NCBI GenBank assembly: GCA_963806535.1
Contig: CAWDYC010000006.1
Span: forward strand, 96,001-160,000
DNA from: Candidatus Bathyarchaeota archaeon
GTDB lineage: Archaea; Thermoproteota; Bathyarchaeia; Bathyarchaeales; Bathycorpusculaceae
Direction of reading: 5' to 3'
DNA: 64,000 nucleotides
A program made the position numbers and the translations under genes. Position 1 is the first letter of the stretch; the number at the start of each line of letters is the position of its first letter. The notes under the pieces are model-generated. The model was given only the letters and a program-made list of their open reading frames with translations, did no database searches and had not been told where the DNA came from. Positions 1 to 64,000 of this stretch are shown here, piece after piece.

Positions 1-15
1 CTAAGAGTGTTATGC

Positions 16-231
16 ATGGCAAAGCTCCGACCGTTGCCCCAGCGAAAAGTAATTGAAATTCTTAGGTCTAATGGCTTTCAAGAAGTAAGGTCCAGTAAGC
101 ACATTACATTCAAGAAAAAGGTGGGTCACCATATTTTAACAACATGGGTGCCGCATCACAAAGAAGTTACAGTCTTTGTGATCCAATACATTATCAAGCA
201 AACGGAAAAGCCTCGCTCCGAATTTGAATAA
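16..231 (+). CDS. hicA: HicA-family mRNA interferase toxin
   Basis: ~71 aa basic protein; 'VIEILRSNGF.EVR.SKHITFKK...VPHHKEV...IQYIIKQ' fits the HicA pattern (GSH-like His, VP.H). A hicB partner would lie left of the window. Confidence 0.8.
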   Translation: MAKLRPLPQRKVIEILRSNGFQEVRSSKHITFKKKVGHHILTTWVPHHKEVTVFVIQYIIKQTEKPRSEFE

Positions 232-356
232 ATCTATTCATGGGATGGTTGATCATTCAAATCTGCAAATAGGCGATTTGGGTGCTGCTTACTTATTTGT
301 TTTATTAAATGTCGTAATAAACATTTTTATATACTTTTGTATATTATAATAGACAT

Positions 357-1622
357 ATGTTAAGAGATGTTATTCTCGGCCAAAAAACAGAGCTTGAAAA
401 GGTCCTGAAAGAAGTCTACATCGAGCGCGACATAGAACCGTTTTCACTTGAACATAATCTTATTAAAGTTATCATGGGTCCTAGAAGAGCTGGGAAATCC
501 TTTTTTGTTTTACACACCCTAAAACGCATGGGACTATTTGGATATGTAAATTTTGATAATGAAGCTTTAGTTCTTCTAGAAAACTACGATGATCTTATCG
601 CTGAAGTCGACAGAGTGTATGAAAAACCAACAACCATTTTTTTTGATGAGATACAAAACCTGCCAAGATGGGAATTGTTCGTTAACAGGCTTCAACGTCA
701 AGGCTATAACATAGTAGTGATAGGAAGCAACTCAAAGCTGCTGAGCAAAGAACTCGCAACACATCTGACAGGTAGGCACATTCCCACTACAGTACTTACA
801 TTTTCATTCAAAGAATATCTTAGAGCTCGAAAGATAGATCTATTAAAGTTAACTACGCAACAAAAAGAAGAACTGTTACTTGAATACCTGCGCTCCGGAG
901 GCTATCCTGAAACAGTGATGAAAAAGCTGGACGCAGGCCAATATCTTGGAGTTTTGTTTGATTCTATACTATACAAAGACATAATCAAGCGTCATAATAT
1001 CAGAAAAGGACCAGATATAGAAAAATTAGCTATCTTTTTGCTCTCAAACTTGGCGTCAGAATTATCTTATCGTTCACTTGCCAATGCAATCGGGCTAAGA
1101 AGTAGCATAACAGTCCAGAAATACTGCGGATTTTTGGAAGAAGCGTATCTGATGTTTACAGTAAGCAGGTTTTCTTATAAAACCAAGCAGGTAGGGCAAA
1201 ACAGAAAGATGTATTGTTATGACAATGGTTTTGTCGCTGCAAAGGCATTTCAAGCCTCCCCAAACTTAGGCAAACTTTTTGAAAATTCCATTGCAATACA
1301 CCTCAAGCAAAAAGAAATAGCGAAACGATTTGAGCTCTTTTATTGGAGAAACCAGCAAGGTGAGGAAGTCGATTTCGTTATTAAAAAGGGAACGAAAATC
1401 GTAGAATTAATTCAAGCATGTTATATGCTGGATAATGAGAAGACACGGGAAAGGGAAATTCGAGCGTTACTGAAAGCAGGCAAGGAACTGGGATGCAATA
1501 AGCTCACCGTTCTCACTTTACGAGAAGACAAAGAAGAAGAGCGGGAATGGTTTGGAATCAAAGGAAAAATCACTTACATTCCATTTGAAAAATGGGTTCT
1601 GGAAGGAGCAGTCACCAATTAG
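357..1622 (+). CDS. AAA+ ATPase with C-terminal DUF4143 domain
   Basis: Walker A GPRRAGKS, Walker B FFDEIQ, GSNS, GGYPE, K.Y.YDNG, ENSI and EVDFV motifs typical of AAA_14+DUF4143 proteins; TTTATATA box at ~326-333. Confidence 0.9.
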   Translation: MLRDVILGQKTELEKVLKEVYIERDIEPFSLEHNLIKVIMGPRRAGKSFFVLHTLKRMGLFGYVNFDNEALVLLENYDDLIAEVDRVYEKPTTIFFDEIQNLPRWELFVNRLQRQGYNIVVIGSNSKLLSKELATHLTGRHIPTTVLTFSFKEYLRARKIDLLKLTTQQKEELLLEYLRSGGYPETVMKKLDAGQYLGVLFDSILYKDIIKRHNIRKGPDIEKLAIFLLSNLASELSYRSLANAIGLRSSITVQKYCGFLEEAYLMFTVSRFSYKTKQVGQNRKMYCYDNGFVAAKAFQASPNLGKLFENSIAIHLKQKEIAKRFELFYWRNQQGEEVDFVIKKGTKIVELIQACYMLDNEKTREREIRALLKAGKELGCNKLTVLTLREDKEEEREWFGIKGKITYIPFEKWVLEGAVTN

Positions 1623-1664
1623 CGGTGGAAATTGATAATGGTGCAGGTCGTAAATCTTCTTAAA

Positions 1665-2042
1665 TTATGGGTCTATGAATTTGGCATCTTTGAAATCTTT
1701 CAGGTGTCGGTCGCTGGTAATTATTTGAGCGTTAAAGGCTCTGGCTGTTGCTACAATTAACGAGTCTGCCATTCCCAAGCTTGCATTTAAACTAATTTCC
1801 GCTGCTTCTATTGCTATTTGAGAGGTTAATTCTATTATTTTTGTTCGGTTTATCTGTGCGGAGGCTTCTAGTGCACTTTGCTCGCCTTGGATACTTCGAA
1901 TCCGTTTGTAGACTTCATACATGACAATGGTTGGTGTTACGTAATTTTCCTCGTTTGCATCTTCAATGTATTTTGCATATTTTTCTGCAAGTGGGCCTTC
2001 GAGGAAATATTCTAACCAACCGTGCGAGTCGAGGAGAATCAA
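1665..2042 (-). CDS. vapC: PIN-domain VapC toxin
   Basis: N-terminal LDS, YEV, ADSLIVATA, TSD.H acidic PIN motifs; overlaps the stop codon of the upstream antitoxin. Confidence 0.9.
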   Translation of the reverse strand: MILLDSHGWLEYFLEGPLAEKYAKYIEDANEENYVTPTIVMYEVYKRIRSIQGEQSALEASAQINRTKIIELTSQIAIEAAEISLNASLGMADSLIVATARAFNAQIITSDRHLKDFKDAKFIDP

Positions 2043-2248
2043 ATTCGATCCTCTTCTTCTCGGATGTTTTGTGTATTTCCACCTTTCACGAAGCCGCGCA
2101 TTTGTTTTATTGGTCTTTGTGGTACTAAATGTAAAACTCCTGCGGTTTCTATCATAATGATTTCTTCGCCGGCTTTCAGGTTCATTTTTTCTCTGATTTC
2201 TCTTGGAATTACAACTTGAAACTTAGAGGACAGTTTTACTTTAGCCAT
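2039..2248 (-). CDS. vapB: AbrB/MazE-type antitoxin (VapB)
   Basis: MAKVKLSSKFQVVIPREIREKMNLKAGEE is an AbrB swapped-hairpin signature; ATG at 2248 with GGAG upstream; coupled to vapC. Confidence 0.88.
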   Translation of the reverse strand: MAKVKLSSKFQVVIPREIREKMNLKAGEEIIMIETAGVLHLVPQRPIKQMRGFVKGGNTQNIREEEDRI

Positions 2249-2431
2249 ATCGATCTCCAATAGTTGAACAGAAACTAATCGATATAAAGATTTTCGTAAA
2301 ACACATTTAGGGTCGCAGTCTTGCAAACAAATCAATGTTACCTGTTTCAAGCCCGTTCTGCCTATTCCGCCCGCGCTAAACAGCAACAGTTAAAATAGGG
2401 AAACTAAGGCCTGAGTGGGACTCAGCGTGCG

Positions 2432-3076
2432 CTAATTTATAATTCCGTCAAGCCATGATAGATGCCCAGTGTAGGGTTGAGTTCCAACATCAACAATGGT
2501 GCTGAGACACGTTGAAGGCAGTCCAACCACGTATAACCCTTCTGACCCTTCTGAAGTGACAGTGTAGTTAACAACCACTTGATAATAGCTCACCCATGTC
2601 GCACTTGATTCAGTAACACTCAATCCTGAGCCAGTTCCAAGCGTGCCATTCGACAAAACATTTAACACGCCAACGGGATTTCCAAAAACCGGATTGAATA
2701 TCGGCATCGTCAAATTGTTAAAGGCGATTCCCGTATACGTGACCGTAAATTCACCCACGCTATTCGGGAGCAGAACAAATTCAATCGTATCCGAAGTAGG
2801 ATGGACGGTCTTCACGAAACCGGTCGCGTTCGAAAAAGACAATGTCGCGAAGATGGCGGGGCCCCCAGCGATGTTAGGACCCCCAGCTGAACCAACGATT
2901 CCCTGAGAAGACGTTCCATTTTGCCCCCCAACTGAACCAACAGTTTCCCCAGAAGACGCCTCATTTTGCTTCTGAGGCAGGTAGCCAAATTGATAGCAAA
3001 GCGAAACCAACACTACAACGATTAGAACTGCCACTATTACGTAAAGCCATGAGTGTTTCCTAATCCTTTTTTGCAT
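2432..3076 (-). CDS. Membrane-anchored extracellular hypothetical protein
   Basis: Basic N-terminus plus TM helix (MQKRIRK...), Gly/Ser linker, beta-rich domain. ORF track starts at 3139; the ATG at 3076 is more plausible. Confidence 0.7.
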   Translation of the reverse strand: MQKRIRKHSWLYVIVAVLIVVVLVSLCYQFGYLPQKQNEASSGETVGSVGGQNGTSSQGIVGSAGGPNIAGGPAIFATLSFSNATGFVKTVHPTSDTIEFVLLPNSVGEFTVTYTGIAFNNLTMPIFNPVFGNPVGVLNVLSNGTLGTGSGLSVTESSATWVSYYQVVVNYTVTSEGSEGLYVVGLPSTCLSTIVDVGTQPYTGHLSWLDGIIN

Positions 3077-3172
3077 CTGAAGATCACTAAGCAAAGATGG
3101 ATGGATGAACGTAATTATTAATCCTACAGTATAGAACATATTACTGTCAAGGTGTCCAACTTCTGAACGGAC

Positions 3173-4657
3173 TCATTTTTGTATTGTTCGTCTTTTTTTG
3201 AAAACTAAGGTAATTGTGGTTATAATGCCAAACATGACTACGATTGTAAGTGCGCAATAAGTAAACTCAGGAACAGCGGGAGTTGATGAAGGATTTGCTG
3301 ATGCAGGAGTTGTGTTTGTTGAAGAGCTTGCGGTCGGAGTTGTGGTCAATGTCGGTGTGGGTGTCGGCGTTGGTGTTGGCGTAGGGGCTGTTAGATTTGA
3401 AGCTTGAGGGTTTGGCTCTGTCAAGAATGGGACAAAGTTTACAGAACCCACGTTGAAGTCGTTCTTGGTGTCGTAAATGGTTTGATTTATTGCTTGGGTA
3501 TCAGTTGTTCCCCACCAATTGTAAGTCGCATTTACGCTCATGGGTACCTGTGAGTAAAAGTTGTAGTTAGAGTTGTTTTGGAGATTATTATTTTGAATTG
3601 TGGGCGTTGCGTTATAACCGAGTTCAGATAGAGATATTCCAATGGAATTTCCTGCTACTGTATTATTTTGTACGGTTGGAGTAAATGTCCCGCCTCCAAA
3701 AACTTCGGTGAGGTCAATACTAATGCCTTTAGAATTACCAACCACTAGGTTGTTTTGGACTGTTGCATAACAGGGAAGGTTTCCGCCAAAAACTCTCTCA
3801 GTATAGAGGCTTATGCCTACTTGGCATCCATAGACATGATTGTTGTAGATTGCCCCATAGCCGTCGCAGAAAATTCCTCCTTCGTTATTAGTGGTGCCAT
3901 TTACTATTTGAGGGGGACCGGTAACAGTGTTATTGAAGATTCTGGGTGTGCCTTGGGGGCTGCCCGATATGATTGAACCTTCAACTACGTTGTTTGAAAC
4001 TATACAAGCTTCTGCAGGGGCTGTAATGGCTCCCAGATAGACCTCCCCAAGAACGATATTACCTTTGACGTTATTGTTTGAAATAACCGATGAATCTACG
4101 ACAGCATCACTCTCCACAATCGGTATTGCAGAATGGCAGTTAATATCGCCAGTTACTATATTGTTTGATATTATTGATGAAGTGACTGTGATTTGGCTGT
4201 TGATGATGCTGTTGTCAATTTTTATGGGGTTGCTGCTGGAGATTGAAGTTTGATTGATAATTGAGTTTTCAATTAAGCAGCCAGAATTAGTTTGTTCATT
4301 CCAGCTGTTACTAGCGATTGTGAAGGTGATTTGTCCACCGTTAAAGGTAATCTCTTCATTTGGATTGCCAATTGCGCTTAAGGTGCCGTTTACTTCAATG
4401 TAGTAGCTTCCAAGGTTCACTATTACGCCTGGCTGGATCGTTAATGTTGCTCCTTGATAAACAAGAGTATTGCCTGTTAGGGTGTATGGACTGCCTGACG
4501 TAGTCCAGGTAGTGTTTGAACCAATAATTCCACTTATGTTTGTTCCACTTTGAGCCAATCCTAACGGCTGAGTATTGAACAAGAATGCACCTGAGACAGC
4601 CACAACGAGAATAAAGATCAAAGCAAAACTCTTGTCTAAGGTTCTCATAGTCACCAC
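3173..4657 (-). CDS. Right-handed beta-helix (NosD/CASH-like) surface protein with PEF-CTERM sorting signal
   Basis: Signal peptide, Asn-rich 'I.NN.I.GN..GI' repeats, 'VNATYNWWGT' motif, PT/ST linker, VPEF + TM + KKRR. Confidence 0.85.
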   Translation of the reverse strand: MVTMRTLDKSFALIFILVVAVSGAFLFNTQPLGLAQSGTNISGIIGSNTTWTTSGSPYTLTGNTLVYQGATLTIQPGVIVNLGSYYIEVNGTLSAIGNPNEEITFNGGQITFTIASNSWNEQTNSGCLIENSIINQTSISSSNPIKIDNSIINSQITVTSSIISNNIVTGDINCHSAIPIVESDAVVDSSVISNNNVKGNIVLGEVYLGAITAPAEACIVSNNVVEGSIISGSPQGTPRIFNNTVTGPPQIVNGTTNNEGGIFCDGYGAIYNNHVYGCQVGISLYTERVFGGNLPCYATVQNNLVVGNSKGISIDLTEVFGGGTFTPTVQNNTVAGNSIGISLSELGYNATPTIQNNNLQNNSNYNFYSQVPMSVNATYNWWGTTDTQAINQTIYDTKNDFNVGSVNFVPFLTEPNPQASNLTAPTPTPTPTPTPTLTTTPTASSSTNTTPASANPSSTPAVPEFTYCALTIVVMFGIITTITLVFKKRRTIQK

Positions 4658-4671
4658 TTGGATTAAATTCG

Positions 4672-4725
4672 AATAAAAGCCTTCTCGTAAAGATCTCTTG
4701 ACTTAATTTTAGTCAAGGTTTGTTT
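4672..4725 (-). promoter_or_regulatory. TATA/BRE promoter with upstream palindrome CTTGAC-N9-GTCAAG
   Basis: Minus-strand TTTTATT ~25 nt upstream of ATG 4648; palindrome at 4697-4717; same arrangement at 7924-7976 and 9889-9942. Confidence 0.6.
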
Positions 4726-4952
4726 ACTTAGGGGGAACTCTGGGAAGTGATGATGCAATTTTTATCTTTTCTTTGTTGAAGGGTTCGCTTAAATAATTAA
4801 ACGCATCCATAAGCCGCTTTGTTGGGGTTGGGTCGGCTCGAATCCGCTTAATTTCGAAGATATAACTCTTTTTTTGTGTCCCTTGAGCTCCGGGAAAAAA
4901 ATAGCACCAAGCATTTTTAGGATAGACAGGGGGTCGGACCGGAAATTGTTTT

Positions 4953-5726
4953 TCAGAAGGTTTGTGGTTGCTGTGGAGGCGCTGTTCTTGCTTTCATCGA
5001 GTAGTAATACAGTGTTATGGCTATTGCAAAGATTGGTGTTATGAAAGCTGTCAGAATGCCGGAAATAAGAGGGCTGACTACGCCAAGTGGGGCAGTGATA
5101 AATCCGATTACGCCATTTACTATGCCTACAATAATGCCAAGTCACAAGCAATAAACCGAAGGTTTTTAGCCATCTGTTGCTAACGAGAACGCGACTTCTA
5201 GAGACGCTCTCAGAAACGCCTGTGCCCTCAAGCATTATGGCTGGGTAAACAAGCGAAAACATTATTGCAAGGATTATTCCGGGAATAACTAACGCAATTA
5301 ATCCAAGAACGATGAGAATACCTGTGATAATGCTTGCTGCCAACAAGGAAAGTATCTTTGTCAAGGTGAAATTGAAGGATGTTTGCAGGTTTGCTTGTCC
5401 TTTTTCCAGCAAATCTGAAGTGAATTTTATTGTGATTCCTGTAGTGATGCTGTTGGCGATCCAGCTTACGATTCCGGAAAAAATAGAGACCGTTACGGTT
5501 GCTGTCAGGTAGGTTGGAAACCATGCTAATAGTTGCTGCGACGTGGGATGCACTGGTGCTACAGGTATGACTATGGCTGACCTCACAGCAATGGTTACCA
5601 ATCCCGTTAAGATTCCTGCAGCAGGAACGGAATTAAATACTGTGCAAAATTTCGCGAATATAAATTGAACGTTTGCGTTAATATTTCGCCTATGGAGAGC
5701 TCGCTTTGCGGTTTCTTGCTTTCCAC
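4953..5726 (-). pseudogene. Multi-pass membrane protein (GDPD membrane-domain-like) with two frameshifts
   Basis: Reconstructed from GTG 5726 'ESKKPQSELSIGEILTQTFNLYSRNF...' with shifts near 5620 and 5140, ending '...LYYYSMKARTAPPQQPQTF*'. May be an assembly error rather than a true pseudogene. Confidence 0.65.
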
Positions 5727-5915
5727 TAACTTCTGCCTCTGTTGTCCTCTTGCTGTTTGAGCTTATTAATTTTGTTAGTCAATAAAGTCTGTTAACCAAA
5801 CGCTTTCTAAGTCACGAAAGAAACCATCACGAAAAAGGTTAACTCTCTCGAAAAGCGTTGTCTGATAATTAGGCTTAACCATTTTTCAGACTGTGTTAAA
5901 ACTCATAGCTAATTC

Positions 5916-6953
5916 CTAAAGACATTTGAGTATCCGAACTGTACTTGTGGGATACACCCAAAAATGGGAAAAGGTCCACTTAACGGTCTTTCGATGCCTT
6001 AGCTTGAACGCCATTAATAGTAGCACAAGGGCAAACAAGGGTAAAATTGCTAATGCTGGAAACTCTGGAACGGTTGGTGTTGATGTTGGGTTTGTTGATG
6101 TCGAAGCTGTTGGATTGGTTGTTGGGTTCCTTGTTGGTAATTGCGTAGGTACATTGGTTAGTTGGGAGGTCGGTGTAGCTGCGGGAGTTGAAGTAGACAT
6201 AGGCACTGCAACATTGTAGCTTAGCAGTTCTGACGAAAAAGCAAGATTTCCGTCTTGAAAATAATCAAGCTCTTTAACCTGCATATTTGCCTTTGTCGAG
6301 TAATAGATTTCAGAACTTGAGCCGCCATCATTTGTCATTCTAATTACAAATGTTTGAAATTTACCTGCTGGAACCGTGACATCTTCAGACCTTAAAACTG
6401 TAAAGTTGAAGGTTGTTTTTTGAGAATCTTTACCTTCAGTTAAGACGCCATTCAAGATGTGCTTTGTAGTCAGCGTTTGAGTCGTTGTTGCTGTCCAGTT
6501 TTTTCCAACATAGAATGGGAAGTCACTATTATTCATTGGTAGATTGTAATCGGTTATAGTCGTGATAGTTTCATTAAATGTCGATGTCTTTGTATCTAAT
6601 GTTATTTCTGACTTAGGCGTGCTGTAGTCTGTTTTGGTTTCATATTGCGTGCCGTTTGTTGTCCAGGTCCCTTGTCCTGAAGTGGTTCCTCCACCTGTCA
6701 ACGTAAATTCTGTACAATCATAACTGGAAACAGACACAGATGTACTCGTAATCTCGTTCGTTGTAGTACCGGTCATTCCCGAAGTCTGTCCATAGTTGAC
6801 GCGATACGTCCACTTGTCGCCCAGTGTGCGTACAGGCGATGTAGCCGTTTGATTTTCAGCTATTGTGAATGGAATTGTTTCTGAACTTATAATAAAGATT
6901 GAGATGATTAAAGCCACAATCAAGGATGAACATTTGATGGTTAACTTTTGCAA
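5916..6953 (-). CDS. Secreted beta-rich protein with PEF-CTERM sorting signal
   Basis: Signal peptide, 'GDKWTY', 'EDVTVPAGKF' motif, Thr/Pro linker, VPEFP + TM + KLRHRK. Confidence 0.8.
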   Translation of the reverse strand: MQKLTIKCSSLIVALIISIFIISSETIPFTIAENQTATSPVRTLGDKWTYRVNYGQTSGMTGTTTNEITSTSVSVSSYDCTEFTLTGGGTTSGQGTWTTNGTQYETKTDYSTPKSEITLDTKTSTFNETITTITDYNLPMNNSDFPFYVGKNWTATTTQTLTTKHILNGVLTEGKDSQKTTFNFTVLRSEDVTVPAGKFQTFVIRMTNDGGSSSEIYYSTKANMQVKELDYFQDGNLAFSSELLSYNVAVPMSTSTPAATPTSQLTNVPTQLPTRNPTTNPTASTSTNPTSTPTVPEFPALAILPLFALVLLLMAFKLRHRKTVKWTFSHFWVYPTSTVRILKCL

Positions 6954-7019
6954 TACATTCCTTCAATGTTCAACTTGTATCTTCAATTTTTCTATTTAAT
7001 ACTTGTTATCTTAGTGAGT

Positions 7020-7897
7020 TCACTGCATCAGGAGACCATGGGGCAGGTGTTTGTGTTTTTTGAAGTAAACCAACAAACCAGCAACTATCGTTAACACAAG
7101 AAAAGATATAATTGTTAATAATGGAAACTCTGGAACGGTAAGAGTTGAAGTAGGAGAAGAAGAGGTAGAATTTTCACCGATGGTTATTGTTCGTGTGTTA
7201 CTCCAACCACTTGCTGAATCATAGGCAATGGCCGGTTCATATAAGCCACCAATGGTAGGGAAAAACGGATGTTGAATATACCAGTATGTAGAGTTGTGCC
7301 CAATGAAAGCTTGTACTTGAAAATCAACCTGACCACTATATGGAATTGCGGTTAAAAATGACCCATATCCACCATTTTGATTTTCATTTCCAGAGTAGAA
7401 TGTTTGAATGTCATAGCCTGATGCTCCGTAAAGGTCTGTGGGCAATACAGGGAGAGTACTAACTGTATAACTTGAGTTTGACTGAGGCAAAGAATCGTCA
7501 ATATACCATGCAAAAAGAGAAAGTGCCATCTCCATTGTAGGAACTAGTTCTGTTTTGTATTGGGTAAACTTCAGTCCAGTTTTCTGCAAAGTGTGGTTTG
7601 GCTCTGATGTCAAAGTATATTTGGTAAGCTAAACCGTTGATTGGAGTAGTCAAAGGGCTGGTTCTTAATTGTAACTTCAATAGAGTTATTACTAATTAGT
7701 TGTGTTTCATTTTCTCCAGTGTAAGAATTTGTTGAAGTTACACTATAAGAAGCATTTACGAACTTAACGGTGAACTGGGGCATAGATGGTGTAGGTATTG
7801 ATTGAGCAAATACAGGCTTTATTATCCATAGACTTAGACCTGAGATGACTATGATTAGAATAAATAACAATGCGTGCCTTTTGTTTATTCTACTCAT
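7020..7897 (-). pseudogene. PEF-CTERM surface protein split by two frameshifts
   Basis: ORFs 7610-7897 (signal peptide), 7498-7680 and 7020-7613 join into one protein ending VPEFP + TM + KKHKH; shifts near 7640 and 7515. Confidence 0.75.
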
Positions 7898-7923
7898 ATT
7901 TTACATCTGGGACTGGCTTTTGT

Positions 7924-7976
7924 TATAAGGTTTCTCGTAAAGGTCTCTTGACTGAAGCTCGTCAAGGTTTCTTGAC
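7924..7976 (-). promoter_or_regulatory. TATA/BRE promoter with palindrome CTTGAC-N8-GTCAAG and an extra CTTGAC half-site
   Basis: TTATAA ~27 nt upstream of ATG 7897; palindrome at 7947-7966; half-site at 7971-7976. Confidence 0.6.
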
Positions 7977-8009
7977 CAATACTAATTCTCAAGACGGTCG
8001 GGGCATTTC

Positions 8010-8250
8010 TTATGTTTAAGCTTGAACGCCATCAAGAGCACAAACCAAATAAAAAATACAAACTGGAATACAAAGAAAATTGCACTCAGAAGCAGTCTTA
8101 AACTAAATCTTTATGGAAAAAGCTGCCTTAGGTTTGCGCAGGTTTACGTGCTTGTGCTTGCTTTTGCTTGTGTGTGCGTGTTTGTGCTTTGGTTTGCATC
8201 CTTGTACGTAGCTTGCAAGAGATTTAGAAACAAAATCAAAAAAGAAACTT
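8010..8250 (+). repeat. ~240-bp dispersed repeat, copy 1
   Basis: Near-identical to 12887-13132 from 'ttatgtttaagcttgaacgccatcaagagcac' to 'caaaatcaaaaaagaaactt'. Confidence 0.92.
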
Positions 8251-8352
8251 AAATTAAAGAAAACAAAACCTGCCAAAAAACCATCAATAACTATACATCG
8301 TTATTGAGAGATTTTCAAAAAATAATAATCATAACAAAAATAACAACACTTC

Positions 8353-8614
8353 TCACTGATACACTGTATTTCTTGGACCTATTGCTACAACATAGATGAT
8401 TTTATCTTTCTCCGAAATTGTATAAATTATTCGAAGTTTTTCAACCCGTAGACTCCAGTTTTCTTTTAAATCGCCGTGAAGTCGTTTTCCGCCAAAGGGG
8501 TCTTCTTCTAAACTGATTAAACATTCTAGAACTTTGGATTTTGGCTTTTCCTTCTAACTTCTTATAGAAATGTTCTGCATGTATAGACAAAACAACGGTG
8601 TGCTTCGATTTCAA
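8353..8614 (-). pseudogene. relE: RelE/ParE-family toxin with one frameshift (absent from ORF track)
   Basis: TTG 8614 'KSKHTVVLSIHAEHFYKKLEGKA' / shift ~8545 / 'SKVLECLISLEEDPFGGKRLHGDLKENWSLRVEKLRIIYTI...VVAIGPRNTVYQ*'; classic RelE motifs. Confidence 0.8.
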
Positions 8615-8828
8615 CGGGCTTCTTCCTTTAGAAGCGAGCGTAACTCTTTGACTCTTCCAGCTTTAATGTCTTCTTGCCTTCTTCGATTGCTTGCATCATT
8701 TTTGGGTCGCTTAAAATCTCCAAAGTTTCCATAAGTCCGCTCATGAGTTTGGTTGCTTCATCAAGCTTTTTTTTGGTTTCGCAGAGGAGCTTACGATCTT
8801 TGTCATCTAAATAGACTGTTTTAGCCAT
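8611..8828 (-). pseudogene. Antitoxin of the RelE pair with one frameshift
   Basis: 'ETLEILSDPKMMQAIEEG' followed, after a shift at ~8670, by 'DIKAGRVKELRSLLKEEAR*'; the restored stop overlaps the toxin start. Confidence 0.75.
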
Positions 8829-9039
8829 CTAACCACTTGACTATACAGATGAAAACCGTGCTTATAAATTTGAAAAAACTGCTAAAACTTCTTTTTGTTG
8901 TCAATATCTCTAAAATTTCTTATTCCAAATTATCTCATTTGCTCGTGACAGTTTGCAATAACTCCTTATTGAATCCGCAGATGATTATGGCTTAGATTAA
9001 AAAAATATCCTTAAAAACAAAAAATGTGATCCTTCTGAT

Positions 9040-9160
9040 TTTTTTTTCATTTAATTTCACTTTTCTTCACTCAACCTGCAAAAAAATCAAAGTCTTCAAA
9101 TTGAAAAAGCAACTAAATGCACAAAGAACAAAACTTGCCAAAAAACCGTCAATAACTGAT
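9040..9160 (+). repeat. Phased A-tract element; inverted close copy at 40874-40990
   Basis: 'ttaatttcacttttcttcactcaacctgcaaa...cttcaaattgaaaaagcaact...aaaaaccgtcaa' matches the reverse complement of 40874-40990. Confidence 0.88.
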
Positions 9161-9218
9161 TTGGTCGTTGATTTCCTGTTTTATTTTTTTTGTTGCGTTT
9201 ATCTTCAGATTCTTGCGG

Positions 9219-9863
9219 TTATTTGCGTTTTCTTGCAGATAAAGACTCAACCTGCAAACGAATCAAATCCTGAACCAAAAAGAGCAGTAAAAAACGCGAA
9301 GGACAAGCTGCAGAAAAAACAATTAAGGCGATAGATAGCATAGAGAGAAACAATGGCAAAATTGCTAACCATGGAAACTCTGGAACGGTTGGAGTCGGAG
9401 ATGGTGAAGCGGTTGACGTTGGGGTTGGCGAAGAAGTAGGGCTGGGTAATGTTTGAACTTCAACAATGTTGGAGAAAGCTCCACCAAGGTAATCTGCTGC
9501 GAGAATATAGAAGTGATATGTTGTGGAAGAAGATAAGTTAGCTATAGTAGTTATGGTCTGCTGACTATCTGTTGAAGTCCAAATGTCTTCGTAATTTGAA
9601 ACTCCATATAGGGGGGTTTGAGGGTCAAAAGTTTTGTTTGACATACGCAAAGTGTAGTAGTCAAAAAAAGGGTGTCCAGGAATTGGCACAAAACTTGCTG
9701 GGGGCTTGTCACTTGTCCAATACAATGTAACTGATGTATCTGTAATTTCTGTTGCATTAAGTGATATAGTCAGTGGTGCTTTAACATTTTGTGGCAAGGC
9801 TATCACTGAAGCTACGAAAACCAGAAGAAACATTAAAGCGAAACTCTTGCTTATTTTACCCAT
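9219..9863 (-). CDS. Fibronectin type III domain protein with PEF-CTERM sorting signal
   Basis: Signal peptide from ATG 9863, FN3 pattern 'ITDTSVTLYW...NLSSSTTYHFYILA', PT linker, VPEFPW + TM; the 3' end reads into a repeat element. Confidence 0.8.
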   Translation of the reverse strand: MGKISKSFALMFLLVFVASVIALPQNVKAPLTISLNATEITDTSVTLYWTSDKPPASFVPIPGHPFFDYYTLRMSNKTFDPQTPLYGVSNYEDIWTSTDSQQTITTIANLSSSTTYHFYILAADYLGGAFSNIVEVQTLPSPTSSPTPTSTASPSPTPTVPEFPWLAILPLFLSMLSIALIVFSAACPSRFLLLFLVQDLIRLQVESLSARKRK

Positions 9864-9888
9864 GCTTAGTGTTAAGAAATTATAGGCG

Positions 9889-9942
9889 ATAAAAGGCTTC
9901 CAGTAAAAGTTTCTTGACTGAATAAAGTCAACATTTTTTGAC
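9889..9942 (-). promoter_or_regulatory. TATA promoter with palindrome TTGAC-N8-GTCAA and an extra TTGAC half-site
   Basis: TTTTAT ~26 nt upstream of ATG 9863; palindrome at 9913-9932; half-site at 9938-9942. Confidence 0.6.
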
Positions 9943-10033
9943 AAAGAATTGGGCTATTTCAAGCCATGCAGATTTAGGAGTTATCAAAATTGAATTTATT
10001 TGTTAATCATAATTATGGAAAAATATTGGAGAC

Positions 10034-10320
10034 TTACGAATCCCCGTTTCCGTTCTCTTTCAAAACCCGTTCTAAATCTTTCTTCTTATAAACTTGAGCT
10101 AACTTATCGACGGCATCATTTAGATCAAATTTTGAATCTTCATGTTTTATAGCTGTGATTGTTTTTAGCCCTAAGTCTTCCATTACTTCTTGAATCATTT
10201 TTCTCTTTTCATCCTCAGTCAGCAGCTTATCAAGCATCTTGATCAACACTTGCTGTTTAAATCGTTCTTTTTTGAGTTCTTCCAATTCCTTCAGCAGCGT
10301 TGTGTTTCCGTTTCCGTTGC
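10034..10320 (-). pseudogene. Charged helical protein fragment, probably 5'-truncated
   Basis: The frame stays open upstream of TTG 10285 ('GNGNGNTTLLKELEELKKE...') until it meets the LysW-like fragment; Glu/Lys-rich. Confidence 0.5.
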
Positions 10321-10442
10321 CTGGCGAAACTATTCAGTGTCCTGACTGTGGTACGGAACTTAAGGTGGGCGCGGGTAAGCAGCTTAGCGCTGTTGAGCTG
10401 CAGGATTTGTATTGGGGCGAATCTGATCGGGATTCAAAATAA
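10317..10442 (+). pseudogene. lysW: LysW/ArgW-like amino-group carrier protein, C-terminal half only
   Basis: LPGETIQCPDCGTELKV...LSAVELQDLYWGE resembles LysW 'GE...C.DCG.ELEV...EDWGE'; the first CxxC and start are missing and the stop after WGE is lost. Confidence 0.6.
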
Positions 10443-10490
10443 TTTTTGTTAGGTGCTGTGGAGGTTTTTAAGATTTGAGGGCTGGGGAGG

Positions 10491-10638
10491 GTCTTTTTGT
10501 GACTTTCTGTGACTTTTTATGACGCGTAGTGACTTTTGGTGACTTCCTATGACTTCTAGTGACTTATAGTGACGCGTCCTGCAACTAACCCAAACCCCAA
10601 ACCAAAAAACCAAACTGAAACACAAAGAACAAATTTGC
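10491..10638 (+). repeat. 8-9 tandem 10-bp GAC-phased repeats followed by the 59-bp TGCA...TTGC element
   Basis: GAC recurs at 10501, 10511 ... 10571; TGCA at 10580; TTGC ends at 10638. Confidence 0.85.
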
Positions 10639-10877
10639 GTAAGAAAATGCAGTAGAGACGCCTAAGCTTCACTTCTTGAAAGTTTACGCCAACTTCTTCC
10701 TTTTTCTCACATTTTATATTACTATAAATTCTTGCTGATAAGGAATTACTGCATTTATGTAGGAAATGGATATGACTGATGTTTCATTATTTTATAAGAT
10801 AACTTTCTGATGCAAAGGAGGACTTAAGATCCTATGGCGCAGGCATGGCGTCAGCGTGTGTAAAAACTAAAATCAGC

Positions 10878-11873
10878 TCAGAAAATTGCTTCAAAGGTCT
10901 TCGGGCTGTGTGGCGCACCCAGGAAGGGGAACTCGTTCAGCAGGTCAGTGTGCGGTCCGCATTTGTCCCATGTCAGCCTGCCATTATACACGGTTAGAAA
11001 GACATCTTTCGAGTCATCTATAGGTGTGCGTCCGTTTCCGGGATATGCCGCGGCCTTCTTGGGGTCGTATGGTAAGACATCAGGCAGCAGGCTCCTGGCT
11101 GCTGCTTTGGCCCCTTCAGGGGTGTAACCGCCAGTGTGCTCCAGGACGTGTGCGAACATTGCTACAAATCTCTCGTCTTGCGCTGGTTCGCCTTCGAGGT
11201 ACGCGTCTTTTTCTGCGTCCGTCATAAAGGGGGTCTGAGTGGGCCGTGCTCCGCGGTCGGCTTGTACCCAGCTGCCGTCAACTAGCAAGAGAGACCTATG
11301 CCATAGGTTCACACTCACTCCGCCGCCAAGGTCGCTGACGGGCAACTCCAAGGCTATGCTGCAAACATCTTTGTCTGCGAAGAAGTCTGTTCCCGTGAAC
11401 TGCATCTTGTTCTGAGCACCAGCCAGATCAAAGAAGAATGGGTCGCTGCGCCAGCCGGCAAACAAGCGATATGCACCAGACTCAGTTATCCGCGCCTCGT
11501 GACCCATCGACACGGGCGCTCCCTGGAATATGACTTTTCCTTCCTCACCTCTGCCGGTAACTTCGGATCCTTCTACACGTCGCACGGTCGCTGTCATTGA
11601 ACCATTGACGTTGCGGAAGAAGCGCGTTCGATACGCGATGTCTGCGACCATGTCCTCGTTTGTATCCACTCTTAGTTCATAGAGTGCCTCTGGTGCGAAG
11701 GGGTCGGTGGTTGTCGGTCCTGGTGGATTGAGCCCAAATGAAGGATGCATGTTCGTAATTACGATTGACTTGCTGGGATCGCCGGGTTTGGGGAATGCGA
11801 AAAGGTCAGTTATATCTAAACGAGCGTCTCCCCGAGGGAAGCCAAAGTTCGGTCCAGAATAATGGTGTGTCAT
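10878..11873 (-). CDS. DUF4331-family protein
   Basis: 'HH...DARLDITDLFAF', 'FAGWRSDPFFFD', 'DFF...V.SIALE', 'NGR...DD', 'FPFLGAPH'; GC-richer than its neighbours. Confidence 0.85.
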   Translation of the reverse strand: MTHHYSGPNFGFPRGDARLDITDLFAFPKPGDPSKSIVITNMHPSFGLNPPGPTTTDPFAPEALYELRVDTNEDMVADIAYRTRFFRNVNGSMTATVRRVEGSEVTGRGEEGKVIFQGAPVSMGHEARITESGAYRLFAGWRSDPFFFDLAGAQNKMQFTGTDFFADKDVCSIALELPVSDLGGGVSVNLWHRSLLLVDGSWVQADRGARPTQTPFMTDAEKDAYLEGEPAQDERFVAMFAHVLEHTGGYTPEGAKAAARSLLPDVLPYDPKKAAAYPGNGRTPIDDSKDVFLTVYNGRLTWDKCGPHTDLLNEFPFLGAPHSPKTFEAIF

Positions 11874-12285
11874 GTTCTTAACCTCTAAAAACGCTGTTTG
11901 ACTATTGAGTTTTCTAACATACAAACTTTTGTGGTTACATTAAGTTGCTACATTGGAAAACAAAAACCACGACCTAGTCATCATTTTTCAAGTACATGAC
12001 ATAACCTTACGAACCATTTGGCTCTTGGACCGAGCGATTCCAACAAACTCCAGTTATTCATAGCTTTTCGCGTAGAATTCAAAGGTGCATGTAAACCTAA
12101 CCCCCGGCACCACTATTTTGAAAACCACTGGGCGTTTGTCTAGGCGATGAATTTTGCTTATTTTGGAATTGGAACTCCGTGATTAAGCAAATTTTATATA
12201 ACGGCCCAGTTTAAGAACAAAGATAAGTAAACCTGAAAATCGGGTTGAAAACTCTTTCCAAAAATGTATCCCATTGAGGTTAAAC

Positions 12286-12714
12286 ATGATCTCAAACATT
12301 TCTAATCGAGCAGGGACGAAACTTTCAAGAAACGTCATTATATTTGCCATAGTGATGATTGTGAACGTCGTGGTAATCATCCTCTTAACCCCAATCGGCT
12401 TTGAGACCCGCCCGCAATCCGACTTAAAGCCCTTAGGCTACATCGCGATTGCCACTATTTTTGTCGGTCTCGCACTGGACATAGCGTCAATCGGACTTCT
12501 CTTCAAGAGAGTTAGATTAGCTTCGAGCCTGGCGATCGTCAGCTCGGTCCTCTTCTTTGTGATCATTTCAGTAGATCGAACCGGATCCTTTTTCTCGGTG
12601 CCGATTCCCCCTGCAATTAATACCCTCGAATACCTCTTAATTGCTGTACTAATCGTTACTCTCTTTATAGCGTCAGTGGTCTACAGAGGAAGTAAGCCCG
12701 CTTCAAGCAAATGA
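12286..12714 (+). CDS. Four-TM membrane protein
   Basis: Four hydrophobic segments; 'TP.GFETRP' loop. Confidence 0.7.
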   Translation: MISNISNRAGTKLSRNVIIFAIVMIVNVVVIILLTPIGFETRPQSDLKPLGYIAIATIFVGLALDIASIGLLFKRVRLASSLAIVSSVLFFVIISVDRTGSFFSVPIPPAINTLEYLLIAVLIVTLFIASVVYRGSKPASSK

Positions 12715-12886
12715 ATTCTGTCGAACAAGTCCTTTCCGTTAAGCTTTGGAGATTCTAAGTCATATTCGAGTTTTTTTTGGGTAAAAACATTGCTAGAATT
12801 GAACCTGAAGGTTCAAAAGGTTCTTTTCTCCAACCCACCTCAAACCTTAAGGAAGTCACTCGATAAAGTTTCTTTCCAAATTCCCT

Positions 12887-13132
12887 TTATGTTTAAGCTT
12901 GAACGCCATCAAGAGCACAAAACCAAATAAAAAATACAAACTGAAATACAAAGAAAAAAATTGCACTCAGAAGTGTCTTAAACTAAATCTTTTAATGGAA
13001 AAAGCAGCCTTAGGTTTGCACAGGTTTACGTGCTTGTGCGTGCTTTTGCTTGTGTTTGCGTGTTTTTGCTTTGGTTTGCATCCTTGTACGTAGCTTGCAA
13101 GAGATTTAGAAACAAAATCAAAAAAGAAACTT
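12887..13132 (+). repeat. ~240-bp dispersed repeat, copy 2
   Basis: Near-identical to 8010-8250. Confidence 0.92.
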
Positions 13133-13229
13133 GAAACAACTTGAACAAAAAATTCGATACATGCATAAGTCAATCCAACATAGCATAAAGCTAATCAGAT
13201 GTTTATCTGCAAAAAATTAGATCGATTGT

Positions 13230-15775
13230 TCAAGTCACTGCTAACCAAGCGGCGTCGTAAGCCGTCAGTTGCGAAGGAACGAGACTAACCTCCACTATGT
13301 ATGTTCCAGCAACATTTGGAATATTCCAAGCGAAACTGTACTCACTCACTGAGTCTGCAGTCACGTTTACTGTTTGAAAATCAAAATAATAGTATTTGTT
13401 GGGACCAGTAACCGTTAAAGTTAGAGTTGAGTTCAGGGCAGGATTCAGCTGGTTAAGCACATCTACGGTAAACGTCAAAGGTTGTGCTCGACTGTACTGG
13501 GCTTGGTTTGGGTTAACACTCAAGAAGAGATGTACGGTTGATTTGGGTGTGCTTGTTAAAGTGAATTGTCCGCTGCCGGAGTCTTCTCTTGCAAGTTTTA
13601 CGACGAGGTAGTATTCTCCTGAGAATGTTGGGGTGTAACTGATGTTTTCAAAGCCGCCCAGAGTCGTGTTAGTGCTTTTAGCATCGATGATTGGTTCACC
13701 GTACAATGTTCCCGTTGTAGTTGTAGAAGTACAAGTCGTAATCTGCACCCGCCGGCACTGTCAAGGAAAAATTATAAGTGGTTCCTGCGAGTAACTGGAC
13801 GTTTCTTGCCCACGCGAGCCTCTGACCAAGAACCGCAATGTTGCTGGTGGTAGGCGGCGAACCCAAACTGTCTGTGACTGTTGTTCCAACCTTGTAGGTC
13901 TTCAATACGGCATCTGCCGCTGCGTCAACGTTTATTCTTCCATAACCTTCCTGTACGTCTTTGCCTCCGCGGTCAAGCGTCGGGCTTGTCGCTGTGGTTC
14001 CTCCTTCTCGAAGATTCGGATAAGTTTCTGTGGCTGTCATCAATAGAGTCGTTTTGGGCATGAGAGCTTGACTTCTCGTCCAATTCCACGCGCTATATCC
14101 TCCAATAGCTTGCTCAACCAATTCGGCAGCTCCCGAAACCACAGGCGTAGCCATAGATGTACCCTGCATAGGCGCAGCATCGTTAGGCTGCAAATCGGAA
14201 AAACCGCCTTCAGCATCATTATAATTTGAGTCAGCACTGAATAGCGGCGCAGCAAAGAAGCTCCCTCCAGGAGCCGTTATGTCAGGTTTTACCGTGTTCC
14301 CGGTGTATAAGGAAGTGCCTCCTTGGCTGCTGAAGCTTGATATGTCGTCAAACTGGTTCATCGCCGCGACAGTTATGACCTCATCCACTGAACCCGGAGT
14401 AAAAATGTTGTTAGCGCCTGAACCACTGTTGCCAGCCGCCACCACAGTGCTAATTCCAGCATTCACAAGATTAACCACTGCTGAATCAACCGAAGTCACC
14501 TCTGATGAGAACCCTAAGCTCATGCTTGCGACTGTTATATGATAATTCACTCTGTTTGAAATCACCCAATTAATACCGCTAATAAGTCCATTTGAAGATC
14601 CAGAACCAGTAGAGTCCAGTACTTTTACACCGACCAACTTTGATTGAGGCGCTAAACCAGTCCAAGCCGAAAAGCCATCCGAAGGCGGCGAATAAGGCCA
14701 AGACATGGTGAAAACAACATAAAGATTTCCTGTTCCGCTTGTTAGCGTGAGTGAAGGATGGTATAGATCAAAGCCACCCGAAGGCGTCGAAGCCACGTTA
14801 TAGGTTAGACTGTAAAGTGTGTTTTTACTGGGTGTACTAACGGAAGCTACTTGACTCCAAGATCCAGAGCTTAGAGCTTTTGCCGCCATACAAGAGCGGA
14901 AGCGCGGAGACCTTTGCTGAACCCGTATTCGTCCACTCGACCTTCAAAGTTATTGGACCCGTCTTGTTCACCATCATACCAGTTATGAAATACGTGCCTG
15001 GAGAGGTCACTGCTCCAAGGTTAGCGCTCCAAGTAGCCGTCGCGTAACCAGAAGAGTCAACGCTGAAAAATCCGTCTCCAGCCGCCAACCCAGAAACGTG
15101 GGAACCATGCCCGTTATCGTCATAAGGGGTTGTTGTTGATGTTACTTGGTTGTTCCAACCTACTATCTTATCTGAGAAATTCAGGTTTCCATAGCCTGGA
15201 GAAAAGTCTGGGTGGGATGCATCAATTCCTGTGTCAATTATTGCGGCTGCCGAATTGGGATCTCCTTGGAGTCCAAGGCTGTTCCACACGTATGGTCTGG
15301 CGCCCACTTGTGTGGCAGCGTAAGCTAAACTGGCATTGCAAACTGCTTCTTTCTCAACCAGCAGCAAATCAGGACAGCTCTTTGCGAAACCCAAGATTTT
15401 GCCGTATGGTATGTGACCGCCAAACCCGAAAATTGCATCAGTCCAAAGCGAAGTCGTTAAGATGCCTTCTGAAGAAGAGAAAGGCAACACATCGCTGGTA
15501 GTTGGCGCTGCCTTCAACATAACCGTGACATTCACATTCTCTGCCAAGCTACTTGTTAAGCCAGCCCGCGCATTGATTTCCGCGTCCAAACTATCAGCAA
15601 CTCCATTATGATCCTTATCAACATCAGAAGGGACGACCATAGAAGGAACGAAGTTTGCTACTGAATTAGAAGGAGAAGACTGAGCGAGAGTGTTGATTTG
15701 CATAGCATTCATAGGAATAGCAGCTAAAACCAATAGTGCGACGATTATTAGCCCCGACAAAATTGCCTTCCTCAA
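13230..15775 (-). pseudogene. Secreted S8 subtilisin-like serine protease split by two frameshifts
   Basis: Signal peptide and propeptide; catalytic IDTG, HGSH, AAGN and GTSMATP across ORFs 14837-15775, 13696-14889 and 13230-13748; PPC-like domain and a C-terminal beta domain. Confidence 0.88.
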
Positions 15776-16026
15776 GCTTCGCCTTCCCCAAATTCATTAA
15801 AACAATTATCCAAAATCATGAACAACCCCAAATATAGCTCTTATTGCTTAGGCCGAGCAGCTGCTTGATGTCTCCCTAATACAATTTTTGTCCTCTGGTC
15901 GATTCCCACAAGCTAATTACTGCTCGCTTCATGCGCAATGCATAAGAATTGGATATATTGCGTAGTTAGAAATACCCCTTAAATTTACTCATGATGGTTG
16001 GTTTCATTGGGAAGGCGTACAAAGAC

Positions 16027-19000
16027 ATGAGTTTTCCTAACAGACAAATAGCAAGAGCCCTAAAAAAACCGGCAATATGCATCTTGGTATTTCTAACCCT
16101 GTCAGTTGTCTTCACAAATGTCCACGCCGCCACAACTGGAATGTGGACAACAAAAGCGCCTATACCAGTTAATAGAGCAGATGTACCAGCTGTTCCATAC
16201 AATAATATGCTCTATATTTTTGGCGGCTACGAGCACTCTTATGGCGGCGGCCAAGCCGAAGTCTACGCTTACAATCCAGCGACAGACTCTTGGGCTCAAA
16301 AAGCTTCAATGAATTATGCCCGTTGGGGTGAGGCAGCAGCAGCCCTTAATGGATTTGCTTATGTTTTTGGTGGAGATAACGGAGCAGATGTCTACCCGGT
16401 TGAAGCTTACAACTTTGCAAGCAACAGTTGGACCATAAAGAATGATTTGCCAAGCGACTTGGTTGGACAAGGAGAAATGGCTGTTGCTGTTGGTTCATTG
16501 ATCTATGTTTTTGGTGGATGGAGCGGACAAAGTGCTTATTCTTACAATCCTTCTACTGATTCATACACTCAATTAGCAAATATTCCATATTCAACCAGAT
16601 GGGGGGAATGCGCCTACGTTAATGTCAATGGTCAGGATCGAATATACATTATGGCTGGATTCACTTCCGGTGTAGCCGAAGTAAACACAATGTACTATTA
16701 CACACCAGCTAACAATCAGTGGACTTATGCCGGAACAACTCCATACGCAGAATTCGGCGGATTAAGAGACAATCCAGTTATCAACGGATTAATATACTTC
16801 GGATACGGGCAAGCAAGCAACCTTGGAACCTTTTATAGCAATTTGTATACTTACGATCCGAATACTGCTACTTGGACTCAGCTTCCAAGCGGAACATACC
16901 AAAGAGATGGTGTTGGTTGCGCAGTAGTCAATGGCAACCTCTATGTTATCGGTGGAAGAAATTCATATACGCCTGACATCCCCGGGTTAAACTATAATGA
17001 ACAATATAGTTCTGGTTCACTAAGCGTCAGTATTAGTCCAACACACGTCATAATGTACCTTAACCAAACAAAAACATTCACATCTTCAGTTTCAGGCGGC
17101 ACCGCTCCTTATTCATATCAATGGTATCTAAACAGCAACGCTGTTCAAGGAGCAAAAAGCAGCACGTGGAACTTCACACCCACCCAAACCGGAACCTACA
17201 ACGTCTACGTCACCGTCACCGACAACCTCAACAACCACGCTCAATCCAACATAGTAAACAACATAATAGTTAACCCCCCGCTACAACAGACCCCTCTAGT
17301 CCCTGATTGGTCAAATGTTACCCAAGATTTCTTCACACTAGTTCCCGGCACAGTGGAACCAGTTCTATCAGGAGCCAGTGTAACTGATCGAACCGCCGAC
17401 TTTGTTGCCGACCCCTTTATGTTTCATGAAGGAAACACGTGGTACATGTTCTTTGAAGTCGGTCAAAACAACGGTGAGTATTCCGAGATTGGTTTAGCAA
17501 CAAGTCCTGATGGATTTACCTGGACTTATCAGCAAATAGTACTCTCTGAACCCTTTGCTATGGCGTTTCCTTACGTCTTCAAGTGGCAAGGCAACTACTA
17601 TTTAATGCCTGAAACATACTCTGAAAATGAAGTAAGACTTTATGAAGCCACAAACTTCCCATACGATTGGACGTTTGTCAACAACATAATCTCAGGCCAA
17701 AGCTTCATACCTGTAGACTCCCAAATCTTCCGTTATAACAACTTGTGGTGGATGTTTACCGGGGACGACCGCAATTGTTATGTCTTTTACTCAAACAACC
17801 TTATCGATCCATCAGCTTGGCACATGACATCGTACAGCCCCATAGTTACAGACGATTCTTCAGAGGCGCGTGGAGGCGGAAGAACCATTGTATTTGACAA
17901 TGGCACAATTATCAGATTAACTCAAATGAACAATGAGTCATACGGTCAAGCAGTTCGGGCTTTTCAAGTTGACACGTTAACTCTAACTAGTTTTTCAGAG
18001 CACGAAATTCCCCAAAGCCCGATTGTGGAAGCGACTAACAGTCCTGACGGCGGCTGGAATTACTATGCTATGCATACTGTTGACCCATGGTGGACTGGCA
18101 ACGGCTGGATAGCTTGCGTAGACGGGGGCGGAGACGATTGGTGGACCATTGGAATCTACGTATCACCTCTAAACGCAACTATAAGTCCAACTCAAGTTAG
18201 AATGGACCTCAGCCAAAAACAAGTCTTCACTGCATCAGCTTACGGCGGCACCCCACCCTACACATATCAATGGGTTTTGAACGGCACAAACGTATCTGGA
18301 GCAACCGGCAGCACTTGGTCATTTACCCCCACTCAAACAGGACATTACAATGTCTATGTCACAGTAACTGACAGCTTCAGCACCCAAGTCCAATCCAATA
18401 TAGTAAACAACATTACAGTTTACAATCCCCCTTCAGTCTCGATTAGTCCCTCTTCCCCAAAGATTACTTTGGGAGCTTCACAACTGTTCAGCTCCACCGT
18501 TTCTGGAGGAGTTACACCTTACACTTATCAATGGTACTCAAACAACACCGCAGTTCCAAACGCAATAAATCCAACATTTAACTTCACCCCTAACGCGGTG
18601 GGAACCTATAACATCTTTCTCAACGTAACCGACAACTCCAGCTACAAAATCCAATCCAACACAGTGGTTCTTACCGTTTATTCACAGCCTTCAGTAACGA
18701 TCAGTCCAAACTCAGTGAACATGACTATTAATGCCACTCAACAATTCACCTCCACTGTAGCCGGCGGCCTCTCACCCTACAATTACCAATGGTACTATTC
18801 CAACGGCACCGCCATTACGGGAGCCACAACTTCAACCTTATCGTTTAAAGCAAATTCTACTGGAACCTACAACATTTACCTAAACGTCACTGACAGCCTC
18901 AACTATAAAGTAAAGTCAAATGTGGCAACCATCAATGTTTATTCGCAGCCTTCTGTAGTGATTAGTCCAGTTTCAGTAAGTATGACTGTTGGAACCGTGC

Positions 19001-20124
19001 AGCAGTTCACTTCTTCTACAGTGGGTGGCTTAATCCCTTACACTTACCAATGGTACCTGAATGACTCCGCTGTCTCAGGAGCCACTACCAGCACCTGGAA
19101 CTTTACGCCAACAGCAGTTGGACACTACAAAGTCTATCTCTATGTAACTGATGCCCTAAACGTCAGAGTACAATCGAACATTGTAACTAACATTGTAGTT
19201 AATGCTCTCCCAACGGTTACGATTACTCCAACAAACGTAAACATGACTGTTGGCGGGTCGCAGATCTTTAATTCAAATGTTGTAGGCGGCACTACACCTT
19301 ATTCCTATCAATGGTACCAAAATAGCACAGTCGTATCAGGGGCTACAAGTGCAAGCTGGAACTTTATGCCAACAACCGCTGGAACCTATGTCATCTATGT
19401 AAAAGTTACTGACATCGACAACACTGCTGCAAACTCTAACACAGCCACAGTCAAAGTCTACTCACAACTAATCGCAACAATCAACCCTACTAACGTTACA
19501 ATGTACTTTGGTCAATCACAAACTTTTAACGCGTCCGTCAATGGAGGCAAAGCCCCATACACTTATCAATGGTACCTCAACGGCACGCTCGTTCAGGGAG
19601 CAACCAACACAAACTGGACCTTCACACCTAATGCAAACGGCAACTACCAGATTTACGTTTACGTTACAGATAGTCTTGGAAATCACTCTACATCCAACAT
19701 AGCCACACTCAACGTTTGCTCAGTCTATCTTATGCTCAGTACCGATCAACAGAACTACTCAAAAAGCCAAAATCTAACCTTCACAGTGACAGTGTTAAAC
19801 CAGCAAAACCCACTGCTAGAAAGCAGCCTATCTCTAACTGTTACGGGTCCTGGAGGCTACAGCTTCTACGATTTTCAACCCATAAATGTCTCCGCTAATG
19901 GAGTTGGCGAGTACACTTTTACCTGGACTGTTCCCAACGTAGACGGCGTATATGTGGTAGAGACAAGTCTGACTCCTACACAGTTAACGGCTTATGACGC
20001 AAAATATCTAAAAGTATCCGAATCCACTCGGATCATCGCAGGGGAACAGTTTGGTTGTTTTAAAAGGTCTGCTGAGCCAGGTTTCTGTTATTTCTGTTTT
20101 TGTGGGAAGTCAAGTCTTTGTTAG
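16027..20124 (+). CDS. Large secreted protein: Kelch propeller + GINT1-N-like five-bladed glycoside-hydrolase propeller + 7 Ig/PKD-like repeats + C-terminal domain
   Basis: Six 'Y.FGG...Y.P..N.W' Kelch repeats; 'FVADPF', 'FPYVF', 'YLMPE', 'LYEATNFP..W'; seven 'GG..PY.YQW...VTD' repeats. Confidence 0.85.
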   Translation: MSFPNRQIARALKKPAICILVFLTLSVVFTNVHAATTGMWTTKAPIPVNRADVPAVPYNNMLYIFGGYEHSYGGGQAEVYAYNPATDSWAQKASMNYARWGEAAAALNGFAYVFGGDNGADVYPVEAYNFASNSWTIKNDLPSDLVGQGEMAVAVGSLIYVFGGWSGQSAYSYNPSTDSYTQLANIPYSTRWGECAYVNVNGQDRIYIMAGFTSGVAEVNTMYYYTPANNQWTYAGTTPYAEFGGLRDNPVINGLIYFGYGQASNLGTFYSNLYTYDPNTATWTQLPSGTYQRDGVGCAVVNGNLYVIGGRNSYTPDIPGLNYNEQYSSGSLSVSISPTHVIMYLNQTKTFTSSVSGGTAPYSYQWYLNSNAVQGAKSSTWNFTPTQTGTYNVYVTVTDNLNNHAQSNIVNNIIVNPPLQQTPLVPDWSNVTQDFFTLVPGTVEPVLSGASVTDRTADFVADPFMFHEGNTWYMFFEVGQNNGEYSEIGLATSPDGFTWTYQQIVLSEPFAMAFPYVFKWQGNYYLMPETYSENEVRLYEATNFPYDWTFVNNIISGQSFIPVDSQIFRYNNLWWMFTGDDRNCYVFYSNNLIDPSAWHMTSYSPIVTDDSSEARGGGRTIVFDNGTIIRLTQMNNESYGQAVRAFQVDTLTLTSFSEHEIPQSPIVEATNSPDGGWNYYAMHTVDPWWTGNGWIACVDGGGDDWWTIGIYVSPLNATISPTQVRMDLSQKQVFTASAYGGTPPYTYQWVLNGTNVSGATGSTWSFTPTQTGHYNVYVTVTDSFSTQVQSNIVNNITVYNPPSVSISPSSPKITLGASQLFSSTVSGGVTPYTYQWYSNNTAVPNAINPTFNFTPNAVGTYNIFLNVTDNSSYKIQSNTVVLTVYSQPSVTISPNSVNMTINATQQFTSTVAGGLSPYNYQWYYSNGTAITGATTSTLSFKANSTGTYNIYLNVTDSLNYKVKSNVATINVYSQPSVVISPVSVSMTVGTVQQFTSSTVGGLIPYTYQWYLNDSAVSGATTSTWNFTPTAVGHYKVYLYVTDALNVRVQSNIVTNIVVNALPTVTITPTNVNMTVGGSQIFNSNVVGGTTPYSYQWYQNSTVVSGATSASWNFMPTTAGTYVIYVKVTDIDNTAANSNTATVKVYSQLIATINPTNVTMYFGQSQTFNASVNGGKAPYTYQWYLNGTLVQGATNTNWTFTPNANGNYQIYVYVTDSLGNHSTSNIATLNVCSVYLMLSTDQQNYSKSQNLTFTVTVLNQQNPLLESSLSLTVTGPGGYSFYDFQPINVSANGVGEYTFTWTVPNVDGVYVVETSLTPTQLTAYDAKYLKVSESTRIIAGEQFGCFKRSAEPGFCYFCFCGKSSLC

Positions 20125-20211
20125 TGTTTACTCTTTACGGTTGTCTCCGGAAAAAGGTACAAAACTACGGAAATTCTCGCGTACCTGGTTAAGGCGGCGG
20201 ATTAACGAGCC

Positions 20212-20607
20212 CTAAGGACCTGACCTTGGCGGCATCATGTTGCCCAATAATTGAGTCAGATCCGGCACAGACATCGGATCATCTTCCACGATCTTCCCGT
20301 TCGCGAGACGATAATACGTAATAGCTCGGGCAGTGGCTTTGTTCCCATTGGGGAGGGTTACGTTCAATTGGCCCCGGAAAACGACCGAATCGTTTTCAGC
20401 GATTAGATCCTCGATTTCAATATCTAGTACAAGCTTGGCAGATTTCATGTTAGAAATCAACGCTTTAAAGCCAGCTAAATCGATATTGCCCATTCCGCGG
20501 TTCACGTAATTCGGCGCAGCCAATTTGTCTAGGCGGTCGATATTGCGGCCCATCAAAATCTCCTTGACAAATTCACGGACCACAGCTTTGTTTTCATCAG
20601 TGGACAT
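20212..20607 (-). CDS. SnoaL-like/NTF2-fold (ester cyclase) protein
   Basis: 'ENKAVVREF', 'IEDLIAE.D.V', 'YRL.NGKIVE'; GGAG upstream. Confidence 0.85.
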   Translation of the reverse strand: MSTDENKAVVREFVKEILMGRNIDRLDKLAAPNYVNRGMGNIDLAGFKALISNMKSAKLVLDIEIEDLIAENDSVVFRGQLNVTLPNGNKATARAITYYRLANGKIVEDDPMSVPDLTQLLGNMMPPRSGP

Positions 20608-20814
20608 TTTGGATTCTCCTCTGCTTCAAAAAGTGGACACGGTTAATAATAGTATGTTAGTGTGATGTTGCAGTCACAAACTTGAGCGTGTACTTAATTT
20701 AGGGACGAAGCGGCGCACAATAAAGCCCAAACCAGGCGATTGGTCGTTGCGAAATTAGTTTGAAAAGCAACTGATGTTTTTGGATCAAATAAATTTAAAT
20801 GTTTATTTCTTGGA

Positions 20815-21513
20815 GTGGCGAACTTAGACCTAATGTATCTTCTTGGTCACATTGCAATAGGGTATCTTATTGCTTGGGGTTTTGCTAGGTGGCGGAAGGA
20901 GAAGCTTTCGTTGTGGTTGGCTTTTACTGTCGGGATTGTTCCTGATTATGATATTCTGTTTCGCGGGTTGGGGCTGGTTCATCACACGTATACACATTCT
21001 CTTCTCTTATGGGCTCCAGTGGCAATCGCCTTAGTGTTATGGAATAGAAAGTCTCTGCCCTATGTGGCTGGTATTTTGTCGCATCTTTTGATAGGGGACT
21101 TTCTGGTAAGCAGCATTCCCATTCTTTTGCCGCTGAGCAATATCTCGGTCGGGTTGAGATTTGGCATGCCCTCGTTTGTTGATGCGATTCTGGAATCTTC
21201 CTTCCTTGCATTGATGTTTCTGCTAATGTGGTGGAACGGAGACCTCCGTAGAATGCTAAGCGGACAAAAGGCGAACTTACTGATAGTTGTCCCACTTGTG
21301 TCAATGGCCTCACTGACCTTGATAGCCGCTAAAACGCCCAATGTGGAACAATTAGTGGCGTTTGGTTTCTCTAAGCTGGAGCTTGAGGTTGTGTCGGTGG
21401 GTCAGATTTTGCTAATGATTTTATTCATAACATCCATTGCGCTTACATGCATCAAGATAGCCAGGTCCCAGAAAAGGCATGAACTACAAAAGAAAGGCTT
21501 AAAGCCCGGCTGA
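20815..21513 (+). CDS. Membrane metal-dependent hydrolase (YdjM/DUF457-like)
   Basis: GH, PDYD, HHTYTHS and SHLLIGD motifs. Confidence 0.85.
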   Translation: MANLDLMYLLGHIAIGYLIAWGFARWRKEKLSLWLAFTVGIVPDYDILFRGLGLVHHTYTHSLLLWAPVAIALVLWNRKSLPYVAGILSHLLIGDFLVSSIPILLPLSNISVGLRFGMPSFVDAILESSFLALMFLLMWWNGDLRRMLSGQKANLLIVVPLVSMASLTLIAAKTPNVEQLVAFGFSKLELEVVSVGQILLMILFITSIALTCIKIARSQKRHELQKKGLKPG

Positions 21514-21565
21514 AAACAAAACGTTTTTTACTAGTCTTATTTTACCAAATCATCCGAGCTTTCAT

Positions 21566-22150
21566 TCAGAACTTTTTTTGATTTTTTCGAAAATTCAAAG
21601 TCAAGATTACTGCACTTAAAGCGGCTCCGGCTGCTATAGCTCCATAGGCTACTTCATGAGCTGCATTATAGCTTAGTATGAAAAATGGAGCGAATATGGG
21701 CAACCCAAAAAAGTCACTCGCAACTCCTAAAGCATAAAAAATTAAACCTGCTGCTGCAATCAACGAAACAAGCAGGATTCGTTTCTGGCGCATATTTTCA
21801 ATTGGCGTTTTGATTGGTGTATTTTTTTTCAAGGCTTGGTCCATGAGAATTTGCGGTGTGATTTCATTACATTTATTCTGGAGAGTCAGGATTTCTGATT
21901 TCAAAAGTTCAATTGCTTTCCATCTTTTGTCCATTTCTTGTATAACTTTGGATCGAAGGACTTTTTCTGATGCTTGCAAGTCTCGTTTTTGAAGGTTTAA
22001 CTCTTGTTTTTCTGCTTTAATTCTTTGAACAGATGATACTAATTCGGGAACACTGGTCATACTTGAAGAATCCTCAGTTGCAGGCTGATCTAAATCTATA
22101 AGTATTTTGTTTGATTCTGATAACCGTTCTTTTTGAGGAAATTCTGCCAA
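21566..22150 (-). CDS. Coiled-coil protein with C-terminal two-TM module
   Basis: Heptad-rich middle region; the C-terminus matches the module in 28109, 38475, 39240 and 48191. Confidence 0.7.
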   Translation of the reverse strand: MAEFPQKERLSESNKILIDLDQPATEDSSSMTSVPELVSSVQRIKAEKQELNLQKRDLQASEKVLRSKVIQEMDKRWKAIELLKSEILTLQNKCNEITPQILMDQALKKNTPIKTPIENMRQKRILLVSLIAAAGLIFYALGVASDFFGLPIFAPFFILSYNAAHEVAYGAIAAGAALSAVILTLNFRKNQKKF

Positions 22151-22506
22151 TTTAATCCCTATTTTAGTATTAAAATATCGTGTTTTATTTTAAAGATTAT
22201 GAAATATCAGTAACTACCTCAAATCAGTAGGATAAATCATTTTCACTAAACCTTTTTCAAACTAGACAATGACCGTTTGGAATATCGTCATAACGGCTCA
22301 GCACCCATCCTAATGCATCGAAAACAACGTAAAAACGGCTAACCTAAAAAATTAATTCCCATTTTTTAGCCTACAAATGCATTTGAAAATAGATGGGCTA
22401 AGTAAGCTCCGGTTTGATCATAATGATGCATTATCCTGGCACATTTGCATTTTCATGTTTTCTCCTAAAGTAGGTTTCCAGAGCCTCAACTCGCAATAAT
22501 TTCTTT

Positions 22507-22677
22507 CTAATCAGTAAAAACTAGTTCTCCGCCACACATGGGGCATTCTAAAGGCAGTTTCATCTGCATTGACAATAGTTCGCATGAACATGGGAAGCAG
22601 AAGTAGATTTGGCATTTGGGACAACATTTGGATGCTCCGCCTATATATCTTCCGCAAGAACTGCAGGGACTAGACAA
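22507..22677 (-). CDS. 56-aa C4C4 RING-like zinc-finger protein (below the ORF-track cutoff)
   Basis: TTG start; MSSPCSSCGRYIGGASKCCPKCQIYFCFPCSCELLSMQMKLPLECPMCGGELVFTD; four CxxC pairs. Confidence 0.7.
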   Translation of the reverse strand: MSSPCSSCGRYIGGASKCCPKCQIYFCFPCSCELLSMQMKLPLECPMCGGELVFTD

Positions 22678-22807
22678 ATCAACCATAAGTTTCCTTCAAG
22701 CTAACTTCAAGATAAAGCCGTTGGCGAAACGACCTTTCATTGCAGTAGAGAGGTGGATTGAAGTGAAATAGTATCGTCTTTTTTTCAGACTTTAGATTAA
22801 TTTTTGA

Positions 22808-23218
22808 TTAACTTTTTTCGGGAGGTATTTCACCGGACGAAGGCAAATGAGGCTTTCTGACCAATGTTGATTTATCTGTTGAAGCTAACTCAAAATTGGT
22901 TGAATTTTTTATGGCTTTTCTGGGGCAGTCTTCAACACATTTATTGCAGAAGATGCATTTGGCAAGATTGAATTGTGGATACTGTTTTCCCTCTACATTA
23001 ATCATTTCGATTGCCTTTGCTGGGCAACTTCGGCTACATTGACCGCAGCTGACGCAGAGTTTAATGTCAAATACTGGCTCGCCTCGAAAGTCGTCAGACA
23101 ATTTTGGTTTCACAAAAGGATAGCCTTCGGTTGCTGGTTTGCTAAAGATATTTGAAACCGCCTTCTTGGTAAGTGGAGATATGCGACGAGTTTTCTTACC
23201 GTTTTTCCTGTTTTGCAT
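22808..23218 (-). CDS. 2x[4Fe-4S] protein, NuoI/EchF/HycF-like
   Basis: 'KPAT..YPF', 'FRG.P', CVSCGQCSRSCP and CIFCNKCVEDCP. Confidence 0.88.
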   Translation of the reverse strand: MQNRKNGKKTRRISPLTKKAVSNIFSKPATEGYPFVKPKLSDDFRGEPVFDIKLCVSCGQCSRSCPAKAIEMINVEGKQYPQFNLAKCIFCNKCVEDCPRKAIKNSTNFELASTDKSTLVRKPHLPSSGEIPPEKS

Positions 23219-23283
23219 ACAAAGAATTAGTTCTGGATTGTTTTATTTTTTACGATTTTGTGGCTCCTTTGCCTGAATGACCT

Positions 23284-23373
23284 GAACTTTTTTGGACTTC
23301 ATTCGACTCAACCTGCAACCGATTTAAGCCCTAAATCAAAAAAGCAACTTGAAACACAAACACCAAAATTTGC
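23284..23373 (+). repeat. Phased A-tract element copy
   Basis: AAC/GAC/GAC at 23285/23295/23305, then GACTCAACCTGCA...AAAAAGCAAC...TTTGC (60 bp from TGCA at 23314). Confidence 0.75.
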
Positions 23374-23490
23374 CTTCTTTTCACAGTGTTCTTTCAAACA
23401 CCTCACAAAACGCGTTATGATTGTGTTTTTGCCTAATTTTTATAAATGCCGTGGCGATTCCAGAGTTCAAGACTTCAGGGTGAAATACGG

Positions 23491-24159
23491 TTGGCGATTT
23501 TAACTGCATCGGACATTTGGAAGACATACGTTGATGACCAATTCGTTCTGAAGAACGTGCAGCTTACTTTAGACGAAGGTGACTTTACTTCAATACAGGG
23601 ACGATCTGGCGCCGGAAAATCCACTCTTCTTAGGATCGTAGGTCTTTTAGAAAGGATGGATCGAGGAGAACTTTATCTTTTTGGTCAAGCCACAAACGGT
23701 TTGAGCGAGAAACAGCGTGCAAAAATTAGACTTGAGAAGATTGGGTTTGTTTTTCAGGCTCTCAATTTGATACCTCACATAACCGCGACTGAGAATATTG
23801 AGGTTCCTTTGTGGCTGAAAAAAGTAAATGCTGCTAAGAGAAAAGAGAGGGCTTTGGATTTGCTTAGTAAGTTTGGGTTGAAGAGTTTGGCGGATAGGTT
23901 TCCGCATCAGATAAGTCTTGGTGAGCAACAGAGAGTGGCGGTGCTTAGGGCGTTAGCGAATGAGCCTTCCTTAATATTGGCTGATGAACCGACGGCGCAT
24001 CTTGATGAGGATAACGCGGAGATTTTGTTTGACTTATTAAGGCGGTTGAACAAGGAATTCGGCACATCTATCTTGATGACGACGACTAGTGTTGAGGAGT
24101 CGGATGTGGCTAGAACCCGATATCATCTTACGCATGGAACTCTCGAAATCAAAACGTAA
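23491..24159 (+). CDS. ABC transporter ATP-binding protein (LolD/MacB-like)
   Basis: Walker A GRSGAGKS, 'IGFVFQ', 'LADEPT..LD'; TTG 23491 after GGGTGA; signature and H-loop are atypical. Confidence 0.88.
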   Translation: MAILTASDIWKTYVDDQFVLKNVQLTLDEGDFTSIQGRSGAGKSTLLRIVGLLERMDRGELYLFGQATNGLSEKQRAKIRLEKIGFVFQALNLIPHITATENIEVPLWLKKVNAAKRKERALDLLSKFGLKSLADRFPHQISLGEQQRVAVLRALANEPSLILADEPTAHLDEDNAEILFDLLRRLNKEFGTSILMTTTSVEESDVARTRYHLTHGTLEIKT

Positions 24160-24175
24160 GAATGATGACCCTGCG

Positions 24176-25356
24176 CTAGTCATCGGGTGTTTCTTCAAAG
24201 TTGATTCTCCAGACACTAACCAACACGGTTGATACGATGAGGGCTACGGAAAATAAGAGAACCAACGGATTGAAGGACACAACCATTGTATGAAAGAGAA
24301 CCTGCAAATATCCTGTGTTTGTGAATACCATTAGCAAGCCGTTTGCCAAAGAATATCCCAAGATGCCGAAGACAAGAGCAAGAGTAGCGGCAAAGGCAGA
24401 AAACAGACCAACTTTCCTTCGCTTGGTAATGCCGAGCGAAGTGAGTACTGAGAAGAGACAAAAGTTCTCTTTGACTCCCCATGCTAGACTGTAGTAAAGT
24501 GAGAGGATTGATCCGGTGAAGACGACGAGGAAGAGTGCCCAAAGGGCGGTTTCGGATAAGCCGATGCTTCTTGAAAGTATTTGGCTCATGGCGTCAAGCG
24601 GATTGCCCACTAAATACTGACCGATGTTTGTTATACTCGTTATGGGAAGATTCTGCAGTGCGCCGTTTGAGTTTGAAGTGCTGTTTGTTTGGCTGCCTGT
24701 AATAAGATTCTGGATGGAACTGAAATGAAATGTGGCGGGGTCAACTTTCATCCTTATTATTGAAACATAGTTTTCTGTTGTTCCACGCATCATCTGTCCT
24801 ATTGGGAGAGAAGTGATGAGTTCATCGTTGAGTGCATCATTGGTGTTGAAAACTCCGGAGAGCGTTATGGTGCTGGAGAAGTTTCCAAATGAAGATTGAA
24901 CTGTAATATTTTCGCCCGCGGTCAGGTGAAGACGGTTTGCTAAACGCTGACCAGCCATAGCGCCGATGCCTAATTGGTCATTAGACCAAACTCCTGAGTC
25001 CAAGCGTCGAGTCGTCTAATTCCTTTAAGAGACTCATGTTCATGCCTCTTAGGTAGATAATTTGGCCGTTAACTGCAATTGAGGCGAGAACTTCAGGACT
25101 CACAATTTGAACCCCAGGCGCGCTAGCTCAGATTTGTTGCTAACTGGATTGGGATTAAGCTTGTTTGGGGCAGTTGTGAGTTGTTTGAATAAAGTGCGAT
25201 GACGTTATTGCGTTCGCCGATTGAATAGGGGACAGTTGACAAAGCCCCCATCAAGAGCAAGCCTGTCGTTGAGGTTACGGCGGAGACGGTAAGCACGCAG
25301 ATTGCAAAGGGAATCAGGGCGCGTTTTGATAGAAGCCGCAGGAAGAAACGAACCAT
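24176..25356 (-). pseudogene. FtsX/LolE-like ABC permease with two frameshifts
   Basis: N-terminal TM, extracytoplasmic domain ('G..LA.RL.L..GE.I', 'SGVF'), three C-terminal TMs; shifts near 25125 and 25005. Confidence 0.7.
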
Positions 25357-25364
25357 TTAGTCAT

Positions 25365-25943
25365 TTACGCTCCTGACACATCTAGTCGCCTGGTTTTTAA
25401 TACGAAATATAAACCGCCTGCGAAGACGGCTGTAAAGGTGAGGGCAAGAAGGTTTAGCAAATCCGTTAGCAGGAGAGTTGGAATTGCGTAGGGCGCTTTT
25501 ATTACGTATGCTGCGAGTCTGTAGGCCATTTGGGATGCGACTAGTCCGCCGGTCCATCCGAAGAGCCAGCTTAAGGTTGCTAGAAGTAGTAAGCGAAGGG
25601 TAATCATTGCTCGATACATTTTTTTTGAGGAACCTGTTTGCCAGAGGATGCTCATGGTTGGAATCATGGAGCGAATTGATTGAAGGCCTACAACGTATGA
25701 GGATACTGCGAGGAGAGACCAGGCTGCTATAAGCCAAACCCAGAAGATACTTGTTAATTCGGATAGGAGACTTAGGGTTACTACTGCGAATCTTGAGGCT
25801 GTTCCGGTGTTGAAGAAGCTGTATGCCATGTTGCTTATGGATAAGCCGCTGGTGATTAAGCCGACGATGGTGGCTAGGGTTAGTATTTGTTTTATGAAGT
25901 CGTTGGGTCGGCCGATGCATAGGCGGAATGCAAGCGAAGACAT
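25365..25943 (-). CDS. Short FtsX-like permease subunit
   Basis: Four TMs; 'MSILWQTGSSKK' resembles the FtsX 'I.ILRA.G' loop; lacks an extracytoplasmic domain. Confidence 0.6.
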   Translation of the reverse strand: MSSLAFRLCIGRPNDFIKQILTLATIVGLITSGLSISNMAYSFFNTGTASRFAVVTLSLLSELTSIFWVWLIAAWSLLAVSSYVVGLQSIRSMIPTMSILWQTGSSKKMYRAMITLRLLLLATLSWLFGWTGGLVASQMAYRLAAYVIKAPYAIPTLLLTDLLNLLALTFTAVFAGGLYFVLKTRRLDVSGA

Positions 25944-26262
25944 GGCTTATTTCACTTTTCTGAACGGATTATGCTGGTTCTTAACTTATTAGTTGTTGCC
26001 TTCGTAAGGAATTAAATGCTAAGATCTACCCTTAGGCAAAATTGTTTACATTCAATAATTGAGACTTGGTTTTTCTATATCGCGTTTATGACAAGTGCCC
26101 ATTGCCAAAGCAGAAGAATTGTGCCCCCAGAGGTTTCTTCTTCTTTTGAAGCAGAGAAGAAGTAGGATGTGCTATTTCCAGCCGTCCTTCTTCTTCTATT
26201 AGAGAAAAACAACACCCAGTGCTAACACCAACTGTTATTGTTCTTTTTGAATAACGCAGTAC

Positions 26263-27873
26263 CTAAACCCAAAGTTTATCGTTCCCGTTAGAGTAAACAA
26301 GCGACATGCCGTAGCATAGTTTACTCGACCAGTCAGCAGGCAATGGTTCACCATAGGCAATCATGTCATAGCCATTTTTGGACATTAAATTGTAAGTAAA
26401 GAATGGTTCACCATTCCATGCTGAAACGCCAGTTAGGTAGGCATATCCATAGTTTATGTTTGGTTTAATTCCGAAGTAGTTGAAAAGCCCGTAGACATGA
26501 GAGTCTCCCAAAAACGTTGTGTTTGAAGGAAGAGAGGCATTAACCCAACTGGATGCAGACAAATCCGACGGTTTAAAACCCCATTCTCCGCCTAAAAAGT
26601 TGTTATTGTCAACAACCGCGGAATAGCTTTGGAAAGAAAGCGCAAAAACGATAATAAACAGAAAGGCAACCGCCAACGAAATCTTGGTCGCATGACGGAT
26701 TCTGCTTCCGCCTTTGACGAATCTAATCAAGCCAAAAGCGGCAAATATTCCAAGTGGCATAAAAAGAAATGTAAAGAGCCTGTAAATTATTCCAAAGCCT
26801 TCAGTGGATCCGAAGACACCAAAAGCCACCAACACCAAGATGACGCCAAGCCACAGCGACATGAAAGTGTATGATCGATTCTCCGATTTTTTTAGCAATA
26901 GATACCCTACAGCCGCCAACATGGCAACTGCAAAGTAAGGTGCCGCTTCCATAACCAGATCAGAGCTAAGTGTCGGGGCAAAAGGAAGGATTGCAGTTCT
27001 TGTTCCTACAGCAAGCAATGCAAAGGCAATGGCTATGGCGATGATTGGAATTGCCCAGCGTTTTGACGAAGTTTTTTGTCCAGAACTCAGTTGAAAACCC
27101 ACTTGAAACCCAGCGAGCAGACTGAGGAAGGCAAACAACGACAAACCATCACTCAAGCTAAAAGAAATCCCCACAGGCTTCGCGTTAAGGTAGATGAAAA
27201 AGTACGCGAGACCAACCAATCCCATAATTGTTGGGTAAAGCAGTTTTTCCGGTTGAAGCCTTTCACCGCGGGTCCGCATAAGCAGAGGAACAATGGAAAC
27301 TTCAGCCGCCAAAACGAAAAGAATAAACGCCAAAGCAAAATGCGCCAAAATTAGACCCAGAGAAACAAACGAAAAAAGAATCAAGTTAGGCATTTTTCCT
27401 TTTTTGAGAAGTAGTAATACGCCAATCATGAAGAGGGGAAGCGCAAAGGTTTCTTTGGTTACAGACGCTGTGAATATTGCGTCAAACGAGGCTGCAGCAA
27501 AAAGAATAGATGCCGCTGAGGCAAGAACGAAATTTCCCGTTAACTTTCTCACTACGACAAAAAGAAATAACGTGGTTAACGAGCTCACTAGCGGAATTAT
27601 TAACGGCATCAAATTCAAAGGCGCCACACCGAAAACCAAAGATGCCACGGCTCCAAAGACGCTTACTGCTGGCCAACAAATATTGTAGGTGTCGAAGGTG
27701 GGGTTGCCGACAAGTTGTGTCGGAGAATTGGATAGCAGCAGGTTTGAGTTTCTCATTAGGGTCCAGCTGTCTACTCCCCATGGTGCGCCAGTTACCAGAG
27801 TGGGGTAGATTCTGAGAGCCATGGCTATTAGCAGGGGTAAAAGGATTAGCAGTAGTTTCCATCCGAGGCGCAC
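26263..27873 (-). CDS. Polytopic membrane protein, GT-C-like (DUF2206/DUF6541-like)
   Basis: ~13 TMs; Asp in the first loop (GVDSW), 'KETFAL', 'LAHF', 'YRLF', and a soluble C-terminal domain ending 'VYSNG'. Confidence 0.65.
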   Translation of the reverse strand: MRLGWKLLLILLPLLIAMALRIYPTLVTGAPWGVDSWTLMRNSNLLLSNSPTQLVGNPTFDTYNICWPAVSVFGAVASLVFGVAPLNLMPLIIPLVSSLTTLFLFVVVRKLTGNFVLASAASILFAAASFDAIFTASVTKETFALPLFMIGVLLLLKKGKMPNLILFSFVSLGLILAHFALAFILFVLAAEVSIVPLLMRTRGERLQPEKLLYPTIMGLVGLAYFFIYLNAKPVGISFSLSDGLSLFAFLSLLAGFQVGFQLSSGQKTSSKRWAIPIIAIAIAFALLAVGTRTAILPFAPTLSSDLVMEAAPYFAVAMLAAVGYLLLKKSENRSYTFMSLWLGVILVLVAFGVFGSTEGFGIIYRLFTFLFMPLGIFAAFGLIRFVKGGSRIRHATKISLAVAFLFIIVFALSFQSYSAVVDNNNFLGGEWGFKPSDLSASSWVNASLPSNTTFLGDSHVYGLFNYFGIKPNINYGYAYLTGVSAWNGEPFFTYNLMSKNGYDMIAYGEPLPADWSSKLCYGMSLVYSNGNDKLWV

Positions 27874-28108
27874 GTTGAGTACCTACACAGATAGATTTCA
27901 CTAAAAAGCCAATTAACTACAAAAGCTTTGTTGAAAGGTGACTGATTGTTTTTACTAAAAATTTAATGGTTCCGGCACGTTTTTGAAGTCCGAAAAAGAT
28001 ATTCTTTCTTGTTTTTTCCTCTGTATTTTCACTTTCGAGATTATCTGTTAATTCCTGGGGAATTGGCTGAAGGCTCGACACTAACTGATGCTTCATTTGA
28101 TTCTATGT

Positions 28109-28423
28109 CTAATCTTCAACAGTAACTGTTTCATCTAGTACTTTGTTTGCGGATTCAACTGATTTTTTGTTTGTTTCTGAAGCCATTGTTTTTCGTCTTT
28201 TCATAAGAAATATGGCTAGAATCACTATGTCCAGCGCAATCGCAGCTCCTATGGCGGCAAAAGCAGCGACATTATGAGCGGCGTCATTGCTTATTATCCA
28301 GAACATTGAGAATGAAGGATTCGCAAACAGGTTAGTTGCAATCCCAAAAGCATAAAAAATTAAGATGCCTACAAAAACTATCAATGCGATTTGCAGTTTC
28401 TCCATTGGGGATATTTTTCTCAC
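28109..28423 (-). CDS. Small membrane protein made mainly of the two-TM 'ANP..F..F.V.SN..AH' module
   Basis: IFYAFGIATNLFANPSFSMFWIISNDAAHNVA is nearly identical to the N-termini of 38475 and 48191. Confidence 0.75.
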   Translation of the reverse strand: MRKISPMEKLQIALIVFVGILIFYAFGIATNLFANPSFSMFWIISNDAAHNVAAFAAIGAAIALDIVILAIFLMKRRKTMASETNKKSVESANKVLDETVTVED

Positions 28424-28528
28424 TTGTATTCACCTAAGGTTTGCTACATCGTTATGAGATTGAATTTTTCAAAATCTCTCAGAAATATCAATTTCTTGCC
28501 GATTACTTAAAAACATTGTGTGCTAGGC

Positions 28529-28668
28529 AACCTTAACTGACCTTTCCAGACCTTTTTGGGCCATTTTGGACCTTTTTGGACCTTTGCGAACCTTTCTGGT
28601 CCGCAACCTGTAGACGAATTAAGCTTTAAAACAAAAAAGCAACCCAAAATACAAAGAACAAAATTTGC
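28529..28668 (+). repeat. 8 tandem 10-bp (GACCTTTNNG-like) repeats followed by the 60-bp element
   Basis: CC recurs at 28531, 28541 ... 28601; then CAACCTGTA...AAAAAGCAAC...ACAAAGAACAAAATTTGC. Confidence 0.85.
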
Positions 28669-28746
28669 AGCAAAAAAATAGGTGAATATTGATATATGAT
28701 TCATAAAAACTTAAAGATGTGGAGCAGTAGTTTCATGGGGTTTAGT

Positions 28747-29427
28747 ATGGTCGCTTCAGTTTGGGTAATCGCTAAGAAAATTTTCAGTGTATCTTTGATT
28801 CTTAACGCACTTATAACTTTAGCTACAGTAGCCCAAATCATTTTTTATCATTACCAGGCTTTTCCTTATTGGCAGCCGTATTCGCCATACGTTTTTAATG
28901 GAAGCGTTTTTTTCCTGGTAATAATCGCGGCACTCATGAATATTTATCCCAGCGCTAGCTTGGGTCGAACTCTGCATACTGGACGATTCTTGTTCCATCA
29001 TTATGTGTATGGTTTTTTTGTTTTGCTCTTTTCCGCTGTTTTTGTTGTGGTTTTTACGTCTGTTTCGTTGTTTAGTCTTTTTCTGGTATACAATCAAACT
29101 GTTGCGGTTAATGCTGGGAAATTTCTTTTCTTAATCGGATTTGCCCTGCTCCTGGATGATCTTCCTGATGTTTCAAAAAGAATCGATTCGTTCTTGAACA
29201 CTGTGAAGTTTAAGGCTTACCAGGGACGAAAAGTTCTTCATTTTCTTCAACTGATCGTGGGGTTGGTTTCGTTCTATGTCTTTCTAGCGGTCAGCCTCTG
29301 GACCACACAACATCCCGAGCTTGCCCTTCCAGCATCTTTTACAAGCGGCACCTTTCTCATAACCAGCCTCACCTCACTTGCTTTTGCAAAAAGAAAGGCA
29401 TGGCTCAAAATCGCTCCAACTGAATAG
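28747..29427 (+). CDS. Multi-pass membrane protein with HHY..G and LLDD motifs
   Basis: About six TMs; FHHYVYG and LLLDDLPD in membrane context. Confidence 0.7.
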   Translation: MVASVWVIAKKIFSVSLILNALITLATVAQIIFYHYQAFPYWQPYSPYVFNGSVFFLVIIAALMNIYPSASLGRTLHTGRFLFHHYVYGFFVLLFSAVFVVVFTSVSLFSLFLVYNQTVAVNAGKFLFLIGFALLLDDLPDVSKRIDSFLNTVKFKAYQGRKVLHFLQLIVGLVSFYVFLAVSLWTTQHPELALPASFTSGTFLITSLTSLAFAKRKAWLKIAPTE

Positions 29428-29447
29428 GTAGAAGTGCAATCGGATGT

Positions 29448-30101
29448 ATGGAAAAGTTCTTTAATCATTATCGATTGACACTTTGTATTCTTGACGAAAC
29501 TATTTTTTTTTCCGAACGTTTAGGAGTATTTTTTATCTTGAGAAATTCCGATAAATTTTGTATTGAAGATCATAGCGACATTGAAACTGTAAAGATTCTT
29601 CAAGTTTTTGAGAGAAAATTCAATCTCTACGTAGTGTTCTCTGTTGTTTATGGGTTTGTTTTTGTAAATTATATAGATATTATTTCAGGTGGTTTTAATG
29701 GTTATCACCTGTGGCTTATTATCATGTATTTTTTTCCTTTCATAACACTGTCAATATTTTTTCCCAGAAACTGGCAGTTGACTTTGGGGTTGGGCTTTAT
29801 TGCTTCGTTGATGAATGATTTGTTCTATGGAGTTGTTAGAAACTTGATGGGTTTCCCGCTTGATTTAAAATGGTATTACATTTCTTGGCTTATTCCGGGC
29901 AACGCCACTCTATTTCATTTGAACCTCGGCTTCGCGGTCCTTCCTGTTATTTCATGGATGATGGCGCTCTCTATTTATGCAAGATTCATCGTGGTTTTCT
30001 TCTTACTGAGAACGTGGAAAATACAAGCAAAAGTTAGATGTGTAAATGATGCACGGACAAAAAAGAAAGCTTTACTAAGTAAATTGGCAGAAAAATTCTG
30101 A
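29448..30101 (+). CDS. Multi-pass membrane protein
   Basis: About four TMs with polar motifs NYID, YH, MND; true start probably downstream of 29448. Confidence 0.65.
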   Translation: MEKFFNHYRLTLCILDETIFFSERLGVFFILRNSDKFCIEDHSDIETVKILQVFERKFNLYVVFSVVYGFVFVNYIDIISGGFNGYHLWLIIMYFFPFITLSIFFPRNWQLTLGLGFIASLMNDLFYGVVRNLMGFPLDLKWYYISWLIPGNATLFHLNLGFAVLPVISWMMALSIYARFIVVFFLLRTWKIQAKVRCVNDARTKKKALLSKLAEKF

Positions 30102-30140
30102 TCGAACTCATTCACTACTTTCAGGTTTGCGTTGTCGAGG

Positions 30141-31113
30141 TTAAGTTGCTGGGGCGGTTACGTTAAGCCAGATTTGTCCCCATGTTTGTTGGTATTGGTT
30201 TTGGTTTAGGGTTTGATTGTAGAGGTAGAGTTCAAATATTATTCTTTGGTTCAAGCCTGGCTGTGTTAAAGTTACGTTTACTGGAAAGGTCCATGTTTGG
30301 TTGTTAGGTAATATTTGGCTAAACTGTTGAATTGGCGCTATAGGAGCTGGGTTTACTGCTGTATCATTATTTCCAAGTTTTACCATAATGGTATAGTAAA
30401 TTGGGCTGCCCATTTGGTTGCCAACATAACAATACAGGTTAACGGTGTCACTTGCAACTACTTGATGAGGATAGTCGCCTAACTTCATGTTTGGCCCCAA
30501 GACACCTAATTCTGAGAATTGCTCACCTTGATTTTCTAGGAAGCACAAATAATGAAACCGAAAAAAACGCTATAATAATGGTTATGCCTAAAAATATGGC
30601 ACATAATTGTTCTGCTGTAATGATTAAGGATTTGTTATTTGCTAGGGGGTTTTTGGTTTTTATTCGATAGTTCTTTCGTAGATTAAACCAGATTCTCCAA
30701 AGTAATTTTGGACCAAAAGCATAGACAAGAATTCCTGCCAATATTAGACTGACAGCAGATGCTACTGCAATTATAGGCAATACGTTTGATGCTGATTGCT
30801 GAGCTGCAATTGCTTGCTGCGTAACGTTTTGAGCAATTATTTGCGCTTGATCAACTAATGATTGTGCTCGTTGCGGATTTGTTGAATTCAATTGTTGGGC
30901 TTGCGCTGTCAAGTTTATGGCTTGGTTTAGTTGCTGTATGAGTTGGTTTGTGTCAGCGCCAGCGTTGGAAGCTTTGAGGATTGCTTTGTAGGCGCTATAG
31001 GTTGCGTCTTGTGCACTGTTGGTTGAGGCTGATTGACCATAGGTCATTGCGATCGCTGGAACTGTAATTAATAATAGCAGAAGAACTGTCATTAATTCTG
31101 TTGTTCTTTTCAT
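30141..31113 (-). pseudogene. Secreted helical domain + TMs + DUF1616 C-terminal-type domain; probably one gene with a frameshift at ~30535
   Basis: '...SLFVLP' continues in another frame as 'ENQGEQFSELGVLG...'; the two halves are paralogous to 47018-47521 and 47511-48104. Confidence 0.65.
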
Positions 31114-31215
31114 ACCCTCTCTCGTTCTCTGAAATAACGATTTCTAAGCATAAGACATATATAAAAATTGATAAGGATTACCTGTATTATCATCTCATTT
31201 GGAGGGAGCAGAGGG

Positions 31216-31794
31216 TTGAGTGCTGATTTAGATAAAATTATTTTGGAAACCGCTAAATCGCTAAATCAACCTATTGTTTCTGATCTTGTTGACAATTTGG
31301 TTAACAAAAAAGGCTTGAAATTCAAAGAAGCGACTAAAGCTGTCTACATTGAATGGAAAAAAGGCACTTTAGACCTAACTGAAGCTAAGCCTTCTTCATC
31401 CTTAGCAAGTTATCTTTTCAATCTGGAAAACATGTGGTTCTGGGGCACAACCATATTAGTAGCTTTTACGATGCTCGTTGTTTTCACTGTTGATAGCACT
31501 GTGCTGCTTTATGTTCGATATGTTTTAGGCGGCATTTTTATTTTATTTTTGCCAGGGTTCATGCTTGTCTCTGTGCTTTATCCAAGGGGCCGAGAGATTG
31601 ATGAGCTTGAAAGAGTGGCTCTGTCAATAGGTTTGAGTCTCGCTATCGTACCGCTTGTCGGACTTGTGCTAAACTATACTCCTTGGGGAATAACTTTAAC
31701 GCCAATTATGATTTCTTTGGCTTTTTTTTCAGAAGCACTGGCGTTTAGTGCGTTTGTAAGAAAATATCAATATTACAAGATAGGTTCAAAGTAA
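31216..31794 (+). CDS. DUF1616 membrane-domain protein
   Basis: 'LFLPGF...LYP...ERVALSIGLSLAIVPLVGLVLNYTPWGI'; TTG 31216 after GGAG/GAGG. Confidence 0.8.
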   Translation: MSADLDKIILETAKSLNQPIVSDLVDNLVNKKGLKFKEATKAVYIEWKKGTLDLTEAKPSSSLASYLFNLENMWFWGTTILVAFTMLVVFTVDSTVLLYVRYVLGGIFILFLPGFMLVSVLYPRGREIDELERVALSIGLSLAIVPLVGLVLNYTPWGITLTPIMISLAFFSEALAFSAFVRKYQYYKIGSK

Positions 31795-31945
31795 TCATTA
31801 CCGAACTTCGACACTTCTGCAAAATGTTTTGTTTACTCTCTTTTATGGAAAAGCTTTAAACTTTAATAAAAAGGATGATACCGTAAATGGTCATTTAGGA
31901 GAGACGGGTGGGAATAGAGGGCGCTCCGACTTACTGGTGTAAACA

Positions 31946-32701
31946 ATGAAACCTATTAGCAATTCATTCACTCTGCTTGGCGTTTGTTTAAGTCTGTCAG
32001 GCTTAACGCTGGTAGCTATAGCTTTCATTATTTTACAATCACCCCCCATCACGGCACTTGGACTATCAACCATAATTTTAGGTGCAGTTTCACTTGCTCT
32101 AGGAAGAGGCCAACCGAAAATTTCTCCAGAAGCAAGCGAGATACTTTTGCAGTCTGGAATAGAAAATATTTCAGCAATAGTGGAAGAATTAGGCTTAAAA
32201 TCCAATGCAATTTATTTGCCCTCTTCGATGACTTCTGGAAAGCCACAGGCTCTTATTCCGTTACATTCGAATCCTCATCCACCCAAACTTGGGAACATTG
32301 TTTTGCCAAAACGGCTGATTGTTAAGCATGGTTCTAACCCTGAAGACATGGGGCTGTTGGTTACAACACCGGGATCCGCAGTTGCAGGCATGGTGACAAC
32401 AAAATCTGATGCAGCAGAAGGAGACTTAGAGGCTGCTCTCACATTTGTTCTTGTTAGCACAGTGGGCTTGGCCGACGGTGCGAAAGTAGCAATGGATGAA
32501 GAGAAAATTCGAGTTGAGATTTCTAACCCGCGTTTAGAATTCAAGAAAATGTGGGTTTATGAAAGCTTAGGCAGCCCTATCGCTTCCATAGTTGCTTCCG
32601 TAGTTGCTGAGGTCTTAGATAAACCAGTAACCGTCGACAACGAGCAATTCAGCAAGGGCAAATGCATTATCGAGCTAAAGTTGGCGGGGCGAAACTTCTG
32701 A
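31946..32701 (+). CDS. Conserved archaeal protein with two N-terminal TMs
   Basis: Two TMs, 'AIYLP', 'TPGS', 'GSPIAS' motifs; first gene of a coupled operon. Confidence 0.75.
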   Translation: MKPISNSFTLLGVCLSLSGLTLVAIAFIILQSPPITALGLSTIILGAVSLALGRGQPKISPEASEILLQSGIENISAIVEELGLKSNAIYLPSSMTSGKPQALIPLHSNPHPPKLGNIVLPKRLIVKHGSNPEDMGLLVTTPGSAVAGMVTTKSDAAEGDLEAALTFVLVSTVGLADGAKVAMDEEKIRVEISNPRLEFKKMWVYESLGSPIASIVASVVAEVLDKPVTVDNEQFSKGKCIIELKLAGRNF

Positions 32702-32961
32702 AAATTATAGAGAGATATATTCTATCTTTAGCCGTCACTTATGCCTTAACCACTTTTGCGCTTTCGTTCTACACCGCAAGCGGGCTAGATCTATTTGTTT
32801 CGATTTATATTGTTGAATATTTTATCTTGACGCTTCTACATTCTCCATTTAACGTGAAGACTCAAAAAACAACCAATTTGATCGGCTATTCGCTTTTTGG
32901 CATTTTCATAATTATCGTGGCGTTAAAGGTGCTGGAAATACTGATAGGAGTAAGGTTATGA
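32662..32961 (+). CDS. Small three-TM protein
   Basis: Hydrophobic, 'D..VS...EYF'; overlaps both neighbours; exact start uncertain. Confidence 0.7.
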   Translation: MHYRAKVGGAKLLKIIERYILSLAVTYALTTFALSFYTASGLDLFVSIYIVEYFILTLLHSPFNVKTQKTTNLIGYSLFGIFIIIVALKVLEILIGVRL

Positions 32962-34928
32962 AGCGCCTTGCGGCTGTTCTAATTCTCCTTTTAGCCGTTT
33001 CTTTTCTTTCTCCGGTTATCACGGTTAAAGCTGCACCGGCACTCATTCCACATGAGGACCCTTCAGGTGCCCAAAGCACCATGGATGCCTATTCTTTTCT
33101 TTCCCAGTATGCAGGCATTATGTCTCTTATTGCTAACGAACAATACGATAATGCCAGTAAGCTCACTGCACAGCTAAGTCATATTACTGTGCCACCAGAC
33201 CTAAGCTATGTCATAAACAGATACAACAACATCACTCAACAACTTATCGGCACGTTATCAGACCTTCGAATTGCATTAGATAACGCCACTTCTCTTCTTA
33301 GTCAAAACAGATTAAACGAAGCTTCTCAAGCTCTCGATAACGCAAGCGTTTTGGTTGCCAGAGCCCAGATATTACTAGGTGACTTGCAAGACGCTACGGC
33401 GACCGTGAGTCAAAGGCTCGGCGTTTTTGCAGCGCCAGCTCAAAGCAACATTAAACAATCATATGATACCCTTCAAGGTCTTTTACAAAAACTAAACAAC
33501 CTTATTAATCAATACCATCTGCTTTTACAGAACGCTAACAAACAAGCTGATGATATTAAGGCTAAACAACTTGATTCCACTCAACTTTCACTTAGCGTAA
33601 ATCCAACAACAGCATTTGTCGGCGCGACAGTTACAGCTTCAGGAGTGCTCATGAGTGGCGGACAAGTTTTGCAAAACCGGGCTGTAGCGATACTTTTAAA
33701 CGGAACTCAAGTTGCAAGTTTTGACACTAATTCAAATGGGCAATACTTTGCAGTTTTTACTGTTCCATATCGCTACGTAAAATCGATTACCGTTCAGGCA
33801 CTTTATGCGCCTACAAGCAGCTTCGACAAAGCAACGTATCTAGCAGGTTTAAGCACAAAAATCTCGATTAGCATATTGTTCTATCAAACTTATCTTAACG
33901 TAACGATGCCTAATGTTGCTTATCCAGGTTTGAATTATATTGTAAGTGGAGTGGTAACATCCCAGAATGGATCTATTCTAAGTCAGAGAGCAGTCAACTT
34001 GCTTTTTGATGATAAAGTGGTTGGGCAAATTGAAACCAATCAGTCTGGCTTGTTTTGCATCGAAACTACTCTTAGTCCCCAAGCAGCGGTAGGAGTTCAC
34101 AGCTTAACCGTAGGCGTTGATCCAGAAAAACTCTACGCAGGAGTAAGCCAAAATACAGCTATATCAGTCACAAAGCTTACTTCCAAACTAAACTTTAATG
34201 CGCCCTCTTTTGTTTTCCTTCCCTCAGCGTTGCATATTTCTGGAACTGCAAGTTCCCCTTCAGGACCTTTAAAGAACGCTTTAGTTACACTGGAATTCGC
34301 AAGCATTTCAGACACAATTTCAACGATGGATGATGGCTCTTTCAACTCAACAATGAATATACCATTGAGTACAATTTTTGCGGGAACTCAAGACATTAAA
34401 GTTTCCGTTCAGCCGGCTGAACCTTGGCAAGCATCGACTCAGAAAGACGCTAGCGTTTTTGTTTTGAACTCGGTTAGTACCGCATTTTCTCTTGTTGCTT
34501 CCTTCTCGATAGTTGGAGTTTTATGCCTGAAGTTTGCTAAGTCAAAACCCAAGAAAAATAAGGAAAAATTGGTTCAAGATTATTATTCAACATTACCGCA
34601 GACTTCAGCAATTAATGGAGCTGGGGCTTCCATTAAGGCTGAGTTCAAATTTGAGGGTATTAAGGGCAAAGTCTTGGAGGCTTATATTAAAGCTCTAAGA
34701 AGCATCGAGTACCTTTCCGGAATTACAATTAATCAAGACATGACTTTGCGCGAGTTTTTGCACATTACCGAACGCAGTCTTGGTAATGCAGTTTATCAAT
34801 TTACAGAGTTGACATTGCTGGCTGAAAGAGCCCTTTATTCTAAACACATGCCTGAAGAGCAGGATTTGTTAAAAGCACAAAGTTTCGCAAACGAAATTGG
34901 GAGGATACTGAATAATGAAAACAAGTAA
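32958..34928 (+). CDS. Membrane protein with helical bundle, Ig-like domains and C-terminal DUF4129
   Basis: Signal peptide, helical region, three beta-sandwich repeats, TM, 'MTLREF...LTLLAERALYS'. Confidence 0.8.
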   Translation: MKRLAAVLILLLAVSFLSPVITVKAAPALIPHEDPSGAQSTMDAYSFLSQYAGIMSLIANEQYDNASKLTAQLSHITVPPDLSYVINRYNNITQQLIGTLSDLRIALDNATSLLSQNRLNEASQALDNASVLVARAQILLGDLQDATATVSQRLGVFAAPAQSNIKQSYDTLQGLLQKLNNLINQYHLLLQNANKQADDIKAKQLDSTQLSLSVNPTTAFVGATVTASGVLMSGGQVLQNRAVAILLNGTQVASFDTNSNGQYFAVFTVPYRYVKSITVQALYAPTSSFDKATYLAGLSTKISISILFYQTYLNVTMPNVAYPGLNYIVSGVVTSQNGSILSQRAVNLLFDDKVVGQIETNQSGLFCIETTLSPQAAVGVHSLTVGVDPEKLYAGVSQNTAISVTKLTSKLNFNAPSFVFLPSALHISGTASSPSGPLKNALVTLEFASISDTISTMDDGSFNSTMNIPLSTIFAGTQDIKVSVQPAEPWQASTQKDASVFVLNSVSTAFSLVASFSIVGVLCLKFAKSKPKKNKEKLVQDYYSTLPQTSAINGAGASIKAEFKFEGIKGKVLEAYIKALRSIEYLSGITINQDMTLREFLHITERSLGNAVYQFTELTLLAERALYSKHMPEEQDLLKAQSFANEIGRILNNENK

Positions 34929-35820
34929 ACTCCTGCTTGCCTTAACCTTAGTCATCATAATTTCAATGTTGACTTTGATTTGGTTCTTCCCGCCGAACGG
35001 AGATTTCAGGGTTGAAAATCCATCTTGGAACGGGCTTTCAACACTTAACTCAAAGGCTAAACTCACTGTTATAGACACATTTGCTAATTTGCCCGCTAAT
35101 CCTAAAGGAACTGCACTTCTTCTTGTGCCTTACGAGGCATTTTCTTATTCAGAGCTTTCACAACTAAAAAATTACGCTTTGAATGGGGGAACGTTGGTGA
35201 TTCTTGACGATTATGGCTTTGGCAACCAAGTTCTGAATGGCATTGGATTGAAAATGAGATTTACTGGAGTGCCCATGTTAGATCCCCTTTATAATTATAA
35301 GGATAAATGGATACCGAAGATTACAGATTTCTCAAATTCTTCAATTGCAGAAAATGTTAGTAGCATTGTCCTTAATCATGCTTCAAGCTTGAACAATACA
35401 TCAGATTCTACCGTCATAGCTTATTCTTCCACGTTTAGCTTTCTAGACGTCAACGGTGACGGATCATGGAATAATAATGAACCTAACGGGCCTTTTCCAA
35501 TCATAGCGTATAATACATTAGGTCATGGCAACGTTGTTGCAATTGCTGACCCGAGCCTTATGATTAACAGCATGATCGTTTTAGACAATAACTTACAACT
35601 CGTTAACAATGTTGTTAGTATACAGGATGGTAGCCCTAAGATTTTTGTTGATCAATCTCATTTACCCAAGGAACCATTAGATGATGCCAAAGCTACTATT
35701 GCAGCATTCTATGGAGCGATTTCTTCTACTGTTGGCACGTTAAGCTTAATAGCAGTGATAATAGTTTTATCTCTAAATTCAATGTGGCGGAAGGGAAAGA
35801 GCAATGGCAACAAACATTAA
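34915..35820 (+). CDS. DUF4350 protein
   Basis: 'N..WNGLS', 'GGTLVILDDYG.GN', 'G.G.VV.IADPS..IN', 'DQSH'; flanking TMs. Confidence 0.85.
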   Translation: MKTSKLLLALTLVIIISMLTLIWFFPPNGDFRVENPSWNGLSTLNSKAKLTVIDTFANLPANPKGTALLLVPYEAFSYSELSQLKNYALNGGTLVILDDYGFGNQVLNGIGLKMRFTGVPMLDPLYNYKDKWIPKITDFSNSSIAENVSSIVLNHASSLNNTSDSTVIAYSSTFSFLDVNGDGSWNNNEPNGPFPIIAYNTLGHGNVVAIADPSLMINSMIVLDNNLQLVNNVVSIQDGSPKIFVDQSHLPKEPLDDAKATIAAFYGAISSTVGTLSLIAVIIVLSLNSMWRKGKSNGNKH

Positions 35821-36748
35821 AGACATAACTGGAATACCTGGCAGAATCCTTGATGAAGTATCCAAAATTGTTATTGGCAAAGAAGAAATAAAGGAAATGC
35901 TTCTGGTTGCTCTATTAAGCGAAGGTCATGTTCTGATTGAAGGCTTACCTGGAACAGCCAAAACCTTACTTGCAAAAACATTTTCCAGTGTAATAGGTGG
36001 AGAGTTCAAAAGAATCCAGTTTACGCCAGATATGTTACCTGCAGACGTAACAGGATTTAATCTTTATACTCCTGACGGGAAGTCCAGATTCTTAGAAGGC
36101 CCATTGTTTGCGAATGTTGTTTTATCTGATGAGTTGAATCGAACAACACCAAGAACACAAGCAGCTTTAATTGAAGCCATGCAAGAAAGACAAGTAACTA
36201 TTGAAGGTAAAACCCATGTTTTGCCTAGACCTTTTATGATTATAGCAAGTCAGTTACCTTACGGATCTGAGGGAACTTATCCATTAACTGAAGTGCAGGC
36301 AGACCGGTTCATGCTTAGAGTTTGGAGCGACTACTTAAGTAAGGAAGATGAGGAGAAAGTTATTTCCAAGTTAGATTATATCGAAGAACCCGACATCAAA
36401 GCCGTTGCTTCACTCAAGGAAATTGCGAACCTTCAATCATCAGTCAAAAAGGTCCACGTGTCCGATGAAGTTAAAAACTACATAGTTTCGTTGGTAAGGT
36501 TTGCGCGTGAAGATCCAGATATTTTCACTGGCCCAAGCACCAGAACCAGCGTTTCATTTTACAAAGGATCAAGAGCATTTGCCTTTTTGCAAGGAAGAGA
36601 TTACGTGTTGCCAGATGATGTGAAGAAGTTAGCTATTCCGGTTATGATTCATAGGGTGCGTGTTAAGCCTGAAGCCGAAATGGAAAATGTAAAGCCTATC
36701 AACATTGTTGAAAGGGTTCTCAAAAGTGTCGCTGTTCCAAAAATATAG
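35804..36748 (+). CDS. moxR: MoxR-family AAA+ ATPase
   Basis: GHVLIEGLPGTAKT, RIQFTPDMLPAD, DELNR, EGTYPL.E.Q.DRF, GRDYV.PDD. Confidence 0.95.
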   Translation: MATNIKDITGIPGRILDEVSKIVIGKEEIKEMLLVALLSEGHVLIEGLPGTAKTLLAKTFSSVIGGEFKRIQFTPDMLPADVTGFNLYTPDGKSRFLEGPLFANVVLSDELNRTTPRTQAALIEAMQERQVTIEGKTHVLPRPFMIIASQLPYGSEGTYPLTEVQADRFMLRVWSDYLSKEDEEKVISKLDYIEEPDIKAVASLKEIANLQSSVKKVHVSDEVKNYIVSLVRFAREDPDIFTGPSTRTSVSFYKGSRAFAFLQGRDYVLPDDVKKLAIPVMIHRVRVKPEAEMENVKPINIVERVLKSVAVPKI

Positions 36749-36778
36749 TTAAGTCTAAGCTAAGCAGATGAAGAATCG

Positions 36779-38347
36779 ATGGCAGCAGTTACTGTTAAAA
36801 TGGTTGCTAAAGTATATTATGTATCTGTGCTTTTGCTAGCTATTCTGGTTTCTCCGCTTCCACAATTGGTTTTGGCTCTTGTTTTGTTGGCGATTCAGCT
36901 TAGTTTGGCATATAGACAACCCAGAGGAAGCATAGGTTTGGTTTTTGCTTCTTTGATTTTTGCTCCCTTAGCACTTACCGCTGCGGTCGGTGGGGTCTTT
37001 GCTGTTTTATTGGCAGTTCCTATCTTATTGCTTTTAGACGGGAGCCTTAAAGAGAACGCTTCGGACCAGCGTTTTGGATTCAAGAGAGTCGGCAGAAGCG
37101 CCTCTGATGTTTTAAAAATCTTGATTGTAGCCACGGTCATTGTATTTGTGTCTTCCGTCTTTTTGTGGAACTTAACTCTAATATTGACTGTTGCCATTTT
37201 AGCCGCCTATTTTGTACTTAGTTTGGCAAATGTTTTTCGTAAAATTCCTAGAAGACCTTTTGAGGAATCAAAGACTTGGAACAGAACAGTAGTAGGTGAA
37301 ACTGCAAGTAATTTGTCTTCTCTCAAGACAAAGTGTAATGTGCCCATTTTTGTTTCTCTGTCCTCTGCGGCTTCCTGGGTTAAGGTTGAACATTCAGAGT
37401 TTGTTTTACCTTCCGGTAGCGAGATGAATGTTGCTTTGAGTTTTACGCCACCCTTAGCTGGGCCAAGCAAAATTTCGCTTCATGCTTTGGCCGTTGATTC
37501 TCACGGTCTAGTTTTGACTGGTCAGAATTTGGAGCCTGTTGATTTGCATATTATCCCAAGGGCTCAATATGCTCGTTGGCTTGCTGTGAAGTATCTTGAA
37601 CGTACTGCGTCCGAATCAAATATGGTTAGTTCTGTTGTTTCTACTTCCGCTGGTAAATCAGCTAAGAAAGAGGTAGAGTACTATGGGAGTCGTGAGTATC
37701 AGCCAGGAGATAGATGGAAGGATGTTGATTGGAAGCACACGTATCTTTTTGGAAAGCTAATTGTTAAGGAGTTTGCAGGCGCTCAGGGACAGAATGCTAT
37801 TTTGGTTGCAGATTTAACTGCCAAGAATGCTGAGGAAGCCGATAAGTTGGCATTTGATTTAGTAATGTCTGCATATACTTTTGCATTGGAGTCTTTGCCA
37901 ACTGCTCTTGCAGTTTACAATTGTGATGAGGTGCTTGCAATGTCTCCACCACTCAATCCTAGAGAAGCATTGAAGAAAACACTACAATTAACAGAGAAGA
38001 TAATCGTTGTTGAACCTTCGGAAAAAGTTTTGGAGCCCACTAAAATGCGTAAGATTCGACGGTCAATAATTCTACTTGAGCAATCAAAAATGAACTCCAG
38101 TCAGAGGTTAGCTGAAGTTTTAAACCTTGAATATGAATCAAATAGGAAAACAGCACTAAATGACCCAGTCGGCAAAACGTTAATAAGAATCGTTGAAAGC
38201 ATAATGCCACCTTCAACCATAACCGTTGTTTCCTCTTCGTCTTGCAATGAAAACATATTGAATGTAATTCTAGAAAAATTAGAAGACAAAGGATACAAAA
38301 TCATAAGAACAGAAAGCACGCCAAAAAACAAAATTACTTCTATTTAA
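36779..38347 (+). CDS. DUF58 (vWA-like) membrane protein
   Basis: 'EYYGSREYQPGD....VDWK...LIVKEF'; N-terminal TMs; follows moxR. Confidence 0.88.
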   Translation: MAAVTVKMVAKVYYVSVLLLAILVSPLPQLVLALVLLAIQLSLAYRQPRGSIGLVFASLIFAPLALTAAVGGVFAVLLAVPILLLLDGSLKENASDQRFGFKRVGRSASDVLKILIVATVIVFVSSVFLWNLTLILTVAILAAYFVLSLANVFRKIPRRPFEESKTWNRTVVGETASNLSSLKTKCNVPIFVSLSSAASWVKVEHSEFVLPSGSEMNVALSFTPPLAGPSKISLHALAVDSHGLVLTGQNLEPVDLHIIPRAQYARWLAVKYLERTASESNMVSSVVSTSAGKSAKKEVEYYGSREYQPGDRWKDVDWKHTYLFGKLIVKEFAGAQGQNAILVADLTAKNAEEADKLAFDLVMSAYTFALESLPTALAVYNCDEVLAMSPPLNPREALKKTLQLTEKIIVVEPSEKVLEPTKMRKIRRSIILLEQSKMNSSQRLAEVLNLEYESNRKTALNDPVGKTLIRIVESIMPPSTITVVSSSSCNENILNVILEKLEDKGYKIIRTESTPKNKITSI

Positions 38348-38474
38348 GCTCCAAGTAGAAATAATATTTAGCTGAGATACATAATCCTAATTAATCGTTT
38401 AATTTCTATTTACCATTACTAGACGTTAACAAACACCAATTCATAGGATAAACAATCAACATTCTGGCGAAAAA

Positions 38475-39161
38475 ATGTTAGAAAAATTCAAAGAACAAAG
38501 AATTCGCATAGCGATCATAGTTATCGCAGCTGTCTTAATTTTTTATGCTGTTGGAAATGCTACAAACCTGTTTGGGAATCCTGTCTTCTCAATGTTTTGG
38601 GTATTAAGCAATGAACAAGCTCATAGCGTGGCCATTTATGGCGCCGTAGCAGGAGTAGTCGCCGTGCTGGCAATTGGCTTAGCCATGACTCTTATCAAGA
38701 AACGGAAGACCCTAAAACCAGGGACAACATATAAGCCCGCCATTTCTAGCTTTAAACCTGCTACTTCCAGCATTAAAACACCTATTCAAACACCAGTTAA
38801 AGCCGCTCCTCCAACTATTTCACACCCAACTATTACACCAAAAATGAATAGCAAAAAAGAAGAATACAAAACAGAACAAAAAATTGAGCCGATAAAACAA
38901 CCAATCATCCAGCCTACAATACCGTCGGCGGCTCAAAAACCAGTTACACCAATCAATATACCAACCAACGGTCAAAACAAGACAAACAACCAAAAAATCA
39001 ATACAGACAAACCAACTAGCGATAAATTATCTTGCCCGAACTGCAAAAAACAATTCGGTACACCCCTCTTCATGCTAGAATATGTTCAATCAAAACCAAA
39101 ACTGGTTGGGCATTGCCCATACTGCGACCAAACTCTAGCTAACGTCCAAAAAGATGCTTAA
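38475..39161 (+). CDS. Two-TM module + Pro/Lys/Thr linker + C-terminal zinc ribbon
   Basis: Shared N-terminal module; CPNC...CPYC. Confidence 0.78.
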   Translation: MLEKFKEQRIRIAIIVIAAVLIFYAVGNATNLFGNPVFSMFWVLSNEQAHSVAIYGAVAGVVAVLAIGLAMTLIKKRKTLKPGTTYKPAISSFKPATSSIKTPIQTPVKAAPPTISHPTITPKMNSKKEEYKTEQKIEPIKQPIIQPTIPSAAQKPVTPINIPTNGQNKTNNQKINTDKPTSDKLSCPNCKKQFGTPLFMLEYVQSKPKLVGHCPYCDQTLANVQKDA

Positions 39162-39239
39162 GTATAACTAATCATTTTTTAAATTTTAGAGAAATAAGTT
39201 ACTCTTTTAAGCTTACTGTATCTAATAAGAGCATGTCAG

Positions 39240-40220
39240 TTGCTGCAATCCAAAGAGGTAATTCAAATAAATGGAGTGGAAATGCGCTCAATGAGCAAAC
39301 CAAAGGTACTTTTAGGCTTGATCGGAGTAATAGTTTTAGTTTGGGGCGTCGGCATTGTAACTCGCGTTTGGGCTAATCCAATCTTCGCCTCTTTTTGGGT
39401 TGTAAGCAACGGAATGGCAGAAGTTTTGTCTTATGTTGGAACAGGTTTTGGAGGCTTGTTGCTTGCATTGGCAGTAATAGCTTACTATCAAAACACCAAC
39501 AGAGGGATAGCCAAAAATAGCATACTTGAAGCCTCACAAATTATGCGCCCAATGAGCAAAGCAATTGTACTAGTAGGCATAATCGGAATAGGTTTTTTAG
39601 TTTGGAGCATCGGCACTCCAATTCATCTTTGGGCTAACCCAATATTCGCTTATTTCTGGGTTACAAGCAATAATGTGTCAAAAGCTTTGTCTTATGTTGG
39701 AACATGTTTTGGAGCTTTATTGTTTGCATTGGCTGTAATATTCTATTATCAAAACACACACAAGAGACCAAGCAAAAATAACATTGTTACAGCCTTACAA
39801 ACGATGCATCCGATGGGCAAATCAACGATATTGCTAAGTTTGCTTGGAATGGTTTTTTTAGTTTGGGGTATTGGCATTTCAACTCGAATTTGGGCTAATC
39901 CAATTTTATCCTCTTTCAATGTTGTAAGTAACGGTGTGGCAGATGCTTTGTCTTATGTTGCTTCAGGTATTGGAGGCTTGTTTCTGGCGTTATCTGTGAT
40001 AGTTTACTATCAAAACACAAACGGGCGAACAGGCAAGATTCTTGTAGCTGACTCTTCCCATCCAACTAGACTCGATAGGTCTGAATTTTATGATGATAAT
40101 TGGCAAAAAAAACTATTACACCAAACAGAGGCTGATAATGATGAGCATAGTCCATTTGTAATCATAAATGGAAGACGCACAAACTTAGGTTCCGAAGAGA
40201 TGGAAAAAATTCTAGAATAA
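39240..40220 (+). CDS. Membrane protein with three tandem ~87-aa repeats of the two-TM module
   Basis: 3x 'MSK...LVW..G....WANPI...F.V.SN.....LSYV...G.L..AL.V..YYQNT'. Confidence 0.82.
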   Translation: MLQSKEVIQINGVEMRSMSKPKVLLGLIGVIVLVWGVGIVTRVWANPIFASFWVVSNGMAEVLSYVGTGFGGLLLALAVIAYYQNTNRGIAKNSILEASQIMRPMSKAIVLVGIIGIGFLVWSIGTPIHLWANPIFAYFWVTSNNVSKALSYVGTCFGALLFALAVIFYYQNTHKRPSKNNIVTALQTMHPMGKSTILLSLLGMVFLVWGIGISTRIWANPILSSFNVVSNGVADALSYVASGIGGLFLALSVIVYYQNTNGRTGKILVADSSHPTRLDRSEFYDDNWQKKLLHQTEADNDEHSPFVIINGRRTNLGSEEMEKILE

Positions 40221-40243
40221 ATTTATTGATTTTTTAATTTAAG

Positions 40244-40456
40244 TCAGCGTGTGGGTCCAGGTTTTCTCCAGCATTCGGGGTTTTTGTAGGCTGTTTTTGG
40301 CCCTTCTTTCCATATTGTTTCCCAGACTTTTTGGAATTCTTGGCTTGTGAGTTTTTCATGATTTTGAATTTTAGTTATGATTTGCGTTGTTTCATCGTCT
40401 GGTTTATTTCCGTTTTGAGTAATTCTTAATGATTCAAGTAATCTTTCTTCGAACAT
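40244..40456 (-). CDS. Small hypothetical protein
   Basis: 70-aa ORF with GAAGGTAG upstream and protein-like composition. Confidence 0.5.
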   Translation of the reverse strand: MFEERLLESLRITQNGNKPDDETTQIITKIQNHEKLTSQEFQKVWETIWKEGPKTAYKNPECWRKPGPTR

Positions 40457-40873
40457 TTTTCTACCTTCTTTTTCATATTTTTATATATTTGATTTTTTAC
40501 TGCAGGATTTTGGCGCTGGAATATCCATTCCCCAAGATTTTTGGAGCGCTGCTCTGCATTTTTCAGCAAATTCGCTGTTTAGATTCTCGGAGAATTTTTC
40601 ATGGGTCATTTTCCTTTCGCCTGTTCTCATACTTGATTTAGAGAGGATAAAAGCGATGTTTCAACCAATGGCATATGACAAAAGAGGTAATATTGCCGTA
40701 AATGTTGGTTTCCTAAAAAAGAATATGTTGATAACTGGATGGATTCGTTCAGACTTCAAACACTTGACATAACTTAAAAGAATAATTAGATTAATTAAAT
40801 CTCTGAACTGAGGTCGGGTCTTGTGGTTTCTCTGTTTAGTGGGTTTATTTGCGTTCTTTAAGCTCTGAGAAAC

Positions 40874-40990
40874 AAGTTGTTGACGGTTTTTGGGCAGGTT
40901 TTATTTTTTGTGCAATAAGTTGCTTTTTCAATTTGAAGCTTTAGATTCTTTGCAGGTTGAGTGAAGAAAAGTGAAATTAAGTGAAAAAAA
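40874..40990 (-). repeat. Inverted copy of the 9040-9160 element
   Basis: The reverse complement matches 9040-9160 with scattered substitutions. Confidence 0.88.
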
Positions 40991-41284
40991 AAGGAAATTT
41001 CAATTAAGGATTTGTTTTGCGTGTTCTAGTTTGCTCTTATGAATCTGAGCTTAAATCTCTCATAGATACATTATTTTTAGACATTTTAGGGTTAATTGAC
41101 ATTATTAGACAATCCAAGTTACGAGGATGACGGGATTGCGTTCGTGTCTAATCAACTGAAAAGTATTTGTTTTAGGGCGGCTGCAAAAAAGTTCAAGGAT
41201 CGGCTGAGTTAATATCAAAAAATATTTGCTTACCCGATTGGTTAAATAGCAACAGAATCAACCCTTGAATATGGAAGCATTCAG

Positions 41285-41713
41285 ATGACTTTTAAATCTG
41301 AATTCTTAGCGTTAATCTTCGGTTTACTACTAGTTTTCATAACTTTCGGAGACCAACCCTTAGGAGCCCTGCAAGGGACAACCATAGGCAACCTTGACAC
41401 CATATTTGGACTACGATTTTGGCCAATAATGGACATAATTTATCCTTTGTCAGCAATCGCCGTCTTTTTGTTATACGGTTGGGTAAAAGGTGGTGAATTA
41501 AGAATTAAACTAACAACTCTTCTGGTGTTCACTTCCTTTCTTGCGGTCCTTTTTCTTGTGAGCACAGACGATATTGCGCAAGTATTTGATCTCACAGTTC
41601 AACTTTCTAGAAACTATTGGATCTCTGTTTCGTTGACTTACCTTGTTGTCAGTAGCTTTGCTTTTTTCATTTATGGAAAACTTAATGAAAAGAAAATCAA
41701 ATCAACATCATAA
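41285..41713 (+). CDS. Four-TM membrane protein
   Basis: Hydrophobic segments; loop 'TFGD...IGNLDTIFG'. Confidence 0.7.
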   Translation: MTFKSEFLALIFGLLLVFITFGDQPLGALQGTTIGNLDTIFGLRFWPIMDIIYPLSAIAVFLLYGWVKGGELRIKLTTLLVFTSFLAVLFLVSTDDIAQVFDLTVQLSRNYWISVSLTYLVVSSFAFFIYGKLNEKKIKSTS

Positions 41714-41927
41714 GGAATAGTAATATGCACATCTAAGTTTTTTCAAAAGATTCAGAGTTCATATGATAGCCAAAAAACAAGACTGAATTCAATTCCGAAT
41801 CATCTTTTTGCTCATAGAGGCTCGCCATAAAAACTATTAAATTGTGGGAAAGGTTAAAAACAGTGGCAAGTTATAGCTTTTGACATTAGCCTCCAACTAA
41901 ATTAATTAAAACATCAGAAGAACAAAC

Positions 41928-44900
41928 ATGAAGAAGCTACAAATCTTAATAATTATATTTCTAATTTCGTTAGCAGTCTGCACTTTTGTGAGCATCCAAT
42001 CTGCAAAAGCTGCACAGAGCAATATTACTTTAAACCCAAATACGGGTCATATTGGTGACACAATTACGGTTTCGGGCACAGGTTTTGCCATCCTTCAGCC
42101 TATAACTATTAAATTTGATGGCACCACGGTTCCAACTTCTCCGCCTGCACAAGGAGGAATAGATGGTTCGTTTAGTGGTGCAAGTTTCACTGTTCCAACT
42201 ACTATGATTGGTTCTCACACAGTTTCTGCCACCGACGGCACTAACTCTGGGAACGCTCAATTTACGTTGACTTCTACTTTAACTGCGCCTACAATTTCAG
42301 CTTCTCCCAGCACAGTCGACCAGACTCAAACTTCCACTTTGAGTTCTACTACGGTGGTAACAGGTACTTCTCCATATACGTATCAGTGGATTCAGAAGGC
42401 TCCTGGCACCGGTAGTTTCTCTCCTATCTCCGGTGCAACTTCCTCTGGTTATTCTTTTGTAACAACCAGTTCTACCACTATTGGATCATGGAGTTTTGAG
42501 CTTCAAGTAACTGATTTAGCCTCGGCAATTGTGACTTCGAATGCCGTTTCTGTAACGGTGAGCGCTATTCCGACTGTGGGTATTGCGCCTGTTGGCCCAT
42601 TATTAATGGATGCAGGTCAGAACCAAGTGTTTACCGCTACACCTGGCGGTGGTTACGGAACTCTATCATATCAATGGTATTCAGGCAGCACTCCGGTTTC
42701 TGGTGCCAACAGTTTAACTTACACTTATACTGCATCGGGGGCTTCTGTTTCTATTACTTGTAAGGTGACTGACAGCGCTCCTACTCCTATTACTTCTACT
42801 TCAAACACTGTTGCAATTACTGTGAGTGCTACGCCGACAGTGAACATTACGCCGGTTGGTCCTCTTAGTATTGATGCAGGGCAGGCTCAGACTTTCACAG
42901 CTGCTCCGTCTGGCGGTTCAGGCACGATTCATTTTCAATGGTATTTAGGGGGATCCGCTGTCTCAGGCGCTTCTGGTTCCACATATTCTTTCAGCCGCTC
43001 GGTCGGTTCTTACTCGGTTACCTGCAAGGTGACTGATAGCGCCTATACTCCAATTACATCTGTTGATTCAAATGCGGTTGCTGTCACGGTGAATTCTGCT
43101 TTGGTCGCTCCAACGGCTTCTGCTACTCCATCCACGATGAATAAGGGTCAGACATCCACTTTGGCTTCTACAGCGGTTACAACTGGAACTTCACCATACA
43201 CGTATCAATGGTTAAGTGAAGCTCCAGGAGAATCAAGCTTTAATGCACTTGGCGGTGCCACTTCGAGCAGCTACAGTTTTGTCACTGATTCTTCCACGGC
43301 TAATGGTATTTGGAGCTTTGAGCTTAAAGTTACCGACGTTACAGGTGCTTCAATAACTTCCAACGTTGCAACTGTCTCTGTGACCGCTGCGCTTACTGTG
43401 AGTGTATCACCTACTTCCTGGAGTATGGATGTTGGGCAGTCCAAGACGTTTATTGCTACTGCAAGCGGTGGTTCAGGCAGTTACTCTTCAACGGGTTATC
43501 AGTGGTATGTAGGTGGGTCTGCTCAATCTGGTGCGACTTCATCTACGTTTAGTTACTCTCTTGGATCCATAGGTTCTTACTTGATTACTGTTACAGTTAC
43601 AGATAGTTTAGGTTCAACTTCCGCTCCGTCTTCACCTGCTTCGGTTGTTGTTAGTGCTTCACCGACAGTGAGCATTGCCCCTGCTGGTCCAATTACTTTG
43701 GATACTGGTCAAATCCAAGTGTTTACAGCTACATATAGTGGTGGTTCAGGCTCTCTTTCTTACCAGTGGTCTGTAGATGGTAATGCGGTTGGCTCCAATA
43801 GTGCAAGTTATTCCTATACTGCCACTGCTTCTTCACACTCAATTACTTGTAAGGTGACAGATGGTGCTTCTACCCCCGTTACATCTTCTTCGAACGCAGT
43901 TTCAATTACGGCGAATTCTGCTTTGCTCGCTCCAACAGTATCAGCTTCTCCCAACACAATTAATCAGGGCCAGACCAGTATTCTGACTTCACCTTCGGTG
44001 ACGACGGGTACATCTCCATACAATTATCAATGGTTTGAAAAAGTTCCATCAGGAACCTACACTACGATAGGCTCAAATTCTCCAAGTTTCAGTTTTGTAA
44101 CTTCAGGTACAATGGTTACTGGCAGTTGGAGTTTCATCCTTCAGGTCAAGGACGCTTCAGGTAATGCAGTGAATTCTACTGCCGTCTCGGTTACTGTTAA
44201 TACTAGTCCATTGGATCACTTTATTTTCGCTTCTTTCGGCGTTCAGACTGCAGGTACACCCTTTAGCATAACGATAACAGCTAAAAATGCTTTTAACAAC
44301 ACGCTTACAAACTATAGTGGAACTAACGCTTTGAATGTTTCAATTGGAACTATTAATCCAACCATTACTGGTAACTTCATAAATGGTGTTTGGACTGGTT
44401 CAGTGACAGTCACAGGCGCTGGTTCAGGAGTTTGGCTTTCTGCATCTGGTTCTGGTATGACTGGAACCAGTGGCAGCTTCACGGTTAATCCTGGAATACT
44501 CGATCATTTCACTTTTAGTTCAATTAGCGATCAAAGTTCAGGTTCTCCCTTTAACATAGCGGTTACTGCTCAAGACGCATTTAATAACACTGTTAAAAGC
44601 TATGTTGGCACACCATCTTTGACGTGCTCTGCCGGCTCGATCAATCCATCTATTATGACTGCTTTTGTTGGAGGTGCCGGATCAACTTTGGTTACAATAG
44701 CTTCTAGCGGTTCCAGCGTGACCATTACTGCCACTGACGGCAGCCATACGGGTACGAGCAACTCATTCACTGTGACACTTGCAGCAACATCTAGCCCAAC
44801 GCCAAGTCCCTCACCTCTACCCACTCCAACTCCCTCCACAGGTCCTACTGCAAGCCCTCAACCAACACTCACTCCAGCACCTACACCCGTACCAAACGCA

Positions 44901-45401
44901 ATAACCATAACCACTTTGACGGATAGCGGCCAAAATGTATCTCTAACATTTCAGGGAGACATAACAAGTTCGACAATATCAAGCATCAGCATCACAACAG
45001 ACGGATCTAACACAACAACAACGGTATCTTTAGCCATTGTCGCGCAAAGCAAGACTAATGGTTTTAATAATGTGACCATTCCAATTTCCGCCATTCCATA
45101 TGGAACGACACCAACCGTTTATGTCAATAATGGAGTTGCTCAAAATCAAGGGTACAGTCATGACTCCAAAAACTACTATATATGGTTCAAAACAGACTAT
45201 TCTACATACGAATTATCAGTTGCTTTCGAAACACAACCTGCGCCCGCTAACTTTCCGATATGGGTGATATTAGCCATAGTCATCATTGTAGTCGTCTCTA
45301 TTCTGGCAGTGTTTCTTCAAAAAACCTTTAAAACCAAAAACTTTAGGTTAGAAAAATATGAAAAAATAGCGAATAAATATTCTTGGTTTACAAAATCTTA
45401 A
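41928..45401 (+). CDS. Large Ser/Thr-rich surface protein (adhesin-like) with Ig/PKD-like repeats and a C-terminal TM anchor
   Basis: Signal peptide, IPT-like domain, seven 'YQW...VTD' repeats, two 'LDHF...AFNNT' repeats, PT linker, TM + basic tail. Confidence 0.87.
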   Translation: MKKLQILIIIFLISLAVCTFVSIQSAKAAQSNITLNPNTGHIGDTITVSGTGFAILQPITIKFDGTTVPTSPPAQGGIDGSFSGASFTVPTTMIGSHTVSATDGTNSGNAQFTLTSTLTAPTISASPSTVDQTQTSTLSSTTVVTGTSPYTYQWIQKAPGTGSFSPISGATSSGYSFVTTSSTTIGSWSFELQVTDLASAIVTSNAVSVTVSAIPTVGIAPVGPLLMDAGQNQVFTATPGGGYGTLSYQWYSGSTPVSGANSLTYTYTASGASVSITCKVTDSAPTPITSTSNTVAITVSATPTVNITPVGPLSIDAGQAQTFTAAPSGGSGTIHFQWYLGGSAVSGASGSTYSFSRSVGSYSVTCKVTDSAYTPITSVDSNAVAVTVNSALVAPTASATPSTMNKGQTSTLASTAVTTGTSPYTYQWLSEAPGESSFNALGGATSSSYSFVTDSSTANGIWSFELKVTDVTGASITSNVATVSVTAALTVSVSPTSWSMDVGQSKTFIATASGGSGSYSSTGYQWYVGGSAQSGATSSTFSYSLGSIGSYLITVTVTDSLGSTSAPSSPASVVVSASPTVSIAPAGPITLDTGQIQVFTATYSGGSGSLSYQWSVDGNAVGSNSASYSYTATASSHSITCKVTDGASTPVTSSSNAVSITANSALLAPTVSASPNTINQGQTSILTSPSVTTGTSPYNYQWFEKVPSGTYTTIGSNSPSFSFVTSGTMVTGSWSFILQVKDASGNAVNSTAVSVTVNTSPLDHFIFASFGVQTAGTPFSITITAKNAFNNTLTNYSGTNALNVSIGTINPTITGNFINGVWTGSVTVTGAGSGVWLSASGSGMTGTSGSFTVNPGILDHFTFSSISDQSSGSPFNIAVTAQDAFNNTVKSYVGTPSLTCSAGSINPSIMTAFVGGAGSTLVTIASSGSSVTITATDGSHTGTSNSFTVTLAATSSPTPSPSPLPTPTPSTGPTASPQPTLTPAPTPVPNAITITTLTDSGQNVSLTFQGDITSSTISSISITTDGSNTTTTVSLAIVAQSKTNGFNNVTIPISAIPYGTTPTVYVNNGVAQNQGYSHDSKNYYIWFKTDYSTYELSVAFETQPAPANFPIWVILAIVIIVVVSILAVFLQKTFKTKNFRLEKYEKIANKYSWFTKS

Positions 45402-45564
45402 TCCACATACAATAAGATGAAATTACAGAAATGTAGGTTAACTCATTATGCAAAATATAGATTGGCAAATAAGAAGCCTTAATTTTATTGAAGAAAAAAT
45501 GTTTGCTGTCGAGCGTGATTTGATAAAGATTTGATGAGCAGTTAACCGTCTTTATTTCAGGTCC

Positions 45565-45590
45565 ACTTCCTTCAGGAAGGGATTTTATAG
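45565..45590 (+). repeat. 26-bp direct repeat with internal palindrome, copy 1
   Basis: ACTTCCTTCAGGAAGGGATTTTATAG, identical at 46810-46835. Confidence 0.85.
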
Positions 45591-45810
45591 CTGCGTCTAA
45601 TTAGGAAAATGCTTTTTTGCTTGCGATAGAACTCCTCTAAGCCGATAAAATCATTAGATTTCTTGATTTTCGTTTCAATGACAAAATTAGAAATAGAAAA
45701 ATTAAAATTTGACTTCGATATATTACAGTACTTTATATATAATCTTAAATAAGCGCCAGACTTCTTGGTTGCTAAACAAGGGATTGTAAAAAGAGAAAAG
45801 AGATGATTAG

Positions 45811-46506
45811 TTGCAAACAAAAGGAGAGCTTTTACCGTCAATGCAAGTTGTAATAGCTGCATTGAACGAAGAAGAAGGCATAGGACGTACGATTGCCGAA
45901 ATAAACACTGAGTTAAACAATCCTCTTGTACTAGTAGTTGACGGTCGAAGCACCGATAGAACCGTTGAAATAGCCAAGAACATGGGTGCCGACATCCTTC
46001 TTCAAGATAAGCTCGGCAAAGGAAATGCCTTGGCAAAGGCGGTTGAACATTTGGATTCATCAGTTGAATACATAGTCATCACTGATGCAGACTACACTTA
46101 CCCAGCGGAACATGTTCATGAAATGGTTCGCATTCTGCAGAACAACTCCAATGTCGGTATGGTCTGTGGCAACCGATTTAACGGTCATCTTGATAAAAAA
46201 GCAATGCATGATGCTTTTTACATTGGCAACCGACTCATTGCTCTGACCCACAACTTACTAAATGGAGTTCCATTGAATGATCCACTTACAGGCTTGAGAG
46301 TGGTACGTGCCGAAATTCTCAGAAATTGGAAAGTAAAATCGCAAGGTTTCGATATAGAAGTAGAGCTAAACCATCATGTTGAACGTCAAGGCTTTACTAT
46401 TTTCGAAACGCCTATTCAGTATAGACCTCGGTTGGGACAAAAAAAGTTGGGCATCAAACATGGTGCTGAAATTTTGAAACGAATAATGATGGAAACAACT
46501 TATTGA
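45811..46506 (+). CDS. GT2 glycosyltransferase, polyprenol/dolichol-phosphate hexose synthase-like
   Basis: 'IAALNEE', 'VVDGRSTDRT', 'GKGNA', DAD, 'D.LTG.R', 'F.IE.E'. Confidence 0.88.
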   Translation: MQTKGELLPSMQVVIAALNEEEGIGRTIAEINTELNNPLVLVVDGRSTDRTVEIAKNMGADILLQDKLGKGNALAKAVEHLDSSVEYIVITDADYTYPAEHVHEMVRILQNNSNVGMVCGNRFNGHLDKKAMHDAFYIGNRLIALTHNLLNGVPLNDPLTGLRVVRAEILRNWKVKSQGFDIEVELNHHVERQGFTIFETPIQYRPRLGQKKLGIKHGAEILKRIMMETTY

Positions 46507-46809
46507 CTCTGGCAAAATATCAAAATTGCTTGATCGCTAAACAAACTCGGAATCGTGTCCATCCGATCTTTCTTGAGCTTAAGTTGAAGAAGGTATAAGT
46601 TAAGGCTTCAACAAACGATGCGAAATTATCCCTAAAATTAGGTGTCATAAATTCCCTTAACATTTTGGTTTTGTGAACTCCTGGCCTCTTAGCGATAATA
46701 TAACCACATAGCAATTTACGAAAACTTTAAATCAAATCAAAAGGGAAAATATGTTTAAATTGGTGATGATCTCAGGTTCAGGCTATTTAGTCCCATTTTT
46801 TTCTTATCT

Positions 46810-46835
46810 ACTTCCTTCAGGAAGGGATTTTATAG
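46810..46835 (+). repeat. 26-bp direct repeat with internal palindrome, copy 2
   Basis: Identical to 45565-45590. Confidence 0.85.
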
Positions 46836-47017
46836 GTTACTTTCTTAACCTATAATCAATCAAAATCTTCAAATTTTTATTAAATTCAGAAAATTCTTTT
46901 TTTAATAGCCCTACATAAATAAAAAATGAGTTTAAACTTTTTGATCTTAAAAGGTTTGGTTTTATTATAGACTTAACCTAAAACCTGTAAAAGGATCATT
47001 TAGTCGAGGGATTAGTT

Positions 47018-47521
47018 CTGAACAAACATGTTATCATAGTACTAATCGTGATGCTTTCGGTTTTGGCAGTATTACCCGGTTTTCACCTACCATTGGTAAA
47101 AGCTAGTAATGAAACTACAAGCTTACAGGCGGCCGACGCTTCTATCAATCAGGCGTTTACAAACGTCTTAGCGGCAGAAAAAGCAGGTGGCAACGTAACG
47201 CAGCTATTAGCAAAGCTAAATACTGCAGGAGCGCTTTTGGCGGAAGCTGAAAACGCTTATAACACGGGTAACTTGAATAATGTGATTTCAACGGCTGACA
47301 GTGCTCGATTAGTAGCCAATCAGGTTAATAGTGACGCGATAGGGCTTCGAAATTCAAGCATTACTCAATCCCAAAACAATCTACTATTTACCGTAGTTTT
47401 TTCTGTAATATCAGCAATTACTTTTGTTGTTGTAATGTTTTTAATTTGGCGCCGATTTAAACGTGGATTTACCGAAAAATTGCTATCTTCAAAACCAAAG
47501 GTGGTGGAAAATGCAACTTAA
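47018..47521 (+). CDS. Secreted helical-domain protein with C-terminal TM
   Basis: 'AF..VL.AEKAGGNVT.L...LN.A..L' is paralogous to 30523-31113; in-frame CTG at 47018 after GAGGGA extends the signal peptide (ORF track starts at 47048). Confidence 0.72.
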   Translation: MNKHVIIVLIVMLSVLAVLPGFHLPLVKASNETTSLQAADASINQAFTNVLAAEKAGGNVTQLLAKLNTAGALLAEAENAYNTGNLNNVISTADSARLVANQVNSDAIGLRNSSITQSQNNLLFTVVFSVISAITFVVVMFLIWRRFKRGFTEKLLSSKPKVVENAT

Positions 47522-48104
47522 AGACTACAAAATTTTGTTTGTTACCACTGTATTAATCGGTGTTATAATTCTTGCATCACCAACCATAGCGATTTTCATA
47601 AAAACCCCAGTTGGGGAACAGTTCTCTTCAATCTATATGCTTGGGCAAAATCATACATTTGATAATCTTCCGTTTAATGTCAAATCAGGCGTAGTTTATT
47701 CAGTCTATCTTGGAGTTACAAACTACTTGGAATCCTCTAATTACTATACTTGCTCTGTCAAGTTAGCATCTCAAAATGATCGTCTCCCTGATCCGATACT
47801 TGGAACGCCAAGTTCATTGCCCACCTTGTATCAATACAAAACTTTTCTAGCTAATGGAGGAACATGGGAAGTGCCATTAACATTCGAAATAAATAATATC
47901 ACTTTCTCAAACGAGACTTCGACGCTTTCTGACATAAGTATTAATGGCTTAGATTATGCTGTTAATGAAATCTCAGTTTTCGATTCTAGCCGAGCCGGAT
48001 ATTATTACAACCTATTTATCGAATTGTCATTATACAATTCAACCTTGAACAGTCTAAATTATGATGGCAGATTTGTTACCTTAAATCTAAATGTTATTCA
48101 GTAA
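47511..48104 (+). CDS. DUF1616 C-terminal-type domain protein
   Basis: TM then 'GEQFS.IYMLG...P...VYLGVTN'; ATG 47511 overlaps the upstream stop. Confidence 0.75.
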   Translation: MQLKDYKILFVTTVLIGVIILASPTIAIFIKTPVGEQFSSIYMLGQNHTFDNLPFNVKSGVVYSVYLGVTNYLESSNYYTCSVKLASQNDRLPDPILGTPSSLPTLYQYKTFLANGGTWEVPLTFEINNITFSNETSTLSDISINGLDYAVNEISVFDSSRAGYYYNLFIELSLYNSTLNSLNYDGRFVTLNLNVIQ

Positions 48105-48190
48105 ATCTAAGAAAACAGCATCACAAAATAATATTGCATAATTTATTTTAAAAAACTCTTAGATATCTAATTAGATATTTTGGCGAAATA

Positions 48191-50083
48191 ATGTTAGAAA
48201 AATTCAAAGAGCATAAGATTCTTATAGCGATAATAATTGTTGCAGGTTTTTTAATATTTTATGTTCTTGGTATTGCGACTAACCTGTTTGCGAATCCTGT
48301 GTTCTCCATGTTTTTTGTTATTAGCAATGATACAGCTCATGAAATTGCATATTTAGCGGTGGTGGGAGCAGTCGCCGCAGTTATAATCGGTCTAATTCTT
48401 CTTAAAAAACAAAGGATCATAGAACCAAAGACAATGTACAAACCCGCCATTTTTAGTAATAGAGCAACTAACCAATTACCAGATAAACCTGTGGATTTTT
48501 TGGGAAAAAGTAAATTCGCTTTTGTATCGCTTTTGATAGGTTTAGCCCTCTTTTTCTACTCTTGGTATAAAACTTATCCAATATCACTGAAATATCCTGG
48601 CGACGCTGTTTTTTATCATATATCGCCGTTCTACTGGATCAGCATTCCTGTAGTATTAGGCTCACTTTACTTGATAGGTGTCTTTTCAAAAAGTCAACCT
48701 GTCAAATGTGCCATAACTGTTGCAATTATATTATTTGTGTACTCTTTATCCTTCTTCTACTTTACAATGCCTACATCTGATTCATCTTACTTTAGAGGAT
48801 TATCTCAAAATTTTATAAATACTCAAAGCTTGAATCCATCTCTATTTATCCATGAATATTATCAATGGCCATCTTTTTTCTTAATAACAGATATTGCAAC
48901 ATCCGTAAGCGGTCTACCTCTTATTAGTTTCGAATTTTTTCTATACGCTTTAATCGGCTCCTTGATAGCTGGATCATTATATGTTTATGCGGCGAAGCTC
49001 AACAAAAATGGCGCAATCATAGCTGTACCTTCATTTTTCTTTGCAATGTTTTACTTCTTAAACTATCAAGCCGTGCCTTTTTCACTCGCACTTGCTTTAC
49101 TTTTTGCAATCTTCATGTTGGAAACCAGAAAAAAAACTACACCTGTAATAGTAACTATTCTAATTTTGTTCTTCTGCCTTTCAATCGCGCATAGCTTTGT
49201 GGCTTTATTCTATATTCTGTATCTATTGTTCCGAAGCCTTGTAAGCAGAAGTAAACTTTATGCGGAAATCTGCTTGGTCGCTACGAACATTTTTGTAATA
49301 ACACAATTCAGTTTAAGCTCTTACTGGATTGGCCTAAATATAACAAACCTATTCCGCTTGCCAACAGAATATAGTTCAATAGTAAGTGCAACGTTGACTG
49401 CAACATCCACAGTTCCAACTCCTATAGATACACTGTCTCAAACACTATCAAGAGCATCTACAATCATTATTCTTCTAATGTGTCTAATTGGTTTCGTTGT
49501 TCTTTTAATTAAACGAAAACTAAGAGCCGTAGATGGAGCCATTTTTCTTGCCGGACTAGCTTACACAGTCTTGGGCCTTGCTTTGTCCTCTTTAGGCTCA
49601 AGGGCTATATCAATCCTTTTTATTCCTTTATCTCTTGGAGCTATGTATTTCCTTGGTACAAAACTAAGACCTTATATAATAGCCCTTTTTCTGATAGTGT
49701 TATTACTGTTTGTCGCCATCCCAATTCATACTTCATTTACTAGTTACCCAATAACATTTCAAACAAAAGATAATCTTACCACATCAAACTTTATGATTGA
49801 GAAGTACAACTGGACTCCATTTAGCACAGTAATCGCTGACTCTGGCATGAGATGGTACATGCTACCACAAATCCAGGGAAAGGCTGAAATCGACACTAAC
49901 CTCCAACCTCGTTTTTCACTTACAAATATTACAAATTATGACTCTATCATCTACTCAATCGGTCTAGCAAATACCCTTCAAAGCAATGGTATTTCCCTTG
50001 AGAATAATTCACAAAGCATTATGCACAGTTACAGTTTGGTTTACAACTCAGGTCAATCATATATAGCGATAAAAAGCAAATAA
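48191..50083 (+). CDS. Polytopic GT-C-like membrane protein with an N-terminal two-TM module
   Basis: >13 TMs; 'SDS.YF', 'YYQWP.FF', 'AH.F', ends 'VYNSG'; same architecture as 26263-27873. Confidence 0.7.
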   Translation: MLEKFKEHKILIAIIIVAGFLIFYVLGIATNLFANPVFSMFFVISNDTAHEIAYLAVVGAVAAVIIGLILLKKQRIIEPKTMYKPAIFSNRATNQLPDKPVDFLGKSKFAFVSLLIGLALFFYSWYKTYPISLKYPGDAVFYHISPFYWISIPVVLGSLYLIGVFSKSQPVKCAITVAIILFVYSLSFFYFTMPTSDSSYFRGLSQNFINTQSLNPSLFIHEYYQWPSFFLITDIATSVSGLPLISFEFFLYALIGSLIAGSLYVYAAKLNKNGAIIAVPSFFFAMFYFLNYQAVPFSLALALLFAIFMLETRKKTTPVIVTILILFFCLSIAHSFVALFYILYLLFRSLVSRSKLYAEICLVATNIFVITQFSLSSYWIGLNITNLFRLPTEYSSIVSATLTATSTVPTPIDTLSQTLSRASTIIILLMCLIGFVVLLIKRKLRAVDGAIFLAGLAYTVLGLALSSLGSRAISILFIPLSLGAMYFLGTKLRPYIIALFLIVLLLFVAIPIHTSFTSYPITFQTKDNLTTSNFMIEKYNWTPFSTVIADSGMRWYMLPQIQGKAEIDTNLQPRFSLTNITNYDSIIYSIGLANTLQSNGISLENNSQSIMHSYSLVYNSGQSYIAIKSK

Positions 50084-50170
50084 AAACTATCAAGTGGCTA
50101 TTTCAAAATTCAGTCGATACTTACCCAAAGCTTAGTTCAAACCCAACTTAACATCTATAAAAAACTGTAG

Positions 50171-51034
50171 CTACCTTTTTGTTGCCAAAACGATGTATTG
50201 CGATCCACTTGAGCGTAGAATCGGATATCCCTTATCAGCGTACCCTTGAAGTTTTTGTTGTATTTTTATTGATGATTCTCCCGGAAATAAATTGTAACCG
50301 CATAAAGTAAATGGACCAAATCCCACACTTGTACTCTTTAGCACTTTCATACCGCACTGAACCAGCGTCTGGTCGAATTTTTTGGGCGAGTGCTGACGAT
50401 AGGGAGGAGCGTTTTTCCAACAATTCATCGATGTGAGTAAACCTGCTCTTTCAAGTTTATATCTAAGAAATCTTCGAAGCTCTGCTATTGCAGGGAAAGT
50501 TATCGGATCAAGTAGGGTTGTTGCTCTTAACGAGTTATCCACGGTTAAGATAGCATGTCCGTTTGGCGATAGTACCCTTACTATCTCTGAAAGTGCCTTC
50601 TTAAAGTCGTGAAGCCATGGGATAACTCCTAAAGCAACAATTAGATCAAAAGATCTATTGGGGTAAGATAACTTATGTACATCTCCAGTATGAGCATTAA
50701 TCCTGTTAAGATTCCCTGTTCTTTTTGCATTTTCAATTGTAAGATTTACCATTGCCTGAGTATGGTCAATGGCTTCCACGGTAAATCCACGTTTTGCAAG
50801 AGCTACAGCAAGATAACCTGCCCCGGAGCCGATTTCAAGAACACGAGTTGATTTTGGAAGCGATAGTCCATCTACGTAGCTTAGAGCTGCAGTCTGCCTT
50901 TGCTGATAAATGATCCCCTGAATATCATTGTCTTGGTAGGTATCCCTCCAGTAAGTAGCCTGGGTATCAAAAAGATCATCTACACGTCTCTGAGAAAGGT
51001 TGGTTTCGGCATTTAAAGGTGACATATACAACAT
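50171..51034 (-). CDS. Class I SAM-dependent methyltransferase
   Basis: VLEIGSGAG, 'GDV..L.YP..SFDLI', 'EIVRVL.P.G'. Confidence 0.9.
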   Translation of the reverse strand: MLYMSPLNAETNLSQRRVDDLFDTQATYWRDTYQDNDIQGIIYQQRQTAALSYVDGLSLPKSTRVLEIGSGAGYLAVALAKRGFTVEAIDHTQAMVNLTIENAKRTGNLNRINAHTGDVHKLSYPNRSFDLIVALGVIPWLHDFKKALSEIVRVLSPNGHAILTVDNSLRATTLLDPITFPAIAELRRFLRYKLERAGLLTSMNCWKNAPPYRQHSPKKFDQTLVQCGMKVLKSTSVGFGPFTLCGYNLFPGESSIKIQQKLQGYADKGYPILRSSGSQYIVLATKR

Positions 51035-51173
51035 CTTAACTTAAATCTTCTCTACTTAACAAATAAACGATTCAAATTGTCTTTTATCTTTATTTATTAG
51101 AATATCAAGAATCATTGGAGAAAAATAGATAACTATGAGCTTCACTTAATCGACCCAAATGACTTAACAATCG

Positions 51174-52001
51174 GTGAATAAAATGGTTAACGTTAAATCA
51201 AATTCCCAACATAGGTTGCATACCACAGATTATCTAAAATCAATTGGCGTTTCAGAAATTATGCCCGCAACAAGTCCATTCGACCCAGGTTATGACCTCG
51301 TTACTTTAGCGAGTCATCTCGAGCAGAGCCATCATCTTATTTCAATTCTAAAGGTTTCTATGGCGTGCTGGATGATAGCAAATGAAGATGTCAGTCGAAA
51401 AAAGATATCGGCCGCAAAAAAATATGGCGTGCCAACAACAACCGGTGGAGGACCTTTTGAGGTTGCCTATGTCCAAGGTAAATTAGATAAATATCTTGAC
51501 TTAGTGGCTGATTTTGGCTTTACCCGAATCGAATGTGGAGAAGGTTTCACTGACATCTCTCTAAACGCTAAAGAAATTGTGAAAATGGCAAACGATAGAG
51601 GCTTAGAAGTTCAATTCGAACTTGGCAAAAAACATGAAGGCGCCTTTACAAACGACATTGTAGATGCATTGATAGATCAAGGAAAAAAATGGCTTGAAGC
51701 TGGAGCTCTCCAACTAGTTGTTGAGGCAAGGGAAAGTGCAAAAGGAGTTGGGCTATTTGACAACGAAGGAAATCTTAACATTCAATTCGCAGACAGATTT
51801 GCCAATGCTTTTGGCCACGGAACTGTTATGTTCGAAGCACCAAACAAGCCAAGTCAATTCGCCCTATTAGACCACTTCGGCAGAGATGTTCATCTTTGCA
51901 ATGTTCGAATCGAAGAGTTATTGCGAGTTGAAATTTACCGAAGGGGCCTGCACTCAGATGCTTTTAACAAAGAAAATCTCCGTCCGAGACTGCCACAATA
52001 A
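51174..52001 (+). CDS. comA: Phosphosulfolactate synthase
   Basis: D.G, 'GG..FE', 'ELGKK', 'VEARES...GLF', 'FEAP.K..Q', 'E..RRGL..D' ComA pattern; adjacent to comB. Confidence 0.88.
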   Translation: MNKMVNVKSNSQHRLHTTDYLKSIGVSEIMPATSPFDPGYDLVTLASHLEQSHHLISILKVSMACWMIANEDVSRKKISAAKKYGVPTTTGGGPFEVAYVQGKLDKYLDLVADFGFTRIECGEGFTDISLNAKEIVKMANDRGLEVQFELGKKHEGAFTNDIVDALIDQGKKWLEAGALQLVVEARESAKGVGLFDNEGNLNIQFADRFANAFGHGTVMFEAPNKPSQFALLDHFGRDVHLCNVRIEELLRVEIYRRGLHSDAFNKENLRPRLPQ

Positions 52002-52018
52002 AACAGGAGAGAAAACAG

Positions 52019-52732
52019 TTGCCGTCAAAAGTAGTTGCTATCGATTGCATAACCGAATGTTCAAAGCAATATGATAAAGAAACAGCAGTTATAGTCATTG
52101 ATGTAATTCGGTCTACGACGGTGGCAGCAACAATTGTGGAGTCTGGAAGAAGATGTTTTTTTGCACCTTCAACTGAAGGAGCTATTCTTCTAAAAAAACG
52201 TCTCCAAAGGCCATTAATGGTAGGCGAAGTTGGCGGCAACATGCCCTATGGTTTTGATTTTAAAAACAGCCCAGTAGATGTTAAAAAATATCCTGATAAA
52301 TCCAGACCAGTAATTATTGTATCTACATCTGGAATACCGCTACTTTATTCCTTGAGAAATTGCGGTTCACTTTACGTTGGGTGCTTGCGAAATTATACCG
52401 CGACTTGCAATTACCTTGCTAGACGTTATAGTCGCGTGAAATTGTTTGGAGCGCCCACCCGTGGCGAATTTCGTGAGGAAGATAAGTTGTGCTGTTCCTG
52501 GATTGCAGCAAGTCTATTGGAAGCCGGTTTCACTTGCGAAGATGCGAAAACCCTGCAAATTGTGAATAGTTGGAAGGATAAGTCAGTTACCGTATGTGGT
52601 GAAGGGAATAGTGCAAAATATCTTATAGAAACTAGGCAAAAAAGAGACCTTAATTTCATACTCAAACATGTAAACGACTTTAATTACGCTCTCACTATTG
52701 AGGGCGATGAGATTGTTAAGATACCAACTTAG
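52019..52732 (+). CDS. comB: 2-phosphosulfolactate phosphatase
   Basis: 'VIDVIRSTT', 'GE.GG...GFD..NSP', 'STSG', 'CLRN', 'EDKLC'. Confidence 0.9.
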   Translation: MPSKVVAIDCITECSKQYDKETAVIVIDVIRSTTVAATIVESGRRCFFAPSTEGAILLKKRLQRPLMVGEVGGNMPYGFDFKNSPVDVKKYPDKSRPVIIVSTSGIPLLYSLRNCGSLYVGCLRNYTATCNYLARRYSRVKLFGAPTRGEFREEDKLCCSWIAASLLEAGFTCEDAKTLQIVNSWKDKSVTVCGEGNSAKYLIETRQKRDLNFILKHVNDFNYALTIEGDEIVKIPT

Positions 52733-52737
52733 ACTAG

Positions 52738-53979
52738 GTGACGAAAGCGTCTAAATTCACTATATCGGACACAAGAGTTCCTGTTGTTGTTTTGTACACT
52801 TATCATTACGGTCAATTAGGCCTTCTACGCACATTTGGGAGACTTGGAATTGAAGTGCACGGCGTAGATCCACATACAACTTCACCTGGCTTATTTTCAA
52901 AATATTGTCGAAAGAAATTTCTATGGGATGTTGACGGCAAAGATCCTCAATCGTCAGTTCAATATTTACTAGCAGTTGCAAAAAAGATTGGGAAGCGTTC
53001 TATTCTGATACACACTACAGATAGTGGTTCAAGCTGGCTTGCGGAAAATGCCAACTCTTTGAGTGAAGGCTTTATCTTTCCAAAACTTCCAGCGCAGCTT
53101 GTTTATGCGCTAGCCGACAAAAAGGAGATGTATTTTTTAGCGAAAAAGTTTGGGATTCCGACTCCTGACGCATGTTTTCCCATTTCAATGGATGAAGTTC
53201 AAACCTTTTCAGAAGAAGCAACTTTTCCATTAGTCATGAAGGAAATGTATCGGAGTAGGTCCCCACGCTTTGGCAAAAGAATGTTTATAGCAAACACTAA
53301 AACCCAATTACTGAACCTATACAAACTTCATGAAGACTTCTCTGAGCCCAGCTTTATGCTTCAGGAGTATATTCCTGGCGGAGACGACTCTATTTGGATG
53401 TTTAACGGTTATTTTAATGAGAAATCAGAATGCTTGTTTGGCATAACAGGCAGGAAAATACGTCAATCTCCAATCCACAAAGGAGTCACTTCTTTAGGTA
53501 TTTGCCTTCACAATTCTGATGTCGATCAATTAACAAAACATTTCATGAAGAGCATAGGTTACAAAGGTATACTTGATATTGGATACAGATACGACTCTCG
53601 AGATGGAGAATACAAAGTTCTCGACGTTAATCCTCGCGTGGGATCGAGTTTCCGTCTATTTGTTGCGTCAAATGGATTAGACGTTGCCAGGGCTGCATAT
53701 TTAGACCTAACAGGTCAGCCAGTTCCGAAAAGTGAAATTATTGAGGGAAGAAAGTGGTTTGTTGAAGACAGGGATTTAATTTCCAGTATTAATTATCGTT
53801 TTGAAAAGAGCCTAACGTTTAGGCAATGGATGACTTCATATCGAGGCGTCCGAGAGAGCGCCTGGTTTGCATGGGATGATCTTCTTCCCTTCTTTGTCCA
53901 AAACTTAAGGTTTTCAAGAAAATTCATTTCAAGATCCGACAAAAGCACGTTAAACCCCTATAGAATTATCCCTAATTAA
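52738..53979 (+). CDS. ATP-grasp carboxylate-amine ligase (D-aspartate-ligase-like)
   Basis: 'R.FGR.GI', 'SKYC', 'DK..MY..A...GIP.P', 'QEYIPG.D', 'KIRQ.P...G', 'D.RDGEYK.LDVNPR'. Confidence 0.85.
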   Translation: MTKASKFTISDTRVPVVVLYTYHYGQLGLLRTFGRLGIEVHGVDPHTTSPGLFSKYCRKKFLWDVDGKDPQSSVQYLLAVAKKIGKRSILIHTTDSGSSWLAENANSLSEGFIFPKLPAQLVYALADKKEMYFLAKKFGIPTPDACFPISMDEVQTFSEEATFPLVMKEMYRSRSPRFGKRMFIANTKTQLLNLYKLHEDFSEPSFMLQEYIPGGDDSIWMFNGYFNEKSECLFGITGRKIRQSPIHKGVTSLGICLHNSDVDQLTKHFMKSIGYKGILDIGYRYDSRDGEYKVLDVNPRVGSSFRLFVASNGLDVARAAYLDLTGQPVPKSEIIEGRKWFVEDRDLISSINYRFEKSLTFRQWMTSYRGVRESAWFAWDDLLPFFVQNLRFSRKFISRSDKSTLNPYRIIPN

Positions 53980-54233
53980 GGCGTTTTTCTGGCTCTAAAC
54001 GATTGATTATAATCTGCAGTTTTAAGTTTTATTAAACTTGCATTAAATCTGCTTCTATAAAGGGAATGCTTAAAGACTGAGAGTTAATTTGGATGTATGC
54101 TTAAATGACTAATAATATCCTTATATGTTCATCAATTTGAGTGATTAACTGTGACCTCTAAAACGAAAAGAACCTTTGAGAAAGCTGCTACTTGGACTTG
54201 GCTCGAGCTAAACAGGTTATATAATGAAATTTC

Positions 54234-54867
54234 TTGGTGATTAAAATGGTATTTGCTTTAAAGACTATATTAGCTGTTGGAGCGCACCCAGATGACATTG
54301 AACTAGGCTGTGGCGGGACTATATGCAAATCTATCCAAGCAGATTCAAAAGTTGTTGCTTTGTATATGACAAAGGGCGGGAAAACATTTGATACTAATGT
54401 GCGAATGAATGAAAGCATAAAAGCTATGAATATACTGGGGGTCAAAGATATTTATTTTGAAAATTTCCCTGACACTGAAATTCCCGATTCTTATCAAGCC
54501 ATAAACTGCTTAGAAGAATATTTTACGAAGTACCAGCCAGACATCGTACTTACGCATTCGGTCAATGATACTCATCAAGATCATAGGCGTGTAGGGTGGC
54601 TGGCTATGTCAGCGTTCCGGAACGTTGCAAAGATTCTTGCCTTCGAAACGCCTAGAGTGAAGGCCTGCAAACTTTTTGCCAACTTTTTTTGTTAACATTA
54701 CAGGATTTGTTGATAAGAAATGGGAAGCATTGCGCTGCCATGTTTCTCAAAACGAAAAGCGATACCTCGCATATGAATCAACTGTCAATCTAGCGTTTTT
54801 TAGAGGAAGCCAAGTTGGAGTTCAATCAGCTGAGGCTTTTGAAATTATCAAATATTTAGATGCATAA
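54234..54867 (+). pseudogene. PIG-L/LmbE-family N-deacetylase with a frameshift near 54670
   Basis: AHPDDIELGCGG and DTHQDH; the C-terminus 'FVNIT...KK.EAL..H.SQ...AEAF' is in ORF 54676-54867. Confidence 0.85.
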
Positions 54868-55897
54868 TTTTGTACATGCCAAAACACTGGAGTTATATAG
54901 ATTGGATGAAAAGTTTAAGGTCGCTGTCATTGGATTAGGCAAGATGGGCCTATTGCACGCAAGTATATTGAGCACTCTACCAAACGTTGAACTGGTTGCC
55001 CTCTGTGATAAGAGTTCGTTGATCAGAAGATTCGGTCGAAAACTTCTCAAAGGGATACAGGTGGTTGATGATTCAGCGAAGATTTTAGATTTTAAACCTG
55101 ACATCGTTTATGTAACAACCCCAATTCCATCCCATTATTCAGTAATATCTGGTTTATGCTCCAATGGAGAGATGCCTCACTTGTTTGTTGAGAAAACGCT
55201 CTCTTCAAAATATGATGATTCGGTTAAACTAATCGAACTTGCTCAGAGATTTAAGAAAGCAAATATGGTTGGATACATGAAAAGGTTCTCAGTTACATTC
55301 AATAAAGCCAAAGAATTACTGGAGCAAGAGGCAATTGGTCAAATAATTTCTTTTGATGCTTACGCTTTTTCGTCAGATTTCTTTGGGCTCGAAGAGAGCA
55401 AACAAGCTTCATCAAGAGGTGGGGTCATAAGTGACTTGGGCTCTCACGCGATAGATATGGCTTTATGGCTATTCAAGGAATTTGAACTCAAATCTGACTT
55501 AGAAAACAAGGTAACTAAGGATGTAGCACATTTTAATGTAGAAAATTCCAAGGGAATTAAAGGAAAGTTTGAGATGTCATGGTCAAAAGAAGGCTATCAT
55601 ATGCCTGAAATTGGAGTATTAATCAGCGGAGATACAGGTAAAATCAAGGTTAATGATGATTTGGTGGAATTGCAATCAAATTCCGGATCCACAAAGGCGT
55701 GGCATAGACATGATCTCCAAGATAATGTGGGCTTTCTGTTAGGAGATGCAGAATACTATCGAGAGGACGAATACTTCGTCAATTCAATAACTAAAAAATC
55801 TCAAATTGAATCGGATTTTGTTTCCGCCTCCAAGGTTGATTATATAATAGAGAAAGTATCAGACAGAGCTGAAAACATTGCAGAAAAATCAAGATAG
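54860..55897 (+). CDS. Gfo/Idh/MocA oxidoreductase
   Basis: GLGKMG, 'EKTL', 'VGYMKRF', 'GG...DLGSH.ID'. Confidence 0.9.
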   Translation: MHNFVHAKTLELYRLDEKFKVAVIGLGKMGLLHASILSTLPNVELVALCDKSSLIRRFGRKLLKGIQVVDDSAKILDFKPDIVYVTTPIPSHYSVISGLCSNGEMPHLFVEKTLSSKYDDSVKLIELAQRFKKANMVGYMKRFSVTFNKAKELLEQEAIGQIISFDAYAFSSDFFGLEESKQASSRGGVISDLGSHAIDMALWLFKEFELKSDLENKVTKDVAHFNVENSKGIKGKFEMSWSKEGYHMPEIGVLISGDTGKIKVNDDLVELQSNSGSTKAWHRHDLQDNVGFLLGDAEYYREDEYFVNSITKKSQIESDFVSASKVDYIIEKVSDRAENIAEKSR

Positions 55898-56786
55898 ACT
55901 ATTACTTGTCGGAGATAACCCGTTCCATGGTATTAGTCATCTCTCCCAAGAAAGGGTTAGAAATCGGGGCAGACCGATAAATGACCCACACTTTGCCGCG
56001 AATTTGGTTGAAACTTCTATTCATAGCGGTGCTAACGGCTTCATGTTTTCAGTTAGCGACACCACTTTATCAATACTAAACATACTAACTAAAGACACGA
56101 CTATCGATCAAGTCAATCTCTATCCCCTAGTTCCTTACGCTTACGAATATGTCAGACTTGCTACTCACGCAGGCGGAATACCTGGGCTAGGAAAAAGAAT
56201 GGCTAAGCAAATTGTAAAATCACGAAATGCATCAGCAGCATTTTTTGGCTTAAAAGGAATCCTGACAGTAAACGGCATGGACTTAATGAAAGCCTATTTG
56301 GCATACGAAATTTCCAGAATAAAGACATCGGTCCATAAGAAAGGAATTGTGCGCTCAGTACTACTTCATGAAGTAGTGACTGATATGTGTCTAGCTTTAA
56401 ACATAGATTCACTCTTCAAGTCCTACATTGAATTTTTGCAAAGTAGAAAAATTAAGCCAGGCTTTGAAACAAGAAATTTCCCCTTCCTTTTGAAAAAATT
56501 GGGTGAATGGGAGATTAATTCAGACGATATTCTGATCGCGGCTCCATTTAATAAAATTGGTTTTTACATGAATCCATCTAAAAATGAATGTGAAGTAGCC
56601 CTCTCAACTCTCCATAAACCCAACGTTATAGCTATGAGTATTTTAGCAGCAGGCTATCTTAAGCCCTCAGAGGCTATAGAATATATTGATAACCTCCCAA
56701 ACATCAATTCCATAGTTGTAGGTATTTCAAGCGGGCAACAAGCGAGTTCAATATCGCAATTCCTTGTAAATAGCAGGCATTCATAG
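55878..56786 (+). CDS. TIM-barrel (aldo/keto-reductase-like) hypothetical protein
   Basis: 'GDNPF.G.SH', 'PFN..GF.MNP', 'AMSILAAG', 'VVG.SS'; coupled to the oxidoreductase. Confidence 0.65.
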   Translation: MQKNQDRLLLVGDNPFHGISHLSQERVRNRGRPINDPHFAANLVETSIHSGANGFMFSVSDTTLSILNILTKDTTIDQVNLYPLVPYAYEYVRLATHAGGIPGLGKRMAKQIVKSRNASAAFFGLKGILTVNGMDLMKAYLAYEISRIKTSVHKKGIVRSVLLHEVVTDMCLALNIDSLFKSYIEFLQSRKIKPGFETRNFPFLLKKLGEWEINSDDILIAAPFNKIGFYMNPSKNECEVALSTLHKPNVIAMSILAAGYLKPSEAIEYIDNLPNINSIVVGISSGQQASSISQFLVNSRHS

Positions 56787-56861
56787 CATAGATAAACTAA
56801 ATTTACAAGAATATAAATCTCAGTTTAAGAGCAAACACCAATACTAAATAAGGGATATTAT

Positions 56862-58094
56862 ATGGATAGAACTGCGCTGTGTATGCTTGCTCCAGAATTC
56901 TTACCCGTGTGGGGTGGCACAGGCTCATACACAGTTGAACTAATCAAATCATTGCCAAAAAACGTAGACATCGATGTTATCACACTAAAACGAAGCATTG
57001 ATGGAATGGCTAACGGTGCTAATAATCAAAGCATCATTGATTCAATAATAAAACGACCGATAAATGTTCACTATCTAAGTGAGTCTCATGAAACATTTTT
57101 TTATAATTTCGCATTCCAAAGTGCTTGCTTCTTTAGGCTTCCACTCATAAACAAAAAAGCTAATTTTGACTTGATTCACTCCCACTTAGTCCATATGCCG
57201 GACGTTTATCTGCAAATATTCAGGCAGGTCAATGTACCCACAGTTGTTACTTTGCATGGAACAATACAAATGCTTAGAGATCACGCTATAATAGCACGCG
57301 AACTATTTCATGATCTTGAGGCTGGGGAAAAATCTATCCTCCGCTTTTATCCAATAATTAGGCAACTGCAAGAGTTCTACGCAAAGCGCATAACGCGATT
57401 TATCGCTGTCTCTAAAGTGACCAAAGAGTTGGCTGTAAAACATTTAGGTGTTGATCCAAGCAAAATCAGCCTGGTATATAATGGAGTTGACACGGATCTA
57501 TTTCATATTCCAGATGAAGATGAATTAAACATCAAGAACTCGAGACCTTCAATTGTCTATGTAGGCCGGATTATTTCCAAAAAAGGGATTGATGTTCTTA
57601 TCAAATCGATGCCCGAGGTTCTCAAGTTTTGCCCCAAAGCTCGTTTTATTTTTGTGGGCGGCGGCAACATATCCTTTTATAAAGAAATGATCAAAAGCAA
57701 AGGAATATCTAAGGACAATTATTTGTTCACAGGTCACATGGGCTATTCAGAACGCTCAAAAATAATGCGAGAGGCAACCATCTTCGTAAATCCTTCCTTC
57801 TTCGAGAACTGTTCAATAAGTATACTTGAGGCAATGAGTAGCGGCTGCGCGGTTGTTGCTAGCAATGTGGGCGGAAATCCTGAACTGATACATTCTGGGC
57901 AGAATGGTTTACTTGTACGTCCGTTTGATCATGATGCTTTTGCAAAATCAATAGTTTCATTATTACAAGACGAGTCAGAAAACAGGTTAATAGGAAAAAC
58001 AGCGCGAATGACAGTAGAAGAATCTTTCTCTTCGAAAAAATGTGCAGAAGAAACATACAAAGTATACAAGAAAACCATTAACTCGCATCAATGA
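56862..58094 (+). CDS. GT4 glycosyltransferase
   Basis: P..GG, YNGVD, VGR...KG, 'ENCSISILEAM'. Confidence 0.92.
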   Translation: MDRTALCMLAPEFLPVWGGTGSYTVELIKSLPKNVDIDVITLKRSIDGMANGANNQSIIDSIIKRPINVHYLSESHETFFYNFAFQSACFFRLPLINKKANFDLIHSHLVHMPDVYLQIFRQVNVPTVVTLHGTIQMLRDHAIIARELFHDLEAGEKSILRFYPIIRQLQEFYAKRITRFIAVSKVTKELAVKHLGVDPSKISLVYNGVDTDLFHIPDEDELNIKNSRPSIVYVGRIISKKGIDVLIKSMPEVLKFCPKARFIFVGGGNISFYKEMIKSKGISKDNYLFTGHMGYSERSKIMREATIFVNPSFFENCSISILEAMSSGCAVVASNVGGNPELIHSGQNGLLVRPFDHDAFAKSIVSLLQDESENRLIGKTARMTVEESFSSKKCAEETYKVYKKTINSHQ

Positions 58095-58152
58095 AAACCG
58101 ATCACTAAAAAATATGCGCCTTCCTTAAACTCAAATCTAAAATTTTTCATCT

Positions 58153-59172
58153 TTGAAACCAAAACTTAGGAAAAGTCAAATAATGGCGATAATTAGCGAA
58201 ACCCCTGAAATAAGCGTTATCTTGGCAACTAGGGGCGACAAAACAGATTTATTAAAGAACTGTTTAGATTCATTGAAAAAACAAAAGTTTAAAGATTTCG
58301 AAATCATTATTGTGGCAAAAAAATTTCCCCAACAATTTCAAAGTGTTTTAGAAAGCGAGCAAATTAAATTTGTTGAGGAAAAAGGAACAACACTGGGTGC
58401 AGCTCGAAATTTAGGAGTAAATAATGCTACAGGGAAATTGGTTTCTTTTATAGACGATGACGCAGAAGCATCGCCTAATTGGCTAGAAAAAATAAGTTTG
58501 ACCTTCTCTCAATTTCCATCAATTAGCTGCCTAGGCGGACCACACTTTACACTTCAAGACAAATCCAAAAACGACCCCTTAAATTATGTCGAGGGTCTTT
58601 TTTTTGAAGGTCGTTCCCAAATAGTCTATTTTGACAAGTCAGCAATTGGAAAAATTGCGGGTTGCAATGTAACTTATAAGAAATCGGTGTTTCAAGAATT
58701 AGGTTGTCTAAATGAGAATTTAAGAACTTGTGAAGATTGGGATCTTAATGGCAGATTATTAGAAAAAGGGTACACTCTCCGTTTTGATCCGGAGATTTGG
58801 GTTTGGCATCGCAGGCAAGGGTTAAAGCATGCTTTCAAAGGTAGTTCGAGAAGTGCACCGTTTTTCTTATCTTGGAAAACGCTTAAACTCGCAAGATACG
58901 AGCCTATCATTGCTTCGTTTTATGCTTCAAATTTACTCTTTATTTTACTTGTTATTTCTTTGTTTATTTCTCCATATCTCACTGTATTTTTATTCCTTGC
59001 ATCTTTATTTGCATACGTTATCTTCAACGCGGTAAGAACTCATACTTATAATCGTAAAATCATATATTTTCCACTGGTAGTTTTACTTACAGTTGCAAGA
59101 ATTCTAGGATTCTATTTTGGCTTAGTTAAAAACGCAGCCTTTAGGTTACGTATTCTGATTTCACGTAAGTAG
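58153..59172 (+). CDS. GT2 glycosyltransferase with C-terminal TMs
   Basis: 'ARNLG', 'FIDDD', 'GCN', 'EDWD', VWH. Confidence 0.9.
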   Translation: MKPKLRKSQIMAIISETPEISVILATRGDKTDLLKNCLDSLKKQKFKDFEIIIVAKKFPQQFQSVLESEQIKFVEEKGTTLGAARNLGVNNATGKLVSFIDDDAEASPNWLEKISLTFSQFPSISCLGGPHFTLQDKSKNDPLNYVEGLFFEGRSQIVYFDKSAIGKIAGCNVTYKKSVFQELGCLNENLRTCEDWDLNGRLLEKGYTLRFDPEIWVWHRRQGLKHAFKGSSRSAPFFLSWKTLKLARYEPIIASFYASNLLFILLVISLFISPYLTVFLFLASLFAYVIFNAVRTHTYNRKIIYFPLVVLLTVARILGFYFGLVKNAAFRLRILISRK

Positions 59173-59291
59173 CAAATGCAACAATTCAGGCAGCAAATTC
59201 CACAGCAAAAATCTGCACAAAAAATTACGCCATTAAGCAAATACATTATGTTCATTTAATAATCAAAAATCGCCACAAGGTAAAATTTTAG

Positions 59292-60464
59292 ATGAAAGTA
59301 TGTTTCGTTACTAACATCTTCCCACCAGACTCTTTGGGCGGTCCCGGAGAAGTTGTATATAACCTTCAAAAATTTATGATTAAACAGGGAATAGAAGCTT
59401 ACGTATTTACATGTGGCACAAACGACCGAAGGTACGCCAAAACTATAAGGACTTTCGGGGGTAAACGGCTTTTCCCTATTGTGAGCCCACTTTATTTCAA
59501 GAAAATTAAGAAAAATCACTTTGATATTATTAATTTCCATAGCGAAAGCGGTATGGGCATTGCTCCATTGATGTATTTTAATAGAACTTCTAAAATCATT
59601 ACAACTTTGCATAGTGAAGTTCTGACTGAAAGCAATTCAACAAAAGCCGTTATGATCGCTGATTCAGTCATAGAGAACCTTAGTCAAGAAGAATTAATAA
59701 CAAAACACCTGCTTGCTCTAATCAAAATCACCGGCATTTACATGGATATTGCAGTATCAAAACGAATCATCGCCGTATCAGAAAAAACTAAACAAGATTT
59801 CCTGAGACAACATCAAATTCCTCAAGAAAAAATATCAGTAATCCACAACGGTGTTGACTCCCAGAGATTCAACCCAAAAGTTTCAGGAGAAGCTATCCGA
59901 AAAACTTACTCTTTAGGCAGTTCTCCGCTTATTCTAACAGTCAGCGGTAATATATTTATAAAAGGCACAGTTTTTGCTCTTTACGCTTTAGCCGAAGTTG
60001 CAAAAACTTTTCCTCAAGTGAAGCTTATTGTCCTTGGAGTTAGCGACAAGAATAAAGAGCGCCTCTACCCGATATTAAAGAATCTTGGAATTCAAAAAAA
60101 TGTTTCTATTATAGGGTCGATTCCTAATTTTGAAATGCCTTTTTACTATTCATCTTCTGATATAGTTCTATTTCCTTCTCTTTCAGAGAATTTTCCAATT
60201 GCTCTGTTGGAAGCCATGTCTAGTGCAAAGCCAGTCATCGCATCAAGGGTTGGGGGGATACCTGAAATTGTGAGCAACGGCAATAACGGAATTTTTGTTA
60301 GCCCAGGTAATATTGAAGAAATAGCCAAATCTCTCTTATATCTTCTTGAAAATCCATTAATCGGAAGAAAAATGGGTGAAATGGGGCGAAAAATAGTTCA
60401 AGAAAAATTTGATTGGGAAAAAGTAGGGAGAGCCTATTTGAAAGAATTCGAAAGTGTAATGTGA
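59292..60464 (+). CDS. GT4 glycosyltransferase
   Basis: FPP...GG, HNGVD, 'ENFPIALLEAM'. Confidence 0.92.
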   Translation: MKVCFVTNIFPPDSLGGPGEVVYNLQKFMIKQGIEAYVFTCGTNDRRYAKTIRTFGGKRLFPIVSPLYFKKIKKNHFDIINFHSESGMGIAPLMYFNRTSKIITTLHSEVLTESNSTKAVMIADSVIENLSQEELITKHLLALIKITGIYMDIAVSKRIIAVSEKTKQDFLRQHQIPQEKISVIHNGVDSQRFNPKVSGEAIRKTYSLGSSPLILTVSGNIFIKGTVFALYALAEVAKTFPQVKLIVLGVSDKNKERLYPILKNLGIQKNVSIIGSIPNFEMPFYYSSSDIVLFPSLSENFPIALLEAMSSAKPVIASRVGGIPEIVSNGNNGIFVSPGNIEEIAKSLLYLLENPLIGRKMGEMGRKIVQEKFDWEKVGRAYLKEFESVM

Positions 60465-61606
60465 GTATCTCCTTAGGTGAGAATTTGAATATATTATGTT
60501 TCTTTCCTGGAATGAGCATGCAAGTAAACGATAATGCTCATATGCTTATCAGACTCAAGGAAAGAGGCCTTAAATTAGTAATTGTAACTGGTAAGTCGAT
60601 GGCTTTGAAAGGGGAAGGGAATCTTCCAATTTATGAAGACATGGATGGCATTCCTATCCATAGACTTTATGAAAATCCTCAAGAAATGTTTCTTTTTCCA
60701 GGAAGAAGATTAAACGAGGTCTTGGAAATAGCTGAGGATCTTAAGCCTGATATAATACTTTGTGAGCCAGAGCTGAATATTAGGTTAGCACTTTTGGTTC
60801 AAAAACATCTGAAAAAACCCATAGTTCTCTTAGTTGAAAGTGCAGGACGACTTTTGTCAGGCGAAGTACATAGCACTCTTAAAATGAAAACTGTCATGTC
60901 TCTGTTTGGAATACCGCATGGCCCAAAATTCTGGTCCTGGTTATGCGAAAAAGCCGACGTTTTGATTACAAGTAGTCCCAAAGATAACAAAATTCTCGAT
61001 CAATTGTCGAAACACAATAAACCGGTATTTTATCTTCCATGGCCTTCACATATACCTGAAGGTTTCGAAAATGCCGTCAAGCGTGAAAATGGTGTTGGTC
61101 TGTATATCGGGTCACTCTATCCATTCAAAAACACACAAGAATTTGAAAAAACCTTACCGCTAATTTTGGAAAAAACGAAAACTAAACAATTTGTTGTGGT
61201 TGGGTCGGGCCCACATGCTTCTGTTGTTAGAAAAATCCAAAAACAATACGGTCAATCAATACGTTACATAAGTCATTTGTCAAGAACTGAGTCGCTAAGA
61301 TTGATGTCAGAGAGTTTCTACGCCTACACACCAATAAAAATAGGTGGATGGGGCTTCATTGGCGATTGTTGGAGTACAAAAACTCCTATTATAATGACTC
61401 ATAATGATGACGATTATGTGCTTAACAATGTAAATGCTTTGGTTGCGGAAAATGAGAATGATTTTATTGAAAATATTAACCGCCTTTACAACGATAGTGA
61501 ATTATATCAGAAGCTTCAGACGAATGGGTATGAAGAATACAGAAAGAGAAATGCAGCGGTCGTTGGCGACGCATTATATGATATTTTAGGGAAGGGATTA
61601 CGATAA
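60413..61606 (+). CDS. Divergent GT4 (GT-B) glycosyltransferase
   Basis: 'DGIPIHRL', 'PDII', 'YIGSL...KN', 'VVGSGP'; the E-x7-E motif is degenerate (GWGFIGD); true start probably 60461 or 60485. Confidence 0.78.
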   Translation: MGKSRESLFERIRKCNVSISLGENLNILCFFPGMSMQVNDNAHMLIRLKERGLKLVIVTGKSMALKGEGNLPIYEDMDGIPIHRLYENPQEMFLFPGRRLNEVLEIAEDLKPDIILCEPELNIRLALLVQKHLKKPIVLLVESAGRLLSGEVHSTLKMKTVMSLFGIPHGPKFWSWLCEKADVLITSSPKDNKILDQLSKHNKPVFYLPWPSHIPEGFENAVKRENGVGLYIGSLYPFKNTQEFEKTLPLILEKTKTKQFVVVGSGPHASVVRKIQKQYGQSIRYISHLSRTESLRLMSESFYAYTPIKIGGWGFIGDCWSTKTPIIMTHNDDDYVLNNVNALVAENENDFIENINRLYNDSELYQKLQTNGYEEYRKRNAAVVGDALYDILGKGLR

Positions 61607-61699
61607 TAATATTTAGGGGTTTTGTATTTTTGTTGAGCAATAACACAGAAGTCTTAAATTACAATATCGTTTATATTAATCCTTACGATATCCGAAGGC

Positions 61700-62668
61700 A
61701 TGCTTAAGAAACATGCCTTTGCGATATGCCTTTGTTTGATAACTTGTTTCTCATCTTTAACTTTTAGCGTAATGGCTTTAAATTCAGCTCAGATCGCACT
61801 ACCTTCGTATGGTAACGTTTTACTTACACCTACGTCGACTCCAACGCCTACATCCACTCCATCGCCAACACCCACGCCTACACCTAATCCAACTGCAACC
61901 ACATCACCAACTTCCACACCTCAGCCCACCACAACTCCGACACCGAGTCCAAAACCTACACCTTCTCCTACTCCAAAACCCACGTCCACTCCAACGGCAG
62001 CGCCCACATCAACACCAAAACCCACGTCTACCCCAAAACCAACATCTTCTCCCACGCCCTCTCCTACCTCAACACCAAATCCGAACAATTTGGAGCCGCT
62101 AAACGCTTTCTACGCGGATATGAATGGTGCAGCTTCGTCGTATGCGTCGCTTGACACTACAGTTCAGCATAATGGGTATCCAAGCATCAAAGTGGGTCCA
62201 GATTACGTTCGAGGCACACGGGAAGTTGATGGAACATGGATAAGCGTAAAACCTGGCGACCATATAGTGTTTAGCTGCTGGATAAAAACGGCTGCTTTCA
62301 GTACGCCTTATACATGGGGTGAAGGTGGGAGTATTGGAATGGATTTCTATATCCAGAGCAACTTGGGTTACGGAATAGCAACGTTGGACAGTGCAGGACA
62401 TCAAGCTGGGCATCCTAGCGATGGTGAAAATGTGAATGATGTGTGCCGTGTTAAGTGGGGCCAAGATTGGACACAAGTAACCTGGGACATCCACGTACCA
62501 ACACAATACTTCACTTATGTAACTATTTCAACCACTTCGCTTCCATACGCACCTTATACCTGTAATCCAGTCCAGATTAATTCAATGGTTCCATGGTTCG
62601 AGGTTCGAGACGTAACTGATAATGCTTATGCTTGGTTTGCTAACCCAACATTTTACGTAAACCCATAG
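61700..62668 (+). CDS. Secreted protein with long Pro/Thr linker and CBM-like C-terminal domain
   Basis: Signal peptide, ~85 aa of PT/PS repeats, 'VKPG....FSCWIKT', 'DWTQV', 'AWF'. Confidence 0.75.
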
Positions 62669-62808
62669 GTTTACTTTAAAATCAAAATGTAAAATCATAG
62701 TTAACCTGCCGGCTCAAATCTGACTAAACCATTATTTTCAATTTTTCCAATCATCGAGAAAAATGTTTAGTTCAATTAGTAATCCATTAAAAAGAAGTTG
62801 AATTAGAC

Positions 62809-63900
62809 ATGAACGTTTTGTATTACATGGAACCAGAGTTACACGCAGGCTCGCAAGGCGGCGGCGTTTCTATGGTTGCTTACAACCTAACAAAAGCTCT
62901 GGCGCACCACGCAAATGTAACCTATTTTCCTTCGTATAAGGTGACTTCACGAAGTTATCCATTTAGACTCTTGAAAGTATTTAGCCGATTTGCAGCAAAA
63001 GACTTCAAAATTATCCATTTTAATTTCAGTCCTGTCTTGAATAATGGAAGCTACCTCTTGCTAAGATTGGCAAACAAAACAGGTGCTAGTACCCTCTTAA
63101 ATATTCACGGAATAATTCAAGTAGAATACTTGTTAGATCGTCCACATACGCGAAAGCATCGTTCAATTATGGAAACGGCTTTAATCAATACTCTTAGGGC
63201 GTGCAAACGTGCAGACCAAATAGTCACTTACTCCGAGTTTATGAAAAACCAGATAGTCAAGTGGTATGGGCTAAGTTCCCAAGAAATTGCTGTTATCCCT
63301 AATGGAGTAAATATAAAGAAATTTACCGATTTCAATGGTCAATTTTCCTTAGACGGGGATCCGGCAATTTTGTATGTAGGTCACCTATCAAAGTTCAAAA
63401 GTGTTGACATTTTAATTAGTGCTGTTTCAAGGCTTCGTTCTCAGCTTCCTAATATGAAATTACATATTGTGGGTTGTGGCAATAAAGAGCCTGCGTTGAG
63501 GTTGCTAGCGAAGGAAAACGATGTGGGAAATATAGTCATTTTTCATGGGCAAGCTTTTCCGGAAACTATCCCTCTATACTATAAAGCGGCAGATTTTTGT
63601 GTTTTTCCCTCTATCCGTGATTCTTTTGGTTTGACGCTTCTTGAGGCGATGGCTTCAGGCGCACCAGTAATTGCTTCTAACAGAGGTGGCACGCCAGAAG
63701 TTATTACTCAGGGTGGAGACGGTATACTTTTTGAGCCCGATGTTGATAATTCATTGGAAAACGCTATACTTTCTTTGAGTCAAAACCAAGATTTAAGAAA
63801 GAAACTTTCGAGTAATGGCTATAGAAGGGTAGCATCAAACTACAGTTGGGATAAAATTGCTCAAAAGTACTTTTCTTTGTATAAGAACCTAAGTGAATAA
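62809..63900 (+). CDS. GT4 glycosyltransferase
   Basis: GGV, IPNGV, VG.L...K, 'DSFGLTLLEAMASG'. Confidence 0.92.
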   Translation: MNVLYYMEPELHAGSQGGGVSMVAYNLTKALAHHANVTYFPSYKVTSRSYPFRLLKVFSRFAAKDFKIIHFNFSPVLNNGSYLLLRLANKTGASTLLNIHGIIQVEYLLDRPHTRKHRSIMETALINTLRACKRADQIVTYSEFMKNQIVKWYGLSSQEIAVIPNGVNIKKFTDFNGQFSLDGDPAILYVGHLSKFKSVDILISAVSRLRSQLPNMKLHIVGCGNKEPALRLLAKENDVGNIVIFHGQAFPETIPLYYKAADFCVFPSIRDSFGLTLLEAMASGAPVIASNRGGTPEVITQGGDGILFEPDVDNSLENAILSLSQNQDLRKKLSSNGYRRVASNYSWDKIAQKYFSLYKNLSE

Positions 63901-64000
63901 AAATAACTTGTTAAAAATACGCATGATGTAGAATCGGATTCCTCAGGCAATATTAAAGATCGGGCTTTATCGTGATTTTATGGATGTTAATATAACAGTG

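Follow-up and report, generated by a model that had tools for sequence, protein, structure and literature searches.

Among the closest described systems is the methanogen ComA/ComB pair (M. jannaschii ComA, 1QWG), with the expected reaction order from phosphoenolpyruvate (PEP) and sulfite to phosphosulfolactate and then sulfolactate. Bacillus subtilis carries yitC/yitD, bacterial ComB/ComA homologues that make sulfolactate in spores for a purpose other than coenzyme M (CoM); the product stays free, and no ligase or glycan genes are involved. Sulfur-based negative charge on the archaeal surface is known from sulfoquinovose-containing N-glycans and from sulfated glycans, and sulfoquinovose, the product of an SQD1/Agl3-type enzyme, has its sulfonate on a sugar carbon.

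Two further systems join a small charged group to a larger molecule. In misNOPQ of misaugamycin, as given in the cited excerpt, a ComA homologue in a small mobile cassette is predicted by the authors to supply a 2-sulfoacetyl tail, a sulfonated N-linked acyl group, with acyl-CoA ligase and ACP activation, no ComB, and a peptide antibiotic as acceptor (PMC9136965). In the Campylobacter jejuni capsule locus, the cited excerpt describes an ATP-grasp enzyme, Cj1438C, that amide-links a small charged molecule to a sugar, with a dedicated phosphatase in the pathway; it belongs to a TupA-like subfamily, activates the sugar carboxylate and adds an amine (PMC11800379 and its references 38 and 39).

The locus studied here lies in a 64,000-nt stretch of a Candidatus Bathyarchaeota archaeon genome (the window). 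It has the same two families as the methanogen pair, with a full-length ComA alignment. Unlike that pair, its ComA and ComB score below the family cut-offs, share an operon with ATP-grasp ligase and methyltransferase genes, have no comC or comDE nearby, and belong to a cassette found mainly in bacteria. In contrast to misNOPQ, activation would be by ATP-grasp, and the polarity proposed below, an N-(sulfolactyl) amino sugar, is the reverse of that of Cj1438C. No SQD1/Agl3-type gene is present in the window, and the proposed sulfonate would be carried by an acyl side group, not by a sugar carbon. We found no published description of the cassette.

Gene content of the locus

The genes of the locus are as follows.

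45811-46506, + strand, GT2 glycosyltransferase, upstream (Pfam)
47048-48104, + strand, DUF1616 pair, two ORFs (Pfam)
48191-50083, + strand, 14-TM membrane protein (TM count)
50171-51034, - strand, class I SAM methyltransferase, cassette-specific (Pfam Methyltransf_11, 71.4 bits)
51174-52001, + strand, ComA-family phosphosulfolactate synthase homologue (PF02679, 168.5 bits)
52019-52732, + strand, ComB-family 2-phosphosulfolactate phosphatase homologue (PF04029, 114.5 bits)
52738-53979, + strand, ATP-grasp carboxylate ligase of an uncharacterised family (weak Pfam matches, predicted fold)
54247-54866, + strand, PIG-L/LmbE-type N-deacetylase gene, frameshifted (PF02585, 95.8 bits, N-terminal 153 aa)
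54860-55897, + strand, GFO/IDH/MocA sugar or inositol-type NAD(P) oxidoreductase (Pfam GFO_IDH_MocA, 50.3 bits)
55878-56786, + strand, conserved soluble protein of no known family, paired with the GFO gene
56862-58094, + strand, GT4 glycosyltransferase (Pfam)
58153-59172, + strand, GT2 glycosyltransferase (Pfam)
59292-60464, + strand, GT4 glycosyltransferase (Pfam)
60413-61606, + strand, GT4-like glycosyltransferase, weak (Pfam, 32 bits)
61700-62668, + strand, secreted Pro/Thr-rich protein (signal peptide, PT-rich sequence)
62809-63900, + strand, GT4 glycosyltransferase (Pfam)

The order that the sequence-only reading had given, a divergent methyltransferase followed by comA, comB and an ATP-grasp gene with 17- and 5-nt gaps, is present as claimed. 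Read directly in the sequence, comB starts 17 nt after comA, with GGAG ahead of its start, and the ligase starts 5 nt after comB. Between the methyltransferase and the GTG at 51174 lie 139 nt; ComA more probably starts at ATG 51183, because the database copy of the window ComA is 272 aa long.

The five glycosyltransferases expected downstream were all found by Pfam, one of them weak, and one more lies upstream. The Pro/Thr-rich gene between them contains tandem repeats at 61829-62052. The region 45811-50083 and the cassette belong to one conserved Bathyarchaeia block, of which this region is the upstream part: the order GT2, DUF1616 pair, methyltransferase, ComA, ComB, ligase is complete in five related loci (L001, L007, L008, L009, L011), and L006 has the DUF1616 pair without the upstream GT2.

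Of the "oxidoreductases" that had been placed after PIG-L, only the GFO/IDH/MocA gene is verified as one. Its sub-threshold NCBIfam matches are to inositol 2-dehydrogenase and archaeal UDP-GlcNAc 3-dehydrogenase, and its best PDB matches are oxidoreductase 3e18 (57.7 bits) and DgpA (53.8 bits), followed by inositol dehydrogenases. The ORF at 55878-56786 had no Pfam, NCBIfam or PDB match and no TM segments; its only hint is an aldo/keto-reductase cluster at an Atlas score of 0.75, which that tool rates as no more than a lead. Its 2266 homologues, where named, are "hypothetical" except for four of the "DUF486 family". In Bathyarchaeia loci it always stands beside the GFO gene, the pair being present in 6 loci including the window.

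A conserved ComA-ComB-ligase cassette

Eighty loci were fetched, all chosen via the ligase, so that the linkage frequencies given here are those seen from the ligase side. ComA and ComB were both present in 55 of the 80; these and the window make up the 56 cassette loci, and the other 25 form the comparison set. The exact contiguous order ComA, ComB, ligase is more than chance, being found in 44 of the 80 independent loci. These counts bear out the earlier claim of a real, conserved functional unit and reject, from the ligase side, the possibility that comAB and the ligase are usually found apart. The cassette occurs in ten phyla of two domains, including Bathyarchaeia, Acidobacteriota and Ignavibacteriota, with the three-gene order in eight bacterial phyla. 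Loci whose ComA is closer to the window copy also tend to have a closer ligase (Spearman 0.68 for the two identities, n = 55), as expected if the cassette moves as one unit.

The methyltransferase is also present in 37 of the 55 ComAB-positive loci, and its ORF cluster was seen in 34 ComAB-positive loci versus 1 negative locus. Terriglobia cassettes carry an orthologue that matches it over the full length (38% over 274 aa, E 6e-70); what the methyltransferases of SbnB-type modules have in common with it is the SAM-binding core only.

The explanation that we favour, with confidence at about the midpoint of the scale and on the strength of sequence comparison, is that a horizontally mobile four-gene cassette (SAM methyltransferase, ComA-like, ComB-like, ATP-grasp) serves as an accessory surface-polysaccharide module that makes sulfolactate and ligates it to a glycan, unrelated to CoM. 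Judging from family membership and conserved motifs, ComA would join sulfite to PEP. ComB would then remove the phosphate to give free 3-sulfolactate. The ATP-grasp enzyme would convert the carboxylate to an acyl phosphate and join sulfolactate to a glycan component, most likely as an amide with a sugar amine; in Bathyarchaeia that amine would be released by the neighbouring PIG-L deacetylase. More speculatively, the methyltransferase may act on the sulfolactyl group, with its 2-hydroxyl as one possible site.

Glycan context

At least one glycan-assembly gene lies within 10 kb in 43 of the 56 cassette loci, window included, against 8 of the 25 others, a contrast biased by glycan HMMs that were built mostly from cassette loci. 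Polysaccharide loci are the usual setting of the cassette. By those HMMs 13 of the 56 had no glycan gene; at least 7 of the 13 are contigs of less than 9 kb, and another look at the set shows a flippase in one of them, L038.

Such loci would suit a soluble or lipid-bound small molecule (an N-sulfolactyl amino acid, osmolyte, signal or head group) whose proximity to glycan genes is loose. Bacillus spores accumulate free sulfolactate, L-amino-acid ligases are among the structural neighbours of the ligase, and in several Acidobacteriota loci ComA-ComB-ligase stands alone as a self-contained operon with opposite-strand genes on both sides. However, these flanking genes (PilZ, GGDEF, sigma-54 activator) are regulators of the c-di-GMP/biofilm type, no more than 10 kb from polysaccharide export and initiating transferase genes. 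The Terriglobia cassette runs in the same direction as the polysaccharide locus around it, with an initiating sugar transferase on one side and a 10-TM flippase-like gene on the other; these loci are Wzy-type and further encode a tyrosine kinase, UDP-sugar dehydrogenase, epimerase, Wzy, polysaccharide deacetylase, GT4 and WecG, and in Bathyarchaeia it lies within a block of six glycosyltransferases. We regard a small-molecule product as unlikely.

The ligase and its acceptor

The ligase family comprises at least 4094 proteins, labelled "D-aspartate ligase" or "carboxylate--amine ligase" in databases. Pfam and NCBIfam scans gave no curated family, only weak Pfam matches (CPSase_L_D2, E 1.2e-5), and no sequence relatives were found in the PDB. 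The AlphaFold model (pLDDT 89.3) confirmed a predicted ATP-grasp fold, with PurK, biotin carboxylase and the L-amino-acid ligases RizA and BL00235 among its Foldseek neighbours (for PurK, biotin carboxylase and RizA, probability 1.0, TM about 0.6). Identity of only 11-18% to anything solved counts against the glycan-sulfolactate explanation, as does the fact that the ligase sequence does not follow its supply genes. Across 52 homologues 47 residues are invariant, and when 52 ComAB-linked ligases were compared with 16 SbnB/OCD-linked ones, no column tracked the acid-supply genes at 0.8/0.7; looser settings gave four conservative columns that separate the two groups. The ComAB label needs 12 changes on the ligase tree, and ComAB-linked ligases are therefore not one clade. 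A natural swap was seen in L034, where SbnB-like and methyltransferase genes stand in place of the methyltransferase-ComA-ComB of the syntenic loci L031, L040 and L043; both ligase copies, at 62-70%, have diverged no further than the ligases of the ComAB loci have among themselves (62-77%) or than the flanking genes (57-84%). This swap argues against strict specificity of the ligase for sulfolactate as acyl donor.

The PIG-L gene follows the ligase as the sequence-only reading had it, in family and position, and the same placement is seen in 10 of 11 related Bathyarchaeia cassette loci, plus the window. In the window, though, the gene is frameshifted: a stop at 54695 ends its frame after 153 aa, and the C-terminal part runs on in another frame to 54866. 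Compared with its intact relatives of about 209 aa (L010, L001, L002), it has one extra base near 54659, a +1 frameshift that may be genuine, making this a pseudogene, or may stem from faulty assembly. A second split gene in the window is a subtilase at 13696-15775. The nearest solved relative of PIG-L is a GlcNAc de-N-acetylase, the intact L002 protein matching archaeal diacetylchitobiose deacetylase 8bgn at 76 bits. PIG-L is confined to archaeal cassettes and absent from the bacterial ones; in L049 it stands ahead of an SbnB-type module. A deacetylase or sugar aminotransferase lies within 10 kb in only 19 of the 56 cassette loci. The specific product that had been proposed, an N-(sulfolactyl) amino sugar, is thus plausible on gene content, favoured by the archaeal PIG-L position and weakened by the frameshift, the bacterial absence, the 19 of 56 and the lack of supply-tracking ligase residues.

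The polarity could also be the opposite, the ATP-grasp enzyme activating a glycan carboxylate (for example of a uronic acid) and the sulfolactate 2-hydroxyl forming an ester, while the SbnB-like product of sister modules may attack via an amine. In VanA-type ligases the nucleophile is the hydroxyl of a 2-hydroxy acid. That the supply swap left the ligase little altered is easier to understand if the main substrate is a common glycan carboxylate; a UDP-sugar dehydrogenase is present in 10 of the 56 cassette loci; and Cj1438C, according to the cited excerpt, activates the C6 carboxylate of glucuronic acid (PMC11800379). Yet the window ligase does not match the TupA-like ATP-grasp family to which Cj1438C belongs, the window and 46 of the 56 cassette loci lack uronic-acid genes, PIG-L adjacency in Bathyarchaeia indicates an amine acceptor, and ester-forming ATP-grasp enzymes are the exception. 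We consider the ester scheme rather improbable.

ComA, ComB and the acid supplied

The window ComA matches M. jannaschii ComA (1QWG/24fo) almost end to end at 124 bits, and the alignment takes in the ELGKK, EARES and FEAPNK stretches; its match to the solved B. subtilis homologue 1U83 is much weaker (59 bits). ComB matches 1VR0 at 49.7 bits. Both proteins are below the NCBIfam equivalog cut-offs (ComA 171.5 bits against 280 for TIGR03849; ComB at best 77 against 235). ComA is the most conserved cassette gene, 57-88% identical across 55 loci in ten phyla.

A LarA homologue was found in 8 of the 56 cassette loci versus 0 of the 25 others, with best NCBIfam matches to nickel-dependent malate racemases (181 and 170 bits, below cut-off). 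Sulfolactate is the sulfonate analogue of malate, and the insertion of a malate-racemase-like gene in cassettes fits free sulfolactate, a 2-hydroxy acid, as an intermediate.

The sub-cut-off scores, the moderate similarity of ComA to solved enzymes and the absence of a recurrent sulfite-supplying gene from the neighbourhoods would also be consistent with ComA and ComB acting on another nucleophile or phospho-acid, the ligase then attaching a non-sulfonated hydroxy acid. We think this improbable: ComA aligns end to end with its motifs kept and is strongly conserved, and sulfite addition to PEP is the sole chemistry known for the ComA family.

A Pfam scan of 74 ORF translations from the window found no ComC (Ldh_2), ComDE (TPP) or MCR, in agreement with the earlier statement that comC and comDE are absent, and none of the three was among the 52 recurrent neighbour families of the ligase loci. 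Most host phyla are not known CoM users; exceptions are one Methanomicrobiales-labelled MAG and possibly Bathyarchaeia. That comA and comB are simply the entry steps of CoM biosynthesis with the ligase a mere neighbour, as the family names, the Methanomicrobiales label of the related locus L016 and the MCR genes that the cited excerpt reports for some Bathyarchaeota (PMC10117817) might suggest, has a very slight probability, given the missing comC, comDE and mcr, the three-gene order in eight bacterial phyla and the sub-cut-off scores. The earlier view that comAB here does not indicate CoM metabolism is well founded, and repurposing of the CoM entry enzymes is well supported.

If the glycan-sulfolactate explanation is right, the cell surface or exopolysaccharide would carry a C-S bonded sulfonate and with it a permanent negative charge. 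The recurrence of the cassette in a soil archaeon and many soil bacteria points to an undescribed sulfonated cell-surface sugar.

Gene content of the cassette locus

The cassette consists of a SAM methyltransferase gene (MT) followed by genes for a ComA-family protein, a ComB-family protein and an ATP-grasp ligase. It lies in the window among the features listed below.

Features of the window and the evidence for each
1665-2386, minus strand: PIN-domain protein adjoining a MazE/AbrB-type antitoxin; probable toxin-antitoxin pair
15991-20124, plus strand: very large secreted-type protein, 1377 aa, with Kelch, PKD, Ig-like and GINT1_N domains
41928-45401, plus strand: very large secreted-type protein, 1157 aa, with PKD/Ig domains
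Upstream of the cassette: another GT2, a DUF1616 pair and a 14-TM membrane protein
50171-51034, minus strand: class I SAM methyltransferase (ORF list and Pfam)
51174-52001, plus strand: ComA-family gene (PF02679, 168.5 bits)
52019-52732, plus strand: ComB-family gene (PF04029, 114.5 bits)
52738-53979, plus strand: ATP-grasp protein, 413 aa (ORF list)
54860-55897, downstream of the PIG-L gene: GFO/IDH/MocA oxidoreductase (Pfam)
55878-56786, downstream of the GFO gene: protein of 302 aa, no family (no Pfam, NCBIfam or PDB match)
Downstream, up to 63900: five glycosyltransferases (Pfam)
61700-62668, plus strand, among the glycosyltransferases: secreted Pro/Thr-rich protein (signal peptide, long Pro/Thr-rich tandem repeats)

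Read directly in the DNA, the gaps between comA, comB and the ligase gene are 17 nt and 5 nt, and a spacer of 267 nt separates the ligase gene from the PIG-L gene. The window resembles a Bathyarchaeia genome, the closest kin of its genes being found on 12 MAG contigs labelled Bathyarchaeota or Bathyarchaeia. The Pro/Thr-rich protein is a plausible substrate for O-glycosylation, and the two very large proteins are possible S-layer-like surface proteins and candidate glycan carriers. The sequence-only reading had placed oxidoreductases, in the plural, behind the ligase; the GFO/IDH/MocA protein was verified as one, but the second, ORF 55878-56786, had no family in Pfam, NCBIfam or the PDB. This ORF belongs to a large family with 2266 homologues, and the sole hint to its nature was an aldo/keto reductase cluster with a score that the Atlas itself rates as a lead. 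Rfam over the whole window gave 0 matches, as did a tRNA scan, and a promoter/terminator scan of 50000-57000 with bacterial models, the host being archaeal, gave counts no higher than in shuffles.

The archaeal DUF1616 domain is present in several window proteins (Pfam). Ahead of the cassette, a DUF1616-type protein is split over two ORFs, 47048-47521 and 47463-48104, and the same layout is kept in seven loci from different assemblies (the window and the related loci L001, L006, L007, L008, L009 and L011). In all seven the second ORF is shifted by +1 against the first, and the two overlap by 59 nt in four, including the window. Two overlapping genes, or a programmed frameshift that has been conserved, would each account for the pair. 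A comparable two-part layout was seen at 30141-31113 (minus strand), where the second piece matches DUF1616 positions 177-296.

ComA and ComB homologues outside coenzyme M biosynthesis

The window ComA belongs to its Pfam family, for which the cut-off is 25.2 bits, and scored 171.5 bits against TIGR03849 (arch_ComA), below the equivalog (same-function) cut-off of 280. It aligned along nearly the whole solved M. jannaschii enzyme (124 bits), and its stretches ELGKK, EARES..G and FEAPNK aligned with TEVGKK, EGRES..G and FEAPQK of 1QWG/24fo. We take Lys137 to be a catalytic residue of ComA. Judged by these alignments, the window ComA looks like a working phosphosulfolactate synthase. The window ComB likewise exceeded its Pfam cut-off of 26.4 bits and fell below the cut-off in all eight NCBIfam models, the best being 77.2 bits against 235.

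The partners needed for coenzyme M (CoM) had been described as absent from the window, and this was borne out: no ComC, ComDE or MCR family was found by Pfam among the 74 window translations, and no comC/comDE family among the 52 annotated recurrent neighbour families of the related loci. Most host phyla of the cassette are not known to use CoM. One cassette locus is labelled Methanomicrobiales, and PMC10117817 describes MCR genes in some Bathyarchaeota. The reading of comAB as CoM biosynthesis was rejected on the grounds of the missing comC/comDE in the window and the neighbour families, the sub-cut-off scores and the host phyla. The proposal that comAB does not indicate CoM metabolism here thus held, given that no comC/comDE lies nearby and both proteins score below the equivalog cut-offs. 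The cassette is very likely a functional unit unrelated to CoM, and it probably makes sulfolactate.

The cassette is conserved across bacterial and archaeal phyla

One genome per species was scanned with the ligase, and the best 80 of 113 confirmed loci (L001-L080) were kept with flanks of up to 10 kb each; genes were called present at tblastn hits of at least 100 bits with the window proteins. Every related locus was thus reached via the ligase, and all relatives are MAGs. Homologues of both ComA and ComB were found in 55 of these best 80 of 113 loci, 37 of which also have MT; in a further locus, L005, the sequence ends within ComB. The tight coupling of comA, comB and the ligase gene seen in the window recurred, with the three contiguous in exactly this order and gaps below 400 bp in 44 of the best 80 of 113 loci, all chosen via the ligase.

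By record labels, the 55 ComAB loci represent ten phyla: Acidobacteriota (32), Bathyarchaeota (10), Ignavibacteriota (4), Bacteroidota (3), and Chlorobiota, Chloroflexota, Myxococcota, Binatota, Pseudomonadota and Methanobacteriota with one each. Identity to the window copies was higher for ComA (57-88%) than for ComB (36-80%) and the ligase (45-75%). The ComA and ligase identities co-varied (Spearman 0.68, n=55), as expected if the unit travels together. As for the ligase tree (quick maximum-likelihood, 81 ORFs, unrooted), the window protein fell in a clade of 11 rows, all Bathyarchaeia, which has full support and nests among Methanomicrobiales, Ignavibacteria, Bacteroidota and Chlorobiaceae; the nesting branches have support of 85-94, not starred. 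Such nesting suggested that the cassette was likely transferred between Bacteria and Archaea.

Most cassette loci lie near glycan-assembly genes

A recurrent block was found in Bathyarchaeia, consisting of GT2, the DUF1616 pair, MT, ComA, ComB, ligase, PIG-L, GFO, an unknown protein, GT4, GT2 and GT4. In Terriglobia the cassette is inserted in a co-directional Wzy-type exopolysaccharide locus. There, the genes before it encode an AAA/PEGA protein, a tyrosine-kinase-like ATPase, a NusG-like regulator, a UDP-sugar dehydrogenase, an epimerase/dehydratase and an initiating sugar transferase. MT-ComA-ComB-ligase is then followed by a 10-TM flippase-like protein, an APH-like kinase, an FkbM methyltransferase and Wzy, and after Wzy come a beta-helix protein, a polysaccharide deacetylase, GT4 and WecG/TagA. 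In other Acidobacteriota, ComA, ComB and ligase form a stand-alone operon. Its neighbours are PilZ, GGDEF, sigma-54 activator and histidine-kinase genes, and genes for polysaccharide export and for initiating transferases lie no more than 10 kb away.

HMMs of glycan genes were built from the gene clusters of these loci, mostly cassette loci. At least one glycan-assembly gene lay within 10 kb in 43 of the 56 cassette loci (the ComAB loci including the window) compared with 8 of 25 loci without ComAB, a contrast that is biased because the HMMs derive mostly from cassette loci. With the same bias in the HMM set, these 43 loci agree with the predicted co-occurrence of comA, comB and ligase with glycan clusters. 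Among the 13 cassette loci without a glycan match, at least seven are on contigs of less than 9 kb, and one, L038, has a flippase gene after all. Another of the 13, L074, contains asparagine-synthase-like and AMP-binding genes, as do L042 and L022, two loci outside these 13; we assume these genes to be associated with exosortase-type polysaccharide loci. Taken together, we lean slightly towards the cassette product ending up on a glycan.

The PIG-L gene is interrupted in the window

The PIG-L gene gave a family match of 95.8 bits (Pfam, cut frame) with an interrupted reading frame. The frame with the match encodes 153 aa and stops at 54695; the conserved C-terminal portion is encoded in a different frame, up to 54866. 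When the DNA was aligned with three relatives, in which the gene is uninterrupted and encodes about 209 aa, one extra base appeared near 54659 in the window. The sequence-only reading had listed a PIG-L deacetylase behind the ligase; in the window its gene is not intact.

The frameshift may be an assembly error, because a second gene of the window is also split: a subtilase (Peptidase_S8) lies on the minus strand in overlapping ORFs 13696-14889 and 14837-15775, which match consecutive parts of the Pfam model. The closest relative locus, L010, has fragmentary ComB and ligase matches at 2809-4591, and a database protein from a contig of equal length has 305 aa and covers 73% of the query; broken frames therefore occur in related assemblies too.

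In the window, and in 10 of the 11 cassette loci of related Bathyarchaeia, PIG-L lies directly 3' of the ligase gene; among the loci compared it is limited to the archaeal version of the cassette. Its nearest solved relative was an archaeal diacetylchitobiose deacetylase (76 bits).

The ATP-grasp ligase is shared with a second type of module

The predicted ligase fold is a three-domain ATP-grasp (model pLDDT 89.3; Foldseek probability 1.0, TM about 0.6 against PurK, biotin carboxylase and RizA), and its Foldseek neighbours were generic ATP-grasp proteins alone. Across 52 homologues, 47 residues were invariant, including K128, K168, Q209-E210, D296, N298 and R300. We infer that the lysines, the QE pair and the D-x-N-x-R stretch would be the ATP/Mg-binding residues typical of ATP-grasp enzymes. 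Identity to anything solved is at most 18%, and no curated family covers the ligase. A single-sequence search of solved structures gave no match, and a profile search gave generic ATP-grasp matches of at most 24 bits. The family counts at least 4094 proteins (E <= 0.001), among which no characterised member was identified; "D-aspartate ligase" is a label for it from one source, and a label alone. TupA-like ATP-grasp, the type of the Campylobacter jejuni capsule amidoligase Cj1438C, was absent from the Pfam and NCBIfam matches of the window ligase.

Among the 25 loci without ComAB (from the best 80 of 113), 16 have the ligase adjoining an SbnB-like ornithine-cyclodeaminase/mu-crystallin protein (OCD) and a different methyltransferase (L049, L052, L057, L058, L063, L065-L068, L072, L075, L077-L080 and L034). 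The ligases of these sister modules belong to the same family (45-53% identical), and the best NCBIfam match of OCD was the SbnB family (232 bits, below cut-off). Some copies also lie in glycan loci: L077 carries DegT, Wzy, GT4, MT, OCD, ligase, AsnB-like, GT4 and deacetylase genes, L058 has WecG, epimerase and GT4 with the module, and L049 has PIG-L, PLP decarboxylase, OCD and ligase. In L034, OCD and methyltransferase replace the MT-ComA-ComB of the syntenic exopolysaccharide locus of L031, L040 and L043. Both tandem ligase copies of L034 are 62-70% identical to their counterparts, which are 62-77% identical among themselves, and the flanking genes are 57-84% identical. The general pattern is a plug-in for polysaccharide loci.

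On the ligase tree the ComAB label needed 12 changes against a shuffle mean of 24.0 (0 of 500 as low), and it did not form one clade. No residue separated the 52 ComAB-linked from the 16 OCD-linked ligases at thresholds of 0.8/0.7, and four conservative ones did at looser thresholds. Since no column separates them at the strict thresholds, a donor-specific pocket signature cannot be claimed. This leaves three options: specificity depends on a handful of residues, the enzyme accepts a range of substrates, or it chiefly uses the common partner.

Predicted product of the cassette

The cassette MT is a distinct orthologous group (38% identical over the full length, window against Terriglobia), found in 34 ComAB-positive loci and one negative, and the sister-module methyltransferases share just the SAM-binding core with it. 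That MT tracks ComAB while the sister enzymes differ suggests that it may act on the sulfolactate moiety; a PDB search for a substrate lead gave generic class I enzymes alone (best 51 bits).

Of the 56 cassette loci, 8 have a LarA-family gene within the cassette or next to it, compared with 0 of 25 loci without ComAB. It usually lies between MT and comA (L024, L027, L044, L047, L055, L074), is nearby in L038 and L069, and is not part of the window cassette. The homologues in related loci have a Lar_N domain (125-139 bits), and their best NCBIfam matches were the nickel-dependent malate racemases LarAH6 (181 bits, cut-off 500) and LarAH5 (170 bits), both below cut-off. LarA-type racemases act on 2-hydroxy acids, a class that includes sulfolactate, which is also malate's sulfonate analogue. 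The obvious reading of the homologue is a candidate sulfolactate racemase, and its presence in cassette loci would support free sulfolactate as the INTERMEDIATE.

For the linkage, we tentatively propose an amide to a deacetylated amino sugar, the simplest ATP-grasp chemistry because sulfolactate has a carboxylate and no amine. The polysaccharide deacetylase of the Terriglobia loci counts for an amino-sugar acceptor; against it counts that a deacetylase or sugar aminotransferase lies within 10 kb in 19 of 56 cassette loci. The N-sulfolactyl amino sugar first suggested for the window finds support in the PIG-L gene beside the ligase in 10 of 11 Bathyarchaeia cassette loci, but this gene is confined to the archaeal version of the cassette and frameshifted here, and the ligase sequence does not vary with the acid-supply genes (ComAB or OCD) next to it.

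Conversely, the ligase might activate a glycan carboxylate, with the 2-hydroxyl of sulfolactate as the nucleophile, in the way that D-lactate reacts in VanA. We regard this as improbable, while a common partner as the main ligase substrate would fit it, and a glycan carboxylate is activated likewise by Cj1438C in the Campylobacter capsule (PMC11800379). By analogy with the Campylobacter pathway, phosphate removal by ComB could come after ligation.

Returning to the amide, it is possible, though we hold it with doubt, that a cassette which moved between Bacteria and Archaea puts 3-sulfolactate acyl groups on amino sugars of extracellular polysaccharides and surface glycans. These groups would maybe be O-methylated and maybe racemised by a new LarA-type sulfolactate racemase, and the SbnB-paired ligases would add a second, different group.

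Discussion

The sulfolactate of Bacillus spores is a case of ComA homologues making a sulfonate outside CoM biosynthesis. Misaugamycin biosynthesis resembles our cassette in this use of a ComA homologue, in a predicted 2-sulfoacetyl donor cassette (PMC9136965). ATP-grasp amidoligases in capsule loci are also already known, Cj1438C being one (PMC11800379). Neither a ComA-ComB-ATP-grasp(-methyltransferase) cassette in glycan loci nor a sulfolactyl glycan, or the term "sulfolactyl" itself, was found in the open-access literature, subscription papers and supplements aside. As the parts are known singly and the combination was not found there, we rated the cassette as a new donor module for glycan decoration.

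Annotation pipelines take comA and comB for CoM genes, which then hint at methane or alkene metabolism; for the window and at least 55 related loci this would be a misreading. Three enzyme candidates emerge: the ATP-grasp ligase family, the cassette-specific methyltransferase and the LarA homologue as putative sulfolactate racemase. The cassette also presents a clear case of Bathyarchaeia and bacteria sharing a multi-gene predicted surface-modification unit. Its hosts, Acidobacteriota, Ignavibacteriota and Bathyarchaeia of peat and soil, belong to the most common organisms of these habitats. If the sulfolactyl glycan is true, it would be a new route to a permanently charged, hydrolysis-resistant anionic surface, unlike sulfate esters and sulfoquinovose. 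Exopolysaccharide made by the dominant microbes of soil and peat would then be linked to the sulfonates within soil organic sulfur. Such a glycan would represent a glycan modification of a new class and a biological source, so far unrecognised, of carbon-bonded sulfonate sulfur in soils.
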